Source: a virus (Duplodnaviria; Caudoviricetes). Taken from it: DNA of 51,492 bases. The stretch covers positions 1 through 51,492 of the IMG/VR virus record IMGVR_UViG_3300037851_000466. One strand, given 5' to 3'. Both the position numbers and the translations under genes were made by a program. This document shows, one piece after another, positions 1 through 51,492 of the stretch (the first letter of the stretch is position 1; each line of letters starts with the position of its first letter). The notes beneath the pieces were generated by a model. That model did no database searches. It worked only from the letters and a program-made list of their open reading frames with translations, and had not been told where the DNA came from.

Positions 1-36
1 AAAGGGGGTAGGATTGATGTGTGAAAGGGGGGTGCC

Positions 37-438
37 ATGTACCGGAAAGAGTGGGCGGTGATCGTGGCGGCTCTGGGGGTACTCCTGCTGGTCTGCGCGG
101 CGATCATCTGGACGGGGGCGGCAAACGACCAACGCGCCCTCCGGGCGCGTTACGATGCGCTGCCCGAGTCGGAGGTCATCCTCGCCGAAAAGATCGTCCA
201 GGCGGCTCGGTAGGCAGGCGTGGTGTACCAGGTACTGAGGGTTCAGGGATCGCTCCGTGTCGAGCTTGGCGAGCCGTACCAGGGGTTGATGTGGGAGGAG
301 CGGCAGAAGCTGGCGATCGCACTCTCGGTGTACGGGTATCGCAGGCTCGGGACTGAGCCAGACTTCACCGCGCGGGACGCGCGGACCAACCGACGGGTGG
401 GTCACTTGATCGAGGGGCGCTGGTCAGAAGTCAGGTAG
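37..438 (+). pseudogene. Membrane-anchored hypothetical protein interrupted by an in-frame TAG (211-213)
   Basis: ATG at 37 encodes MYRKEWAVIVAALGVLLLVCAAII (TM segment). After the TAG the same frame continues into ORF 220-438. Confidence 0.5.
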
Positions 439-1899
439 GGACTCCTGCTCGTTGGCGATCCCGGCTCGCCAGTAGACGATGCGCTTGCCGTCCTTGAGGC
501 CCACAGCGCCGAGCTCCTCGAGGTAGCGCCTGGCGGTGCGCTCGCTGACCTTGGCGAGCCTGGCGATGTCCTCGGCGGTGCCGCCCGAGCGGTCGGAGGT
601 GAAGTTGAGCGCCTTTTCGACCTTCTCGCGGGTCTTGTCGGCGTGCTCCTCGGGCAGATCCGCGACCTCGAACCAGCCAGAGTTGGCCTCGCGCCGGATG
701 CCGATGGACTCAGGGGATGGCCCCAAGCGCGTCTTGGCGAACACGAGGCGCAAGCCCCCGGGGCGCTCGAGCAGCCCGATGACGTTGTCGGGGTCGTTGA
801 CGAGTCGGCCTGAGCCACGGACCGAGCGCAGGACGGACGAGCGGAGCCCTGAGTTCTTGTCGAGCTCGAGCTTGTTGACGTGGTGGAGCACGACGATGTG
901 GACCCCGGTGGCCGAGCGCAAAGCCGCACAGGTCTCCATGAACGGTGCGACCTCCTGGGAGATGTTCTCGTCGCCGTCGTGGAGGCCGTGAAGGGGATCC
1001 GCGACCATGAGCTTGATCTCGCGCGAGCGGATGATGTCCTCGACCTGATGGGCGATATCGGGATCGGTCAGGCGCGAGAATCCGGCGGGCATGATGAGGC
1101 AGTCGAGCATCCCGTTCATGGGCTCACGGAGCCGGTCGCGGATCGAAGCGGCCGACATCTCGAGCTCGAGCAGGAGCCCGCGCGCCTGACGGGTCTCGCG
1201 GCCGAGGAACGGCCGGCCGAGGGCTACCGCGCGGAGCATCTGAAGCCCGAGCCAGGTCTTGCCGAGCCCCGACTGGCCCACCAGGAGCGTCATGCCACCT
1301 TCGACGATGAAGGGGTGTGCTTCGGAGGTTGCCGAGGGCCAGCCGCGGATCAAGTCGGGGGCGACGGTGAGCTCGGCGCTGAACAGCTGCTCGTCATTCA
1401 TGAGTTGATCGGCGAGGGTCGGGGGGTGCTCGGCGACGTCGAGCCGGTGGACGCGCTCGATGGCGAGGCGGGCATCGCGCAGGATGGGCTCGAGGGCGCC
1501 GCCGGCTTCGATCGAGCGGGCGAGGGTGAGCCCCATGGCGCGCGCCTCGCGGCGTGAGTGCGCTTCGCGCACCTGGCGTGCGCGCTGGCGCACGGTGCCG
1601 CCGTAGACGCGATCGTTGATGATCTGGCCGAGTCCATGGATGCCGCCGAGGGACTCCATGTGGCCGAGGCGCCGGAGTTCGGCGGCGACGGCCAGGAGCT
1701 CGGCGCGGATGCCGCGCTCCTCGAGGGCGACGATGGCGGTAAAGAGGCGCTGGTGTCCGACGTAGTAGAAGCTCTCGGCCGAGAGTTCGGCGCGGGCGTC
1801 AGCAACGGCGGCGGGGTCCTCGATCATCGCACCGAGGACCGAGCGCTCGGCAAGGCGTGTCTCGATGGCGAAGGTGTCGTCGGGTGGTTTGGGGGTCAT
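424..1899 (-). CDS. DnaB N-terminal domain + AAA_25 (RepA-like) helicase with C-terminal HTH
   Basis: N-terminal AERSVLGAM...SFYYVGHQRLFTAI; Walker A GQSGLGKT; LMVADP; VLHHVNK; RGSG; C-terminal AEDIARLAKVSERTARRYLEEL. Confidence 0.85.
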   Translation of the reverse strand: MTPKPPDDTFAIETRLAERSVLGAMIEDPAAVADARAELSAESFYYVGHQRLFTAIVALEERGIRAELLAVAAELRRLGHMESLGGIHGLGQIINDRVYGGTVRQRARQVREAHSRREARAMGLTLARSIEAGGALEPILRDARLAIERVHRLDVAEHPPTLADQLMNDEQLFSAELTVAPDLIRGWPSATSEAHPFIVEGGMTLLVGQSGLGKTWLGLQMLRAVALGRPFLGRETRQARGLLLELEMSAASIRDRLREPMNGMLDCLIMPAGFSRLTDPDIAHQVEDIIRSREIKLMVADPLHGLHDGDENISQEVAPFMETCAALRSATGVHIVVLHHVNKLELDKNSGLRSSVLRSVRGSGRLVNDPDNVIGLLERPGGLRLVFAKTRLGPSPESIGIRREANSGWFEVADLPEEHADKTREKVEKALNFTSDRSGGTAEDIARLAKVSERTARRYLEELGAVGLKDGKRIVYWRAGIANEQESLPDF

Positions 1900-1905
1900 G
1901 CGGTA

Positions 1906-2262
1906 TCAGCGCTCGGCATCGAGTGCCTCCCCCAACTTGGCGAGTGCGAGGATGGAGAAGAAGTCGTGGGGGCGCAGCACGATGAGGAACGGCAGCCGGT
2001 TCTTGCGGATCAACCCTACGGGGATCTGTCCGTGGGGGATGCTGTCGCTGGCCTCGTTGATGGCGGTCCATGGGGACTCGCGCTGCGAGTTCTTGACCTG
2101 GACGCGGAAGCACCCGGTGCCATCGAGATCGCGCCCGCGGTCGCCCTGGGACTCCTCGCCGGTAGCTCGGCGGCGTGCGCGGGGGAAGAGGCCGGAGGCG
2201 CGGAAGAGCTCAGCGGCCTCGCGCTCGGCGGATGCGCCCTTCTCGCGCTGCATCTTGCTCAT
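1906..2262 (-). CDS. Holliday junction resolvase-like PD-(D/E)XK nuclease
   Basis: QREKGASAERE start, GRDL, VQVKN motif; ATG overlaps the upstream stop. Confidence 0.75.
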   Translation of the reverse strand: MSKMQREKGASAEREAAELFRASGLFPRARRRATGEESQGDRGRDLDGTGCFRVQVKNSQRESPWTAINEASDSIPHGQIPVGLIRKNRLPFLIVLRPHDFFSILALAKLGEALDAER

Positions 2263-2666
2263 CCTCTCCTCCCCCATCGCCGCGCGGCGCCCTTGCGCGC
2301 CTTGTCGCCCATACGGCCGAAGGCGAAGTGCCGCTCGGCGGCCGAAGCGGCCTTACGGGCGTTGGCGCGACTGCCCGAGGCGCGCATCTGCTGGAAGGTC
2401 TTGAGGTCGGCGCCGGTAGAACCCGCCGGAACGACACGGGGGACGAGGCAGGCGCCATCGGGCGCGTGGCGGTAGCGGCAGGTGGGGCAGGCTTCGGCGA
2501 GTTGGTGTTCCTGCTCGGCTTTCATCTCGCGAACGACGTGGCCGATGGTGGAGTCGGAGATGCGCTGCATCTCTGGGGAGGCTTCGCGGATCTCGATCCT
2601 GCCATCGTGGAGCCGCATGAGTGTGCCGGGGCGGCGGTTGAGCACGGTCTGGGATGGCAGCGGCAT
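2259..2666 (-). CDS. Hypothetical protein with CxxC and basic C-terminus (KGAARRW)
   Basis: ORF with start/stop overlaps to both neighbours. Confidence 0.6.
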   Translation of the reverse strand: MPLPSQTVLNRRPGTLMRLHDGRIEIREASPEMQRISDSTIGHVVREMKAEQEHQLAEACPTCRYRHAPDGACLVPRVVPAGSTGADLKTFQQMRASGSRANARKAASAAERHFAFGRMGDKARKGAARRWGRRG

Positions 2667-2815
2667 CAGTGCGGGTCCTCGAAGCACGCCGGGAGCGAGC
2701 GGTGTGCGGCGTAGCGGGTGGCGGCGAGGAGAGCCAGGGGGACGAGGTAGGGGCTACGCCAGTCGAGCCACTTCAAGTGCGCCTCCTTGCGCGGGTGAGC
2801 CCATCCGTGGGCGGT

Positions 2816-2935
2816 CTAAAGACCAAGGCAGCCGATGGCGAGTGCGGGCAGGACGAAGCCGATCAAGAGGATCAGGACGATGGCGGCGAGGGCGATGTTC
2901 TCGATCAGCTCGCGGTCAGGCGGTCTGCTTGTCAT
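2816..2935 (-). CDS. Small membrane protein (39 aa)
   Basis: Manual translation MTSRPPDRELIENIALAAIVLILLIGFVLPALAIGCLGL. Confidence 0.45.
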   Translation of the reverse strand: MTSRPPDRELIENIALAAIVLILLIGFVLPALAIGCLGL

Positions 2936-3122
2936 CGTCAGCTTCCATGCTGAGCAGCTGGTCCAGGAGCGTGGTGCGGCACTCGTGGCAGACGAACACG
3001 ACGTAGGACACTGGGACCGCCGCGCTGTTGTCGTAGCGCGCGAGAGCGGTGGCGCCTGGGCGTTGGCCGCAGAAGTCGCAGAGGTCCTTGAACGGGTTTC
3101 GGGTGATGTGGAGATGCTTCAC
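2916..3122 (-). CDS. Small zinc-finger protein
   Basis: CDFC...CHEC; GGAGGAGG RBS before GTG at 3122. Confidence 0.65.
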   Translation of the reverse strand: MKHLHITRNPFKDLCDFCGQRPGATALARYDNSAAVPVSYVVFVCHECRTTLLDQLLSMEADDDKQTA

Positions 3123-3207
3123 GCCGTACACCTCCTCCACGCGAGCGCGATCTGGCGCGCCCAAACGCGCGGGAACGCGCGCTGGCAGAGCGGATGGGCG
3201 CAGGTGG

Positions 3208-3435
3208 TCATGGTGCCACGCTCATGCCGTACCAGCGGCCCGGCATGGTGTCCACTACCACGCTGCCGTCGCTCATGAGGCGGGCGACGAACGTGCGCTC
3301 GTTCATGAAGTCCACGTCGTACAGCACGGCGTGGACGGTGCGCTCGGGTCTCGGGGCGCATCCGCCCACCACCGCCAAGCCGACGACGACGTTGGCGACG
3401 AGCCACGCGGCGGCGAACAGCAGCGCCCGCCTCAT
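3208..3435 (-). CDS. Small membrane protein or lipoprotein
   Basis: MRRALLFAAAWLVANVVVGLAVVGGC; overlaps neighbours. Confidence 0.55.
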   Translation of the reverse strand: MRRALLFAAAWLVANVVVGLAVVGGCAPRPERTVHAVLYDVDFMNERTFVARLMSDGSVVVDTMPGRWYGMSVAP

Positions 3436-3508
3436 GGCTTGATACGCTCCATTGCGCGAATAGCGCGCCACGGAATGTTGAGCATAAGCGCCTCCAGCCG
3501 GACACCTT

Positions 3509-3724
3509 TCACTTGTCCTCCAACTCGGCCACGATGCGGTCAACCTCTGCGTCCGTGTAGTTCAAGAACCTGCGCTCCATCGCGGCCATCGCACCGTCCT
3601 TCAGCCCGCGCCTGTAAGCGGCCGCGATGGCGCGGTCGATGTAGAACGTCATCGGCTTTGCGGCTTCCACGCCGTTCGTCGCAACGTCCTCGTCCCACTC
3701 GTGCAGTGGCGACACCGTTCTCAT
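3509..3724 (-). CDS. Hypothetical protein (allele A of the gene split by the repeat boundary)
   Basis: ATG overlaps the upstream TGA; first 36 aa identical to 50794-51063. Confidence 0.65.
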   Translation of the reverse strand: MRTVSPLHEWDEDVATNGVEAAKPMTFYIDRAIAAAYRRGLKDGAMAAMERRFLNYTDAEVDRIVAELEDK

Positions 3725-4153
3725 GGCTTCGCCCCCTCCACAAACTTCCCGCAGCCAGCACAATAGGTGCCGCTGGTGGTGGTGTAGGTGTTGATGTGCG
3801 GGCACGGCGTCACGCTGTCGGTGTAACTGGCAAGCGCAACCGCGCCCCCATTGCAGCGACCACAGGACGGCATGAACGGTGCCCACACAGCACCGCACTT
3901 CGGACACACCCACCCCTCGCTCATCGTGGCGGCCCCCATATGGCGCGGTAAACGGTGTCAGCCTTGAACACCGGCTGGTACCCCGATAACCTCACGGTGT
4001 CCCTCCCTAGCACGATGACGCGGCGGACGGTGTCGCCGTCGCGCACGTTCTCGACGAGGCGTGGGTACTCGGGCCTAGGCGTGCAGCACAGAAACAGTAG
4101 GCACGCGGCGACAGTCACTCCGGCCATGAAATACAACAGGCCGAATGTCAGCG
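3618..4153 (+). repeat. 536-bp direct repeat, copy 1
   Basis: GCGGCCGCGATGG...GAATGTCAGCG matches 50957-51492; the ORFs inside translate identically. Confidence 0.95.
3721..3924 (-). CDS. Zinc-ribbon protein
   Basis: GWVCPKCGAVWAP...CGRC, second CPH...CAGC cluster. Confidence 0.7.
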   Translation of the reverse strand: MSEGWVCPKCGAVWAPFMPSCGRCNGGAVALASYTDSVTPCPHINTYTTTSGTYCAGCGKFVEGAKP

Positions 4154-4184
4154 CAGCAGACACTCCTCCATTATTGCCACTCAT
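3921..4184 (-). CDS. Small membrane protein
   Basis: Hydrophobic N-terminal helix; ATGA overlaps on both sides. Confidence 0.6.
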   Translation of the reverse strand: MSGNNGGVSAALTFGLLYFMAGVTVAACLLFLCCTPRPEYPRLVENVRDGDTVRRVIVLGRDTVRLSGYQPVFKADTVYRAIWGPPR

Positions 4185-4798
4185 GGCTCCACCTCCGGCG
4201 TCGGAATCTGCTGCCGCACGAGGTCAGCCATCTCGCGCATGGCGGCGGCACTTGCGGCACTCGCCATCCTCGCGGCCCACGCGGCGCGCGCGCCGCTCGC
4301 GGCGCACGCGGCACTCGCGTCGCTCGCGTCGCTCGCGGCCCACGCGGCGCACGCGGCACTCGCGTCGCTCGCGTCGCTCGCGGCCCACGCGGCACTCGCG
4401 GCCCACGCGGCCCTCGCGGCACTCGCGTCGCTCGCGTCGCTCGCGGCCCACGCGGCACTCGCGGCCCACGCGGCCCACGCGGCGCACTTGGCACTCGACA
4501 TCTCCTCCTCGGTGGCCTCGCCGCGAGCGTATCGCTCAGCCGCTTCGAGGGCCCGCAACGGGCGCTCCTCGCCAGCGGGAACGTAGCGCAAGGCCGTGCG
4601 AGCGCAGGCGCACGCCGCCAAGCGCAGGCGCGCGGAATAGCGGCCGTCCAAATGCGCGACGAGCCAGAGCATCCAATCGGCACGCTCGCAGGCGCCCCAG
4701 GCCTCTTGCAGCGTGGCGTAGGGCCGTGCCCACCCAACAGCCTCAGTGCATGCGCCCATGCGGCGCAGGCGCGTGGTGAGCTTCAAGGTGCGGGGCAT
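4181..4798 (-). CDS. Imm5-like helical protein with Ala-rich repeat tract
   Basis: DWMLWL...LAACACARTAL...EERPLRALEAAERYARGEAT followed by AAW/SDA repeats; AGGAGG RBS. Confidence 0.7.
   Translation of the reverse strand: MPRTLKLTTRLRRMGACTEAVGWARPYATLQEAWGACERADWMLWLVAHLDGRYSARLRLAACACARTALRYVPAGEERPLRALEAAERYARGEATEEEMSSAKCAAWAAWAASAAWAASDASDASAARAAWAASAAWAASDASDASAACAAWAASDASDASAACAASGARAAWAARMASAASAAAMREMADLVRQQIPTPEVEP
4265..4490. repeat. Coding tandem array of 9-bp units (CGCGGCCCA / CGCGGCACT / CGCGTCGCT)
   Basis: Directly visible; encodes AAWAASAAWAASDASDASA. Confidence 0.9.
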
Positions 4799-4806
4799 GT
4801 GTCCTC

Positions 4807-4941
4807 CTACCAATCGGCAGTGTGGTAAAAAGTGGGGCCGGATTTGATGAAGTTACCTTTGTCAGAATAGAGGGTGAAAAGGAAGACAGCGTTGATGCGA
4901 TAGTCGCTATATTCACCACTGGTTACGATGTAGGCTTTCAT
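4807..4941 (-). CDS. Small phage protein (44 aa, YIVTSGEYSDYRI motif)
   Basis: Manual translation; AAGGAG RBS; motif resembles a common small phage protein N-terminus. Confidence 0.6.
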   Translation of the reverse strand: MKAYIVTSGEYSDYRINAVFLFTLYSDKGNFIKSGPTFYHTADW

Positions 4942-4956
4942 TTGCTCTCCTTCTGT

Positions 4957-5403
4957 TTAATGCTTCGGCCGTCCTTTGTGACGAGCCGCTTTGTCTTTCG
5001 CGGGAGCCAATGGGGGATGGGCTTTTTGAATGTGCGAGGGCAGCGCTCCGTTAGATGCTCGCCATTGCATACTGAGCATGACATGCCAATGATTGTCCTT
5101 TCCTAGGTATTTGACGTGCAGTTTGCAGGCGTCAATGAGGGCTTGGCAGTGGGGGCAGGGCTTCGCTTCAACGAGATTGCCGGATTTCCGACGCTTGCCT
5201 GCGATGAAGATGAAGCTGCCGGGCAAGCGGCGGGGGTTGGCTCGGCCGATGGCATGGGCTTCGGCGTGGATATAGCCGTGGTTCCAGCCCCACGAGACAA
5301 ACCTATCATGTTTGTCAATGATAACGGCCGCCATTTGCACGTTCAAACGGCTGCGGCGCAGGAGGTCAAGGGCAAGTGTCTCTGGGCTGTTGGGTTTTCG
5401 CAT
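4957..5403 (-). CDS. Zinc-dependent cytidine/dCMP deaminase-superfamily protein
   Basis: GWN...HAE...PCPHC motifs. Confidence 0.85.
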   Translation of the reverse strand: MRKPNSPETLALDLLRRSRLNVQMAAVIIDKHDRFVSWGWNHGYIHAEAHAIGRANPRRLPGSFIFIAGKRRKSGNLVEAKPCPHCQALIDACKLHVKYLGKDNHWHVMLSMQWRASNGALPSHIQKAHPPLAPAKDKAARHKGRPKH

Positions 5404-5483
5404 GTTGGTTTCTCGCTTAGATGCTCTAAAATCGAAAACGGTTCCGACAATTTCTACCAGAAACGAAACGCGAGAGTCGGGGG

Positions 5484-5557
5484 TAACGACATGGGGGACA
5501 AGGGTTTAGGAGGGAAATGGGGGGTAATGGGCTAAGGCGTTGGGGGACAACGAATTA
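5484..5557. promoter_or_regulatory. Two copies of a 25-bp quasi-palindromic motif yAA-N4-nTG-GGGGA-yAA-N4-TTA
   Basis: 5484-5508 and 5533-5557; third copy at 9651-9675. Confidence 0.5.
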
Positions 5558-5752
5558 GATATAGAGACTCGCCTTATATATACTCTCTCTAATACACCCC
5601 TCTCTACTCCCCCACACCCCCCACTCAAAGAGTGGGGGTGATGGGTAGAGTACGATGCTTACTCGCTTCCGTCTCGCATAACGAAGGTGGTCTTAAAGGC
5701 CTGTGTCTCTTCCCAACGGAGATAGCTAAGGTCGGTGTGGATAGTCGGGTCG

Positions 5753-5935
5753 TCAGAAGTGAAGTTCATCTGTCCCTCCAATGAAGGGATAGCTACTGGC
5801 GCATCCAAGGCAAAGGTTCATCTGGAACTCTGCGGTCGCAACCTTATCGAGGTCGGCAATGTTCCATGGGTGGTGGCAGCCAGCGCAGATGAATCCGTTG
5901 GGAAGGATGTCCTCAAGAATACTTTCCCTGTTCAT
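5753..5935 (-). CDS. Small zinc-finger protein
   Basis: CAGC...CLGC; GGAGG RBS. Confidence 0.6.
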   Translation of the reverse strand: MNRESILEDILPNGFICAGCHHPWNIADLDKVATAEFQMNLCLGCASSYPFIGGTDELHF

Positions 5936-6149
5936 ACTTCCTCCGGGCCTTGTAGAGGTTGTCCGCGCAGCGATAGATGACATGGTGCTGTTTCTTACGA
6001 AGGGGGATGAATGGGTGTCCCTGATTCTCCTTCATGCTTTGGGTGACAACTCGGGCGAGAGCGCGGGTAATGGCCTCATAGCCATGTTCCCTTGTCAACT
6101 CTTTAATGGTGGTAATGAGAGCGGGGCTAGGGCGCGCGTTGAGTCTCAT
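5913..6149 (-). CDS. Hypothetical early protein
   Basis: GAGGA RBS, overlapping gene chain. Confidence 0.6.
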   Translation of the reverse strand: MRLNARPSPALITTIKELTREHGYEAITRALARVVTQSMKENQGHPFIPLRKKQHHVIYRCADNLYKARRKYEQGKYS

Positions 6150-6340
6150 GGGTTATCCTCTCTATCGATGATGCTGTCGGCGTAAATCATGAGGTTGGTT
6201 AGGGTGGGGATAATCTGCTCCGTCACCAGCTTGCTCTTGTCCTCGACGTAGAAGTCACGTTCGAGGGTCATGAGATTGCTTGCGAGCATGTGGGCAAGCC
6301 AGAGAGCATGCCTCAGACTAGTTACGGCTTGGGCCTTCAT
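6146..6340 (-). CDS. Hypothetical early protein
   Basis: AAGGA RBS, overlapping gene chain. Confidence 0.6.
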   Translation of the reverse strand: MKAQAVTSLRHALWLAHMLASNLMTLERDFYVEDKSKLVTEQIIPTLTNLMIYADSIIDREDNP

Positions 6341-6566
6341 TGGGAAAGCGTTCCTTTCTATTCCTAAGGTGGAAAACGGTGCTATTCAAGTCCTTCTGCC
6401 ATTCAATGAATGCAATGTCTTTGGGGGAAAAGTTGGTAAAGTCAATGGTCAGGGTGCCGTCTTCATTGGCACACTTCTCAATGAGGAAGGCTGCAACAAA
6501 GGGGAACAGCATGGCAGCAACCTCATCGTTAAAACCGATGTATGACCATGATGCCTTATCGGGCAC
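6318..6566 (-). CDS. Hypothetical early protein
   Basis: AAGGAG RBS before GTG. Confidence 0.6.
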   Translation of the reverse strand: MPDKASWSYIGFNDEVAAMLFPFVAAFLIEKCANEDGTLTIDFTNFSPKDIAFIEWQKDLNSTVFHLRNRKERFPNEGPSRN

Positions 6567-6758
6567 GACCAGACTCCTTGATTTCTAGGGTGATTAGGTT
6601 AACAACATGCCACCAATCCCAACCTTGCAGTTTACCGGCCATGATATCGGCGTTGATATCCTCCATGGTTTCATAGGCACCGAGATAATCATTCCACCCG
6701 CAGGATAATAGGTGTCCCCGGCGAAGAGTGCATAGTTCGCTTGCAATTCTTTGTTCAT
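6556..6758 (-). pseudogene. Frameshifted small phage protein (YALFAGDTYYP..WND...DWWHVV type)
   Basis: N-terminal half is in one frame; WNDYLGAYET...WDWWHVVN is in another, with the shift near 6695-6700. Confidence 0.6.
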
Positions 6759-7453
6759 GAGAGTTTCCGGATGAAATTGGTTTCGTCTTTCATGCCGTCG
6801 CCCTTGACTCTAAGGCCAACGACACGGGGTTGAGGGTCAAGAAAGCGGAGGTCATGGATGTCGCCATCAATAACCTTGTGGCCTAGATAATAATCGGGCA
6901 GGGGTTCATCGTGGCCTAGCATGAAAGGCACGGCGACGTTGGAGCCCTTAGCCAATAGGCGATTGGCAGTCTCCTCATTCTTCTCTGACAGCGAGAAAGT
7001 TAGATGCCACCATGGCGGGAGCATCTTGCCGTAGCCATGGACCTTGGTATAGTCATAGAAGGTAACACCCTGTTCCTTCCACATGTTGAACAACGAGGTG
7101 CAATATATGTAGAAGGGGATGTCACTTGTTCCATTCAAGCGGACGGCCAGCTTCAATGCTTTCTTCTCGGCTTGGGCGGCCAGCAATTGGATATCGTTAT
7201 TCAACATGTCAAGGAAGAGGCTCTTGTCGGTGTGCCAGAGCTTTGTCTTGCGGATGCGGGCAGCTTGCACGTTGCTATGCCGCCCCCGCCCAGACGTGTA
7301 AAGGCAACTGGCGCGGCATCCGGGGGTGGATGAAGGGCATACGCTGGGGCCGCCTGCAATGGTGTGGGGGGCAAGGTAGAGGATTGCATTCAGGTAGCCG
7401 AATGCCTCTGCCTTCACTGTCTTTACGCTAGCGGTTGTTAGAAGTTGGGGCAT
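6755..7453 (-). CDS. GP88-like protein (Cys-motif, radical-SAM-related fold)
   Basis: CPSSTPGCRASC, RLNGTSD, FYDYTK, HLTFSLSE, DGDIHDLRFLD...VGLRVKG. Confidence 0.8.
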   Translation of the reverse strand: MPQLLTTASVKTVKAEAFGYLNAILYLAPHTIAGGPSVCPSSTPGCRASCLYTSGRGRHSNVQAARIRKTKLWHTDKSLFLDMLNNDIQLLAAQAEKKALKLAVRLNGTSDIPFYIYCTSLFNMWKEQGVTFYDYTKVHGYGKMLPPWWHLTFSLSEKNEETANRLLAKGSNVAVPFMLGHDEPLPDYYLGHKVIDGDIHDLRFLDPQPRVVGLRVKGDGMKDETNFIRKLS

Positions 7454-7607
7454 ACTTTCCTCCGATGAGAAAGAGGCAACTTAGACAGAGGGTGAGGCGA
7501 GCGACGATTTCTACGGGGGGCGTTGGGGTTGAGCGTGCCCGGGGGGTCAGGGACGGTCAGGTTCAAATCGTGGAGGGTTTTTTCCTTATGGCATAAGAGG
7601 CAGCGTT

Positions 7608-7817
7608 TCATGACAGACGCTCGTGTTCAAGGTAGATGCGGGTGCCGACCGCGGTGGGCGTAATTTTGAGGGGGTAGCCGCCGCAAAGGAGGGCATAGTT
7701 CTGGTTCTCATCTGGGAGCCAGAGTTCAAGAAGGATGCCTTTAATCCAGATTTGCACGCTCTCAATATCTTCCTCGCCGTCGGGGCGGGTGGCAATACTG
7801 ACTTCACTGCGCTTCAT
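7608..7817 (-). CDS. Hypothetical early protein
   Basis: AAGGAGG RBS. Confidence 0.6.
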   Translation of the reverse strand: MKRSEVSIATRPDGEEDIESVQIWIKGILLELWLPDENQNYALLCGGYPLKITPTAVGTRIYLEHERLS

Positions 7818-8097
7818 TGGTTTCCTCCTTGATGCAGGTGTCGTGGATGAATTGGGTGAGATAGGTATCGCCGTAGTCAAAGGAGCCCATTGTCAGGGGG
7901 GAGATGACGGCGCAGAATGCAGAGGCGTAGGGGTTGATGCGGGCGGTTTCAAGCATGGGCTTGTTCTTCCCATGGTTGCGCTTGAGAACATAGGTTGTCC
8001 AGCCGGAGTCGTTACGATAGACGGCGAGGGCGAGGGAGAAGCGCTCGGCGTCGTTGGTTGCGTTCATAAACTTTCGGATTCTAGTGGTGGGCTTCAT
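7804..8097 (-). CDS. Hypothetical early protein
   Basis: GAGG RBS, gene chain. Confidence 0.6.
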   Translation of the reverse strand: MKPTTRIRKFMNATNDAERFSLALAVYRNDSGWTTYVLKRNHGKNKPMLETARINPYASAFCAVISPLTMGSFDYGDTYLTQFIHDTCIKEETNEAQ

Positions 8098-8099
8098 GG

Positions 8100-8438
8100 T
8101 TAGTTTCCTCGCGCGTTGGAGTCGGTGGCGTTTGCTGGGGGAAGCATGCTGGTGAGGAGGATGTAGCGGGGAAGCTCGTCGGGGGTGACGTAGCCCTTAA
8201 TGTCAGTGCTATCGTCGGTGGAAGGGGAGAGGGTTGTTAGGTCGAGCCAGATACGGTAGTTGTCAGTGATGATGGCGATTTCGGCGTCCTTGCTGGAATA
8301 GACACCCTCCGGACGGCAAGCGCTATCGTCACGATGCTCGCAATAATATCCGGGGCCGAACTGGACGGAGATTGTCCAGCCGTTTTCAAAGGTGATTTTA
8401 AAGCCCCGGTTGAAGGTGCTTTGGAACTTGCTACTCAT
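8100..8438 (-). CDS. Conserved-looking phage early protein (FKITFENGWTISVQFG...AEIAI)
   Basis: GGAGG RBS; motif typical of small phage proteins. Confidence 0.7.
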   Translation of the reverse strand: MSSKFQSTFNRGFKITFENGWTISVQFGPGYYCEHRDDSACRPEGVYSSKDAEIAIITDNYRIWLDLTTLSPSTDDSTDIKGYVTPDELPRYILLTSMLPPANATDSNARGN

Positions 8439-8466
8439 GGTGGGCCTCCAATGGGAAAAGGAAAAG

Positions 8467-9525
8467 GCCGGTTGATTACGCTCAGCCGGCAAAGCGAGCG
8501 AATGGATTGCGATAGCTGTATCGCTATCCAGCTATGCTGATAGGTAGGTGGGCCCGCTATCGGACGGGGGGATTCAGCTGTGCGCCGCATAGGCTGGCTT
8601 CGGTAGGGTGCAGGCTTGTCTCGTCACGCATCCGGTCCCATTGCATTCGCTGCTAAGGGGACAATCCTCCATGCGCGGCTCTGTTATGCCACCGCCTACC
8701 TATTGGGTTTTCGGCATAGCATCATGCCTTGCCACTGCTAGCCAGTGGTAGCTAAAGGGCGTTACGCGAAGCCCTTCAATGCGCCCCCTTTGTCACGTTA
8801 TCGGGGGTTTAACGCGCGGCCACAAGCGGGCCGGGTCGCTCGGGTAGTGGCAGTGTTTGCCCGGTGCATACCCTGATTGTTTGTCTATTGGTGGATGCTC
8901 GCCTGCGCCACGAGAAGGCTAGACTTTACAGGCATGTATCGGGGCGGGCAGGTTAGGTTAGTCAGTCGGCAGGCACCAGAGGCGCGCGAGGATTGCGCCC
9001 TTGCCGTTTTTCATGCCGCCGCGCTTGTCATAGTCCAGCTTGACACGGTAACCGGCGTCCCGGGCGGCTGCGCGCCAAATGTCCAGACGCGTGAGGCCGG
9101 TATCGGCATCTTTCGACGTCAAGGTGCTTGCGACCATGACAATGGACGCGGGTTTGCGAGCCTTCTCTACTGCCGAACAGAGGTCGGCAATATCAGACTC
9201 CCACAGCGACACCCGACCGCCGCCCCCGCCACGGGGGAGTTCATGGACGAATTCGGTAGGGGCGGGGACACTGAAGTCGATTGCATAGCGGGCCATTGTA
9301 AGCCTCCGTTGATTGAGTGTGAAAGGTTGGGGGGTTTCATGGCCCGCCCCGCGATAGCTGATTATGCCGGAGTGTAGGTGCCTTGCAGCGGTTTCCTACT
9401 TTGCCCTGCTATCGGAAGGCATCCGGCGGGACCTTGCGGTCCCTTTGTCGTTCACTTCCAGTACGGGCGCGGCGCGGGAGTCTGTCAGGGGCTCTTTCGC
9501 AGCCCAGGCCCGTGCCGCCCCGTTC
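8467..9525 (+). ncRNA. Candidate large structured RNA or ssDNA element
   Basis: More than 10 nested and serial stems, a cUUCGg tetraloop, and G-U pairs consistently on the + strand (see findings). Confidence 0.5.
8958..9296 (-). CDS. Hypothetical protein (112 aa), first gene of the leftward arm
   Basis: GGAGG RBS at 9303-9307; flanked by an inverted repeat. Confidence 0.65.
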   Translation of the reverse strand: MARYAIDFSVPAPTEFVHELPRGGGGGRVSLWESDIADLCSAVEKARKPASIVMVASTLTSKDADTGLTRLDIWRAAARDAGYRVKLDYDKRGGMKNGKGAILARLWCLPTD

Positions 9526-9543
9526 ATTTTCAAAGGACTTCTA

Positions 9544-9560
9544 TTGCACGTGTCGTGCCG
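9544..9560 (-). promoter_or_regulatory. sigma54-type -24/-12 motif
   Basis: Minus strand reads CGGCACGACACGTGCAA. Confidence 0.5.
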
Positions 9561-9596
9561 GAGCATGCCCGACGTATTTGCAACGGGTTACGGGTG

Positions 9597-9613
9597 TGGC
9601 ATGGAGGTTGCAT
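9597..9613 (+). promoter_or_regulatory. sigma54-type -24/-12 motif
   Basis: TGGCATGGAGGTTGCAT, near consensus TGGCACG-N4-TTGC. Confidence 0.55.
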
Positions 9614-9843
9614 GGGGGGCCGATTTGGGACAGTTTGGCGCACGGCAGTGCAAGGCGGTGGGGGATAAGGGGTTAGGGAGGGCGGGCGGAATGGCTCGGG
9701 GTGGGACAAAATGTCGCACCTTGGTACCTATTCTCACCGTTCCATTTTGGCACACCCCCCATGGGCAGGGCGTTCCAATATGCAACGGGGGTGGCACGGC
9801 TCGGGGCGGGGGGCGGGGCCCACGCGCGGCACGGGGCGTGCTT

Positions 9844-9860
9844 AGGCAAGGGGCGTGCCA
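9844..9860 (-). promoter_or_regulatory. sigma54-type -24/-12 motif
   Basis: Minus strand reads TGGCACGCCCCTTGCCT, a full match to the core consensus. Confidence 0.55.
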
Positions 9861-9964
9861 CGGGCGGCCCGCGCGCGCCCGGAGGGGGCCTACCCCCGTC
9901 CGCGGGCCAGAATTCATGGTTTACCTGTGCAGAAAAATTTATCGAGTTTCAAACGCAACACATA

Positions 9965-9973
9965 TGGTATAAT
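9965..9973 (+). promoter_or_regulatory. Extended -10 sigma70 promoter, probably leaderless mRNA
   Basis: TGGTATAAT, ATG at 9981 seven nt downstream, no RBS. Confidence 0.65.
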
Positions 9974-9980
9974 GCCGCTC

Positions 9981-10565
9981 ATGGCAAACCACAAGTTCTT
10001 CCCAACCCCTGAGTTGGTAGCCGCAATCGAGGCCAACCTCCAGAACAAGAAGCTCTCATGGCGCGCATTCGCGCTCTCGCACCGCATTTCCTACCATAAC
10101 CTCCTGCGCTACATCGGGGATAACTACGGCAAGGTCCCTCCCACCAGCCGTAAGAACACATCTGACCCCCTCCCGCCCCCCGAGACGTATGGAGAAGTTG
10201 AGACGGATAACCTCCCCAACGCCAGCCTAGACAGCCTAGCGGAAATCCTAGCTGTTGGCGACCGCCGCGCAGCCATTGCAACCTTGACCGACATCATTGC
10301 CAACGCATCCGATAACGTTAAGGTTGCCGCCTTGAAGTTATATTTCGACGAGACGAGAGGCACCGGCCCTGAAATTGGTCCGCCTCCACCAACCACGGAC
10401 GTCGAGTTGCTCTCTCGTCTCGTCGATATCTTGAGGACGGCTGGTATGAACATCAGCCGCGTAGCCTATGAGGAGGCATTCCATGTCAAGAAAGACGACC
10501 AACCGGCGAATCCCAGTGAAGACCCTGAAGCGCCCAGCGAAGGTGATGGAGTTCCCCCTAGTTGA
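9981..10565 (+). CDS. Putative terminase small subunit / HTH protein
   Basis: N-terminal HTH-like LSWRAFALSHRISYHNLLRY; helical ASDNVKVAALK segment; first gene of the packaging arm. Confidence 0.5.
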   Translation: MANHKFFPTPELVAAIEANLQNKKLSWRAFALSHRISYHNLLRYIGDNYGKVPPTSRKNTSDPLPPPETYGEVETDNLPNASLDSLAEILAVGDRRAAIATLTDIIANASDNVKVAALKLYFDETRGTGPEIGPPPPTTDVELLSRLVDILRTAGMNISRVAYEEAFHVKKDDQPANPSEDPEAPSEGDGVPPS

Positions 10566-10803
10566 GGTCGTTTGGGATGACGCCGCCCTCAACGCAGCAG
10601 CCGTCGCGCATACCACCGAGGGCGACGTCGAGGAGTTCGGCAAGCTGATGGAGTGCCGCGACGTCGGCTATCTCGTCGAAATCGACAAGAAGGCCATCAA
10701 ACTCGCCATCAGCATCACTGAAGAGGACAACCAGTTCCGCTCCGCGAACATCATCCCCCGCAAGTGGACCCGTGAAATCATCCTCCTTGAGCGCCCCACA
10801 TGA
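10483..10803 (+). CDS. Conserved small phage protein (VEVVWDDA...VGYL...IIP, Sm-like fold inferred)
   Basis: GAGGAGG RBS; motif pattern common near podovirus packaging genes. Confidence 0.7.
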   Translation: MSRKTTNRRIPVKTLKRPAKVMEFPLVEVVWDDAALNAAAVAHTTEGDVEEFGKLMECRDVGYLVEIDKKAIKLAISITEEDNQFRSANIIPRKWTREIILLERPT

Positions 10804-12602
10804 AGATTGATTGGAAGAAATTCGTCGAAGACGCCATTGAACGCTCAAAGGCCCGCTTTGGGCCCGCACTAGCGACCAGACGCACGCCTATACCGGAGGA
10901 ATTGTCCACCATCCTGGGCGTCATTGCCCGCATGCCGAAGCACGCGGACCTTTCCCGCATGGCAGGGCATGGCTTTGAAATCGGCGGGGACTATTATGTC
11001 CCTACAAAAGGGGCTACCCACTATAGCTCCTTAATGGAATACGCTCAGACAGTCGAGGAGAAGCGTGCAATCCTCCGTCTCGCCCAGCAATATGACGACC
11101 CTATGCAGGGCCTAACTGCGGCAGGCGTCAATCGCATTGCTGTTTTTCGCGGGCGGAACCAATTTGGCATTCCCTACCGCCAATTAAACATTGAATCCGG
11201 CGCACCATTATCCCCCGAAAGCCGCCTAAGGCTCCGCACCGACGCTAAAGCCGAGCGAATGCAAGTCAATTACGACTCCATGGCGGGGACAAAAGCCCAT
11301 GAAAGCCAGATTGGCGCGACGTGGGAAGCCATTGAGCACATGCCCGCCATGATTGGCGGCACATTAGGCCTCGAGAAGATGGCGAAGGACCGAAATATCG
11401 CCCAAAACGCCGCCATCGACGCCGCAATGGTCGCCCCCTTCTTCGTTCCCTATCTCGGACAGGCCCTCATGGCCGCCCCATTCGCCATTCCGTCCGAAAA
11501 GCGGGACATTTTGACGCAGTACCCCCACACCAAGCCCACCATTGGCACGAACATCGCCAGTGACGTCATTTCCCAAGCCGGAAACACCATGCGAGGGGTT
11601 GCCGAAGCCGTTAGATACATCGCTAGCGCCCCGCCCCAGTCGAGAGCAGAGATTATGGCGTATCTCCAACGAGTTGCGCCAAAAGTCTGGGTGAATCAGG
11701 TCAAGCAGATGTTCCATGACAACCCTGTCGGCACCACCTTTGCGGCAATTCCCATCTGGCCGGGCATAACCCCCGTTAGTATCCGAAGGAATCCCAACGC
11801 GCCACCCGAGCGCATCCCATCCCCAACCCAATTCTGGATGCGGAAAGCCCTAGAAACACAGGAAGACGACTTTGCTTTTCAAGCCGCGCGTTCTGTTCGG
11901 ACAGAACGCCCACATTCTATTCGGCTGGGTCACGCTTCAACGATTGGGGACGAGCTTTCCTATAATCCAGCCGTTAAAGAACACTTTGAAGCTATCAAGA
12001 ACGTTCCTGTCCGGCCTTCAAATGTGCATGATGATGCAGTAGCTTACACTAATCTGGTATATTACGATGCCAAAGGTGAAATAAATAAATGGGAAAGGAA
12101 CCCGCGCGCTAGGATTGAGATGGGGAGGGCTCTTGCTAATAGTCGTGACATACCCTTAGAATCTGATGTATTGGTTGAGGCTCCGCGCGATTTAGGTATT
12201 GAGGCTCAATCCGCCAATCAGACCTTGGATAGACTGCCAAAGACTTTTTTGGAAGCGTTACTCCACGAAGTAACACATATTGACCAAGGTAATAAAGGTC
12301 ACAGACTCACCGCAGGTCCCGTTAATGCGTTCTACAAACAAATCTATCCAACAGTCGCCGCAGAAGCCGGAGTTCCGGCTGGGGTTACTTACAGACTAAT
12401 GCCTTCAGAATGGAAAGCCGATGAAGCTGCAAGAAACGTTGGTCACTATATCGTCTATCCACGAGACGTGCTTCAGATGACCCCGCGCGAGTTCCATCAA
12501 TATGTCCAACGGAAGTTCCGAGAGGGTGCTATTCGATTCGCCAATAAGAAGAAGCCAGAGATGAAGAACCGGAAGCCATTGAGGGGGGCGGGCCTGAAAT
12601 GA
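10800..12602 (+). CDS. 600-aa hypothetical protein with C-terminal HExxH zincin-like motif
   Basis: EALLHEVTHIDQ...SEWKADEAA; ATGA overlaps on both sides. Confidence 0.7.
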   Translation: MKIDWKKFVEDAIERSKARFGPALATRRTPIPEELSTILGVIARMPKHADLSRMAGHGFEIGGDYYVPTKGATHYSSLMEYAQTVEEKRAILRLAQQYDDPMQGLTAAGVNRIAVFRGRNQFGIPYRQLNIESGAPLSPESRLRLRTDAKAERMQVNYDSMAGTKAHESQIGATWEAIEHMPAMIGGTLGLEKMAKDRNIAQNAAIDAAMVAPFFVPYLGQALMAAPFAIPSEKRDILTQYPHTKPTIGTNIASDVISQAGNTMRGVAEAVRYIASAPPQSRAEIMAYLQRVAPKVWVNQVKQMFHDNPVGTTFAAIPIWPGITPVSIRRNPNAPPERIPSPTQFWMRKALETQEDDFAFQAARSVRTERPHSIRLGHASTIGDELSYNPAVKEHFEAIKNVPVRPSNVHDDAVAYTNLVYYDAKGEINKWERNPRARIEMGRALANSRDIPLESDVLVEAPRDLGIEAQSANQTLDRLPKTFLEALLHEVTHIDQGNKGHRLTAGPVNAFYKQIYPTVAAEAGVPAGVTYRLMPSEWKADEAARNVGHYIVYPRDVLQMTPREFHQYVQRKFREGAIRFANKKKPEMKNRKPLRGAGLK

Positions 12603-13138
12603 ACCCAATCGCGTTTGACCTAGAGCTTCTGCATAAGAGCAAGAACGAGAGTAATTGGCTTGAGGAGGCGAAGCAGGGCATTCTAGGCATCTCCGTCATC
12701 GCCCTCTGGGACCTTAACGAAGAGCGCCCCTTCATCTATGGTGCAGAGCGTCTTGAAGAGGCCATCGAGCATATGGCCTATGCCGACCCCCTTGTCAGCT
12801 ATAACGGCATCGATTTTGACCTTCCCGTCATTGAAGGAACCTTGGGCTATGACCTGAAGGAAATCCCGCACTATGACATAAAGAAGGAGATTTATGACGC
12901 CTTGGGCACGCGCCACAAGGGTTATAAGCTGAACGATGTCGCGGATAGGACCATTGGAAAGCAGAAGCTCTACCACGGGAAGGACAGCTATGGGCTGTCC
13001 CCCAGCGAGAAATACACCTACTGCCTCCATGACACCATGCTGACCGCCGAGCTTTATGAATTCATCCTTGAACACGGGTTTATCATTGACCGAGATGGGA
13101 ACGAACTATGGGTCCGAGCCCCGGAGAAATCGACCTAG
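12599..13138 (+). CDS. DEDD 3'-5' exonuclease (RNase_H_2/YprB-like)
   Basis: AFDLE, SYNGIDFD, YCLHD. Confidence 0.85.
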   Translation: MNPIAFDLELLHKSKNESNWLEEAKQGILGISVIALWDLNEERPFIYGAERLEEAIEHMAYADPLVSYNGIDFDLPVIEGTLGYDLKEIPHYDIKKEIYDALGTRHKGYKLNDVADRTIGKQKLYHGKDSYGLSPSEKYTYCLHDTMLTAELYEFILEHGFIIDRDGNELWVRAPEKST

Positions 13139-13260
13139 ACGACACCCCCTTCTGCCATATCTGTAAAATCCCAACCCGCTTCTATCTCTGTTCCGCCTGT
13201 CAAATCGAAGTAGACGAGCTTCTGAAGGACCACTATGCCACCGACGATAAACTGGAATAG
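13108..13260 (+). CDS. Small zinc-finger protein (50 aa)
   Basis: Manual translation with CHIC...CSAC; fills the gap before terL. Confidence 0.5.
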   Translation: MGPSPGEIDLDDTPFCHICKIPTRFYLCSACQIEVDELLKDHYATDDKLE

Positions 13261-14944
13261 CAAAGCCGAGAGGGAATTCTGGGCCATGCAGTGCCGGGAT
13301 AACTTCTGGGACTTCTGCCGTATCGCGTGGGGTCTTCCCCGCAGCGAGCCCGATAAGTGGGCCCAGCGAGCCGTTTACATGCGGAAGCTGGCAGAGTGGT
13401 TCCAATTCCACATCGATGAGTGGATGACATGGCGCGAGCAGAAGCGCGGCAAGCAGAAGTTCCTTGCCATCCTCGTGCCCCGCGAGTTGGGAAAAAGCAC
13501 CCTCATCACCCAATGCGGCCTCGCGTGGATGCACCTTCGGGACCCGAACATCAGCACCTACATCGGTGCCGAGAAGATTGACTTCGCGTGGGACTTGCTG
13601 GCACCCATCAAAACCGTCTTTGAAGGCGGCAATGAAAACAGTTGGTTCGACAAGCTCTATGGAAGCTGGTACAACAAGACGGGCCTATGGCAGCGCGGCC
13701 AGTTCAACCACATCCTCAGGACCAACCTGACGAAGAAGGAGCCTTCCTTTGGCACATGGGGCGTTGAGGCGGGCATCACTGGCAAGCACCCCGACGTTCT
13801 CTGTCTCGATGACCCCATCAGCTATGAGAAGATGCAGAGCCATTTGAACTGGCTGGAGACGGTGAACAACCACATGACCAGCCTGATTCCCGTGCTTGCC
13901 TCCGACGGCCTTCAAATCCTTGTGGGCACCCGCTACGGTGACGGCGACCATTTTGGTATCGCCGTTAAGCTGGAAGGTGTGAAGACCCTCTCAGGGCATA
14001 AGAACCCCGAGTTCAAGCCTGACCCATTGAACAAATGGGATATGTTCTATTACTCCGGAAAGATTGATGGGAGGGCGGCCCTGCCAAAGGTATGGTCGGT
14101 CCAGCGTATGAACGACTTTGAACGGAAGGACGCGCGCCGCTTCGCCGCCCAGGTCCTCAACGACCCAACCAGCAGCAAGTATAACCCGCTCACATACGCG
14201 CAAGCGAGCCAGTGCGTCATTGAAGCAAAGGACGTACCAAAGAACCTCCGTATCGTCTTCCACGTCGATACCGCCTTCAGGGACCAGCAGCGGCAGACCG
14301 GAAAGGACGACACCGTTCTCATCATCAACGGTCACGATAGACGCGGCAACGGTGACGTCTATTTCCTAGAGGCTCATGGAAGCAACCAATGGCGGGCGGA
14401 GGACTTCCGGGACCTCTTCATCAGCAAGCTGCAAGAGTATCGCCGGAAGGGCGCATTCCCCGCCTGCTGGACGGACGAGCCCGAGCCCGGTGGAAAGGCC
14501 GGTACATGGAAACTCATCATGGAGAGTGCTGCAGCCGCCGCAAACGTGCCGCTCCCGCGCTTCATCCCCCTACCCCGAGGCAGCAAGCAAAAGGTCAGTC
14601 GCCTCATTGCGGCGGCTAGCTATGTCGTTGATGGCCACGTCTATTTCGTTAAGACGGCTCCGGGGCTGGACAAGCTCCTTGACCAGATGACGAAGATTGG
14701 GCATAGCGAACATGACGACTATGCCGATGCCTTCAGCGACTCTTTCGTCCCCGCCGTGTACCAAAGGATGGTCAACCCATTTAAGGACACGGAGGAGATG
14801 CCCCAGCAAGCCTTTGATGGTATGTTAATCGGTAATCCAACTGTTGAGGAGATTCGCGCCCTTCGCAGGAAAGACCCAGAACTCGTCCGTCCTCCCATCG
14901 AGTCCTTCCATGAGCTATACGCTGGAACTGTCAGGAACAGATAA
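13235..14944 (+). CDS. terL: Terminase large subunit
   Basis: PRELGKST, VLCLDD, GTRY, HVDTA, HDDYADA. Confidence 0.93.
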   Translation: MPPTINWNSKAEREFWAMQCRDNFWDFCRIAWGLPRSEPDKWAQRAVYMRKLAEWFQFHIDEWMTWREQKRGKQKFLAILVPRELGKSTLITQCGLAWMHLRDPNISTYIGAEKIDFAWDLLAPIKTVFEGGNENSWFDKLYGSWYNKTGLWQRGQFNHILRTNLTKKEPSFGTWGVEAGITGKHPDVLCLDDPISYEKMQSHLNWLETVNNHMTSLIPVLASDGLQILVGTRYGDGDHFGIAVKLEGVKTLSGHKNPEFKPDPLNKWDMFYYSGKIDGRAALPKVWSVQRMNDFERKDARRFAAQVLNDPTSSKYNPLTYAQASQCVIEAKDVPKNLRIVFHVDTAFRDQQRQTGKDDTVLIINGHDRRGNGDVYFLEAHGSNQWRAEDFRDLFISKLQEYRRKGAFPACWTDEPEPGGKAGTWKLIMESAAAAANVPLPRFIPLPRGSKQKVSRLIAAASYVVDGHVYFVKTAPGLDKLLDQMTKIGHSEHDDYADAFSDSFVPAVYQRMVNPFKDTEEMPQQAFDGMLIGNPTVEEIRALRRKDPELVRPPIESFHELYAGTVRNR

Positions 14945-16793
14945 GGAAAAGGTGCGCCAGTTTGTCCTTACCCGCCGGGACAAATGGCGCAGTATCTACA
15001 ACAGCGACTATAAGCGCCTGCAACAGTATTACCAACTCTGGCGCGGAATCACCCGTCCTCAGGACATGAGCCACAGGAACAACGTGGCGATTCCCCTGCT
15101 TTACAGCTATGTCGCTCAGTCGGTCAGTAAGAAGTGTCAGAACCTCATGGGCACCTTCCCCTATGTCAACTTCATCGGCTTCGGCCCGGAAGATACTATT
15201 CTCTGCCGGAAGAATGACATCCTCGTGAGCAGCCAATGGGACGACATGGACGGCTACATGAAGCTGATGGATTTCCTTCTGAACAGCGAAATCTACGGCA
15301 CGGGTTTCATGAAGCTGGGTTGGAAGTTTGAAGAGCGCATGTTCCGCTGGTACGAGCGTGTCAACGATGAAGAGGTGGAATATGCGGATAAGATTGTTGA
15401 TTTCGATGGCCCCAACATTGAGGTCGTTGACCACATCGATATGTGGCCCGAACCCGGAAAGCGGCGAATGCTTGATGGTAGTGGTGTGGGTCACACCTAT
15501 TACACTGACTTCGACACCCTTTGGGAGGAAACCAACACCCAATACCCCAAGTGGGACCGGCAGGCCGTCGTTGAACTGAAGATGGAGGGTGGTGCCGTTG
15601 AGGACGCCTACGCATCGTGGAAGATGCGGAACAGCTACACCCGAAACTATATCGACTACATCAACCGGAAAGATGACATCTATGCCAAGCCGGTGAAGAT
15701 TGATGAATATTGGGGGCTTGTCCCAGACGAACTCGCCATCAATGGCGTAAGGCAAGTCGTTATTTCCATTGCAAACGACAGCAAGGTTATCCGAGCCAAG
15801 GCGAATCCATACTGGTTCCGCAAGCCCCCCTTCTTTGAATACACGCCCATGCGCGACCCCGGCATCGGCAGAGGCATCGGCAAGGCCGAAATCATGGCCC
15901 CCCTACAGGCCGCCATCAACAAGATTGTCAGCCAGAAACTGGATGTCCTCGACCTCATTGTCTTCCCCATGTTCGCAACTCTAGCGGGCGGCTTTGAAGG
16001 AAAGGAGAACCTTGCGGCTCGTCCCGGGCGGGTCTTCCAAGTCAACGCGAACAGCGTTGCCGAAGGCTTCATGCCCATCACCCCGAACATCCAAGGCACC
16101 CAGCAAGCCCTTGAGGACATTGGCTTGCTCTCCCGTTACGCCCAGCAGGGTGTCGGCCTCGTTGAGGACGTTGGGCAGGGTATGGCAGGAAATCGTACAA
16201 CCGCTCGTGAGTGGTTGGGCCGCGCGGAGGTCGCGGCTGCCCGAAGCACATCAGAGGTCATTGTCGCAGAGAAGATGGTCATGGAGCCCATCAGCAACTT
16301 TATGCGAGAGTTGAACAGGCAGCTTCTCACTGTCCCGCGCCAATTGCGAATGCTTGGTAAAAATACCGTTGAGGACCCAGTGACCGGCCTGCCCATCCCG
16401 ATGGACTCCATCACTATCACCCGCGAAGACACGAACCCTGATTATCGCGCCCGCGCCCGTGGTAGCACCCAGATGATTGCAAGGAGCCAGAAGCAGCAGA
16501 ACCTCCTTGCCTTCAGTCAGTGGGCCGCGAGCAATCCCTACACTGCCCAGATGATGAACTGGGCAGCCCAGCTTCATTACATGGCCGAGCTATTCGACCT
16601 CCCGGCAAACGAGCTATTGGTCAACAGCCAGTTCACCGCCGCCAACATGATGGCCCAGATGGGCGGGCCCGAGCAGCTAGCCCAAGCCTACGCAGGCGGC
16701 AGCATGCCACAGGGCGGAACGGAGCTAGACCAAATCGCACCGGATGAGCGGCCCGGCCCCGACTTTAGCTCACCCATTCCAATGGCAGGCTAA
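14910..16793 (+). CDS. Portal protein
   Basis: ~627 aa directly after terL; YGTGFMKLGW, NPYWFRKPPF, GIGKAE..., RTTARE; Gln/Met-rich tail. Confidence 0.88.
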   Translation: MSYTLELSGTDKEKVRQFVLTRRDKWRSIYNSDYKRLQQYYQLWRGITRPQDMSHRNNVAIPLLYSYVAQSVSKKCQNLMGTFPYVNFIGFGPEDTILCRKNDILVSSQWDDMDGYMKLMDFLLNSEIYGTGFMKLGWKFEERMFRWYERVNDEEVEYADKIVDFDGPNIEVVDHIDMWPEPGKRRMLDGSGVGHTYYTDFDTLWEETNTQYPKWDRQAVVELKMEGGAVEDAYASWKMRNSYTRNYIDYINRKDDIYAKPVKIDEYWGLVPDELAINGVRQVVISIANDSKVIRAKANPYWFRKPPFFEYTPMRDPGIGRGIGKAEIMAPLQAAINKIVSQKLDVLDLIVFPMFATLAGGFEGKENLAARPGRVFQVNANSVAEGFMPITPNIQGTQQALEDIGLLSRYAQQGVGLVEDVGQGMAGNRTTAREWLGRAEVAAARSTSEVIVAEKMVMEPISNFMRELNRQLLTVPRQLRMLGKNTVEDPVTGLPIPMDSITITREDTNPDYRARARGSTQMIARSQKQQNLLAFSQWAASNPYTAQMMNWAAQLHYMAELFDLPANELLVNSQFTAANMMAQMGGPEQLAQAYAGGSMPQGGTELDQIAPDERPGPDFSSPIPMAG

Positions 16794-16794
16794 G

Positions 16795-17100
16795 ATGAGT
16801 GAGTATAAGGAATTAACAGCCCTAATCCAGATGTATAACACTGACGGTTGGCAGCACTACATGCGCCCCAAGCTACAGAAGGACCGGGATAGCCTCATCC
16901 AGCTTATGGTGTATGGGGGCGCTGCCGATAACAAGGGGGTGGCTGAAAGCATTAAGTATTTGGATGCTTGGCTGGCAGCAGAAGAGAAGACCCGTGAAAT
17001 GTTAAGGAAACTTCAAGCAAGGGAAAAGGACCCGGATGCGGTGGACGACCCACCGGCATCTCAAATCCGCGAACCAATTGACTTTAGCGACCAGCCCTAG
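16795..17100 (+). CDS. Small conserved protein between portal and scaffold
   Basis: Helical, MYNTDGWQ motif, typical position. Confidence 0.7.
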   Translation: MSEYKELTALIQMYNTDGWQHYMRPKLQKDRDSLIQLMVYGGAADNKGVAESIKYLDAWLAAEEKTREMLRKLQAREKDPDAVDDPPASQIREPIDFSDQP

Positions 17101-17103
17101 TTA

Positions 17104-17112
17104 TGCTATAAT
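17104..17112 (+). promoter_or_regulatory. Extended -10 promoter for scaffold-capsid genes
   Basis: TGCTATAAT in the intergenic gap. Confidence 0.6.
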
Positions 17113-17185
17113 GGCCGCCATTGCACCGCCCCCCAGACGACCTGAGGGGACAATACTGGGACAACCCCAGAGAAAGTGAAAAGCC

Positions 17186-17959
17186 ATGTCAGACGACCTG
17201 CGGGCGAACGAAGAGCAGTCACTTCCCAACGAGCCAACCTCGACGGAAGAACTCACGAACCTTCAGAAGAAGTACGGCAACGATTGGAGGAAAGCCGAAG
17301 AGGGCTACTTCAATGCCGTGAATCTCATCAAGGAACTGAGGGACAAGCTGGAAGATTCCACACGGAGAATGGACGAGCAGCAGAATCAGATGGTTCAGCT
17401 TGCGGACGTCCTTGCGGGCAACCGACAGTCGCCTTCCGCCAACCGGAACGCGCGGTCAGCAGTGGATGCCCTTGCACAGACTCTCGTCGTGGACAAGAAC
17501 CTCTTTGAGCAGGCGATGAATGAAGCCGCCGAGAAGATGTTCGATGCCAAGCTGGGTCCGATGGCTGCCTCGTATAAAGCTGATGAACAAATGACCCAGA
17601 GCTATGGGGACAAGTGGGTCCAGAATAGAACCAATGTCCTCAAGTTCATCAACGAAAAGCCTGAGTATAAGGCAATTTACGAACGCGAAGTGCAAAACGG
17701 TAATCCCCTCATTGCTCAGGAATGGGCGCTGTTGAAGTGGCAGAATGAGGAAGCTCCCTTGAAGCCCAACAACACCATCGCGCAGGCGAAGATTGATGCC
17801 AGCGTGGGTGGCGGGACCAAGGTGGTAACGTCCGCGGATGAAGACCTCGCAACAGAGTATAACAAGCTGCGTGCTGAGGCCGAAATCACGAAGGACAATA
17901 CCAAGCTCATCACATTCGTCATGAGGAATGTTGGGGGGCTGAAGCACCTAGCGAAATAA
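17186..17959 (+). CDS. Capsid scaffolding protein
   Basis: Acidic coiled-coil protein immediately upstream of the capsid gene. Confidence 0.75.
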   Translation: MSDDLRANEEQSLPNEPTSTEELTNLQKKYGNDWRKAEEGYFNAVNLIKELRDKLEDSTRRMDEQQNQMVQLADVLAGNRQSPSANRNARSAVDALAQTLVVDKNLFEQAMNEAAEKMFDAKLGPMAASYKADEQMTQSYGDKWVQNRTNVLKFINEKPEYKAIYEREVQNGNPLIAQEWALLKWQNEEAPLKPNNTIAQAKIDASVGGGTKVVTSADEDLATEYNKLRAEAEITKDNTKLITFVMRNVGGLKHLAK

Positions 17960-17968
17960 GGAGTAGAC

Positions 17969-19135
17969 ATGGCGTCACCAACCACATATATTGGTACTTT
18001 CGGTCTGCCGACAGGCGGATTTACCGCGAGTGCCATGAAGGAAATGGTCCTATCGGACCTCGTGAACATTGACTGGACTGAAACTCCGCTCCAGTCCATG
18101 CTCGCTAAGACACCCATCGGTAACGTCGAGCCGCAGTGGCTCATCGACACCCACTACACCCCCAACATCTTCCCGAACTCGATTGCTGCATGGAACACCA
18201 CGGGGCTATCCGCTACCGCCAATGCTTCCAGCATCAACACTTGGGAAGAGAACTTCCACACCTCCGCCGTTCTTGCGGTCGATTCGCAGAGCCCGCGCGT
18301 GCGTAACTACACGCAGCTAATCTCTCGCGGATGGACCGTCAGCAAGAGCGCGCAAAAGGTTAGCCAGAATGGCTATGCTCTCGGTCGCCCCGACGAGTAT
18401 GCCTTCCTTGCGGGCAAGGCCCTCATCGCTTGCAACAAGGACCTAGAGGCCATCATGATTCGTACCCACTTCCCGTCGGGTCAGTCTGCAACTGGCGCTG
18501 CGGATAGGGTCATGAAGGGTCTTCTGGGTGGCTTCCACGCAACTGCCAGCAACCAAGACACTGCCATTAGCTATGTGACTGGTGGTGTGACGGCTGGTGC
18601 GACTGCAACCGCTCTGGGTGGTTTCTCCACTGCCGACTTCCTGTCCGTTCAGGGCAGGATGTGGGCGGCTGGCGCGAAGCCCGACACCGCTGTCATGCCA
18701 ATGAGCGTCAAGGCGAACGCCGCGAGCGTCCTCCTTGGCTCGGCTGGCGGGCCGGGGCGCGTGCAGTACAACACCAGCAACATGAATGCTTGGGAACTTA
18801 TGGTCGATATCGTTCGTACCGACTATGGTACCTGTATGCTGATTCCCAACATCTACATGAGCGCTGCTGTTTCCACCACTGCTGCAACCGACAACTGGAG
18901 TCTGGCGGGCTTCAACCCGACCGGCACCACCGTCGGCTTCAATGCCTACCACGCGGCATTCCGTGGCTACTTCATCCTTGAGAAGGCCAAGATTCAGATT
19001 GGCGTGTTCCGTCCGTTCGAGACTACCGAGCTGCCTGAGCTTTACAACGGCCGTTCCGGCTATATCGACGGCGAGTTCTCGCTGATTGTGCGTCATCCTT
19101 CTGCGATTGGATACGTCCACGGCGTCACTGCCTAA
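17969..19135 (+). CDS. Major capsid protein (DUF5309/SU10-like)
   Basis: ETPLQSM, PQWLID, VRNYTQLISRGWTVSKS, KDLEAIM, GEFSL; AAGGAG RBS; strongly biased codons. Confidence 0.88.
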   Translation: MASPTTYIGTFGLPTGGFTASAMKEMVLSDLVNIDWTETPLQSMLAKTPIGNVEPQWLIDTHYTPNIFPNSIAAWNTTGLSATANASSINTWEENFHTSAVLAVDSQSPRVRNYTQLISRGWTVSKSAQKVSQNGYALGRPDEYAFLAGKALIACNKDLEAIMIRTHFPSGQSATGAADRVMKGLLGGFHATASNQDTAISYVTGGVTAGATATALGGFSTADFLSVQGRMWAAGAKPDTAVMPMSVKANAASVLLGSAGGPGRVQYNTSNMNAWELMVDIVRTDYGTCMLIPNIYMSAAVSTTAATDNWSLAGFNPTGTTVGFNAYHAAFRGYFILEKAKIQIGVFRPFETTELPELYNGRSGYIDGEFSLIVRHPSAIGYVHGVTA

Positions 19136-19141
19136 ACCAGA

Positions 19142-19173
19142 TGAGGGGGTAGGTATATATACCTACCCCCTCA
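19142..19173 (+). terminator. Perfect 32-bp palindrome after the capsid gene (terminator or mRNA stabiliser)
   Basis: TGAGGGGGTAGGTATA|TATACCTACCCCCTCA; no U-tract. Confidence 0.6.
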
Positions 19174-19183
19174 CGAGGTTCCT

Positions 19184-19486
19184 ATGCAATACTTCACAAA
19201 GAACGGTTTCGTCGATGAAGTGACGGACATCACCCTTGCCAATGAGATTAATCCTCTTGTTGGCGAGCAGGCTCGTATGGTCAAGGATTGGCGCGACGAG
19301 CTATGGGCCAACGGACGACCGGGCATCAACGGCCGGTATGTTGGAACCGAGAATGGGACAGTCGTTGGGAAGGTTCCTTATTGGATGGCTATGATTCTGT
19401 CCAACGACCCCGATATCGCAATGGACCCCCATGGGGTCGAGAAGTGGTTGGCGAAGCATCCCGAATGGAAAGTTGGTCAATCTTAG
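19184..19486 (+). CDS. Hypothetical protein downstream of the capsid gene
   Basis: GAGG RBS; VGKVP...KWLAKHPEW. Confidence 0.75.
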   Translation: MQYFTKNGFVDEVTDITLANEINPLVGEQARMVKDWRDELWANGRPGINGRYVGTENGTVVGKVPYWMAMILSNDPDIAMDPHGVEKWLAKHPEWKVGQS

Positions 19487-19495
19487 GAGGCGACG

Positions 19496-20833
19496 ATGGA
19501 CCAGAAGCTGCGTATTGCAACACTGCTACCCCCAAAGCCTACTGCCCAGCAATATTATCGCCAGTCGCTCCCTCTGGGAGCCATTTCCGCTTTAGGTGGT
19601 GCCGAGACTGAAGCCGTGACGGTTATGGACCAGCAGGGCAACCTGAAGATGGAGACTGCCGATATCGTGTTGTTCTGGCAGTTCATTGCGGACCACACTC
19701 TCCGCATGTTGAACATTACGCAGCAGGGTCCTCATCGTCCCCCAGAGGAAATCGCAGGCATCCTCGCTCAAGCGAAATCCCCATGGCCGTGGAAGGGCCC
19801 CGCCCCAGACGGGCCAACCGCGCCGCCTTCTATCGTCATTGATATCGACGATAATCTCTTTGACGTTGAGCCGAGCAATCCGGCGTTCGCCCAGTTTGGT
19901 GTGCGGTTGGGGAAGAGGGCGCTGGTCCCCGGCGAAACCATCATGGGTAAGGATGCAGATGGGAATCTGCATCAGGCGTGGGTGGATGGGAAGAATGGTT
20001 TCGATATTGCGCGGAACCGGAACACCATCAATGTGTGGCGGGAGATGTTGCGCGCGGCCGAACTAGTAACCGTCACAACGGAGCGGCTGAAGCAGCGCAT
20101 GCTGAAGGAAGCGCCCGATGCGAACATCTTCGTGTTCCCGAACACGGCGAATAAGTATGACTATCTGCCGTGGATTGACGCGCATTACTTCCCGCACGGC
20201 AAGGTCCGCATCCTGCTTCAGGGTGGAAGTACACACCTCCATCATGTGGACAATTATCGGGGGAGTATCCAAAAGCTGGTGAAGAAGTATCCCAATAGCG
20301 AGTGGTACTTCTTTGGTGGAACGAACCCCTCATGGATTTACAGCCTGCCAAACAATCAGGCGAAGTTCATTGACTGGGTTGAGTATCCAGCCTACAAGGC
20401 CACCCTATCGGCCATCCAGCATGATATCAATGTCTGCTTCCTGCCGGATAACCCGTTCAACCAGTGCCGTTCCGCCATCAAGTTCTACGAGGGCAGCATC
20501 ATCAAGAAGCCAGCCGCGACCATCGCTGAACGGACGGGGCCCTTCCTTGACGAGATTCAGGACGGAACAACTGGCATGCTCTTTGATGGGCCAGAAGAGT
20601 TTGAAGTGAAGATGTCCAAGCTCATCGAGGAAGAGGAGCTTCGGCGCAATATTGCTGCCAACGCGCAACAGTGGGTGCTGGCAAACCGCGAGTTTAAGTT
20701 CTGGACGGAGCGGCTGCTAGAGGAATACAAGCGTACTCGCGAGAAGAGGTTCAAGAATGAGATACCCAAGTCAACTGACGTACTTCCAAGCAGCGGACCG
20801 AGCCCTGTGGAATCTGGGGCTGACGTCGGCTGA
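19496..20833 (+). CDS. GT-B fold glycosyltransferase (GT4-like)
   Basis: QYYRQSLP, IVIDIDDNLF, VTVTTERL, GGSTH, NPFNQCRSAIKFYEG, DGTTGML. Confidence 0.85.
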   Translation: MDQKLRIATLLPPKPTAQQYYRQSLPLGAISALGGAETEAVTVMDQQGNLKMETADIVLFWQFIADHTLRMLNITQQGPHRPPEEIAGILAQAKSPWPWKGPAPDGPTAPPSIVIDIDDNLFDVEPSNPAFAQFGVRLGKRALVPGETIMGKDADGNLHQAWVDGKNGFDIARNRNTINVWREMLRAAELVTVTTERLKQRMLKEAPDANIFVFPNTANKYDYLPWIDAHYFPHGKVRILLQGGSTHLHHVDNYRGSIQKLVKKYPNSEWYFFGGTNPSWIYSLPNNQAKFIDWVEYPAYKATLSAIQHDINVCFLPDNPFNQCRSAIKFYEGSIIKKPAATIAERTGPFLDEIQDGTTGMLFDGPEEFEVKMSKLIEEEELRRNIAANAQQWVLANREFKFWTERLLEEYKRTREKRFKNEIPKSTDVLPSSGPSPVESGADVG

Positions 20834-21740
20834 TTCCATCATGGTGGGACGAGCGACCGCCGCAATTCAGGCGGCGCTCCAGCACTGGAATAACGCGGCG
20901 TGGTGGGAGTATTTGCTAACCTCGCATGTCTGCTCTGCCAGTGCAGGATACGCCTTTCAGATGCCGGGGTACGACCGTCCCCAGACGTTTGAGGCAGCGT
21001 TTCCCAGCCCGAGTGCGAGTATCCCTCCGCGTTCAACCGCACTAGCGGATTCAACCGCTGCCCAAAGTGCGGCAACTGCAAATTGGTGGGGCGGCCCAAC
21101 CGGCGTCGAGTATCGCTATCACGTCCCACAGAAGCATGTTCGCGCTATCTACAATATGCGCGACCTTACTCAACCACGAACGCTCTATTTCATCAATAAA
21201 CTACGCCTTGACCGCGCGCATCTTGACCATACATGGGACGTCGGCGAAGCAGGCGATACACCGGCTATGGATAGCCCTGTCTGGTGGGAGTGGACCTTGG
21301 CAGGGGGCGGTCAGTTTCGCACGATTCCCGTGCAAAGCCAAACAACTGAAATTCTTGTCCGGTACTTTCGCCATATGGAATTATATCCATTCCAAACCTA
21401 CTATCTAGCGTGGTATCCTACCGCGGGCACTATCAGCACAGTTGTTTCTTCGACTGGTAATCTAGCATCTGCGGATGCGACCATTGATATCCCCATCATG
21501 TATGAGGACTACATCGTTGCTAAGGCAGCAAGCCGCCTTCTAACCATGCATACAGATAAGAAGGAATTGGCGGACGACCTCAAGGCATATCATGATGAAG
21601 GGCTGATGCTGGCGATGCAGGATAATGGTAAGCACAAGCTGGATGAGGATGTCGTCATTGTGCCGAACAATGAGGACCCGAATCCAATGCCCCTGTCCTA
21701 TGAGAACCTAACGCGGTATCAAGTGGACGCTCTTCGATGA
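20757..21740 (+). CDS. Putative head-tail adaptor (tail tubular protein A-like)
   Basis: Position; WWEYL and DIPIMYEDYIVAKA patterns typical of podovirus adaptors. Confidence 0.65.
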   Translation: MRYPSQLTYFQAADRALWNLGLTSADSIMVGRATAAIQAALQHWNNAAWWEYLLTSHVCSASAGYAFQMPGYDRPQTFEAAFPSPSASIPPRSTALADSTAAQSAATANWWGGPTGVEYRYHVPQKHVRAIYNMRDLTQPRTLYFINKLRLDRAHLDHTWDVGEAGDTPAMDSPVWWEWTLAGGGQFRTIPVQSQTTEILVRYFRHMELYPFQTYYLAWYPTAGTISTVVSSTGNLASADATIDIPIMYEDYIVAKAASRLLTMHTDKKELADDLKAYHDEGLMLAMQDNGKHKLDEDVVIVPNNEDPNPMPLSYENLTRYQVDALR

Positions 21741-24571
21741 ACTATTACATCGAGCCCCTGCATAATGGGTTGGTGAACGCGAAGCATCCCCTTCTTCTTC
21801 AGGAAGGGGAGCTTCAAGCTGCCGCAGGACTCATCTATCTTCCCAACTCATTTGCGCCCGCTATCGCGCCCCTCATCAGCGCAACCATTGTCACCACATC
21901 AACGGCGCTGACGGCGGCGGTTGGTTCGTCTCCCACCATGCGCCTGACGGGTGCAGCGCAAGCCGCGTTGGAGCCGCCCTTTGGGCAGAATGCCAGTGCC
22001 TATAATTATGTTATTGTCCTTCAGAACCATGCACAAGTGACCAGCACGGCGACGGCGGGCAACGCCTTACTGCAACCTACATACTGCTACTTCCTACTTG
22101 ACCGGCTATCGGCGCTGACCGCCACCGCCCAGACGACACCATGCCTAGGGGATATCCATAGCGTTTCTTCGGTTGCTGCCGGAAGCCAGACCATTACATC
22201 GCAGGGCATTGGTGCGGTTCCACTTGACACAAAAGCAGTTGTGTACGACGGACTTTCCACAAATCGCATCTTCCGCCGAGACGGATTCATGCGTGCCCAC
22301 GGGATGGAGCCCGTTTCCATTGCTCCATCTGCGATTACCACTGTGGGGGTGGCGAACGTCACTGCAACCGGCGTCTATGATTATTGGTTCGTTCCCATCT
22401 ACCGCTCCAGTGGCGCGTATGCTTCTGCGAATGTGTCGGATTTCGTCGAGGGTGCGTATGCCGCAGCGAATCCTGCGACAGCGAACATTACAGCTACCGC
22501 CACACAAGCAGTCAAGCTGACTATTAAGCGGGACTCCATCCCCGGTACAGCTACCCATCTTAAGGTCTATCGTTCGGAAACGCCCCGAGAAGACCTGCGC
22601 GTGCCCGTCTTTCCAGACGGCGTTGCTATCAGCGAATTTGAAATTGGTGAGACAGTCGAGATTGACACAACGACTATCCCCGGGCCGCCTGCCGACATTG
22701 AATTCATCGACCAAGTAGTGACATCAACGGCTGAGTTCTATGCGACAACGGGCACCATTCTTCAACGCACCGTTGGATTCGGTTCCTACACGGGTGCAAT
22801 CACCGCGGTCACCGGCGCGGGAACCGCTTCCTACATTGATATCGTCAACCCCATCCTCGCGCCCGCCCCCAACCGCCGCCACTATATTGCGACCATTCTT
22901 CTGAAGGAGTTTCCAACAGCTACTGGGTTCATCAATGGTTGGAACGTCCACATCACTGCCTCCACTCCCACAGCAGTCGGGGGTAACTGGGTAGAGTTCA
23001 TGGCGTGGGCGGGATACGCAAACAATACGGACCCAACCGGGCGTACCTTTGATATGGAAGCGTACGGGTGGCCCCGGAACGGTATGGACGCACTTGAAGT
23101 ATCTCAACGGGCTTTCTACGATAGAACTATCCCTTACGCCGTCAAAAGTGGATTCCTTCAGACAGCGACCGCCGAATTCATTATTGGAGAGGGTTATTGG
23201 CCCAATCTTCTAATACCGACACAAGCCGGTTCTCCTAATGCTGGAAAATACTCTACTTGGGACAGAACCCGGATGTCAAGTTATGGATTCACTATTGGCA
23301 TTGACGTTGGCATCAATCAAGCACAGACTCTCAGAATCCATGACATCAAGATTGTTGCGAAGACAGGAACAACCCCCGACATCATTGCGTCGAAAGAACT
23401 TTATTATCCATACATTGAAGTTGGGGACCCGAACAACGATGCGGCAACAGTTACGGCTGCACGAGACTTCCCTCCACCTGTCGCAAAGCTAGCATTGCTC
23501 TACAAGGATAGGTTACTCATCGTTCCGAAAGACAATCCTAACGTTATCCGCTATTCTCCTGTTGGCTATCACGAGTCCTTCCCTGAGCTATACTACATCC
23601 CTATTCGTTCGGAGCATGTCGATGGAATCCGCGGGCTGGAAGAGGTCAATGGAAAGGTTATCTTCGTTACTGACTCCGCCGGATGGCGACTGGAGTATCT
23701 GCCAACGGAGAACGATGCAACGTTCGACCGGGAGAATGCCGCCACACTGATTTCAACCCGGCTGGGGGCGCTCGATTATCGCAGCGTCTGCCGCTATGCC
23801 ACGCCGGATGGGAAGCAAGAGGTCGCGGTGGCGAACCTGAATGCCATCTATTCGACGGACGGCTACAGCGTGACGAACCTCACGCCCGACCTTTCCTTTG
23901 GTAGCTATACGCCTAAGCTACTGCGGGACGACCCCGACACTCAATGCCTCGTCCTCATCATGACGAATGGGGCCATGTTCTATGGCTCATACGCTCCCGG
24001 GCATCGCCGCCCCGGAGGCGGGTTGAAGTGGACCGGACCTATTCGGGCCATCCCTGACCAGTCCTATACGGCGGGTTTGATTCAGGACGTTACTAACGTT
24101 CGGCATACGAACGGGCAAACTCGTATGCTCATCACGCCCGTCCATAGCGCGGCAACGGCCCACGATGGGTACGCGCTCTATATCACTGACTATACTCAGG
24201 CGGCCTATAGAAATGCGACGGCTACCCGCCCGACTTCGGAAATCAACGCTATCACCCGCCCACTCGCGTTGGGCGGTGAGGACGATTCTTTCCGACTGGA
24301 ATCCTTTGGGGTGCTTGGCGACACAAGGGGGACAGGCGTGAATGTGTCAGCGTTCCCAAGTGAGATTAATCGCTATCTATCGGAGGTCCTCACGGCAACC
24401 ATTCCATCACCGACGGGCTCGTATGTGTATGATGTTAAGGGAACGATGCTAGGACACGCGCATAGAATGACCTTCAGCGTCAATCCTGATAGCGCTCCGA
24501 CGTATAGTTGGCGGCCGGTTGGATTCAAGATTGGGCATACGCCACTGGGAACGGATAAGGGCAAGCTATGA
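21737..24571 (+). CDS. Putative tail nozzle/hub (tail tubular protein B-like)
   Basis: 944 aa, beta-rich; GLVNAKHP N-terminus; YKDRL...IRYS..G..ESFP propeller motif. Confidence 0.7.
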   Translation: MNYYIEPLHNGLVNAKHPLLLQEGELQAAAGLIYLPNSFAPAIAPLISATIVTTSTALTAAVGSSPTMRLTGAAQAALEPPFGQNASAYNYVIVLQNHAQVTSTATAGNALLQPTYCYFLLDRLSALTATAQTTPCLGDIHSVSSVAAGSQTITSQGIGAVPLDTKAVVYDGLSTNRIFRRDGFMRAHGMEPVSIAPSAITTVGVANVTATGVYDYWFVPIYRSSGAYASANVSDFVEGAYAAANPATANITATATQAVKLTIKRDSIPGTATHLKVYRSETPREDLRVPVFPDGVAISEFEIGETVEIDTTTIPGPPADIEFIDQVVTSTAEFYATTGTILQRTVGFGSYTGAITAVTGAGTASYIDIVNPILAPAPNRRHYIATILLKEFPTATGFINGWNVHITASTPTAVGGNWVEFMAWAGYANNTDPTGRTFDMEAYGWPRNGMDALEVSQRAFYDRTIPYAVKSGFLQTATAEFIIGEGYWPNLLIPTQAGSPNAGKYSTWDRTRMSSYGFTIGIDVGINQAQTLRIHDIKIVAKTGTTPDIIASKELYYPYIEVGDPNNDAATVTAARDFPPPVAKLALLYKDRLLIVPKDNPNVIRYSPVGYHESFPELYYIPIRSEHVDGIRGLEEVNGKVIFVTDSAGWRLEYLPTENDATFDRENAATLISTRLGALDYRSVCRYATPDGKQEVAVANLNAIYSTDGYSVTNLTPDLSFGSYTPKLLRDDPDTQCLVLIMTNGAMFYGSYAPGHRRPGGGLKWTGPIRAIPDQSYTAGLIQDVTNVRHTNGQTRMLITPVHSAATAHDGYALYITDYTQAAYRNATATRPTSEINAITRPLALGGEDDSFRLESFGVLGDTRGTGVNVSAFPSEINRYLSEVLTATIPSPTGSYVYDVKGTMLGHAHRMTFSVNPDSAPTYSWRPVGFKIGHTPLGTDKGKL

Positions 24572-25581
24572 AAGCCTTCCATCGCTCTCTCCCCTCAACG
24601 CTAGGGGCGCAGTCAAATAACAAGGACGTCCATGTCCTTGCGAATTCCGTGCGTGCAATTGAGAACTACCTTCTCGATTTGCAAAAGAGCATCAAGGCCC
24701 TATCGGAGAACAAGACACCTGATGGCTCACAGACACCTGTTGTTGAGGAACCCGATACAACAGGAACGGGCACTACGGACCATGGCGCATTAACGGGCCT
24801 ATCGGACGATGACCATGCTCAATATCTTTTGCTGGCTGGGCGGGGCAGCGGACAAGTCATTGCTAATCCTAGCTCGATTGAACCAACGTTGGAAATCAAG
24901 AGGTACAGCAACGCCGGAGGCGACATCTTCCAATGGCAGAAGGAGGACGGCACCGAGCTGGGCCACATCGACAACCTCGGATGCATCAACGTGGAGCTTG
25001 GAGTCAACTCCACGACGCCCTTGGTAACTCTCACGCAGGGTCCGACTGGGGGCGTGCTTGACCCCAACGTGAGCCTTCTGTTGGACACTGGAACAGCCGT
25101 AACGACCTTCGACCGCGCAGCGCTGGAAGTCAGGGCGGGCCCGTCTGGCGGCTATCGTGTAGCTCACATCAACTATAAAGGGCAGTTCCATTCGGACGGG
25201 AAGTACGACAACACGGGCGTGTCGATTGGCGCGCCTTACGATGACCCCACCTATGATGAGAACGCGCTGCTCATCGAGGGCTTCAGTCGGTCAGTCATCT
25301 TGAATATGCAGGCTATCACTAGTGGGCAACAGCGCATTGTCACGTTCCCGGATAAGGATGGAACGGTGGCGATGTTGGATGACATCCCTGCCATTCCCAG
25401 CAGCTATGCAACAGTTCAAGACGAAGGTACGTCCGTCACGCAACGCGCTACAGTTGATTTTGTCGGAGATGGGGTAAGTGTGGCGGATGATAGTATCAAC
25501 CTAAAAACGATTGTGACGATTAACGCAGGTAGTGGAAGTGGCATTTCAATGGCCGCTTCTATGGGTGCAGGAGCCTATTAA
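24568..25581 (+). CDS. Tail fiber-related protein
   Basis: DHGALTGLSDDDHAQYLL, TFPDKDGTVAMLDDI, VQDEG...VDFVGDGV motifs common in phage fibers. Confidence 0.7.
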   Translation: MKAFHRSLPSTLGAQSNNKDVHVLANSVRAIENYLLDLQKSIKALSENKTPDGSQTPVVEEPDTTGTGTTDHGALTGLSDDDHAQYLLLAGRGSGQVIANPSSIEPTLEIKRYSNAGGDIFQWQKEDGTELGHIDNLGCINVELGVNSTTPLVTLTQGPTGGVLDPNVSLLLDTGTAVTTFDRAALEVRAGPSGGYRVAHINYKGQFHSDGKYDNTGVSIGAPYDDPTYDENALLIEGFSRSVILNMQAITSGQQRIVTFPDKDGTVAMLDDIPAIPSSYATVQDEGTSVTQRATVDFVGDGVSVADDSINLKTIVTINAGSGSGISMAASMGAGAY

Positions 25582-26576
25582 TGCTAGTCATTCCTTCAAC
25601 AGCGGCACAAATCCGCATCGCCTTGAGTGCCGCTCCCGCAGCCAATCAGCCTATCATCTACACCACATGGGCGGATGTGGACCCTGACGGCAGCCCGGCA
25701 GTCTTCCTGCCCGGGGCAACCGCCCTATCGGCTAACGGAACGGCCGATGTGACTGCTATTGGTGGGGCGGGCAGCACCGCGCAGCAGCGCATCGTGAAGT
25801 ATGTCAATATCAACAATGTCGATACCGGCAGTGTCGAAGTCAACGTGAAGTATTATGATGGAAGCAATGCTTGGACCCTTCGGAAGTTCACACTGGCGGC
25901 AGGGGACCAAGCCATCTTCTCTGAGAGCGCATGGCAGACCATGGATAGTAGCGGGAACCAGAAGGTCTTCATGGGCAAGTCCATCATCCCAGAGATGCAA
26001 ACACTCCGTCCACCCTATGGCGCAGGGGGCCTAACATCGGAACACTACGCGGGGTTCATGTCGCCCTCGACCTATGCGAACCATGTCCCAACATTGGGTG
26101 TCATCCGTGCCTATCCGTTTTTCGCGCCCGCCCGAACAGCGCCTACACTCATCTACGCTGCGTTTAACTGCATCACGGCAGGAACAACGGCAGCGTCCGC
26201 CCGCATTGGAATCTATAAGTCATACTCTGCTGAAAACATCATGCCTAGCACGCTGGTCATGGATTCAGGTGATATCTCCTTGAGTACGACCGGCGTGAAA
26301 GCTGCTGTCCCAGACCCGGCTCCTGTGCTAGAATCGGGCCGTCTATATTGGGCATGTATCCTTAATGGTGGGGCAAGTGCGACAGCCCGTGGGTTCAACG
26401 CCTTCACTGACTTCGGCACCAGCCCACTGGGCTACATCACAGGTATCGCGGGCAACGTTCCTTATCGACTTGTTACCGCGACCTATGCTTATGCGGCTTA
26501 TCCAACAGCGTTTCCGGCAGGCGGACCATCCACCGCAACTGCGAACAATCTTATCGCAATGGCTTTAAGGTTCTAG
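25581..26576 (+). CDS. Putative tail fiber/spike-associated protein
   Basis: Beta-rich, ARIGIY...LESGRLYW; located in the tail module. Confidence 0.6.
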   Translation: MLVIPSTAAQIRIALSAAPAANQPIIYTTWADVDPDGSPAVFLPGATALSANGTADVTAIGGAGSTAQQRIVKYVNINNVDTGSVEVNVKYYDGSNAWTLRKFTLAAGDQAIFSESAWQTMDSSGNQKVFMGKSIIPEMQTLRPPYGAGGLTSEHYAGFMSPSTYANHVPTLGVIRAYPFFAPARTAPTLIYAAFNCITAGTTAASARIGIYKSYSAENIMPSTLVMDSGDISLSTTGVKAAVPDPAPVLESGRLYWACILNGGASATARGFNAFTDFGTSPLGYITGIAGNVPYRLVTATYAYAAYPTAFPAGGPSTATANNLIAMALRF

Positions 26577-26591
26577 AGAAAGAGGTTCCCC

Positions 26592-27128
26592 ATGGCAGCA
26601 ATCCCGGTCCCATTCAATCCACTATCGCTTCTGGGCCTAGCCCCGAGCGTCCTGTCCTTCCTTGCGAGCAAGAACGCGCCCGACTATAGCCGCATGGCTA
26701 GAGGCGCGATGGACGACATAACGAGCTATGCGACCCCCCAACAGTGGAACAGCATCTATAACAACCAGCGGATGCAGGCACAGAGTTCCCCCTTCTTCCG
26801 CCATATCATCAACAACGCCATTCGTGAGGCGATGCGGAAAGCCCAGCTTGCCCGGCAAACCGTTGGCGCGGGCTCAGGCATTGGCGACATCACGAGCATT
26901 GGTGGGCGAGCGAATGTCATGCCAGCCTATGGGATGGCGGAGAAGGTATCGCAGGATAACACTGGCAACATCTTTGGCGCAGGCATCGCCACCCGCCGGG
27001 CGAAGCTGGAGGGCCTGCTCTCCATGCTACAGGGGCCCGGCAGCCGCCAGAATTTCATTGGGGCTGGCTTGCAGAACTTCGGTGGGTTCTTCGACTACCT
27101 AGCGAAGAACTACGCCCCCGTGAAGTAG
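26592..27128 (+). CDS. Putative internal virion (ejection) protein
   Basis: Gly/Ala/Gln-rich; first of three genes of increasing size after the tail genes. Confidence 0.55.
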   Translation: MAAIPVPFNPLSLLGLAPSVLSFLASKNAPDYSRMARGAMDDITSYATPQQWNSIYNNQRMQAQSSPFFRHIINNAIREAMRKAQLARQTVGAGSGIGDITSIGGRANVMPAYGMAEKVSQDNTGNIFGAGIATRRAKLEGLLSMLQGPGSRQNFIGAGLQNFGGFFDYLAKNYAPVK

Positions 27129-27137
27129 GAGACAACA

Positions 27138-28193
27138 ATGGGCCTTCCGTTTGATATCAATATGCTAATGTCAAATCCCGTGGTTGCCGACGCCTTCCGC
27201 CAGCTTGGGCAGGAGGGGGAATTCAACGAGGATATTGACCGCGCCATGGAGCTATCCCGCAACATGGAAGAGCAAGCCATGAGCGCATTTGGTCAGGCGC
27301 AGGAGCTTCAGAATGCCCCACCGCCCCGAGCCGACTGGGGGGATGTCGGGCGTGAGGGATTCGCCGCCCTCGCTGATGCCGTGCAAGGTGGACAGCCTCG
27401 CTATGCACCGCAGGAATTCCAGCGCACCCGCGATAACGTTGCCGGTCAGCTAGCGGTTCGGAAGCAGCGCATTGAAGGGCTCATGGCACAGTATGACGAG
27501 CGCGCTCAGCGCGCCGCGAAGATTGGTGACCTCGCCACGCAGGCGAAGATTGAGAAGGACCTTCAGAATCTTCAGAACCTCCATGCACGCCTTCGGGATG
27601 CCATTAATAAGGAAGCGGAGAGGGAGGAGAACGAGAAAGACCGGAAGGCTGCAATGGACCGCATTCGCTGGCAAGAGGAAGCCGCAAATAAGCGTACAGC
27701 TATGCAGGAAGCAGGGGCTAATGCTCGCGCTTCAGAAGCGACTAGCCGCGCTCTTAGTGTTGAAGAAGCGCGCACTAGTCGTATGGTATCCCGGGTCACT
27801 CAGGGCACACTATGGGCAGCAACTGACCGCGCGCAAAAGGCGGTGGCCGATGCGTGGGTACAAGGGATGGACCAGAAAAAGAAACGCATTACCCCCGCAG
27901 GGAAGAGTAAAATTGTCGTTGCTTATGCAAACGCGCGCAATTCTGTAAAGAAGATTATGCCGGGGGAGTCCCGAGAGGATGCGGTGACTCGCATTAAGTT
28001 GTTCAATCAGTGGATGTTGGAACAGCCCGAACTAATTCGAAATGATAAAGCGCTGGAGGCAGCAGCCCGGTTTATTACATACGAAGAGTTCCTTCGTGCT
28101 ACCGGCATGCCTGAGAACAAGATTAAGGATAACGTTGCAGAAATGGAATCACGCTATGGTCCAGCAACTGCACCTCCAATCCCGAGTGAGTAA
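27138..28193 (+). CDS. Putative internal virion (ejection) protein, coiled-coil
   Basis: Helical Q/E/A/R-rich; AGGAG RBS. Confidence 0.6.
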   Translation: MGLPFDINMLMSNPVVADAFRQLGQEGEFNEDIDRAMELSRNMEEQAMSAFGQAQELQNAPPPRADWGDVGREGFAALADAVQGGQPRYAPQEFQRTRDNVAGQLAVRKQRIEGLMAQYDERAQRAAKIGDLATQAKIEKDLQNLQNLHARLRDAINKEAEREENEKDRKAAMDRIRWQEEAANKRTAMQEAGANARASEATSRALSVEEARTSRMVSRVTQGTLWAATDRAQKAVADAWVQGMDQKKKRITPAGKSKIVVAYANARNSVKKIMPGESREDAVTRIKLFNQWMLEQPELIRNDKALEAAARFITYEEFLRATGMPENKIKDNVAEMESRYGPATAPPIPSE

Positions 28194-31189
28194 TGGCGAC
28201 ACATCCCTTTGATTTTTCGGCTAAAGAAGTTCCTAAGAAGGAAAGACGAGTAACTACTTCCACACATCCTTTTGATTTCACTGCGGAAGTCGCCACATCG
28301 TCTGGGGGCGCGCCTGTGCTTGAGCAGCCCACCGTTGCTTGGGATGACCCAAGGATGCAGGAGGTCATGCAAGCGATTGACGCGGCTGGGGCGGGGCGGC
28401 AATTGCCCATGGGCATGACAGAGAATCGGCCGTCAGAGCGTCTGGTGCGGGGGCGCACGATGGACGATGACGAGCAGCGGGAATTCACCAAGGGCGCGCT
28501 TATTGCCGCCAGCATGGGCGTTCCGAATCCGGCCATGGCAGGGGCGGGATTGCTCCAGCGGATGGCCGGGTGGGGCGCGATGGGGGGCCTTGTGGGGGGC
28601 TTGCCTGCTTTCATCGCGGGCGAGGACCTTGGAGACGTTGCGGAAGAGGCGAAGACGGGTGCGTTGTGGGGAGCGGGTGCCGCCGCTGTGTTTCGGGGGG
28701 CGGGCCTCATCCTCTCGCATCTCCACCCGCAGGTTGCTGGTATGGTGGAGAAGATTGGCAACGATGCCGCAAAGGGCAAACTCATCACCGTTGAAGAGGT
28801 CATCGAGGCGCGGTCGAATACGAAGGACCTTGTTGGGAAGGTAAAGGATATCATCACGGATAGGGCAATGGTCCGTGCGCCGCAGGCTTTCCGTGAGATG
28901 CTTTCCGACGACCTTGAGCGGTTGAAGGAACCCGTGGCCAAAGCGCGCGAAAGTATGATAGAGCTTTATGACCGATGGAAGCGCGCTATTGAACACAATG
29001 GTGGGGTCGCTCTTTCATACAGCGAGAAGATGCAACAGGCGGCTCGTTGGGCTACTGCTAATGTGACTGAAAAAGGATGGATGTCAGAAGCGTACATTGC
29101 TTATCTGCGGAAGGTGCGAAGGTTCAATAACGCGGAGATTGCGGAGCTTGCTGAGAAGGGCATCATGAATGTCGATGACGTTGATGCCATTGCTACAGCC
29201 GCTAAGATGGAATCCAGTTGGTGGCGGGGGAAGAGCAACCTCGTTGCCGATGTGGTGTTGAACCAGTGGGTCAGGGGCATGAGCGATAAGCTGCGCCTCT
29301 CCCCACGCTTTGGCCGCTTTGGCAAGATGGCGGCTGACCAATTGGACGAGTGGGTTTCCAACAGGGACCTACTTGCGGCGGGTTGGGAAGACTTCCTAAC
29401 GTCCGTGAATAAAATCCCGAGGGCGCGGCAGGAAGTGATTGCCCGTGCGTTGCTGGGCCATGCGGGCGGGGAGAAGATTAAGAACCTCAATCTGACGCCC
29501 GATGAGCGGGTGTTCCTGCGCCGGTTCATGAAGTTCCGCGCGCACATTGCGGACCAGTATTCCAACGGGCTGCCCATCTTCGGCAAGCGCCCGGACGGCA
29601 GGACCGTTATCATGCGCCCCCGAGACGATTGGGGGCTGCCCCTCTATTTTGATGAGAAGAAGGTCATGGCGTTCCTCATGGATGATACACCGGAACGTCA
29701 GAGGTTCTTGAAGGAGCTTCAGCGGGACCTTAAGTTCGGCACGCCGGAAGCGGCGTTGGATTGGGCGAAGAAGGCAGGACTGGCTGGGGATACTCGTTGG
29801 GGTGATACGACAACGGGCTCGTTGTTCCATGGGCGGACGAAGCTGGCACGGTATGTTGAACCGGACTTCCACCTTGCGTCGGTTCTCCACCGTTATGCCC
29901 GTCATGCGGCTGGTGGGCTGGCCGCCCATAAGCTGTTCGGGCCGAATGGCGCGAGCTTGAAGGCGCTAGCGGAGCAGATTACCCATGCGGACCCGAAGGT
30001 GCAGAGGAAGGTACGGGAGGAATTCCGGGCGTTGGTGGATGCGATTCTGGAACAACTGGGGACTGGGACCAGCGGGGTGAAGACTGCCGCGACCCATGCA
30101 CTGGCACTGACGCGCTTTGGTCCTCATACAGGGGCCATCCAGCTAACACAGCTTGTCCCATCTATTGCTTCTCACGGGTTGGTTAACACGCTTTCAGCGC
30201 TCATGCTTGAATCGCGCCCGACATTCCGAAGGATGGCCGCGCGTGCGGGGGCGCACCTTGCTGTTATCATTGACCCGGAATTGGGTGTGAAGAACATGAC
30301 AAGGGTTATGAAGGCTATTGGTGTGACGCATATTGACCGGATGGGTAGGTCGGTCGCAGCGATAGCTTCATACTTTAATGCGGATGGGTTGGTAAGGAAG
30401 GCTGTTGAGCTTCAGAAGGCAGGGAAGTTTGATAAGCTGCCAGAGATTGCCCGAAGGTTGAATAAGCTGGGTGTCAATCTGGATGATGTCCTTAGGAATG
30501 GTGGCGAGCTATCGGAGATGCAGGTTAGACGGATTATGGCAGAGGGCTCTAATCTGGTTAACTTTGCCAGCCGTCGGAATGACCTTCCATCGACGATGTA
30601 TGGGGTGGGGCGAGAAGCTGGACGGACGCAGGATAAGACCCAACGAGCGGGGCAGGAGCTTATCTTCACCCTCAATTCTTTCACAACGCAGGCGAGTAAT
30701 TGGTTTGAGAAGGAGATTGTCAAGGAAGGGTTAATGTGGGTGCAGTCCGGAGGGAAGAGGGGCTCGCTCATGCCCTTCATTCGTTTCGCGGGCACGTTAG
30801 GGGTTTCAGCTACCCCCGTGCGGGCTGCTTATGATATTCTGGGGGGCCGGGGGGAGGAATCCGAGGCGGTCGCTATGCTTGAGGAATTCGACCCGGAGGC
30901 GTTGCGTGACCCAGAATATCTCAAGGAGTTGGTTGAGGAGTCCATGTGGAATGCGTTTGAGACTGGGCTCATTGGGCGGTATTCAATGTTCTTCGGGGAC
31001 TTCGCACCTAAGGACCCCGGCGCTCTTATGCTACAGGCGGCTGGTCCAGCCTATAGCATCCCTCTAAAGACAGGATATGATATCGGCAGGGGGATTGCGG
31101 AGGAAGACCCCGATAAGGTACTCGACACCATCATGCGGAACGCTACATGGGTAGGTCGTATTGCCCATGAACGACAGAAGAATAGGTAG
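28193..31189 (+). CDS. Large internal virion (ejection) protein
   Basis: 998 aa, helical, with Gly/Ala hydrophobic segments; duplicated THPFDF motif at the N-terminus. Confidence 0.65.
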   Translation: MATHPFDFSAKEVPKKERRVTTSTHPFDFTAEVATSSGGAPVLEQPTVAWDDPRMQEVMQAIDAAGAGRQLPMGMTENRPSERLVRGRTMDDDEQREFTKGALIAASMGVPNPAMAGAGLLQRMAGWGAMGGLVGGLPAFIAGEDLGDVAEEAKTGALWGAGAAAVFRGAGLILSHLHPQVAGMVEKIGNDAAKGKLITVEEVIEARSNTKDLVGKVKDIITDRAMVRAPQAFREMLSDDLERLKEPVAKARESMIELYDRWKRAIEHNGGVALSYSEKMQQAARWATANVTEKGWMSEAYIAYLRKVRRFNNAEIAELAEKGIMNVDDVDAIATAAKMESSWWRGKSNLVADVVLNQWVRGMSDKLRLSPRFGRFGKMAADQLDEWVSNRDLLAAGWEDFLTSVNKIPRARQEVIARALLGHAGGEKIKNLNLTPDERVFLRRFMKFRAHIADQYSNGLPIFGKRPDGRTVIMRPRDDWGLPLYFDEKKVMAFLMDDTPERQRFLKELQRDLKFGTPEAALDWAKKAGLAGDTRWGDTTTGSLFHGRTKLARYVEPDFHLASVLHRYARHAAGGLAAHKLFGPNGASLKALAEQITHADPKVQRKVREEFRALVDAILEQLGTGTSGVKTAATHALALTRFGPHTGAIQLTQLVPSIASHGLVNTLSALMLESRPTFRRMAARAGAHLAVIIDPELGVKNMTRVMKAIGVTHIDRMGRSVAAIASYFNADGLVRKAVELQKAGKFDKLPEIARRLNKLGVNLDDVLRNGGELSEMQVRRIMAEGSNLVNFASRRNDLPSTMYGVGREAGRTQDKTQRAGQELIFTLNSFTTQASNWFEKEIVKEGLMWVQSGGKRGSLMPFIRFAGTLGVSATPVRAAYDILGGRGEESEAVAMLEEFDPEALRDPEYLKELVEESMWNAFETGLIGRYSMFFGDFAPKDPGALMLQAAGPAYSIPLKTGYDIGRGIAEEDPDKVLDTIMRNATWVGRIAHERQKNR

Positions 31190-31196
31190 GATTCCA

Positions 31197-31469
31197 ATGC
31201 TAAAGAACAGTATGACTTGGTGGCTAGCAGCAAAGATTGGTATGGTCCTCCTATGCTTCGGCCTTATCACGAGCGTTCAAGCGCAAGGTGTTCAAGACCA
31301 CCCAACATCAGTTAATGCTTTCACTTTCACTTGGCCCCAGATTCTAGCTATCCTCGGCTTTGTTGCGGCTGGTGCCGGTGCTGTGGGGGATATCAGGAGC
31401 CGGGTTATCGACCTTGATAGGCGTGTTCATCGGATTGAAGAATATTGCGATAAGCAGGAGAGTAAATAA
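31197..31469 (+). CDS. Small membrane protein (signal peptide + TM + coiled coil)
   Basis: VQA/QG cleavage-like site, ILAILGFVAAGAGAV, LDRRVHRIEE. Confidence 0.65.
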   Translation: MLKNSMTWWLAAKIGMVLLCFGLITSVQAQGVQDHPTSVNAFTFTWPQILAILGFVAAGAGAVGDIRSRVIDLDRRVHRIEEYCDKQESK

Positions 31470-31831
31470 TGAAGAAGATTCTATGGTTTGTCATTGCGGC
31501 TATGGTTTTGCTGACCTCTTGCGGCGCGACCATGCGCGTGAGGGGAACTGCGCCGTCAATGGATAATGATGGGACCTGTGCGGTTCCTCTGCTTTATCCG
31601 ATGCCTGCGGTCAATCCCGCGCTGAAGATTCACTTTGCGTGGACCGGGCCTGTGAGTGGGGAAGATAGCCTTGCCGTAACTCCCGGTGCGCCATTCACTT
31701 TCCAGAGAAGCTCGGCTCCAGGGACGTACAGCGTGCGGGTTTGGGCCACGGATGCCGGTGGTGTTGGCTGCGACACCACCATCACCACGGTTGTCAAAGG
31801 CAAGCCGGATAAGCCCCGGATGGAGAACTAA
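31469..31831 (+). CDS. Lipoprotein with Ig/FN3-like beta domain
   Basis: MKKILWFVIAAMVLLTSC lipobox; PGTYSVRVWATDAGG. Confidence 0.75.
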   Translation: MKKILWFVIAAMVLLTSCGATMRVRGTAPSMDNDGTCAVPLLYPMPAVNPALKIHFAWTGPVSGEDSLAVTPGAPFTFQRSSAPGTYSVRVWATDAGGVGCDTTITTVVKGKPDKPRMEN

Positions 31832-34800
31832 ATGCTGAAGAGCCTTCTGAAGGGAATTGCGGCTGCGGCAACGGCACTCGTCCTGCTGGCCGCTCCGGCG
31901 CAGGCTGCAACGTACTACGTCAGCGAAACTGGGGACGCGGGCAACGACGGGTCGGACTGTAACAACGGTAAGACGATGGCGTGGTTCAACGCCAACGCCG
32001 TCGCGGGCGATGTTGCCATCATCTGCGACGGTACTTACACCACCATGCCAAACCCGACGAATGCAGGCACGGGGTGGCTCCTGTCGCAACGCATCACCTA
32101 CGTCGGGAACCTCTCAGACACAACGTCCGGCGGTGTCGTTCTGAATGGCACGCTGACCATGAGCGACAACTACGTTACGGTCAAAGGCGTCAGGGTCCGG
32201 GACGGCATCAACTTCTCCGCCGATGGCTGCTCGCTCGCTTACATTTCCAGCAGCACGCTTTCCTACGGCGCGGGTGCCGACAACAACATGCTTGCTAACG
32301 CGCACCTGTACGTTGCGACAACGGCGGGCTCGCAAATCAACTGGACCGTCGATTCGGGCTACGACAGCATCTACAACAGCCGCATTCAGGCGGGAGCGTA
32401 CACGGCCAGCTCCGGCGGGACGAAGTGGTGGGACAGCCCCAACAACGGCACATACCGGCGCTACCACGTTTTCAACCGGGTCCGGTTCCTGATTGACAAC
32501 TTCGCGCCAACGTCGGACAGCTACGCCATCATCCTCTATTCCTACAACCACGCGAAGTTCACCGACTGCTACTTCCGGTTCGCGTCGAACCATAGCCGCA
32601 GCACGCCAGCCAATAGCATCTACGGCGTAGCCCTGCGAGATTCCTCGGTGTACCAGACGTGGAAGCGAGACACCATCCACGTTACCTACGTTGGCGGGAC
32701 GGGCGGCACCCATGCGTTCGACTTCCACAACGGCACCCTTGCTGCGACCGCGCAGGGGCTGGTCATGGACTCGTGCTGGATTCAGAACGACGCTAGCGGT
32801 GGACAGCACGCGGTGAATATGTACGCCGGAGGCGTGGACAGCATCACCATTAAGAACTCGGTAATCGTCAACACGGGCGACGGACGTGCAATCAACTTCG
32901 CGGCCAACGTGGACTACCTGACGCTGACCAACAACACCATCGTCGCTTACGGTGGCAACCCCATCGGCATGGAGAACGGGTACGCCACCAACATGGCGTT
33001 CTCGTACAACATCCTCTACCAAGGAACCAGCGGAACTTGCAACGGCGGGCGCGTCCCGATGCGCGGCAACTCGTCTGCCACCGGAACGTCAAACTACAAC
33101 CTGTTCTATGAGGTGGGTGACGACAACGGCCGGGAATACACGCAGGGATATGGCGTGTGCCGTGACGACACTTGGAGATGGCCAGCGACTGCCAACACGC
33201 ACGAGGCCAACACCAAGTGGGCGTCTCCGATGTTCCAAGATAGCTCGGAGTCCACGTTTGACCCTCGCCCGCGCAGCAACAGCGCGGCTCTCGGTACCTA
33301 CTGGTCTGGGTCGCCCGTGGGGTTCGCCGGGGCGCGCGGTGATACCGTTGAGGCGGGTCCTAACGACCCGCCGGAAGTAACCGCCGTTAGTACGGAGGAC
33401 CCCACGCCGGTCGCGCAGGGTGTGGCGAGCGACATCCAATGGACGGCGACCGACGATGTTGGGGTGTCGTATGTCTACATCTGGATTTCCTATGATGGCG
33501 GCAGCACCTACTCGCGCCTCACAAACAATGAGGCGAACGACGGGGCTTACGAATACACATGGCCCACGGCCGATACCGACGTGCGCGTCAAGGTGTCTGT
33601 GTTTGACGCCGAAGGTTTGGGTGACTCACTGGAAACCAGCAACTTCACGGTATCGGACCAAACGCTACCTACCGTCAGCCTCACCACTCCGGACGGCGGC
33701 GAGTCGTGGAACGAGGGCCAGGGCCGGAGTATCGTCGTCACCTTGACGGATAACGTTGAGGTCACCGCCGTTAGCTTGTGGTACAGCGATGACGATGGAG
33801 CAAACTGGACGAACATCTCGCATGGGGAAGACGCGCAGGCGTGGTACCTATGGTCTGTCCCGCTGGTCGCCACTACCCAGACGGATTTCCGCATCAAGGT
33901 TTGGGCGACTGACGCCGCCAATAATCAAGCGGGGGATAGCTCGACAACCGCATTTACTGTCAATGACACCAGCAATGTGCTGCCTATTCTAATTGCTCCG
34001 AACGGCGGGGAGAACTGGGAAGCAGGGTCCATCCAGAATATCCATTGGCGACCGGACAATCTGACGGGAAGCTGGGCTGACTATGAGTGGTCATTCAGCG
34101 GCAACAGTGGTTCTTCATGGACAACCATTGAGAACACGCGGCTGTCGGGGCGCGACCCGCTTCCGGATAGCCTCTATGGATGGACGGTTCCTTCATACAC
34201 TAGCACAACGATGAAGATTCGCATCCGCACGATTGGCCCGTCTGGGGCGGCCGTGCAGAGCGACAGCTCCGACGCCGACTTCAATATTGTCGATACTACC
34301 CCGCCATCCGTTGTGCCGCTGCTGTCTGACCCTATCCGTCTGTGTGACGAGAACAGTATCTATCTCGGCGGGGCAGATAACGTAGCGGTGACAAGCTATA
34401 ACGTCTATTATCAGGTAGGGGCGGGGGATTGGACGACCCTTGCTGCGGGCGTCTCTGGCGGTACAACCGCGTTGAACTGGCAGCCCGGAAACACGGTTTC
34501 CTATGGCAATGGCGAGAACATCCGTGTGAGGGTCGCCGCCTATGACGCGCAAGGCGAGTCGGCTTCTGTAACGACTGCCTACAGCGAGGCATTCGATAAC
34601 ATTGGACCCACCACCACGTTCATCTATCCGAATGGCGGCGAGATTCTCATGGTGGGGGATGTCACCGCCCTCCAGTGGAGCGCGCAGGATTGCATCTGGG
34701 AAGAGGCGAACGACATCGCCCTTTATTATGCGCTGGGGCCCGGATACGATTCATGGCAAGTCATCACGTCCATTACAGACAATGACGGTAGCTATAGCTG

Positions 34801-37528
34801 GACGGTTCCGGCCGCTCTTGCAAACTCGTTCATCAAATTCAAGGTCCGGGCAATCGACCAAGCATTGAACATCACTGAGGACATTTCAGCCGCGCCAACG
34901 GAAGTCCGGCAGCTGAGCGTTGCGCCCCCCAAACGAGTTCGTGACCTAATGGTTCTCTATGAGAATGCATTGGATGCGAACAACCGGGCGTCCTTGCGGC
35001 TAGCGTGGAGCGCGCCATTAAAGGACGAGACAACCAACGAGAATATCTCGGCGTATAGCGTTAGGGTCTTCACTGTTCAGCCGACAGGTGAGAATTTCAC
35101 CACTGCTGGAGTCGAGGTAGCGGCTGCAACTGGGCTGAATGCAACACCGGGCACCGGCTTTACCAACGATGTGACAGACCTTGAACCGAATACCAAATAC
35201 TGGTTCGCCGTTCGCACGCAGAGCGCGTCGTCCGGGTGGAGCGAAATCAGCATCCCCGTAACGACATGGACACCCATTCCAAACACGGGAACGGTTAACC
35301 CAAATAAGCATCCATTCCCGCACATCTTCATCATGTATCCGGGGTGTAATGACTGGCAAAATAAAAACTGCCCCTCGCTAATTACGTCGGCGGGTGCGTT
35401 GAAGACAACGGCAGCGGATACTATCGCGCGGTTCCAACTAGCGATGCTCATGCCGAATGCGTTCCTTGGGCCGCACTACACAACGGGTGGGGCGGCGAAT
35501 GCGGGCAACAATGCGGACTCGGCAGCCCTTTATGGGGCGCTCCATGCTAGGATTCGTTCAAGGAATTCAACGGCTACCATCTTTGGGTATGACCATACGG
35601 GTGCGACATACGGGCCGTATGTTCCGGGGGATGACAGCACAACCATTCCAGCGCATAACTGGCGGAGGATTCAGGCTGCCGTTGGTGGGCCCGGAGACTG
35701 TATGTGTGCGACCCTTCAGTCGGGCGGCTCAGGAAGCGCAGGGGCTGTCAAGGGACGGCCAACATGCTATCACTCGGCATGGCGTAATGACAATGGAGGT
35801 GGGGCCTATCCTGATTCCTGCATGTCTGGCTCTCAGTGGTACAACATCAATCGGGCGCACCGAGATACGGTGACGGGAGATTACACTGTTGAGGAAGCTA
35901 AGTGGACGTTAATTGGCGAGGTCTTTAATGGCCTCAGGAGAACAACGAATCCAGCATCGCCCAAGATGTTTGATGGCATCTCGCAGGACCTTGCTGGGAT
36001 GGTCGATGATAGCGTCAGTGCGTTGTTGGGGGTGGATGACTTCGTTAATCAGAACCAGCTAACGGGATATGTTGATACGGACCCGGGCGCAACGGATAAC
36101 CGTCGTTGGCAATTCTATAGGCACTATAGGAATGCCTTCAATCTTGGTACGCGCATGTCACGGAACAGTCTCGACATGCCACGAATCTTCAATCCATTGC
36201 CCGCAGGTACGGCTGACTATCATCTATGGAATGGGTGGGTTTATGAGGGTTGGCCGACCGCGCAAGGCAGCGGAAGCGTAACGACAGATGCTAACTGGAA
36301 CTCGTCGGTCTACGCCATTAGAAGCACTCAACGAGCGTTGCATCCGAAGGGCTACTTCCGACCCGGCCTCTCGGGGTTGGAGTACCATGGCGATAGGAGC
36401 TATAACCAGTACCATCTCTTGATTGGGTTGGGCACTGGACCCCCTAGTGGGACGACCGCAACGGATACAACGACCGCTGCGAACCGGAAGAGCAACCGCT
36501 TCGGCCTTGGAACCGCTAGCCTGTTTAATGGGCTCTACTGGCAGTGGTACGCCGGTGGCTCGTGGGGCGGGCCCAATGTGTCGGCGGATTGGGGCAAGGT
36601 GACGTGGGAGGAGAACTGGGTCAATACAAACGGCACTGCGGACGGCACTAGTCACGGTTGGCTAGGGGCCGCTATGGGACGTTACTGGTCAACCATTGCT
36701 GGAACCTCTCTAACGAACCTGCTCACAACGGCAGTCACTGATACCGGCTTTGAGACGGGGACCTTGGGCGCAATACCTAATGGTTGGGCGCGCACGCAGA
36801 CCTCAGGAACGGTTGGAACCAGCACGGACACCGTGGCTCCTGTTGGTGGGGGTAGCCGCAGCCTTAAGGTTGTGACGACCACCACCTCTGGAGGGAATGC
36901 CTATGATGTCAGCTTCCGCCTTCGGGCTCCTGCTAGCTGGACAACAGTGAATAATGGTAACGGCTTGACCCTACGGTTCTGGGCCAAGACAACCGACTTG
37001 CCTAAGTACTTCTATGTTCTTCTACGGGATTCATCTACGGGGGCTCCTCCTGGCACGGGCGCGCAGGCGGGTGTTTGGGCGGATACTATCTGGCGGCAGC
37101 ATACAATCACGTTGTATAACAACGTTGGGACTAATCAAAGCGACTTGTATCCAGCCTTCTATCTGGGCGATACTGTCGGCACATGGTACATCGACAACAT
37201 CACTGCCTATGCCACGGAGGCGGCTATCTACGGTCGCCACTTTGAGAATGGCATGGTAGTCGTTAACCCGACTGACGCTGCCCAGACCTATGTGTGGGCG
37301 GATGATGGTTATGACTATAAGAGAATCAACGGCAACTGGCGGGACGCTAATTGGGTTAATGATGGGTCGCTGGAAACCGACAGAAGTATCACCGTTGCAT
37401 CCTACGACGCGGCGTTCTTGATTCGGCGTCCCGACGGCGGATGGGACGTCACTGGCGGCGGAAGCCGCCGCAGCAAGTGGTGGCGGTGGTGGGGCACGGG
37501 TTCAACCACTCCTACCCCAGCTAAGTAA
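31832..37528 (+). CDS. 1898-aa secreted multidomain protein: beta-helix, Ig-like repeats, FN3, putative glycoside hydrolase, CBM-like domain
   Basis: Signal peptide (APAQA/ATYYV); beta-helix NNTIV/YNIL; PxGGE repeats; FN3 DLEPNTKYWFAVR; FDGISQD and RHFENGMVVVNP; GFETG...LRFWAK...YIDNI CBM-like segment. Confidence 0.8.
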   Translation: MLKSLLKGIAAAATALVLLAAPAQAATYYVSETGDAGNDGSDCNNGKTMAWFNANAVAGDVAIICDGTYTTMPNPTNAGTGWLLSQRITYVGNLSDTTSGGVVLNGTLTMSDNYVTVKGVRVRDGINFSADGCSLAYISSSTLSYGAGADNNMLANAHLYVATTAGSQINWTVDSGYDSIYNSRIQAGAYTASSGGTKWWDSPNNGTYRRYHVFNRVRFLIDNFAPTSDSYAIILYSYNHAKFTDCYFRFASNHSRSTPANSIYGVALRDSSVYQTWKRDTIHVTYVGGTGGTHAFDFHNGTLAATAQGLVMDSCWIQNDASGGQHAVNMYAGGVDSITIKNSVIVNTGDGRAINFAANVDYLTLTNNTIVAYGGNPIGMENGYATNMAFSYNILYQGTSGTCNGGRVPMRGNSSATGTSNYNLFYEVGDDNGREYTQGYGVCRDDTWRWPATANTHEANTKWASPMFQDSSESTFDPRPRSNSAALGTYWSGSPVGFAGARGDTVEAGPNDPPEVTAVSTEDPTPVAQGVASDIQWTATDDVGVSYVYIWISYDGGSTYSRLTNNEANDGAYEYTWPTADTDVRVKVSVFDAEGLGDSLETSNFTVSDQTLPTVSLTTPDGGESWNEGQGRSIVVTLTDNVEVTAVSLWYSDDDGANWTNISHGEDAQAWYLWSVPLVATTQTDFRIKVWATDAANNQAGDSSTTAFTVNDTSNVLPILIAPNGGENWEAGSIQNIHWRPDNLTGSWADYEWSFSGNSGSSWTTIENTRLSGRDPLPDSLYGWTVPSYTSTTMKIRIRTIGPSGAAVQSDSSDADFNIVDTTPPSVVPLLSDPIRLCDENSIYLGGADNVAVTSYNVYYQVGAGDWTTLAAGVSGGTTALNWQPGNTVSYGNGENIRVRVAAYDAQGESASVTTAYSEAFDNIGPTTTFIYPNGGEILMVGDVTALQWSAQDCIWEEANDIALYYALGPGYDSWQVITSITDNDGSYSWTVPAALANSFIKFKVRAIDQALNITEDISAAPTEVRQLSVAPPKRVRDLMVLYENALDANNRASLRLAWSAPLKDETTNENISAYSVRVFTVQPTGENFTTAGVEVAAATGLNATPGTGFTNDVTDLEPNTKYWFAVRTQSASSGWSEISIPVTTWTPIPNTGTVNPNKHPFPHIFIMYPGCNDWQNKNCPSLITSAGALKTTAADTIARFQLAMLMPNAFLGPHYTTGGAANAGNNADSAALYGALHARIRSRNSTATIFGYDHTGATYGPYVPGDDSTTIPAHNWRRIQAAVGGPGDCMCATLQSGGSGSAGAVKGRPTCYHSAWRNDNGGGAYPDSCMSGSQWYNINRAHRDTVTGDYTVEEAKWTLIGEVFNGLRRTTNPASPKMFDGISQDLAGMVDDSVSALLGVDDFVNQNQLTGYVDTDPGATDNRRWQFYRHYRNAFNLGTRMSRNSLDMPRIFNPLPAGTADYHLWNGWVYEGWPTAQGSGSVTTDANWNSSVYAIRSTQRALHPKGYFRPGLSGLEYHGDRSYNQYHLLIGLGTGPPSGTTATDTTTAANRKSNRFGLGTASLFNGLYWQWYAGGSWGGPNVSADWGKVTWEENWVNTNGTADGTSHGWLGAAMGRYWSTIAGTSLTNLLTTAVTDTGFETGTLGAIPNGWARTQTSGTVGTSTDTVAPVGGGSRSLKVVTTTTSGGNAYDVSFRLRAPASWTTVNNGNGLTLRFWAKTTDLPKYFYVLLRDSSTGAPPGTGAQAGVWADTIWRQHTITLYNNVGTNQSDLYPAFYLGDTVGTWYIDNITAYATEAAIYGRHFENGMVVVNPTDAAQTYVWADDGYDYKRINGNWRDANWVNDGSLETDRSITVASYDAAFLIRRPDGGWDVTGGGSRRSKWWRWWGTGSTTPTPAK

Positions 37529-37538
37529 GGAGATTCAA

Positions 37539-38048
37539 ATGGGACGTTTGGGCAAAGCAACACACAGCTTTACCACCACTTTTACTGCGGATGTTGGCTA
37601 CAATCCAAACAACAACACCACATATGTGGGTGGTGGGTATGATGCGGATGAAGGCGTTGGAATCAATCTTCCAGCTAAGGCTGGGTACTTTCCCATCCTT
37701 GACTACGCTCTTGCTATCTATAAGTGCCCCGGTACGGCCGTCGGCCACGCGCAGATTCTGATTGTGGATAACAACCAGAACACCATCCCTCTCATTGGGC
37801 GTACCTGCACCTCTGCGGATGGTATGGATTCGATGGTGCTGGAGTTTGATACCTTTGTTGTTGGAAGAGATATGACAAGCAACGTTATCATGGCAATGAC
37901 CCCCCCAACCGCCGACAGCCGCGTCATCTTTATTAACGCATCGGGCGCAGGACTTTCGACCGCAACCGCTCCGTTCAGCCTCGCTAGTGTCTGCCGCTTT
38001 AGCGTGGGTTGGCACTATGAGCAAGCCGCTCAGGTTTTGAATCCATGA
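37539..38048 (+). CDS. Hypothetical beta-rich protein
   Basis: AAGGAG RBS. Confidence 0.7.
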   Translation: MGRLGKATHSFTTTFTADVGYNPNNNTTYVGGGYDADEGVGINLPAKAGYFPILDYALAIYKCPGTAVGHAQILIVDNNQNTIPLIGRTCTSADGMDSMVLEFDTFVVGRDMTSNVIMAMTPPTADSRVIFINASGAGLSTATAPFSLASVCRFSVGWHYEQAAQVLNP

Positions 38049-38356
38049 ACCTAGAAGATTACGCTCCTGCGCTATTGGCAATGTTTGGTGCCGGTTTGCA
38101 ATGGCTACGCGCCAGACGCAACTTCTCCGACTGGAGCTACATTGCGGTCGCCCTCGCGCTTGCAACCGGCACCTATACCTTAACGCACTACTTCACGCGG
38201 GATTGGCAGCTAGAGATTGTCATGGGCCTATTTGGGATTGGTAGCTATCTTACCAACCTCATGGGTGGCACACTGGCGGTCGCCGCCCCCGCGCGCGCAA
38301 GGGAGGGCAAGCCCGTCATGGGAGTTACCCTTCCTATCACTAACTCAAAACCATAG
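38045..38356 (+). CDS. Putative holin
   Basis: Three hydrophobic segments; upstream of the endolysin. Confidence 0.6.
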   Translation: MNLEDYAPALLAMFGAGLQWLRARRNFSDWSYIAVALALATGTYTLTHYFTRDWQLEIVMGLFGIGSYLTNLMGGTLAVAAPARAREGKPVMGVTLPITNSKP

Positions 38357-38365
38357 GAGGTTAAG

Positions 38366-38644
38366 ATGGAAGGCATCCTTTCAATCGTCCAGACTCTAGC
38401 AGGGCTTCTCATCACCAGCTATCTTGTGCCGTGGCTGAACAAGAAGCGGAAGCTAGAAGGTGCGGCCCTCGCTGCAAGGGTTGCTGACGACACTCTCCAG
38501 CTAGTCATTGCTAATAACAAGGGCAAGGCATATCTAGAAATCGTTGGCATCTTTACCGCACTACTCAAGGCTAAGCTAGGCGTGGGCGACTCGGCTGCGG
38601 CGAGCATTGCTGCTGGAGCGGCGGCGCGTGCTAAGCTCATTTAA
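38366..38644 (+). CDS. Holin-like membrane protein
   Basis: N-terminal TM followed by YLVPWLNKKRK; AGGAGG RBS. Confidence 0.6.
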   Translation: MEGILSIVQTLAGLLITSYLVPWLNKKRKLEGAALAARVADDTLQLVIANNKGKAYLEIVGIFTALLKAKLGVGDSAAASIAAGAAARAKLI

Positions 38645-39143
38645 CCTGCGGCTCCTGACAGACGCCGAGGTTAAATACATCTATGGCGACCCTGCTCCGT
38701 ACATCGGGGAGGATGGACGGGTAAGCAAGGCGTGGGAGCTAGCTATCCTCGATAGCTTCTATCTTCCTGCGCCCTTGCCTCTATCTTGGGGTGGGGTCGC
38801 CACCAAAATCTCGTGCCACAAGAAGGTCTATCCATGGGCCTATAGCATCTTCAATACCCTATGGAAGAACAAGCTGTGGCATCTCATCGAGGATTATGGG
38901 GGCTGCTTTGAGTGGCGCGCGAATAAGAACAACGCCATCAAGCGCTCTCGCCATTCATGGGGGATTGCTTTCGACCTCAATGTCAAGAAGAATCCCAACA
39001 AGGGTGCAAGCAATCAACCCCGCGAGCTAGTGAAGGTGTTCAATGATATGGGGTTCGTCTGGGGCGGGGACTTTGCTGACAATCCTGATGCTGACACTTT
39101 TGATTACGACCCTATGCATTTTGAAATCGGAACTAAAGCGTAA
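38628..39143 (+). CDS. Endolysin, M15 family peptidase
   Basis: GGCFEWR, SRHSWGIAFDLN, GFVWGG, DPMHFE; start uncertain (GTG 38628 or TTG 38607). Confidence 0.9.
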   Translation: MLSSFNLRLLTDAEVKYIYGDPAPYIGEDGRVSKAWELAILDSFYLPAPLPLSWGGVATKISCHKKVYPWAYSIFNTLWKNKLWHLIEDYGGCFEWRANKNNAIKRSRHSWGIAFDLNVKKNPNKGASNQPRELVKVFNDMGFVWGGDFADNPDADTFDYDPMHFEIGTKA

Positions 39144-39165
39144 ACCACCAACCAAGGAGTTACCC

Positions 39166-39369
39166 GTGGCAACAGTAGACGAGATTCTCGTAGCCGTAGA
39201 GGAACTGGCAACCATCAACGATTCGCTGGACCTGCTCTTCGCTCGCCTTCAGGAGCTTATCGAGCAGGGCGCGCAGGGCCCAGACGCTGAGAAGCTACAG
39301 CAGGCCCTCGACATCATCAATGAGCAGAAGGAGCGGACGAAGGCTGCAATCCTAGCTAACACCCGCTAA
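39166..39369 (+). CDS. Small coiled-coil protein
   Basis: AAGGAG RBS before GTG. Confidence 0.65.
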   Translation: MATVDEILVAVEELATINDSLDLLFARLQELIEQGAQGPDAEKLQQALDIINEQKERTKAAILANTR

Positions 39370-39371
39370 AG

Positions 39372-39410
39372 CAAAATGGGAGGGGGCAAGCGCCCCCTCC
39401 CATTATTTTG
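39372..39410. terminator. Bidirectional intrinsic terminator between the convergent arms
   Basis: AATGGGAGGGGGC-AAGC-GCCCCCTCCCATT stem, A-rich upstream and T-rich downstream. Confidence 0.85.
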
Positions 39411-39717
39411 TTGCCGGGATGACAATAGGTTCTACTTCATCCCAACCACTCGCCACAAACATATGCGACCACCATATCTTACGGTAGCGTTGGTTAAGTG
39501 CAATCGTTTGATTCGCTGCGGTAACCTGCCCAATCACATCCTCGTTAGAGCCAGTGGATACCTTGGTTACGTCGCTCCGTAGCTGCTCAATCTGAGCAAG
39601 CTCCCCCGGGAACGACAACTCCGCACGCACCTTACCGCTTCCTAAAGTCAGAACAAGCATCGCCAACGCCGCTATAGTAAAGCTTTTAAATAGGTCAAGA
39701 AACTCATCCCAATACAT
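39403..39717 (-). CDS. Hypothetical membrane-anchored protein
   Basis: AGGAGG RBS; TM segment. Confidence 0.65.
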   Translation of the reverse strand: MYWDEFLDLFKSFTIAALAMLVLTLGSGKVRAELSFPGELAQIEQLRSDVTKVSTGSNEDVIGQVTAANQTIALNQRYRKIWWSHMFVASGWDEVEPIVIPATK

Positions 39718-39889
39718 TCGTACCTCCTATCGCGGTCCCATATTATGTGTGCCATACATCGCCGTTGATGGCATTGCCGCACACCCCGTCACGACTATAG
39801 TATCCCGTGGCGTGAACATCGCAAGTTCATCCAAATAAAGCGCCTTTGTCAACGGCATTTCACGCGCACACGCCGTTACGGCAATACTA

Positions 39890-40150
39890 CTACCCCAATG
39901 AGATGTCGTCGTCGGAAAGTAGCTGGGAACCTTGAGGCACAGTAACTCTCGCAGCCGTTTCATTCTTCGCAACCGCACGCTTGACCTCCTCCTCAATTAG
40001 CGCATCCAGCGCAGCGAGTAACTTGCTTGCCATAACTGTTGCGATAACGCTCTTCGCCGTCTCCGTTCGGATAGCCCTATCCCGATAATCCATGTAGAAC
40101 TTGAAGGCGACAAGGGCAGTCAAGCAGATGATTCCAACTGTTACTTCCAT
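39890..40150 (-). CDS. Small membrane-anchored protein
   Basis: GGAGG RBS; N-terminal TM. Confidence 0.6.
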   Translation of the reverse strand: MEVTVGIICLTALVAFKFYMDYRDRAIRTETAKSVIATVMASKLLAALDALIEEEVKRAVAKNETAARVTVPQGSQLLSDDDISLG

Positions 40151-42459
40151 GGGACCTCCTCCATCTCTCCCCAATTCTTACCGACCTTCAAGGCGGTGGG
40201 GCATTTAAAGCCGGGCCGGATTTGGGGCCACTCCCTCTCCATTTCCTCACGAACGGCCGCCGCACCTTCCCTCAAAGATACAGTCGGAAGCTCTACGAGG
40301 ACCTCATCATGGACTGTCAATAGGAGCGCACCACCAAATTCCGACACGGCTTTATCAACCCCTCGCAATACTCCCCACATCACATCGGCGGCCGTTCCCT
40401 GAATCAGCGTGTTAATCGCCGCTGTCTGCCGCTTCTTCCTATCATAGAAGTATCGCTTCCGCTTGAATGGGTTGGTCACCGAACGGTCACCCTCACCCGC
40501 CCGCCGGATGATATGCGCCCGCAGCCTTGCCGCCTTGACGAACGCCTTATCAAAGTAATCCAGAAGCTGCTGGCATTCTGTCTGCGGAATCATATACCCA
40601 TGGGCTAGAAGCTGCCGCCTGAGTGTGGGCGCACCCCCACCATACGACCAAGTGAAGAACGCTACCTTGGCCCTTGTCTTATCCACCTTCAGCCGGTCCA
40701 TGTTATAGGCATGCAGCCCATTATCAATAGCCTGCTGAAGTACATCATCATTAGCCAGCGCGGCTAGAATGCGGGGCTCAATCTGATTGAAGTCCAGCGC
40801 CCCCAACACCATCCCTTCTTCATGCGGTATATAGAGCTTCCTCGCCTCTTTGTGCTGCTGTTGCGCGTTCGGGTTCTTCGCCGTGATGCGGCCCGTACCC
40901 GCGATGCCGCGCCCAAAGGAGTCGTCATCCTTTCCCGCCGGAAGAAACGATGGATGGATGCATCCATCTTCGCCAACGCCCGCGCCTGCATACGTTGCCA
41001 TATCCTTGTTGACTCTTCGCATCTCAAGGATAAGCTCAAGAGTTCGACGCTCAGGCGCATCTGCCGGTAGGTCAACATTCATTAGCTCCTGAATAGCCTC
41101 GGCATCCGTTGTGATAACGCCATACTTCGTAAACTTGATGGGCAGCCCCATATCATCATAGAGCAGCTTCCGAAGCTGATACGGGCTCTCAGGGTCAATA
41201 TCCCCATGCCGCCCATTCCACTCCATGAGCAGCTTCATGCCATCCTGCGCAAGCCTCTGCGTCCATTCGGCTCGGCGGGGCATGTCGATGCGGACGCCGC
41301 GCTCGCTCATGTCAATCAGCACGGGGATGGTGGGCATGATGGTGCCCTCAAAGAGGGGCTTCATGCCCTGAATCTCAATGTCTTTCCGCAGCTTCAGCCC
41401 AATCTCTAGGGTTCGGGCAGCGTCAAGGGCATTATAACGGGCGGGTTCGGCATCGGAGAGATGCTTCCACCGTTGCGTATCCAGATACATGCTCGCAACT
41501 GCGTTAAGACCTTTGTATAGGTCGGGCTGGAGGAGGTTGGCCGCGAGCATCGTGTCGAATAGCGGGCCCTTGATGTCAATGCCTGTCTTACGAAGTCGGG
41601 GATAGTCATAGGCTAGGTTGTGCGCGAACTTCGTCACGCCCTCCATCTCCAACATAATCTTTGTGTGGGCCCGTGCATCATGGTCCCAACGGGCTGACCA
41701 CACTTGGATGTCATCCGACACCAAACTGCGGTCATACGCCATGCCAATACGGGTGACGATGTTCGTCATCTCCGTCTCGATGTCGAAGGCTAGGGCCCCC
41801 GTCATCTCATTCAGGAACGGCGTTTCCGTGAACGCATTGCAGACCTGTTCCGGCTCTGCGCCCCCCGCGAGACGCGCCGCCCGCCTGACATCCGCTTCAA
41901 ACGCCGGGAGGGTGGCAAAACCCGTTCGCATGACTGCGGCGGGGTGGATGGTTGCGACGGTGACGTATCGCTGGCCCTCGTTGCAGGGCGGGTAGCAGAA
42001 TTCTTTCCTCTTAACTTCCTTCGGCTGTCCCTTCTTTTTACCGCTCTTGTATACTCCTGACTCATGATGAATTCGGCAAGGTCGCTGGAATTCGGCTGGC
42101 TGAATGAGGTATCCACGCCAGTTCTCGATACCGACCAGACCTGTGTATCGGGAAAGGGCATCGCCCCCGAGACAAAGGACAACATGGCCTGTGAAGGCAC
42201 GCGCCGCTTTGTCGAACGCTTCCCACCACTTGTCTTGTTGCACTGGCGTGATTTTACCTTGCTTGCCATCCGGAAATTCTCCAATCACATTCAGGATATA
42301 GCAGTCGCTCCGGTCAATGCCTTCAAGGCTAAGAGCGGTCCATAGCATGGTCCCGCTCTTGCCGACGAAGGGCTTGTCTGCCTTGAGTTCTTCTCTACCG
42401 GGCGACATGCCGATGACCATCAGCTTGCTATTAGGGTGACCGTCAACATGACAACTCAT
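40141..42459 (-). CDS. polA: Family A DNA polymerase with N-terminal uracil-DNA-glycosylase-like domain and 3'-5' exonuclease
   Basis: UDG-like GMSPGREE...PFVGKSG...HPAAVMR; exo AFDIET/AHNLAYD/YNALD; pol DFNQIEPR, AKVAFFTWSYG, TVHDE. Confidence 0.93.
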   Translation of the reverse strand: MSCHVDGHPNSKLMVIGMSPGREELKADKPFVGKSGTMLWTALSLEGIDRSDCYILNVIGEFPDGKQGKITPVQQDKWWEAFDKAARAFTGHVVLCLGGDALSRYTGLVGIENWRGYLIQPAEFQRPCRIHHESGVYKSGKKKGQPKEVKRKEFCYPPCNEGQRYVTVATIHPAAVMRTGFATLPAFEADVRRAARLAGGAEPEQVCNAFTETPFLNEMTGALAFDIETEMTNIVTRIGMAYDRSLVSDDIQVWSARWDHDARAHTKIMLEMEGVTKFAHNLAYDYPRLRKTGIDIKGPLFDTMLAANLLQPDLYKGLNAVASMYLDTQRWKHLSDAEPARYNALDAARTLEIGLKLRKDIEIQGMKPLFEGTIMPTIPVLIDMSERGVRIDMPRRAEWTQRLAQDGMKLLMEWNGRHGDIDPESPYQLRKLLYDDMGLPIKFTKYGVITTDAEAIQELMNVDLPADAPERRTLELILEMRRVNKDMATYAGAGVGEDGCIHPSFLPAGKDDDSFGRGIAGTGRITAKNPNAQQQHKEARKLYIPHEEGMVLGALDFNQIEPRILAALANDDVLQQAIDNGLHAYNMDRLKVDKTRAKVAFFTWSYGGGAPTLRRQLLAHGYMIPQTECQQLLDYFDKAFVKAARLRAHIIRRAGEGDRSVTNPFKRKRYFYDRKKRQTAAINTLIQGTAADVMWGVLRGVDKAVSEFGGALLLTVHDEVLVELPTVSLREGAAAVREEMEREWPQIRPGFKCPTALKVGKNWGEMEEVPWK

Positions 42460-43105
42460 CAAACCTCCGAATGATACCTTCATCAAGATGATGCATGATA
42501 ATGGTGTCGAAGATACGATAGGGATGGTTCACCATGCAGTTCGCTACAATCACAACATCTCGGGAATGAGCGTCGGGCTCACCCTCACGCCACCATCCAG
42601 TCTCATTAAGGATGGTAGGGCTGGTTACTAGCCCAACACCATTACCGTTCATCTGGACGGCTGTACCATCATGGTTGTGAAGGAGAAAGCGGATGATGTT
42701 CACGCTTTCCTTTGGAAGGTTCGATGCCAGGGTCAATCCCTCCACGGTGAGCAAGCAATCTTGGTCAAGATGGACAACGAGGTCGCCCTTCGCCCGCTCA
42801 AGGGCGAACTGGCGCTGCCGATTACCTGCCACATTCGTCTGGGGGCCCTGATAGCTGAAGATGCGGGGGCCGACAGGAAAGCGCTTCCACGGGCAGGGCC
42901 CGTCACTGACGATAATCCAGTCATAATCGACGCCGGATGCGTCAATGATAGGCTTGTTCGCGTGGAGGGTGCTGGGGCGTGAGGCGACAATTGGTGAGAT
43001 GATGGTAATCTTTGTCGGCCCCACGCCCATGATAAATGAAGGTCCGCCCGTGTTATAGGTTGCTGGGTCCATCCATGTTGGAACCTTACTCTTCGGACTG
43101 CTCAT
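42443..43105 (-). CDS. GT-A (GT2-like) glycosyltransferase
   Basis: WIIVSDG, GNRQRQFALERAKGDLVVHLDQD. Confidence 0.8.
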   Translation of the reverse strand: MSSPKSKVPTWMDPATYNTGGPSFIMGVGPTKITIISPIVASRPSTLHANKPIIDASGVDYDWIIVSDGPCPWKRFPVGPRIFSYQGPQTNVAGNRQRQFALERAKGDLVVHLDQDCLLTVEGLTLASNLPKESVNIIRFLLHNHDGTAVQMNGNGVGLVTSPTILNETGWWREGEPDAHSRDVVIVANCMVNHPYRIFDTIIMHHLDEGIIRRFDELSC

Positions 43106-43280
43106 TCTTGCTCGCCTCCGGGCCAATACCAAGGTTTCCAGCTAGAATGTCAATGCCATCAAGAGCGTCTTGAATCTCGGTGCGGAGGTCAAAGATAAGT
43201 TCCGCAACCTCGTCCTCAGTATAGCGACGGACCTTCTTCGGGGCCTTCTTCACTGCCTTCTTTTTAGCCATTATTCCCAC
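43086..43280 (-). CDS. Small protein with basic N-terminus
   Basis: MAKKKAVKKAPKK; gene chain. Confidence 0.6.
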   Translation of the reverse strand: MGIMAKKKAVKKAPKKVRRYTEDEVAELIFDLRTEIQDALDGIDILAGNLGIGPEASKNEQSEE

Positions 43281-43660
43281 CTTCCGGTTAGGACCAACAT
43301 CCCAATGAGCCCGTAGTCAGCGATGTCCTGCACAGTGTCATACAGGGGCTCGTTTGCAGGCTCCTCTTCCTTGTTCAACAGGTTCGTCAGACGGGCCAGC
43401 TTATCGTCCAGCCTGACAGTGATGCCCTTCAGACCGTGGCGTTGGATGTTCTCACTGCCATAGTCCTTCTGCTTCAGGCAGAAGGTGGCGAAGGTTCTCA
43501 TTGCCATCTCCAGCCATGCCATCTCAAGGTCCGGCTTCCCGCTTGTCCCTAACTGGGTCTGGATTGTGACGCCACCGCCGGTTGAGATTTGAATAGTCCA
43601 ACTGATACCGTTGTCGTGCTTGACACCATCTTTGAAAGAGTTCGTCATCGGCATCCTCAC
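43271..43660 (-). CDS. Nucleotide modification associated domain 1 (DUF1599/Nmad1-like)
   Basis: KQKDYG, GITVRLDDKLARL, EPLYDTVQDIADYGLI. Confidence 0.85.
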   Translation of the reverse strand: MRMPMTNSFKDGVKHDNGISWTIQISTGGGVTIQTQLGTSGKPDLEMAWLEMAMRTFATFCLKQKDYGSENIQRHGLKGITVRLDDKLARLTNLLNKEEEPANEPLYDTVQDIADYGLIGMLVLTGRWE

Positions 43661-44082
43661 AAGGTGACTCTGCCCTTAAAGTCTCCATCCTTCCCTCGCT
43701 GCATCTCCGCTCGATAGCGCTTGGCTAGGTCCTTACACCAGACTGTCCGCCCATTCTCATCAATGATAAGCGTATCGTTAACGATAGCATCTAACTTCAT
43801 GGCTAGCTGTTCGGCGTCGGAAAGCTCCATCTTCCGGCGGGGGCGGCGGGAGCGGGCACTACGTTCAATGGTTCGGCGGCACTTATTGCAGAATAGCATC
43901 TCCGGCGTGCCCCAGAAAAGATAAGGGCAGCCTTTCGTTTTACAATGCTTCGACTTTGGAATCCAATAGTCCTTCGGTAGGTCGGGCACGTCTTGCCGGT
44001 TCCAATCCTGCCCACGCTCCCGTCTGACCTTCCGCATGGTTCGTCGGCGCTTGGCTGCTGATTCGGGGCTATGGCGCGGCAT
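43657..44082 (-). CDS. Basic protein with zinc finger
   Basis: CKTKGC...FCNKC. Confidence 0.65.
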   Translation of the reverse strand: MPRHSPESAAKRRRTMRKVRRERGQDWNRQDVPDLPKDYWIPKSKHCKTKGCPYLFWGTPEMLFCNKCRRTIERSARSRRPRRKMELSDAEQLAMKLDAIVNDTLIIDENGRTVWCKDLAKRYRAEMQRGKDGDFKGRVTL

Positions 44083-44587
44083 CGAGCTTACTCACAGCCA
44101 CTCGTTCAATCGCCCGCATCAACCTTTTAATGGCATAGGGCGGAACGCGACCGGCCTTCTTCTTTGCGATGTTAAGTGATAGAGCAATGATTTGCATGTT
44201 TCCTTCGACATACCCCCGGTTGGAGTCAATGCGGTCAATCGATAGCGAGTCTCCAATTTTCCTTAAAGTTTTCAAGGAGATGCCCGTAACGGCACATCTC
44301 GTGCTTGGACGGCGGGTCATTCTTTTGAACATCTTATAGAGGATGAGGTCCATCTCTCTATCCGGATACTGGGCCTCACGTCGGTCGGAACGGCAGTCCG
44401 TACATTGACGAAAGCCTTGGGTGGCACTGCCACAACGGGTGCAACGGCCAGCTTCACGCCAGCGGTTCCGTTGCTTCTCCCTACCCTTCCGAAACCTCTC
44501 CGCGCACTTCTCGCACGTCTTCATGCCCTCCCGGGCTTCGTTCTTGCACTGCTCCTTCCGGCCGTTCATCGCTTGGCACTGGGTCAT
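44069..44587 (-). CDS. HNH-type endonuclease with N-terminal zinc fingers
   Basis: CAVTG...SIDRIDSNRGYVEGNMQII...NIAK; several CxxC. Confidence 0.85.
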   Translation of the reverse strand: MTQCQAMNGRKEQCKNEAREGMKTCEKCAERFRKGREKQRNRWREAGRCTRCGSATQGFRQCTDCRSDRREAQYPDREMDLILYKMFKRMTRRPSTRCAVTGISLKTLRKIGDSLSIDRIDSNRGYVEGNMQIIALSLNIAKKKAGRVPPYAIKRLMRAIERVAVSKLDAAP

Positions 44588-45014
44588 ATTGTCCCATAAG
44601 TTGGTCGGCTGCCGCCCTAAGCTGTTGTGCAATCTCAATCGCAATGCGCTTCTTGATATCGTTAAGGGCAACGGCCGATAGTTCAACTCGATTACCATCT
44701 AGATACGCCACCCCTGTATCCAAATCAACGCCGGACAGTCGGCTGGGGGCGGGCAGCGGGATGAAGCTCCCGGGGTCGCCTTGAATCTGGACGACAGCGC
44801 CGGGGCTAAATGTCGGCACTTGTTCAGATGTGCCGACATTTAGTGGCGCATTCAGGCCGGGGATACGGGGGCCCATGGGGGCAGGCCCGGATAGAGCCTG
44901 CCCCATGCCCGCATTCTCCCGCCGCGCCATCGTGGGTGGGGTGAATTGAAACTCGCCCTCCTCCAGTCCGTTGTCGGGGGCGACCCACCCTGCATGGGGG
45001 AACGGGACTCCCAT
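44481..45014 (-). CDS. Hypothetical Pro/Gly-rich protein
   Basis: GGAGG RBS; TAATG overlap with the upstream gene. Confidence 0.6.
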   Translation of the reverse strand: MGVPFPHAGWVAPDNGLEEGEFQFTPPTMARRENAGMGQALSGPAPMGPRIPGLNAPLNVGTSEQVPTFSPGAVVQIQGDPGSFIPLPAPSRLSGVDLDTGVAYLDGNRVELSAVALNDIKKRIAIEIAQQLRAAADQLMGQYDPVPSDERPEGAVQERSPGGHEDVREVRGEVSEG

Positions 45015-45541
45015 TAGCCCTCCGAAGGATAGAAGCGGCTGGTTTCCAACTGCGTCTCGCCGTTCTTGTTCTTATACTCGCGCGCCTTGACACGGACCGT
45101 CTTGCCCAGAAGCTCGCTCTCATCGGGCGAGAAGAGGACCGTCAGGTCGCTATAGTCCTGTGGGTCAGCGCCCAGCGAACGAATGAGGCTGGTCACGCCC
45201 TGAAGGTTGCGACGGCTCATGTCATGCTTGGGATGGTTGGTGTTCGACAGAGCCTCGGGCACGATGAAGAAGCGCTGCCACTGCTTCTTGCCAATCTGCT
45301 CCGTATGCTGGCTGTCGGGGTTCACCTGAAGGACGACGAGAAGCTGCATCATCGTCGGGTCCTTGTCGTTCATCTTTGCGCCGACCTCAACGATGTCGGC
45401 AACCTCGTACCACTCAGCGCTCTCCCGCGCCGTACCGGCATTCTTGACGGCAGCATCCTCCGGCCGCCGCCAGCCGGGCCGCATCTCGTCTTCGATTTCC
45501 TGAAGGAGCTTAGGGGAGACGCTTAGGGTGGGCAGACTCAT
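45014..45541 (-). CDS. Putative single-stranded DNA-binding protein (DUF669-like)
   Basis: Follows the AAA_24 gene; ELLGKTVRVKAREY. Confidence 0.6.
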   Translation of the reverse strand: MSLPTLSVSPKLLQEIEDEMRPGWRRPEDAAVKNAGTARESAEWYEVADIVEVGAKMNDKDPTMMQLLVVLQVNPDSQHTEQIGKKQWQRFFIVPEALSNTNHPKHDMSRRNLQGVTSLIRSLGADPQDYSDLTVLFSPDESELLGKTVRVKAREYKNKNGETQLETSRFYPSEG

Positions 45542-46383
45542 TGCTTTGCCTCCTTAATGACTGAATCATACTGATGCCAGAAGTGAACGGGGTCAACTTT
45601 AAGCTCGACCACCGGCATAGGATTGCCGCCGGATGACCGTAGCTTGGGGGCGCACCAAATTCCCTTTGGTGCAGTGTACGCGCGATACTTCAACTCTCCG
45701 CCTTTGCCTGCCATGCCTCCTTCCGTCTTGGCCTCCAGTCGAATGACGCTATGGAACATCTGGGCAACGGTTCGGATGCCAGCCTTGCCGACCGTTGCGG
45801 GGCCGCCAAAATAGGCTTCACCGGCAGCGCCCTCGGGGTCGAAGATGGCTTCATGGAAGATGCCGACAATGTGCTTGCCGCTGTTCTCAAGGAACTTGAG
45901 GATGCGGGCAATAGAGAAGTGGGCCGCACCATAGTCGCCCTGCATGGGCATGGCTAGCTTACCGGCGCCCTTGCTCTCGATGATGACGTGCTTGTCGGAG
46001 AAGCGACCACTGTTGGCAATGGCCTGAAGGAGGTCACCAGACCAGTAGGTCAGGGTGTCAAGGATGACGGTTCCAACGTCGGGCATGTTGGGAAGCTCGC
46101 CCGTGATGAAGTCCACCATCTCCTGATATGGGTCAAGCTGGCCCTTGTTATCGGTAACCAGCTTGGCAACGATGAGGTTGTCCTTATCCTCAGGGATGGC
46201 GGAGGGAAGGCCCTCACTGCCGGGGTCAAAGGCGAGGACGAGGGCCTTTGGGCCGTACTTCTTGGGGTTCGCACGGACAATGGAATAGGCAAGGCGAGAC
46301 TTCCCTGTCCCTCCTGCGCCCATCAAGCAGATGAATTCCTGTTGGGGTGCTGGTTCCAATGAGTCATAGACTTTAATCGGCAC
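45538..46383 (-). CDS. AAA_24 / Sak4-like recombination ATPase
   Basis: GAGGTGKS, TVILDTLT, QGDYG, GIFHE. Confidence 0.8.
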   Translation of the reverse strand: MPIKVYDSLEPAPQQEFICLMGAGGTGKSRLAYSIVRANPKKYGPKALVLAFDPGSEGLPSAIPEDKDNLIVAKLVTDNKGQLDPYQEMVDFITGELPNMPDVGTVILDTLTYWSGDLLQAIANSGRFSDKHVIIESKGAGKLAMPMQGDYGAAHFSIARILKFLENSGKHIVGIFHEAIFDPEGAAGEAYFGGPATVGKAGIRTVAQMFHSVIRLEAKTEGGMAGKGGELKYRAYTAPKGIWCAPKLRSSGGNPMPVVELKVDPVHFWHQYDSVIKEAKQ

Positions 46384-46458
46384 ATGGCCTCCTATCTGAA
46401 GATTGCCGCCCAACCCAAATAGATGAAGGCGAGAAGGATGATAACTAGGGTGGCGAAA

Positions 46459-47310
46459 TCAGGCTTGTCCATCATGGCGCTGTTGAACGCGGAAAACTTC
46501 AACCGCGATTTTGTTGATTTCATAATCTGATAGCCTTTCGTGGCACATGAGATTTCCCCACCGCAGTAGCTCGATGGTTCTCTCGGGGGACATACCGATG
46601 TCACGCAGGCTGGCGGCGCAGGCATAGGCGTGGCCGTGTCGGGCACCTTTCGGTGCGCCCTGCTCCAACCAGATGCGGGCGGTGACGGTTAGATGCTTCT
46701 CAATCTCCCAGAGATTCGCAGAATCATTGAGAGCAACGGGGGGTGGTGCGGGCTTCTCAATGGGTGGGAGGGGCCCCACCTCATTGATAATCTGCTTAGC
46801 GTCATAGGTAGCCTTGGGGATGCGGCCAATGAAGCCCTTGTTCCCGGTCTTCCAGTTGATGGTTTCTGGCACCCGCGCGAGGCGGGCGACATCGCAGACG
46901 GTTTGGTCGGCTGCGGGGGCGTGCTTGGCGAGGAAGGCCCGGACAACCCGGGGCCAGTCCTCAGGGACATCGGGGCTAAGGATAGGGATGATAAGCTGCA
47001 CGCCTCGGCCGGTCCAGATTGCTCCAGCATTGCGAAGCCATAGGTTCAAAGAGGTTTCCTCAATGAACTCTTGTGCTTCCTCTTTGGTAAAGAGCCTGTC
47101 GTAATCGACAAGGATGCCGGAAACATGGTCAACGTCTGATGCCCGGACTCTGCGATGCAGCTTCTTCCGGGGTGGGTTGATGTTGAAATAGATGTCCCAC
47201 CCCAGCTTGTTCAGCTTGTCAATGCCCGTCTGGAAGGCGATAACGTGCTTGTCCTTCTTGGCAACAAGGTGAAGATACTGGAAGCCAATAAGGAATTCAT
47301 CTCTAGACAT
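46459..47310 (-). CDS. RepB-like (AEP superfamily) primase with PriCT-like C-terminus
   Basis: YFNINP, ILVDYD, WTGRGVQ, DVARLARVPETINWK, GARHGHAYACAASL. Confidence 0.82.
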   Translation of the reverse strand: MSRDEFLIGFQYLHLVAKKDKHVIAFQTGIDKLNKLGWDIYFNINPPRKKLHRRVRASDVDHVSGILVDYDRLFTKEEAQEFIEETSLNLWLRNAGAIWTGRGVQLIIPILSPDVPEDWPRVVRAFLAKHAPAADQTVCDVARLARVPETINWKTGNKGFIGRIPKATYDAKQIINEVGPLPPIEKPAPPPVALNDSANLWEIEKHLTVTARIWLEQGAPKGARHGHAYACAASLRDIGMSPERTIELLRWGNLMCHERLSDYEINKIAVEVFRVQQRHDGQA

Positions 47311-47899
47311 TTTTCACGCTCATGACGTGGGGTGTGATGGTCACGAGGATGTCCTCCCCGCCGTGGGATAGCCACTCAAACTGCTCATTGCATTCGACGG
47401 CGAAGCGAAGGTCCTCACCAATACCCTTGCCGTCGAAGCGAGCATTAACGGTTCGGGGGACGAGGATGCCGGGAAGGGCCATATCCCGATAGGCTAGGTT
47501 GCCGCCAGCGGCGTTCCAGCCCACCCAAACGGGGAAGGTGTGCATGACATCGGGGCGGACCGTCATAGCTTCATGGAGGCGGTCGATGGCTCCGGTAGTA
47601 TAGATGTCATCGTCGTCAATGAAGCAGACGTGGGTGATGCCCTCAAACTCGGGGTCGTTGTTCTTCAGCATGTCGAGGGCGAGGTTTCTTTGGGCGTTGC
47701 CGTACACCATGGTACGGGTCGCTGTCTCTCGGTACAGGAAGGATTCCCCGTATTCCATTACGAGTTCCTCAACGCCCGGCTGTGGTCCGTCCCCAACGAC
47801 AATCCATTGGTCGTTTTCATGAAGGGTGGACGCAGCGCTATCCAATGTGCGACGAAGGGTCAGACGGCCAATGGTTGGTGTGACAATCAACAGGCTCAT
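47303..47899 (-). CDS. GT-A (GT2-like) glycosyltransferase
   Basis: IVTPTIGRLTL, WIVVGDG, YGNAQRN, FIDDDD, GED. Confidence 0.85.
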   Translation of the reverse strand: MSLLIVTPTIGRLTLRRTLDSAASTLHENDQWIVVGDGPQPGVEELVMEYGESFLYRETATRTMVYGNAQRNLALDMLKNNDPEFEGITHVCFIDDDDIYTTGAIDRLHEAMTVRPDVMHTFPVWVGWNAAGGNLAYRDMALPGILVPRTVNARFDGKGIGEDLRFAVECNEQFEWLSHGGEDILVTITPHVMSVKNV

Positions 47900-48189
47900 T
47901 CTTCCTCCTCAAAGAGACTCAACTCCTCGTGCTTGATGGGCGCGTGCGCCTCGGCTGGGGGGTCAGGTTCAAAGAACTGCTTATAGTCGTCGTAAATCAT
48001 GTGAACGATTCCGGCATTGCTATTCCGGCAGAACTCAAGGGCCTCCCGTCGAGAGATAAACTGCGGAAGGATTTCAACCAGCAAGTCAACTGGGTGGGGC
48101 TCGTCAATGGCCTGAAGATGCGTCACATCAACATAGGTGCTGTTCACTAGTGCATCAACGAGCTTGGCTAGCTTCTGTCGGTCTGTCAT
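47896..48189 (-). CDS. Hypothetical protein
   Basis: AAGGA RBS, ATGA overlaps. Confidence 0.65.
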   Translation of the reverse strand: MTDRQKLAKLVDALVNSTYVDVTHLQAIDEPHPVDLLVEILPQFISRREALEFCRNSNAGIVHMIYDDYKQFFEPDPPAEAHAPIKHEELSLFEEEE

Positions 48190-48374
48190 AGTTCCTTATC
48201 CGGGTTGCACTTCTTAAAGGCACGAGTCATGACGGCTTCATATGTGTTCTCACCCAAAGCGCGGCTCTCGGCGTAGGCGGCTTCCTTCAAAGGATAACAG
48301 GTTAGGCAGCACAAGCCCATCATACCTTCTGGCATTGGCTTGCCGCACCAAAAGCATAGAGGCTCGTCTGTCAT
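48186..48374 (-). CDS. Small zinc-finger protein
   Basis: CFWC...CLTC. Confidence 0.65.
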   Translation of the reverse strand: MTDEPLCFWCGKPMPEGMMGLCCLTCYPLKEAAYAESRALGENTYEAVMTRAFKKCNPDKEL

Positions 48375-48589
48375 TTTCTCCCCTTGGATGCGCGAGGGCG
48401 CTTAAGGATTCGGGCTCTAACTCGTTGGGCCGCCTTCAGTTGCGGGTCCATCCCCCGACCCCCTCCGCACTCCCGACACCAACTCTCCTCAATGGTGTCC
48501 ATCAGTCGGTAACCGATACCACAATTGCCGCAGAAAACAAAGGGCGCATCCAACGTCATCGCATCTTCCGCAGCCTTTCGCTTGTTCAT
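48371..48589 (-). CDS. Small zinc-ribbon protein
   Basis: CGNC...CREC. Confidence 0.65.
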   Translation of the reverse strand: MNKRKAAEDAMTLDAPFVFCGNCGIGYRLMDTIEESWCRECGGGRGMDPQLKAAQRVRARILKRPRASKGRK

Positions 48590-49360
48590 TCAAGACTGGT
48601 CCTTATAGCGGTTCTCAAGGTTAATGAAGGGCGGGCCATTGATGTCAATGCCCGCATGGCAGGCATCATAGTATTGACAGCGACCATAGATGCTATCAAT
48701 GCATTCGTTATAGTTCCGATATACGTCAGACTTATCCATGGTATCAACAATGCGGGCGATGCTTTGTAGTAGACTCTCCTGCTCGTTCCTTGTTCGGGGA
48801 AGGCAAGCGATGACCATCTTATAGCCGTCGCCGTTCTCCTTCAATTGCTTGACCGCAGTTCCAAGGATGGTCCCCCTGTAGGGGAGGTCGCCAATGTTCA
48901 AATGCTCACGGTTCATTTGAACGAGATACTGATAGGCGGCTTCATGAAAGGATAATCTAACAGACTCCTGATGATTTGCAAGGCTCTTTCCCTTCGCCAT
49001 GGTCTTCCACTGCACACCCCAAACGCCACCCTTCCGGATGATGAGGCAATCCAATCGGCCCATCATCTCATGCTCCATGAAAGGGGCGACGAGGCTCTTC
49101 TCGACGCCGATGATTTGCCAATCCTTTGGGGTTTCCCAGTTGGCGACAACGTTGCAGAGATAGGGCCACTCACGGTCGGTGTTATCGGCTAGGGCGTATG
49201 GGAGGGGGCGGCCTTCCAATCGGGCGTGCATGTTCTGGTGGAACATATCGCCAAGGACCATGGGCCGACTCTTCCCAACACCACGCATGTGGATGTGTTG
49301 GTTATAGGCAAACTCGGGGCACTTAAGCCATGCGTTCAATTGACTGATAGTGAATCTCAT
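48590..49360 (-). CDS. PD-(D/E)XK exonuclease (RecB/Cas4-like)
   Basis: TISQLNAWLKCP, GDMFH, GVEKSL, GRLD, QWKT, C-terminal Cys cluster. Confidence 0.85.
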   Translation of the reverse strand: MRFTISQLNAWLKCPEFAYNQHIHMRGVGKSRPMVLGDMFHQNMHARLEGRPLPYALADNTDREWPYLCNVVANWETPKDWQIIGVEKSLVAPFMEHEMMGRLDCLIIRKGGVWGVQWKTMAKGKSLANHQESVRLSFHEAAYQYLVQMNREHLNIGDLPYRGTILGTAVKQLKENGDGYKMVIACLPRTRNEQESLLQSIARIVDTMDKSDVYRNYNECIDSIYGRCQYYDACHAGIDINGPPFINLENRYKDQS

Positions 49361-50385
49361 ATCTTCTCCACAAGGGTCCACTGCCCACGCTTGGGCTGAA
49401 CGACTTTCTTGTTCCAACGAAGCCAGCCAATAGCGGCATCTGCCTTCCTTGTGGCGACAGTCTCGTCGCCAACCGTCCCTCTAATGCGGTTGATGAGTTC
49501 GTGGCGGGAGATAGTCTCGCCCTGTTTCCACGGGAGCCATGAGTAGTCAATCTTCTGGGTGGGGGCCTCGCCGTCGGTAGCGAGGAAGGATAGGGCAGGC
49601 TGCTCTCGCGTACCGATATTGTCCATAGTATACCAGATAGGGTCTAGCTCATCTTCGGGTAGGCCACGGACTTTCTCCAATGATAGCTTATACTTACGGA
49701 CTTTGCGATACTTTGACAAGCTCCAGTGGGCGTCGAACCCAGCCGTTAGTTCGCTTGAACCTCGGGCCTTATCCGTGCCACCACTCACCATACCTTGCTG
49801 GGCCTTGCGCTCATGGTGCGCCCAAAACATGGTGAGCCCATAGTGACTCCTTAGCCACTTTAGGTACTCGACCAACGGGGCCATATGCTCGTCCAGCTTT
49901 TCATTCAGGTTATGGAACCTCCGCAAGGTGTCCCAGATAATGACCGTCGGCCCATCGTCCGCCCCCAGCCGTGCCTCAAGGGCAGCAGCGAAGGGGCTGT
50001 CCTCCTTCACACGGCTCGGGGGGCGGGCAAGGAATGATGGGCCGGTTAGCTTACCGTTTGGTTCCAACCACATGAAGCTGTCGCTAATGTCGGGGCTGCC
50101 TAGGCCCCGGTGGACCATGAGAATCTGTTGGTGGTAGTACCATGTGGCGGCGTCATCACCGATGAAGAGACAGCGGTGGGTGCCCTTGACGGAGCGGCTG
50201 CCAAAGACGGGTTGGCCTGTATTCAGGCAGAGCATGATGTGTTTCAACAGCATGGTCTTCCCGGCGCCGGGCGGCCCCGTCACCAGGATGTTCGTCTTTG
50301 CGAGGCACATGCCCTCGATGAGAGGTGGAGGGACACGGGCGTTGGTCTTCACTAGCTCGGGGAGGGAGAGGATTTGCTTATTCAT
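49357..50385 (-). CDS. AAA_25 (RepA-like) helicase
   Basis: GPPGAGKT, IIWDTL, AHHERK, ARGSS. Confidence 0.85.
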   Translation of the reverse strand: MNKQILSLPELVKTNARVPPPLIEGMCLAKTNILVTGPPGAGKTMLLKHIMLCLNTGQPVFGSRSVKGTHRCLFIGDDAATWYYHQQILMVHRGLGSPDISDSFMWLEPNGKLTGPSFLARPPSRVKEDSPFAAALEARLGADDGPTVIIWDTLRRFHNLNEKLDEHMAPLVEYLKWLRSHYGLTMFWAHHERKAQQGMVSGGTDKARGSSELTAGFDAHWSLSKYRKVRKYKLSLEKVRGLPEDELDPIWYTMDNIGTREQPALSFLATDGEAPTQKIDYSWLPWKQGETISRHELINRIRGTVGDETVATRKADAAIGWLRWNKKVVQPKRGQWTLVEKI

Positions 50386-50758
50386 GCGTTTTGCCGTCTT
50401 CATTGGTTGTAACAATTAGCATGCCGTCGTCTCGATAGCGAACTGTAACTGCTTTGTAGGCCCCGTTGTTGAAACGAACGGTAACTGTGTAATCGCCACA
50501 ATCTCCTAGGATAGTTAACCACCATAGCTTTAGGTCTTTTGTGCGGGTAGCTAGTTCAAGTAGAAGCTCCTCATCCCAACCGATGAACTCATCAATTTCA
50601 ATGCCGGGAGTCCACGATGCCTTACAGGAGCCATGGACATATGCGATTACAGCATCGCGGTCAATCACAAGACCGTGTTCTTCGAGAATCGTTGTGACAA
50701 TATCCCTTAATTCGGTGCTGTATAAAAGGCTGGTGCAGGCTACAATACGCTCACCCAT
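50378..50758 (-). CDS. Hypothetical protein
   Basis: GGAGG RBS. Confidence 0.65.
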   Translation of the reverse strand: MGERIVACTSLLYSTELRDIVTTILEEHGLVIDRDAVIAYVHGSCKASWTPGIEIDEFIGWDEELLLELATRTKDLKLWWLTILGDCGDYTVTVRFNNGAYKAVTVRYRDDGMLIVTTNEDGKTHE

Positions 50759-50793
50759 GGGGCCTCCGGTTGACGATTGTGTAGGTTATGGGG

Positions 50794-51063
50794 TTAAGTT
50801 TGCCCCGTATCACCATTTTCCATCTTGGCCACGATGCGGGCCGCCGACATGTCCAGTAGGACATGCATGTCGATAGTGACCGGCCCTTGCGTCCCCATGC
50901 CGAGATTGACGTCGAGCAATGCAGCCTTTGCCCCCTCCAGCCTGCCCTCGTGGCGTGCGGCCGCGATGGCGCGGTCGATGTAGAACGTCATCGGCTTTGC
51001 GGCTTCCACGCCGTTCGTCGCAACGTCCTCGTCCCACTCGTGCAGTGGCGACACCGTTCTCAT
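50794..51063 (-). CDS. Hypothetical protein (allele B of the gene split by the repeat boundary)
   Basis: First 36 aa identical to 3509-3724, divergent C-terminus. Confidence 0.65.
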   Translation of the reverse strand: MRTVSPLHEWDEDVATNGVEAAKPMTFYIDRAIAAARHEGRLEGAKAALLDVNLGMGTQGPVTIDMHVLLDMSAARIVAKMENGDTGQT

Positions 51064-51263
51064 GGCTTCGCCCCCTCCACAAACTTCCCGCAGCCAGCAC
51101 AATAGGTGCCGCTGGTGGTGGTGTAGGTGTTGATGTGCGGGCACGGCGTCACGCTGTCGGTGTAACTGGCAAGCGCAACCGCGCCCCCATTGCAGCGACC
51201 ACAGGACGGCATGAACGGTGCCCACACAGCACCGCACTTCGGACACACCCACCCCTCGCTCAT
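51060..51263 (-). CDS. Zinc-ribbon protein (repeat copy)
   Basis: Identical to 3721-3924. Confidence 0.7.
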   Translation of the reverse strand: MSEGWVCPKCGAVWAPFMPSCGRCNGGAVALASYTDSVTPCPHINTYTTTSGTYCAGCGKFVEGAKP

Positions 51264-51492
51264 CGTGGCGGCCCCCATATGGCGCGGTAAACGGTGTCAG
51301 CCTTGAACACCGGCTGGTACCCCGATAACCTCACGGTGTCCCTCCCTAGCACGATGACGCGGCGGACGGTGTCGCCGTCGCGCACGTTCTCGACGAGGCG
51401 TGGGTACTCGGGCCTAGGCGTGCAGCACAGAAACAGTAGGCACGCGGCGACAGTCACTCCGGCCATGAAATACAACAGGCCGAATGTCAGCG
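51260..51492 (-). CDS. Small membrane protein (repeat copy, 5' truncated by the window end)
   Basis: Identical to the 3' part of 3921-4184. Confidence 0.6.
   Translation of the reverse strand, partial: LTFGLLYFMAGVTVAACLLFLCCTPRPEYPRLVENVRDGDTVRRVIVLGRDTVRLSGYQPVFKADTVYRAIWGPPR

Follow-up and report, generated by a model that had tools for sequence, protein, structure and literature searches.

Two small glycosyltransferase genes lie within the replication operon of the phage genome analyzed here, each overlapping a replication gene, which raises the question of whether their products decorate DNA or some other acceptor. The window, by which we mean the whole stretch of DNA that was analyzed (51,492 nucleotides), is a complete genome of 51.5 kb from an uncultured phage lineage whose portal and capsid are of the SU10 type. 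A preliminary description had read the region 40141-47899 as a candidate DNA-modification set comprising two GT-A enzymes, Nmad1, and a UDG-PolA protein. Reanalysis reproduced its gene coordinates, and the minus-strand block 39890-51475 proved to be tightly packed throughout. The features of this region and of the terminator next to it are as follows:

39375-39404, no strand assigned: bidirectional terminator with a 13-bp stem, separating the late (+) and replication (-) operons
40141-42486, minus strand: UDG-like / 3'-5' exonuclease / family A DNA polymerase (PolA), 781 aa, assigned by Pfam and PHROG
42443-43105, minus strand: GT-A1, divergent compact GT-A (GT2-like) glycosyltransferase of 220 aa, upstream of PolA
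43086-43280, minus strand: ORF64, small acidic protein specific to the window; no family match in Pfam, PHROG, or NCBIfam
43271-43660, minus strand: Nmad1/DUF1599-like small protein (C-terminal 70 aa; phrog_1485, 1.1e-12)
43657-44082, minus strand: ORF141, basic Cys-rich protein of the core replication module, with a homolog at the same position in relative G001
44069-44698, minus strand: HNH / endonuclease VII-like nuclease (phrog_3322, 7e-11; phrog_3118; phrog_1035)
45014-45541, minus strand: ORF175; no family match in Pfam, PHROG, or NCBIfam
45538-46413, minus strand: Sak4-like AAA_24 ATPase, recombination (Pfam AAA_24, 1.5e-9; phrog_124, 1.8e-15)
46459-47310, minus strand: primase-like protein with weak primase-polymerase similarity (phrog_2478, 4e-6)
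47303-47899, minus strand: GT-A2, compact GT-A (GT2) glycosyltransferase of 198 aa (Pfam Glycos_transf_2) with a strong RBS

The polymerase matches the Pfam families DNA_pol_A (E-value 1.6e-45), UDG (1.1e-15), and exonuclease (2.1e-7) as well as phrog_17 (1.5e-87), has a full-length homolog in G001 (43-44% identity), and likely starts at 42459 or 42483, judging from the RBS context. G001 also carries a homolog of the nuclease (38% identical), and no homolog of ORF64 was found in G001 or G025. In both of these relatives, counterparts of ORF175 (181 aa and 175 aa) follow Sak4 at the same position, with N-termini that look alike by eye, and the Sak4-like ATPase itself is kept in G001, G025, G011, G016, G018, G023, and G024. 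The protein at 46459-47310 may be a primase, as suggested by weak PHROG matches (4e-6) and conserved synteny, with syntenic homologs of 23-27% identity in G001, G025, G011, G016, G023, and G024.

The overlaps of GT2-like genes with the polymerase and primase starts, as previously described, are real: GT-A1 and PolA share 17-44 nt at the PolA start, varying with the choice of start codon, and the last 8 nt of GT-A2, including its stop, are shared with the start of the primase-like gene. GT-A2 matches Pfam Glycos_transf_2 with 29.7 bits (cut-off 23.3), and its AF2 model (mean pLDDT 70.8, above 85 in the N-terminal half) retrieved GT-A enzymes throughout in a Foldseek search of the PDB (GlcAT-I/P, AvpGT, WrtF, and TarP), while its sequence profile matched TarP best (1.3e-8), followed by RmlT, TagF, and TarS. 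GT-A1 is a near-orphan in sequence searches, with no match in Pfam, PHROG, or NCBIfam. Its pairwise alignment with GT-A2 (E 5e-6) indicates that the two are distant paralogs, and its model (pLDDT 65.6) likewise matched GT-A enzymes (ArnC, WrtF, RmlT, and TarS). GT-A2 is included in our family alignments A1 and A3, and GT-A1 keeps all eight invariant residues defined by the 23-sequence alignment A3 (P38, R43, D68, G69, G94, R98, D114, and D116), including the DGP and DxD motifs, the latter as DQD. TarP, TarS, and RmlT (6h1j, 5tze, and 8bz4) match the nucleotide-binding half best, in profile as in fold, and have the DxD metal site in common with the phage proteins; however, they are 310-620 aa long, with oligomerisation/acceptor domains that are missing in the 198-220 aa phage proteins, and identity is 13-18%. 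No membrane segment was found in the window GTs (maximum 19-residue hydropathy 0.8-1.4).

We found no enzyme that would make a handle for sugars on DNA, as had been noted, and this absence is established at the HMM level: six-frame searches of the complete record detected no TS, ThyX, or TET, and ORF scans with Pfam, PHROG, and NCBIfam detected no MTase, TS, or TET. Searches of relatives revealed no TS homolog in 23 genomes and no TET in 5, and the single C5-MTase (1 of 23) belongs to a genome without GT-A. The window genome shows extreme restriction-site avoidance. GATC does not occur over 3150-51492, where 182 are expected (178 over 5501 to the end), and 6-bp palindromes are strongly avoided, eleven of those with at least 5 expected occurring once or never. 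The observed/expected ratio of palindromes is 0.67 both in six GT-A-bearing genomes and in nine GT-A-lacking ones (Mann-Whitney, p=0.61), and this equal avoidance, together with the absence of GATC, argues against protective base hypermodification. The Nmad1-like gene does lie between GT-A1 and GT-A2 and has tblastn matches to annotated DUF1599 proteins in addition to its PHROG match, but with 22.1 bits it falls short of the Pfam cut-off (25). No co-variation of Nmad1 with GT-A is seen among the 23 relatives, Nmad1 being present only in G025, which lacks GT-A. Elsewhere, Nmad1 occurs in ordinary neighborhoods of replication or nucleotide metabolism; in cultured phages, it has a polymerase, dUTPase, and ThyX alongside it or lies amid unannotated genes. 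GP88, whose counterpart in the window had been put forward as a possible handle-maker, is widespread in phages (found in 269 records of cultured phages, among them 238 Mycobacterium phages).

A third glycosyltransferase is encoded in the head module on the opposite strand:

17969-19135, plus strand: SU10-type major capsid protein (Pfam SU10_MCP, 3.8e-33)
19496-20833, plus strand: GT-B (GT4-like) glycosyltransferase (phrog_7162, 1.9e-15), core head-module gene

In a tblastn survey of related loci (128 IMG/VR relatives found, 80 kept), a GT-B homolog was present in all 81 loci, compared with 70 loci for the portal, 65 for the tail protein, and 42 for the major capsid protein (MCP). GT-B lies on the same strand as the MCP in 42/42 loci and as the portal in 70/70, and wherever an MCP homolog was detected (42 loci), GT-B follows it downstream at a distance of 0.46-2.5 kb. 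GT-B thus belongs to the core of the head module in this lineage. Its function is predicted from family similarity: the family profile matches GT4 enzymes in the PDB (GT1-family protein 5i45, PglA, and TreT), and homologs in two relatives (L074 and L088) match Pfam Glyco_trans_1_2. The T4 alpha- and beta-glucosyltransferases are likewise phage enzymes that move sugars from nucleotide-sugars; they have the GT-B fold and act on 5hmC from a TS-homolog hydroxymethylase. In contrast, no hydroxymethylase handle enzyme was detected in the window genome, and its GT-B matches GT4 rather than T4 BGT.

The GT-A cassette is accessory and patchy, occurring in 8 of 23 relatives. In a Pfam scan of 20 GT-A clade loci, which are partly non-independent (close pairs are L005/L030, L007/L008, L007/L037, and L004/L022), 15 had a further GT, a methyltransferase of the sugar type, or a sugar-nucleotide enzyme, either fused to GT-A or within 6 kb; TS and TET were found in none of the 20, and ThyX in 2. 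The neighbors include a GT-B of the Glyco_trans_1_2 type (L004, L012, L025, and L028), an adjacent or fused Methyltransf_24 (L003, L005, L007, L016, L020, L025, L037, and L040), DegT (L020), GDP-mannose dehydratase (L006), and a hexapeptide fusion (L015). In seven related records the clade lies within the head/packaging operon, beside the portal, and gene orders around it are as follows:

G001: TerL, exo-like, GT-A, portal
L080: GT-A directly ahead of the portal
L074: portal, GT-A, u173, GT-A, DegT
L087 and L088: portal, two-domain GT-A protein, epimerase/dehydratase
L076: GT-A, DegT, portal
L009: MCP, small ORF, GT-B, GT4/epimerase-like, MTase, two cytidylyltransferases, GT-A, NeuB, tailspikes

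L004, from another lineage, has tail terminator, GT-A, and GT-B in order, and multiple or paired GT-As occur in L074, L088, L009, and the window. A second slot, upstream of the primase-like/Sak4 genes, is occupied in the window and four relatives (G011, G016, G018, and G024), so that related phages carry the cassette at one or the other of two sites. The position upstream of PolA is not reused in this way: no GT-A1 was found there in G001 or G025, and by this comparison GT-A1 appears to be a window-specific insertion.

These observations suggest that the GT-A genes are probably a movable glycan kit, most likely for virus-particle proteins, and not a DNA-modification module. From what is shown (the folds and motifs of the three GTs, GT-B as a core gene, two slots for the cassette, and no handle-makers), we infer a virion-protein acceptor and the following order and timing of action. 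GT-B would use host nucleotide-sugars to attach the first sugar to a virion protein, most likely the capsid protein or a neighboring head protein; the major capsid protein is thus a candidate glycan acceptor. The compact, metal-dependent (DxD) GT-A1 and GT-A2 would then add more sugars and, being encoded in the window's replication operon, would be made early and be present once capsid proteins appear. In related phages, the clade would move as a small cassette, often in the company of a further GT-A, methyltransferases, an epimerase/dehydratase, the sugar aminotransferase DegT, or a NeuB/CMP-sugar set, inserting into either permissive slot, beside the portal or upstream of the primase-like gene. 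That GT-A1 and GT-A2 are accessory enzymes extending a glycan that the core GT-B helps to build on virion proteins, a putative acceptor, is a proposal that we hold tentatively, at a little under even chances; the preliminary description had listed it as a third alternative, and the comparative evidence favors it. Because GT-B is core, co-occurrence of GT-A and GT-B within the lineage is trivial, and because the cassette also sits in the replication operon of the window and four relatives, gene position alone is no argument for virions.

Glycosylation of DNA or a dNTP precursor by GT-A1 and GT-A2, made along with the replisome and using an unconventional acceptor in place of a hydroxymethyl- or hydroxy-pyrimidine, or a handle from an unrecognized ORF, or with Nmad1 assisting, has the replication setting in its favor: both genes overlap replication genes within that operon, four relatives likewise have GT-A ahead of the primase-like gene, the Nmad1-like gene is two genes away, and several window ORFs are left without a fold assignment. 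According to Pyle et al. (10.1101/2023.12.21.572611), validated DNA-hypermodifying GT-As are likewise phage-encoded and GT2-like, have an R..DDD..ED-type active site with TarP as top PDB match, general features that GT-A2 resembles, and lie near sugar-modifying enzymes and secondary GTs, sometimes beside polymerases or structural genes, so a glycan-cassette setting is not exclusive to protein glycosylation. Those systems, however, as described there, include C5-MT/5mYOX (TET) or TS homologs, and GT contigs without a neighboring base-modification enzyme are considered less likely to be DNA-modifying; the window genome has no detected MT, 5mYOX, or TS homolog and has purged restriction sites. 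With TS missing from all 23 relatives and TET from the 5 searched, the one C5-MTase in a GT-A-lacking genome, Nmad1 failing to co-vary, site avoidance independent of GT-A, the clade beside the portal in seven records, and GT-A proteins that are not basic (pI 6.2 for GT-A1 and 4.7 for GT-A2), we consider DNA glycosylation very improbable, and a modification set with an unconventional handle finds no support.

Soluble GT-As, with or without GT-B, might instead modify a host envelope polymer (teichoic-acid-like, LPS, or capsule precursors) or a host protein, for superinfection exclusion, release, or defense evasion. The prophage enzyme TarP, which acts on wall teichoic acid, offers an analogue and heads the profile matches, the Foldseek lists include TarP, RmlT, TarS, ArnC, and WrtF, early expression in the window would fit an early host-directed act, and patchiness is expected of host-specific functions. 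Yet GT2 structural similarity says little about the acceptor, the GTs lack a membrane segment, the cassette is held by the late head operon in seven records, and its partner GT-B belongs to the head module. Pfam/PHROG scans of the window ORFs also revealed no integrase or lysogeny gene, which makes classic seroconversion unlikely, and overall we regard a host-directed role as doubtful. More improbable still is that the GT-As are moron genes acting on a metabolite, nucleoside-like compound, or signaling molecule, or are decaying passengers. The leading Foldseek matches of GT-A2 include AvpGT, whose structure was solved with Ara-A. GT-A1 is highly divergent with its DQD motif, and the cassette shifts between slots; but both proteins keep all clade invariant residues in intact frames, the GT-A2 RBS is strong, and the recurrent GT-B, aminotransferase, and methyltransferase neighbors point to oligosaccharide assembly.

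The proposed extension of a virion glycan has a parallel in Mycobacterium phages, for which a passage of PMC12619734, citing Freeman et al. 2023, describes glycans on capsid and tail-tube subunits. In both cases, phage-encoded GTs, joined by methyltransferases in the relatives studied here, are proposed to decorate capsid or tail proteins, and the accessory genes have a patchy distribution across related phages. The window lineage differs from the phages described in that source in being uncultured, in its SU10-type portal and capsid, and in combining a core head-module GT-B with GT-As that are mobile between two slots.

The window is a single, whole virus record of IMG/VR (51,492 bp); CheckV rates it as 100% complete, and terminal repeats are absent. 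Its packaging, head, tail and lysis genes lie together on the plus strand, in a block that also holds large tail proteins and an M15 endolysin. Pfam and PHROG scans identified the following head genes:

14844-16793, plus strand: SU10-type portal
17969-19135, plus strand: SU10-type major capsid protein (MCP)
19496-20833, plus strand: GT-B-like glycosyltransferase gene (GT-B)

A bidirectional terminator with a 13-bp stem (39375-39404) splits this block from a convergent replication operon on the minus strand; apart from this terminator, scans of that operon for promoters and terminators found sites no more often than in shuffled sequences. The replication operon reads, in transcription order:

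49357-50415, minus strand: AAA_25 helicase
48590-49417, minus strand: PD-(D/E)XK-like exonuclease, followed by three small ORFs
47303-47899, minus strand: GT-A2, a compact glycosyltransferase
46459-47310, minus strand: primase-like protein
45538-46413, minus strand: Sak4-like ATPase, followed by ORF175
44069-44698, minus strand: HNH/endonuclease VII-like protein, followed by ORF141
43271-43660, minus strand: Nmad1-like protein, followed by ORF64
42443-43105, minus strand: GT-A1, a compact glycosyltransferase
40141-42486, minus strand: UDG-exo-PolA polymerase (PolA)

The two GT2-like genes are placed as the preliminary description had them, and their overlaps with the starts of the polymerase and primase-like genes are real. 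No close cultured-phage relatives of GT-A1 or GT-A2 were found by tblastn, and all 1184 cultured-phage records that matched PolA did so at less than 60% identity. Single-protein scans of IMG/VR likewise yielded no close relatives of GT-A1, GT-A2 or PolA. A GT-A2 homolog with 73% identity, P0003, is encoded on a contig of 4.7 kb.

GT-A2 matches the GT2 family of Pfam (PF00535) at 29.7 bits, above the gathering cut-off of 23.3, and a seven-sequence profile reached TarP in the PDB at 1.3e-8. GT-A1 by itself matches nothing in Pfam, PF00535 included, and no other family, and comes close to being an orphan: phmmer, run exhaustively against 1.8 billion proteins, returned GT-A1 itself, two repeat-protein artefacts and three weak matches, two of them with GT2. 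The AF2 models (pLDDT 70.8 for GT-A2 and 65.6 for GT-A1) are confident in the nucleotide-binding half of GT-A2 and poor in the C-terminal thirds of both proteins. The best Foldseek matches of both were GT-A enzymes throughout (E 6e-9 for GT-A2, 4e-7 for GT-A1), the GT-A2 model matched solely GT-A enzymes in the PDB and viral GT-A proteins in BFVD, and both predicted structures show the single Rossmann-like GT-A fold. GT-A1 and GT-A2 also align with each other (pairwise E 5e-6), and GT-A1 retains all eight invariant residues of the 23-member clade alignment. This alignment, the eight residues and the model matching GT-A enzymes place GT-A1 in the GT-A family, and the two proteins are therefore distant paralogs within one compact clade of ~200 aa, marked by the motifs PT..R, (V/S)DGP, GN.QR and DxD. 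DGP, with the predicted nucleotide-binding Asp, is invariant in 23/23 sequences, and the metal motif DxD reads DDD in GT-A2 and DQD in GT-A1. An Asp near the C-terminus, D163 of GT-A2 and D183 of GT-A1, shows no variation in one clade alignment (A1) and at least 90% conserved in the 23-sequence alignment (A3), and we infer from the sequences a catalytic role for this residue together with the DxD set. Neither protein is basic (pI 4.7 for GT-A2 and 6.2 for GT-A1).

The preliminary description had named these genes a candidate DNA-modification set with an unconventional handle (the base group that receives the sugar). As described by Pyle et al. (bioRxiv 10.1101/2023.12.21.572611), validated DNA-modifying phage GT-As need a methyltransferase (MT) plus a 5mYOX enzyme, or ThyS; they resemble TarP and JGT and carry R..DDD..EDY/F motifs. 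In the same account, about 65% of GT contigs are without a neighbouring base-modification enzyme and are rated 'less likely' to act on DNA, and GTs are found beside polymerases, secondary GTs and structural genes too, so that context alone is indecisive either way. The 5-hydroxycytosine handles described by Lee et al. 2026 are also made by thymidylate synthase (TS) homologs, which were not detected in the window. Six-frame searches of the complete record for TS, ThyX and TET (PF00303, PF02511 and PF12851) gave no matches at E values up to 1, and ORF scans, alternative minus-strand left-arm ORFs included, found no MTase; HMM searches of this kind could miss highly divergent handle enzymes. By these searches the window holds neither a TS homolog nor a C5-MT with TET/5mYOX, in agreement with the earlier statement that it has no recognisable hydroxymethylase. 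The relatives gave a similar picture: among 23 whole related records there were no TS homologs and a single C5-MTase, in a genome without GT-A (G017), and TET was absent from the five searched, a weak negative given that the control genomes gave no TET signal either. Thus, the GTs of the relatives do not cluster with base-modification genes.

The Nmad1-like gene does lie between the two GTs, and its kinship is backed by phrog_1485 (1.1e-12) and by tblastn matches to annotated DUF1599 proteins, but its score against PF07659 (22.1 bits) is below the Pfam cut-off of 25. Sequence searches of the PDB returned nothing useful for it, and the literature on Nmad1/DUF1599 held passing mentions only. Among the 23 relatives, Nmad1 occurs solely in a genome without GT-A (G025), where it is also directly upstream of PolA, and Nmad1 therefore follows the polymerase neighbourhood and not the GTs. 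A crAss-like record has Nmad1 beside a polymerase, a dUTPase, a thioredoxin and ThyX. The GP88-like gene (6755-7453), suggested earlier as a possible source of the handle, was rejected in that capacity: its homologs occur in 269 cultured phage records (238 Mycobacterium phages, and also Pelagibacter, Roseobacter, Rhizobium and Caulobacter phages), a distribution over many host groups that is too generic for a dedicated role, and we found no literature on GP88. The deaminase (4957-5403, minus strand; 148 aa, pI 10.7) has an ordinary HAE...PCxxC zinc-deaminase motif and matches dCMP_cyt_deam_1 of Pfam at 29.2 bits. We observe that this phage carries a very basic zinc deaminase and has no thymidylate synthase of its own.

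A GT-A profile search recovered 9 IMG/VR and 34 metagenome loci, of which 20 neighbourhoods were Pfam-scanned, the remainder being short or near-duplicates. In 15 of the 20 loci, which are partly non-independent, another GT, a Methyltransf_24/CmcI-type methyltransferase or a sugar-nucleotide enzyme lies within 6 kb. The Methyltransf_24/CmcI-type methyltransferase is often fused to the clade GT-A, and among the sugar enzymes are DegT, a GDP-mannose dehydratase and a fusion with a hexapeptide acyltransferase. The five loci without such company are L010, L011, L021, L026 and L043, the last three being contigs of 2.4-4 kb. Pfam scans found TS or TET in none of the 20 neighbourhoods and ThyX in two. 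Judged from gene content, the company of the GT-A clade is a signature of oligosaccharide assembly.

When all window proteins were compared with the clade loci by tblastn, one locus (L009) stood out, with a portal 29% identical (E 2e-73) and a GT-B 30% identical (E 3.5e-48) to those of the window. Its gene order is portal, scaffold-like ORF, SU10 MCP, small ORF, GT-B, GT4/epimerase-like gene, methyltransferase, two cytidylyltransferases, GT-A, NeuB and beta-helix tailspikes, which is a sugar island within the structural module. A profile made from the GT-Bs of the window and L009 found 128 relatives in IMG/VR, of which 80 were kept, and the tblastn counts cover 81 loci. GT-B was present in 81/81, the portal in 70, the MCP in 42 and a 944-aa tail protein in 65. 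GT-B shares the strand of the MCP in 42/42 cases, 0.46-2.5 kb downstream of it, and that of the portal in 70/70. GT-B therefore belongs to the core of the head module in an uncultured lineage, and the GTs of this lineage are genetically linked to structural genes, as in virion-glycosylation systems. Searched against the PDB, the family profile of GT-B finds GT4 enzymes, and two members match Pfam Glyco_trans_1_2, the same type of GT-B that stands beside the GT-A clade in four unrelated loci (L004, L012, L025 and L028).

By family profile, the GT-A clade is present in 8 of the 23 whole related records, and partial contigs add more. In seven records the cassette lies inside the head/packaging operon, in these arrangements:

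G001: TerL, exo-like gene, GT-A, portal
L080: GT-A, portal
L076/G003: GT-A, DegT, portal
L074/G002: portal, GT-A, u173 (a conserved ORF travelling with the cassette), GT-A, DegT
L087 and L088/G004: portal, two-domain GT-A protein, epimerase/dehydratase
L009/G005: GT-A within the sugar island downstream of MCP and GT-B

In L088, an ORF that looked like a fusion of portal and GT-A was discarded as a frame artefact, the portal frame stopping at 3186 and the long ORF there being Pro/Arg-rich junk. In related phages, sugar islands of varied content surround the GT-A clade (L009 6003-11744; L074 2705-5549; L088 ~3190-5332; L140 6974-9167), with NeuB and a pair of cytidylyltransferases, aminotransferases of the DegT type, an epimerase/dehydratase, u173 and additional, divergent GT-A paralogs (in L009, of 229 and 198 aa). 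In four other relatives (G011, G016, G018 and G024) the cassette is in the replication operon, on the same strand and upstream of primase-like and/or Sak4 genes, accompanied in G011 and G024 by the u173 and DegT genes; GT-A2 occupies this same slot in the window. Given both the portal-side and the replication-operon positions, the cassette is mobile between two permissive slots and its position does not define its function. G001 (45,086 bp, with terminal repeats) is syntenic with the window over the whole genome, its PolA being 43-44% identical. The slot upstream of PolA is filled by small unrelated ORFs in G001 and G025, and GT-A1, ORF64 and Nmad1 are therefore window-specific additions at that site.

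Restriction sites offered an independent, sequence-only check against blanket hypermodification, since purging of such sites is uncommon in phages whose bases are hypermodified throughout. All 27 GATC sites of the window lie in 60-3149 and none in the 48 kb of 3150-51492, where a maximal-order Markov model expects 182 (178 over 5501 to the end). Eleven 6-bp palindromes with at least five expected occurrences were seen once or never, among them (observed/expected, 5501 to the end) GTCGAC (0/15.3), AAGCTT (1/19.3) and GCCGGC (1/19.1), and ACCGGT was also depleted (0 seen, 9 expected). The mean z was -1.34 to -1.40 for palindromic 6-mers and 0.02 for non-palindromes. Among 15 related genomes compared, the GATC purge is unique to the window phage (G001, 121 sites vs 210 expected; G025, 290 vs 335), which points to pressure from its own host and implies a putative GATC-specific restriction system there. 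The summed observed/expected ratio of palindromes was 0.67 in the six GT-A-bearing and 0.67 in the nine GT-A-lacking genomes (Mann-Whitney, p 0.61). Site avoidance that is equal with or without GT-A argues, indirectly, against blanket protection, and glycosylated bases would be unlikely to shield a genome under visible type II pressure.

Taken together, these observations lead us to favour, tentatively and as the likeliest reading, that GT-A1 and GT-A2 serve as accessory enzymes in a phage glycan pathway which has GT-B of the core head module as its anchor and which decorates virion proteins. The earlier suggestion that the GT-As extend a virion glycan begun by GT-B fits the place of GT-B in the head module and of the cassette by the portal in seven records; candidate acceptors are virion proteins such as the capsid protein (17969-19135) and possibly the product of a small ORF at 19184-19486. 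Capsid and tail-tube subunits are glycosylated in mycobacteriophages, as stated in PMC12619734, citing Freeman et al. 2023. An acceptor in the host envelope or a host protein, for which the profile match to TarP speaks, is a reading that we consider unlikely beside the fixed head-module place of GT-B. A small-molecule acceptor, or no present role, would sit with a cassette that moves between slots and with the near-orphan status of GT-A1; set beside the conserved residues of both enzymes, it appears more doubtful still.

Glycosylation of DNA or a nucleotide by an unconventional route has the overlaps with the polymerase and primase-like genes on its side, and we regard it as very improbable: a DNA-modification module was unsupported by every test run, with no handle enzyme, no clustering with base-modification genes and a purge of restriction sites. 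Slimmer again is the chance that the two GT-As, placed among the replisome genes, attach sugars to phage DNA or to a precursor nucleotide without a TS/TET-type handle, or with a handle from an unassigned ORF, possibly aided by the Nmad1-like protein. To fit the restriction-site purge, such modification would need to be confined to certain sequences or to give no protection; if true, DNA glycosylation without a TS/TET-type handle would be a route of a new kind. If instead GT-A1 and GT-A2 do act in virion glycosylation, an abundant uncultured lineage (at least 128 related IMG/VR stretches) would have a GT fixed in its head module, with small sugar cassettes swapped in and out. Virion glycosylation, documented mainly for mycobacteriophages in the literature that we searched, would then reach a new lineage, and the lineage would be a source of compact GT-A enzymes (~200 aa) that differ in their sugar chemistry. 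For annotation, a GT adjoining a polymerase or primase should not be taken as a sign that DNA is modified, as sister phages have the same cassette by the portal.

In PolA, the UDG, 3'-5' exo and PolA domains share one frame and each scores above its Pfam cut-off, and the same architecture is present in G001 and G025. The family 4 UDG motif is GEAPG. The first motif of the UDG domain (first ~200 aa of 40141-42486) reads GMSPG in the window, PMAPG in G001 and GMAPG in G025, and the UDG-like domain of the window polymerase may not be an active uracil glycosylase.

The left end of the window (1-3149) is compositionally foreign (GC 66-72% vs ~55% elsewhere) and has GATC at the expected frequency (27 vs 30); GC of 63-77% continues to ~4800 and then drops to ~52%. 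This end encodes a DnaB-like helicase (424-1899, minus strand) and a RusA-like resolvase (1906-2277, minus strand; phrog_244, 2.5e-10), lacks an equivalent in G001, the syntenic relative, and may have been joined on as an assembly chimera or have been acquired very recently. Because of the minus-strand RusA-like gene, the left-arm region is probably read in part on the other strand. Atlas look-ups of its two largest unassigned ORFs gave no usable match and low recognition. In the GC-rich block, an ORF at 4145-4828 (plus strand) encodes Gly-X-Y repeats like those of collagen (Pfam Collagen, 6.5e-8) and matches tail-fibre PHROGs; it is overlapped by an alternative ORF (4181-4813, minus strand), and either strand may be coding. 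At the position expected for the large terminase is a 600-aa ORF (10800-12602, plus strand) with no Pfam, PHROG or NCBIfam match and no tblastn match in the 81 loci, G001 or G025. Right after it and ahead of the portal region comes a small ORF (12599-13138, plus strand) of RNase H fold that resembles PolB exonucleases; it is kept in 35 of 81 related loci and directly precedes the GT-A gene in G001. Finally, a protein of 1898 aa (31832-37528, plus strand) with Ig-like and fibronectin-III matches, and a weak, partial match in G001, is presumably a tail fibre or spike.
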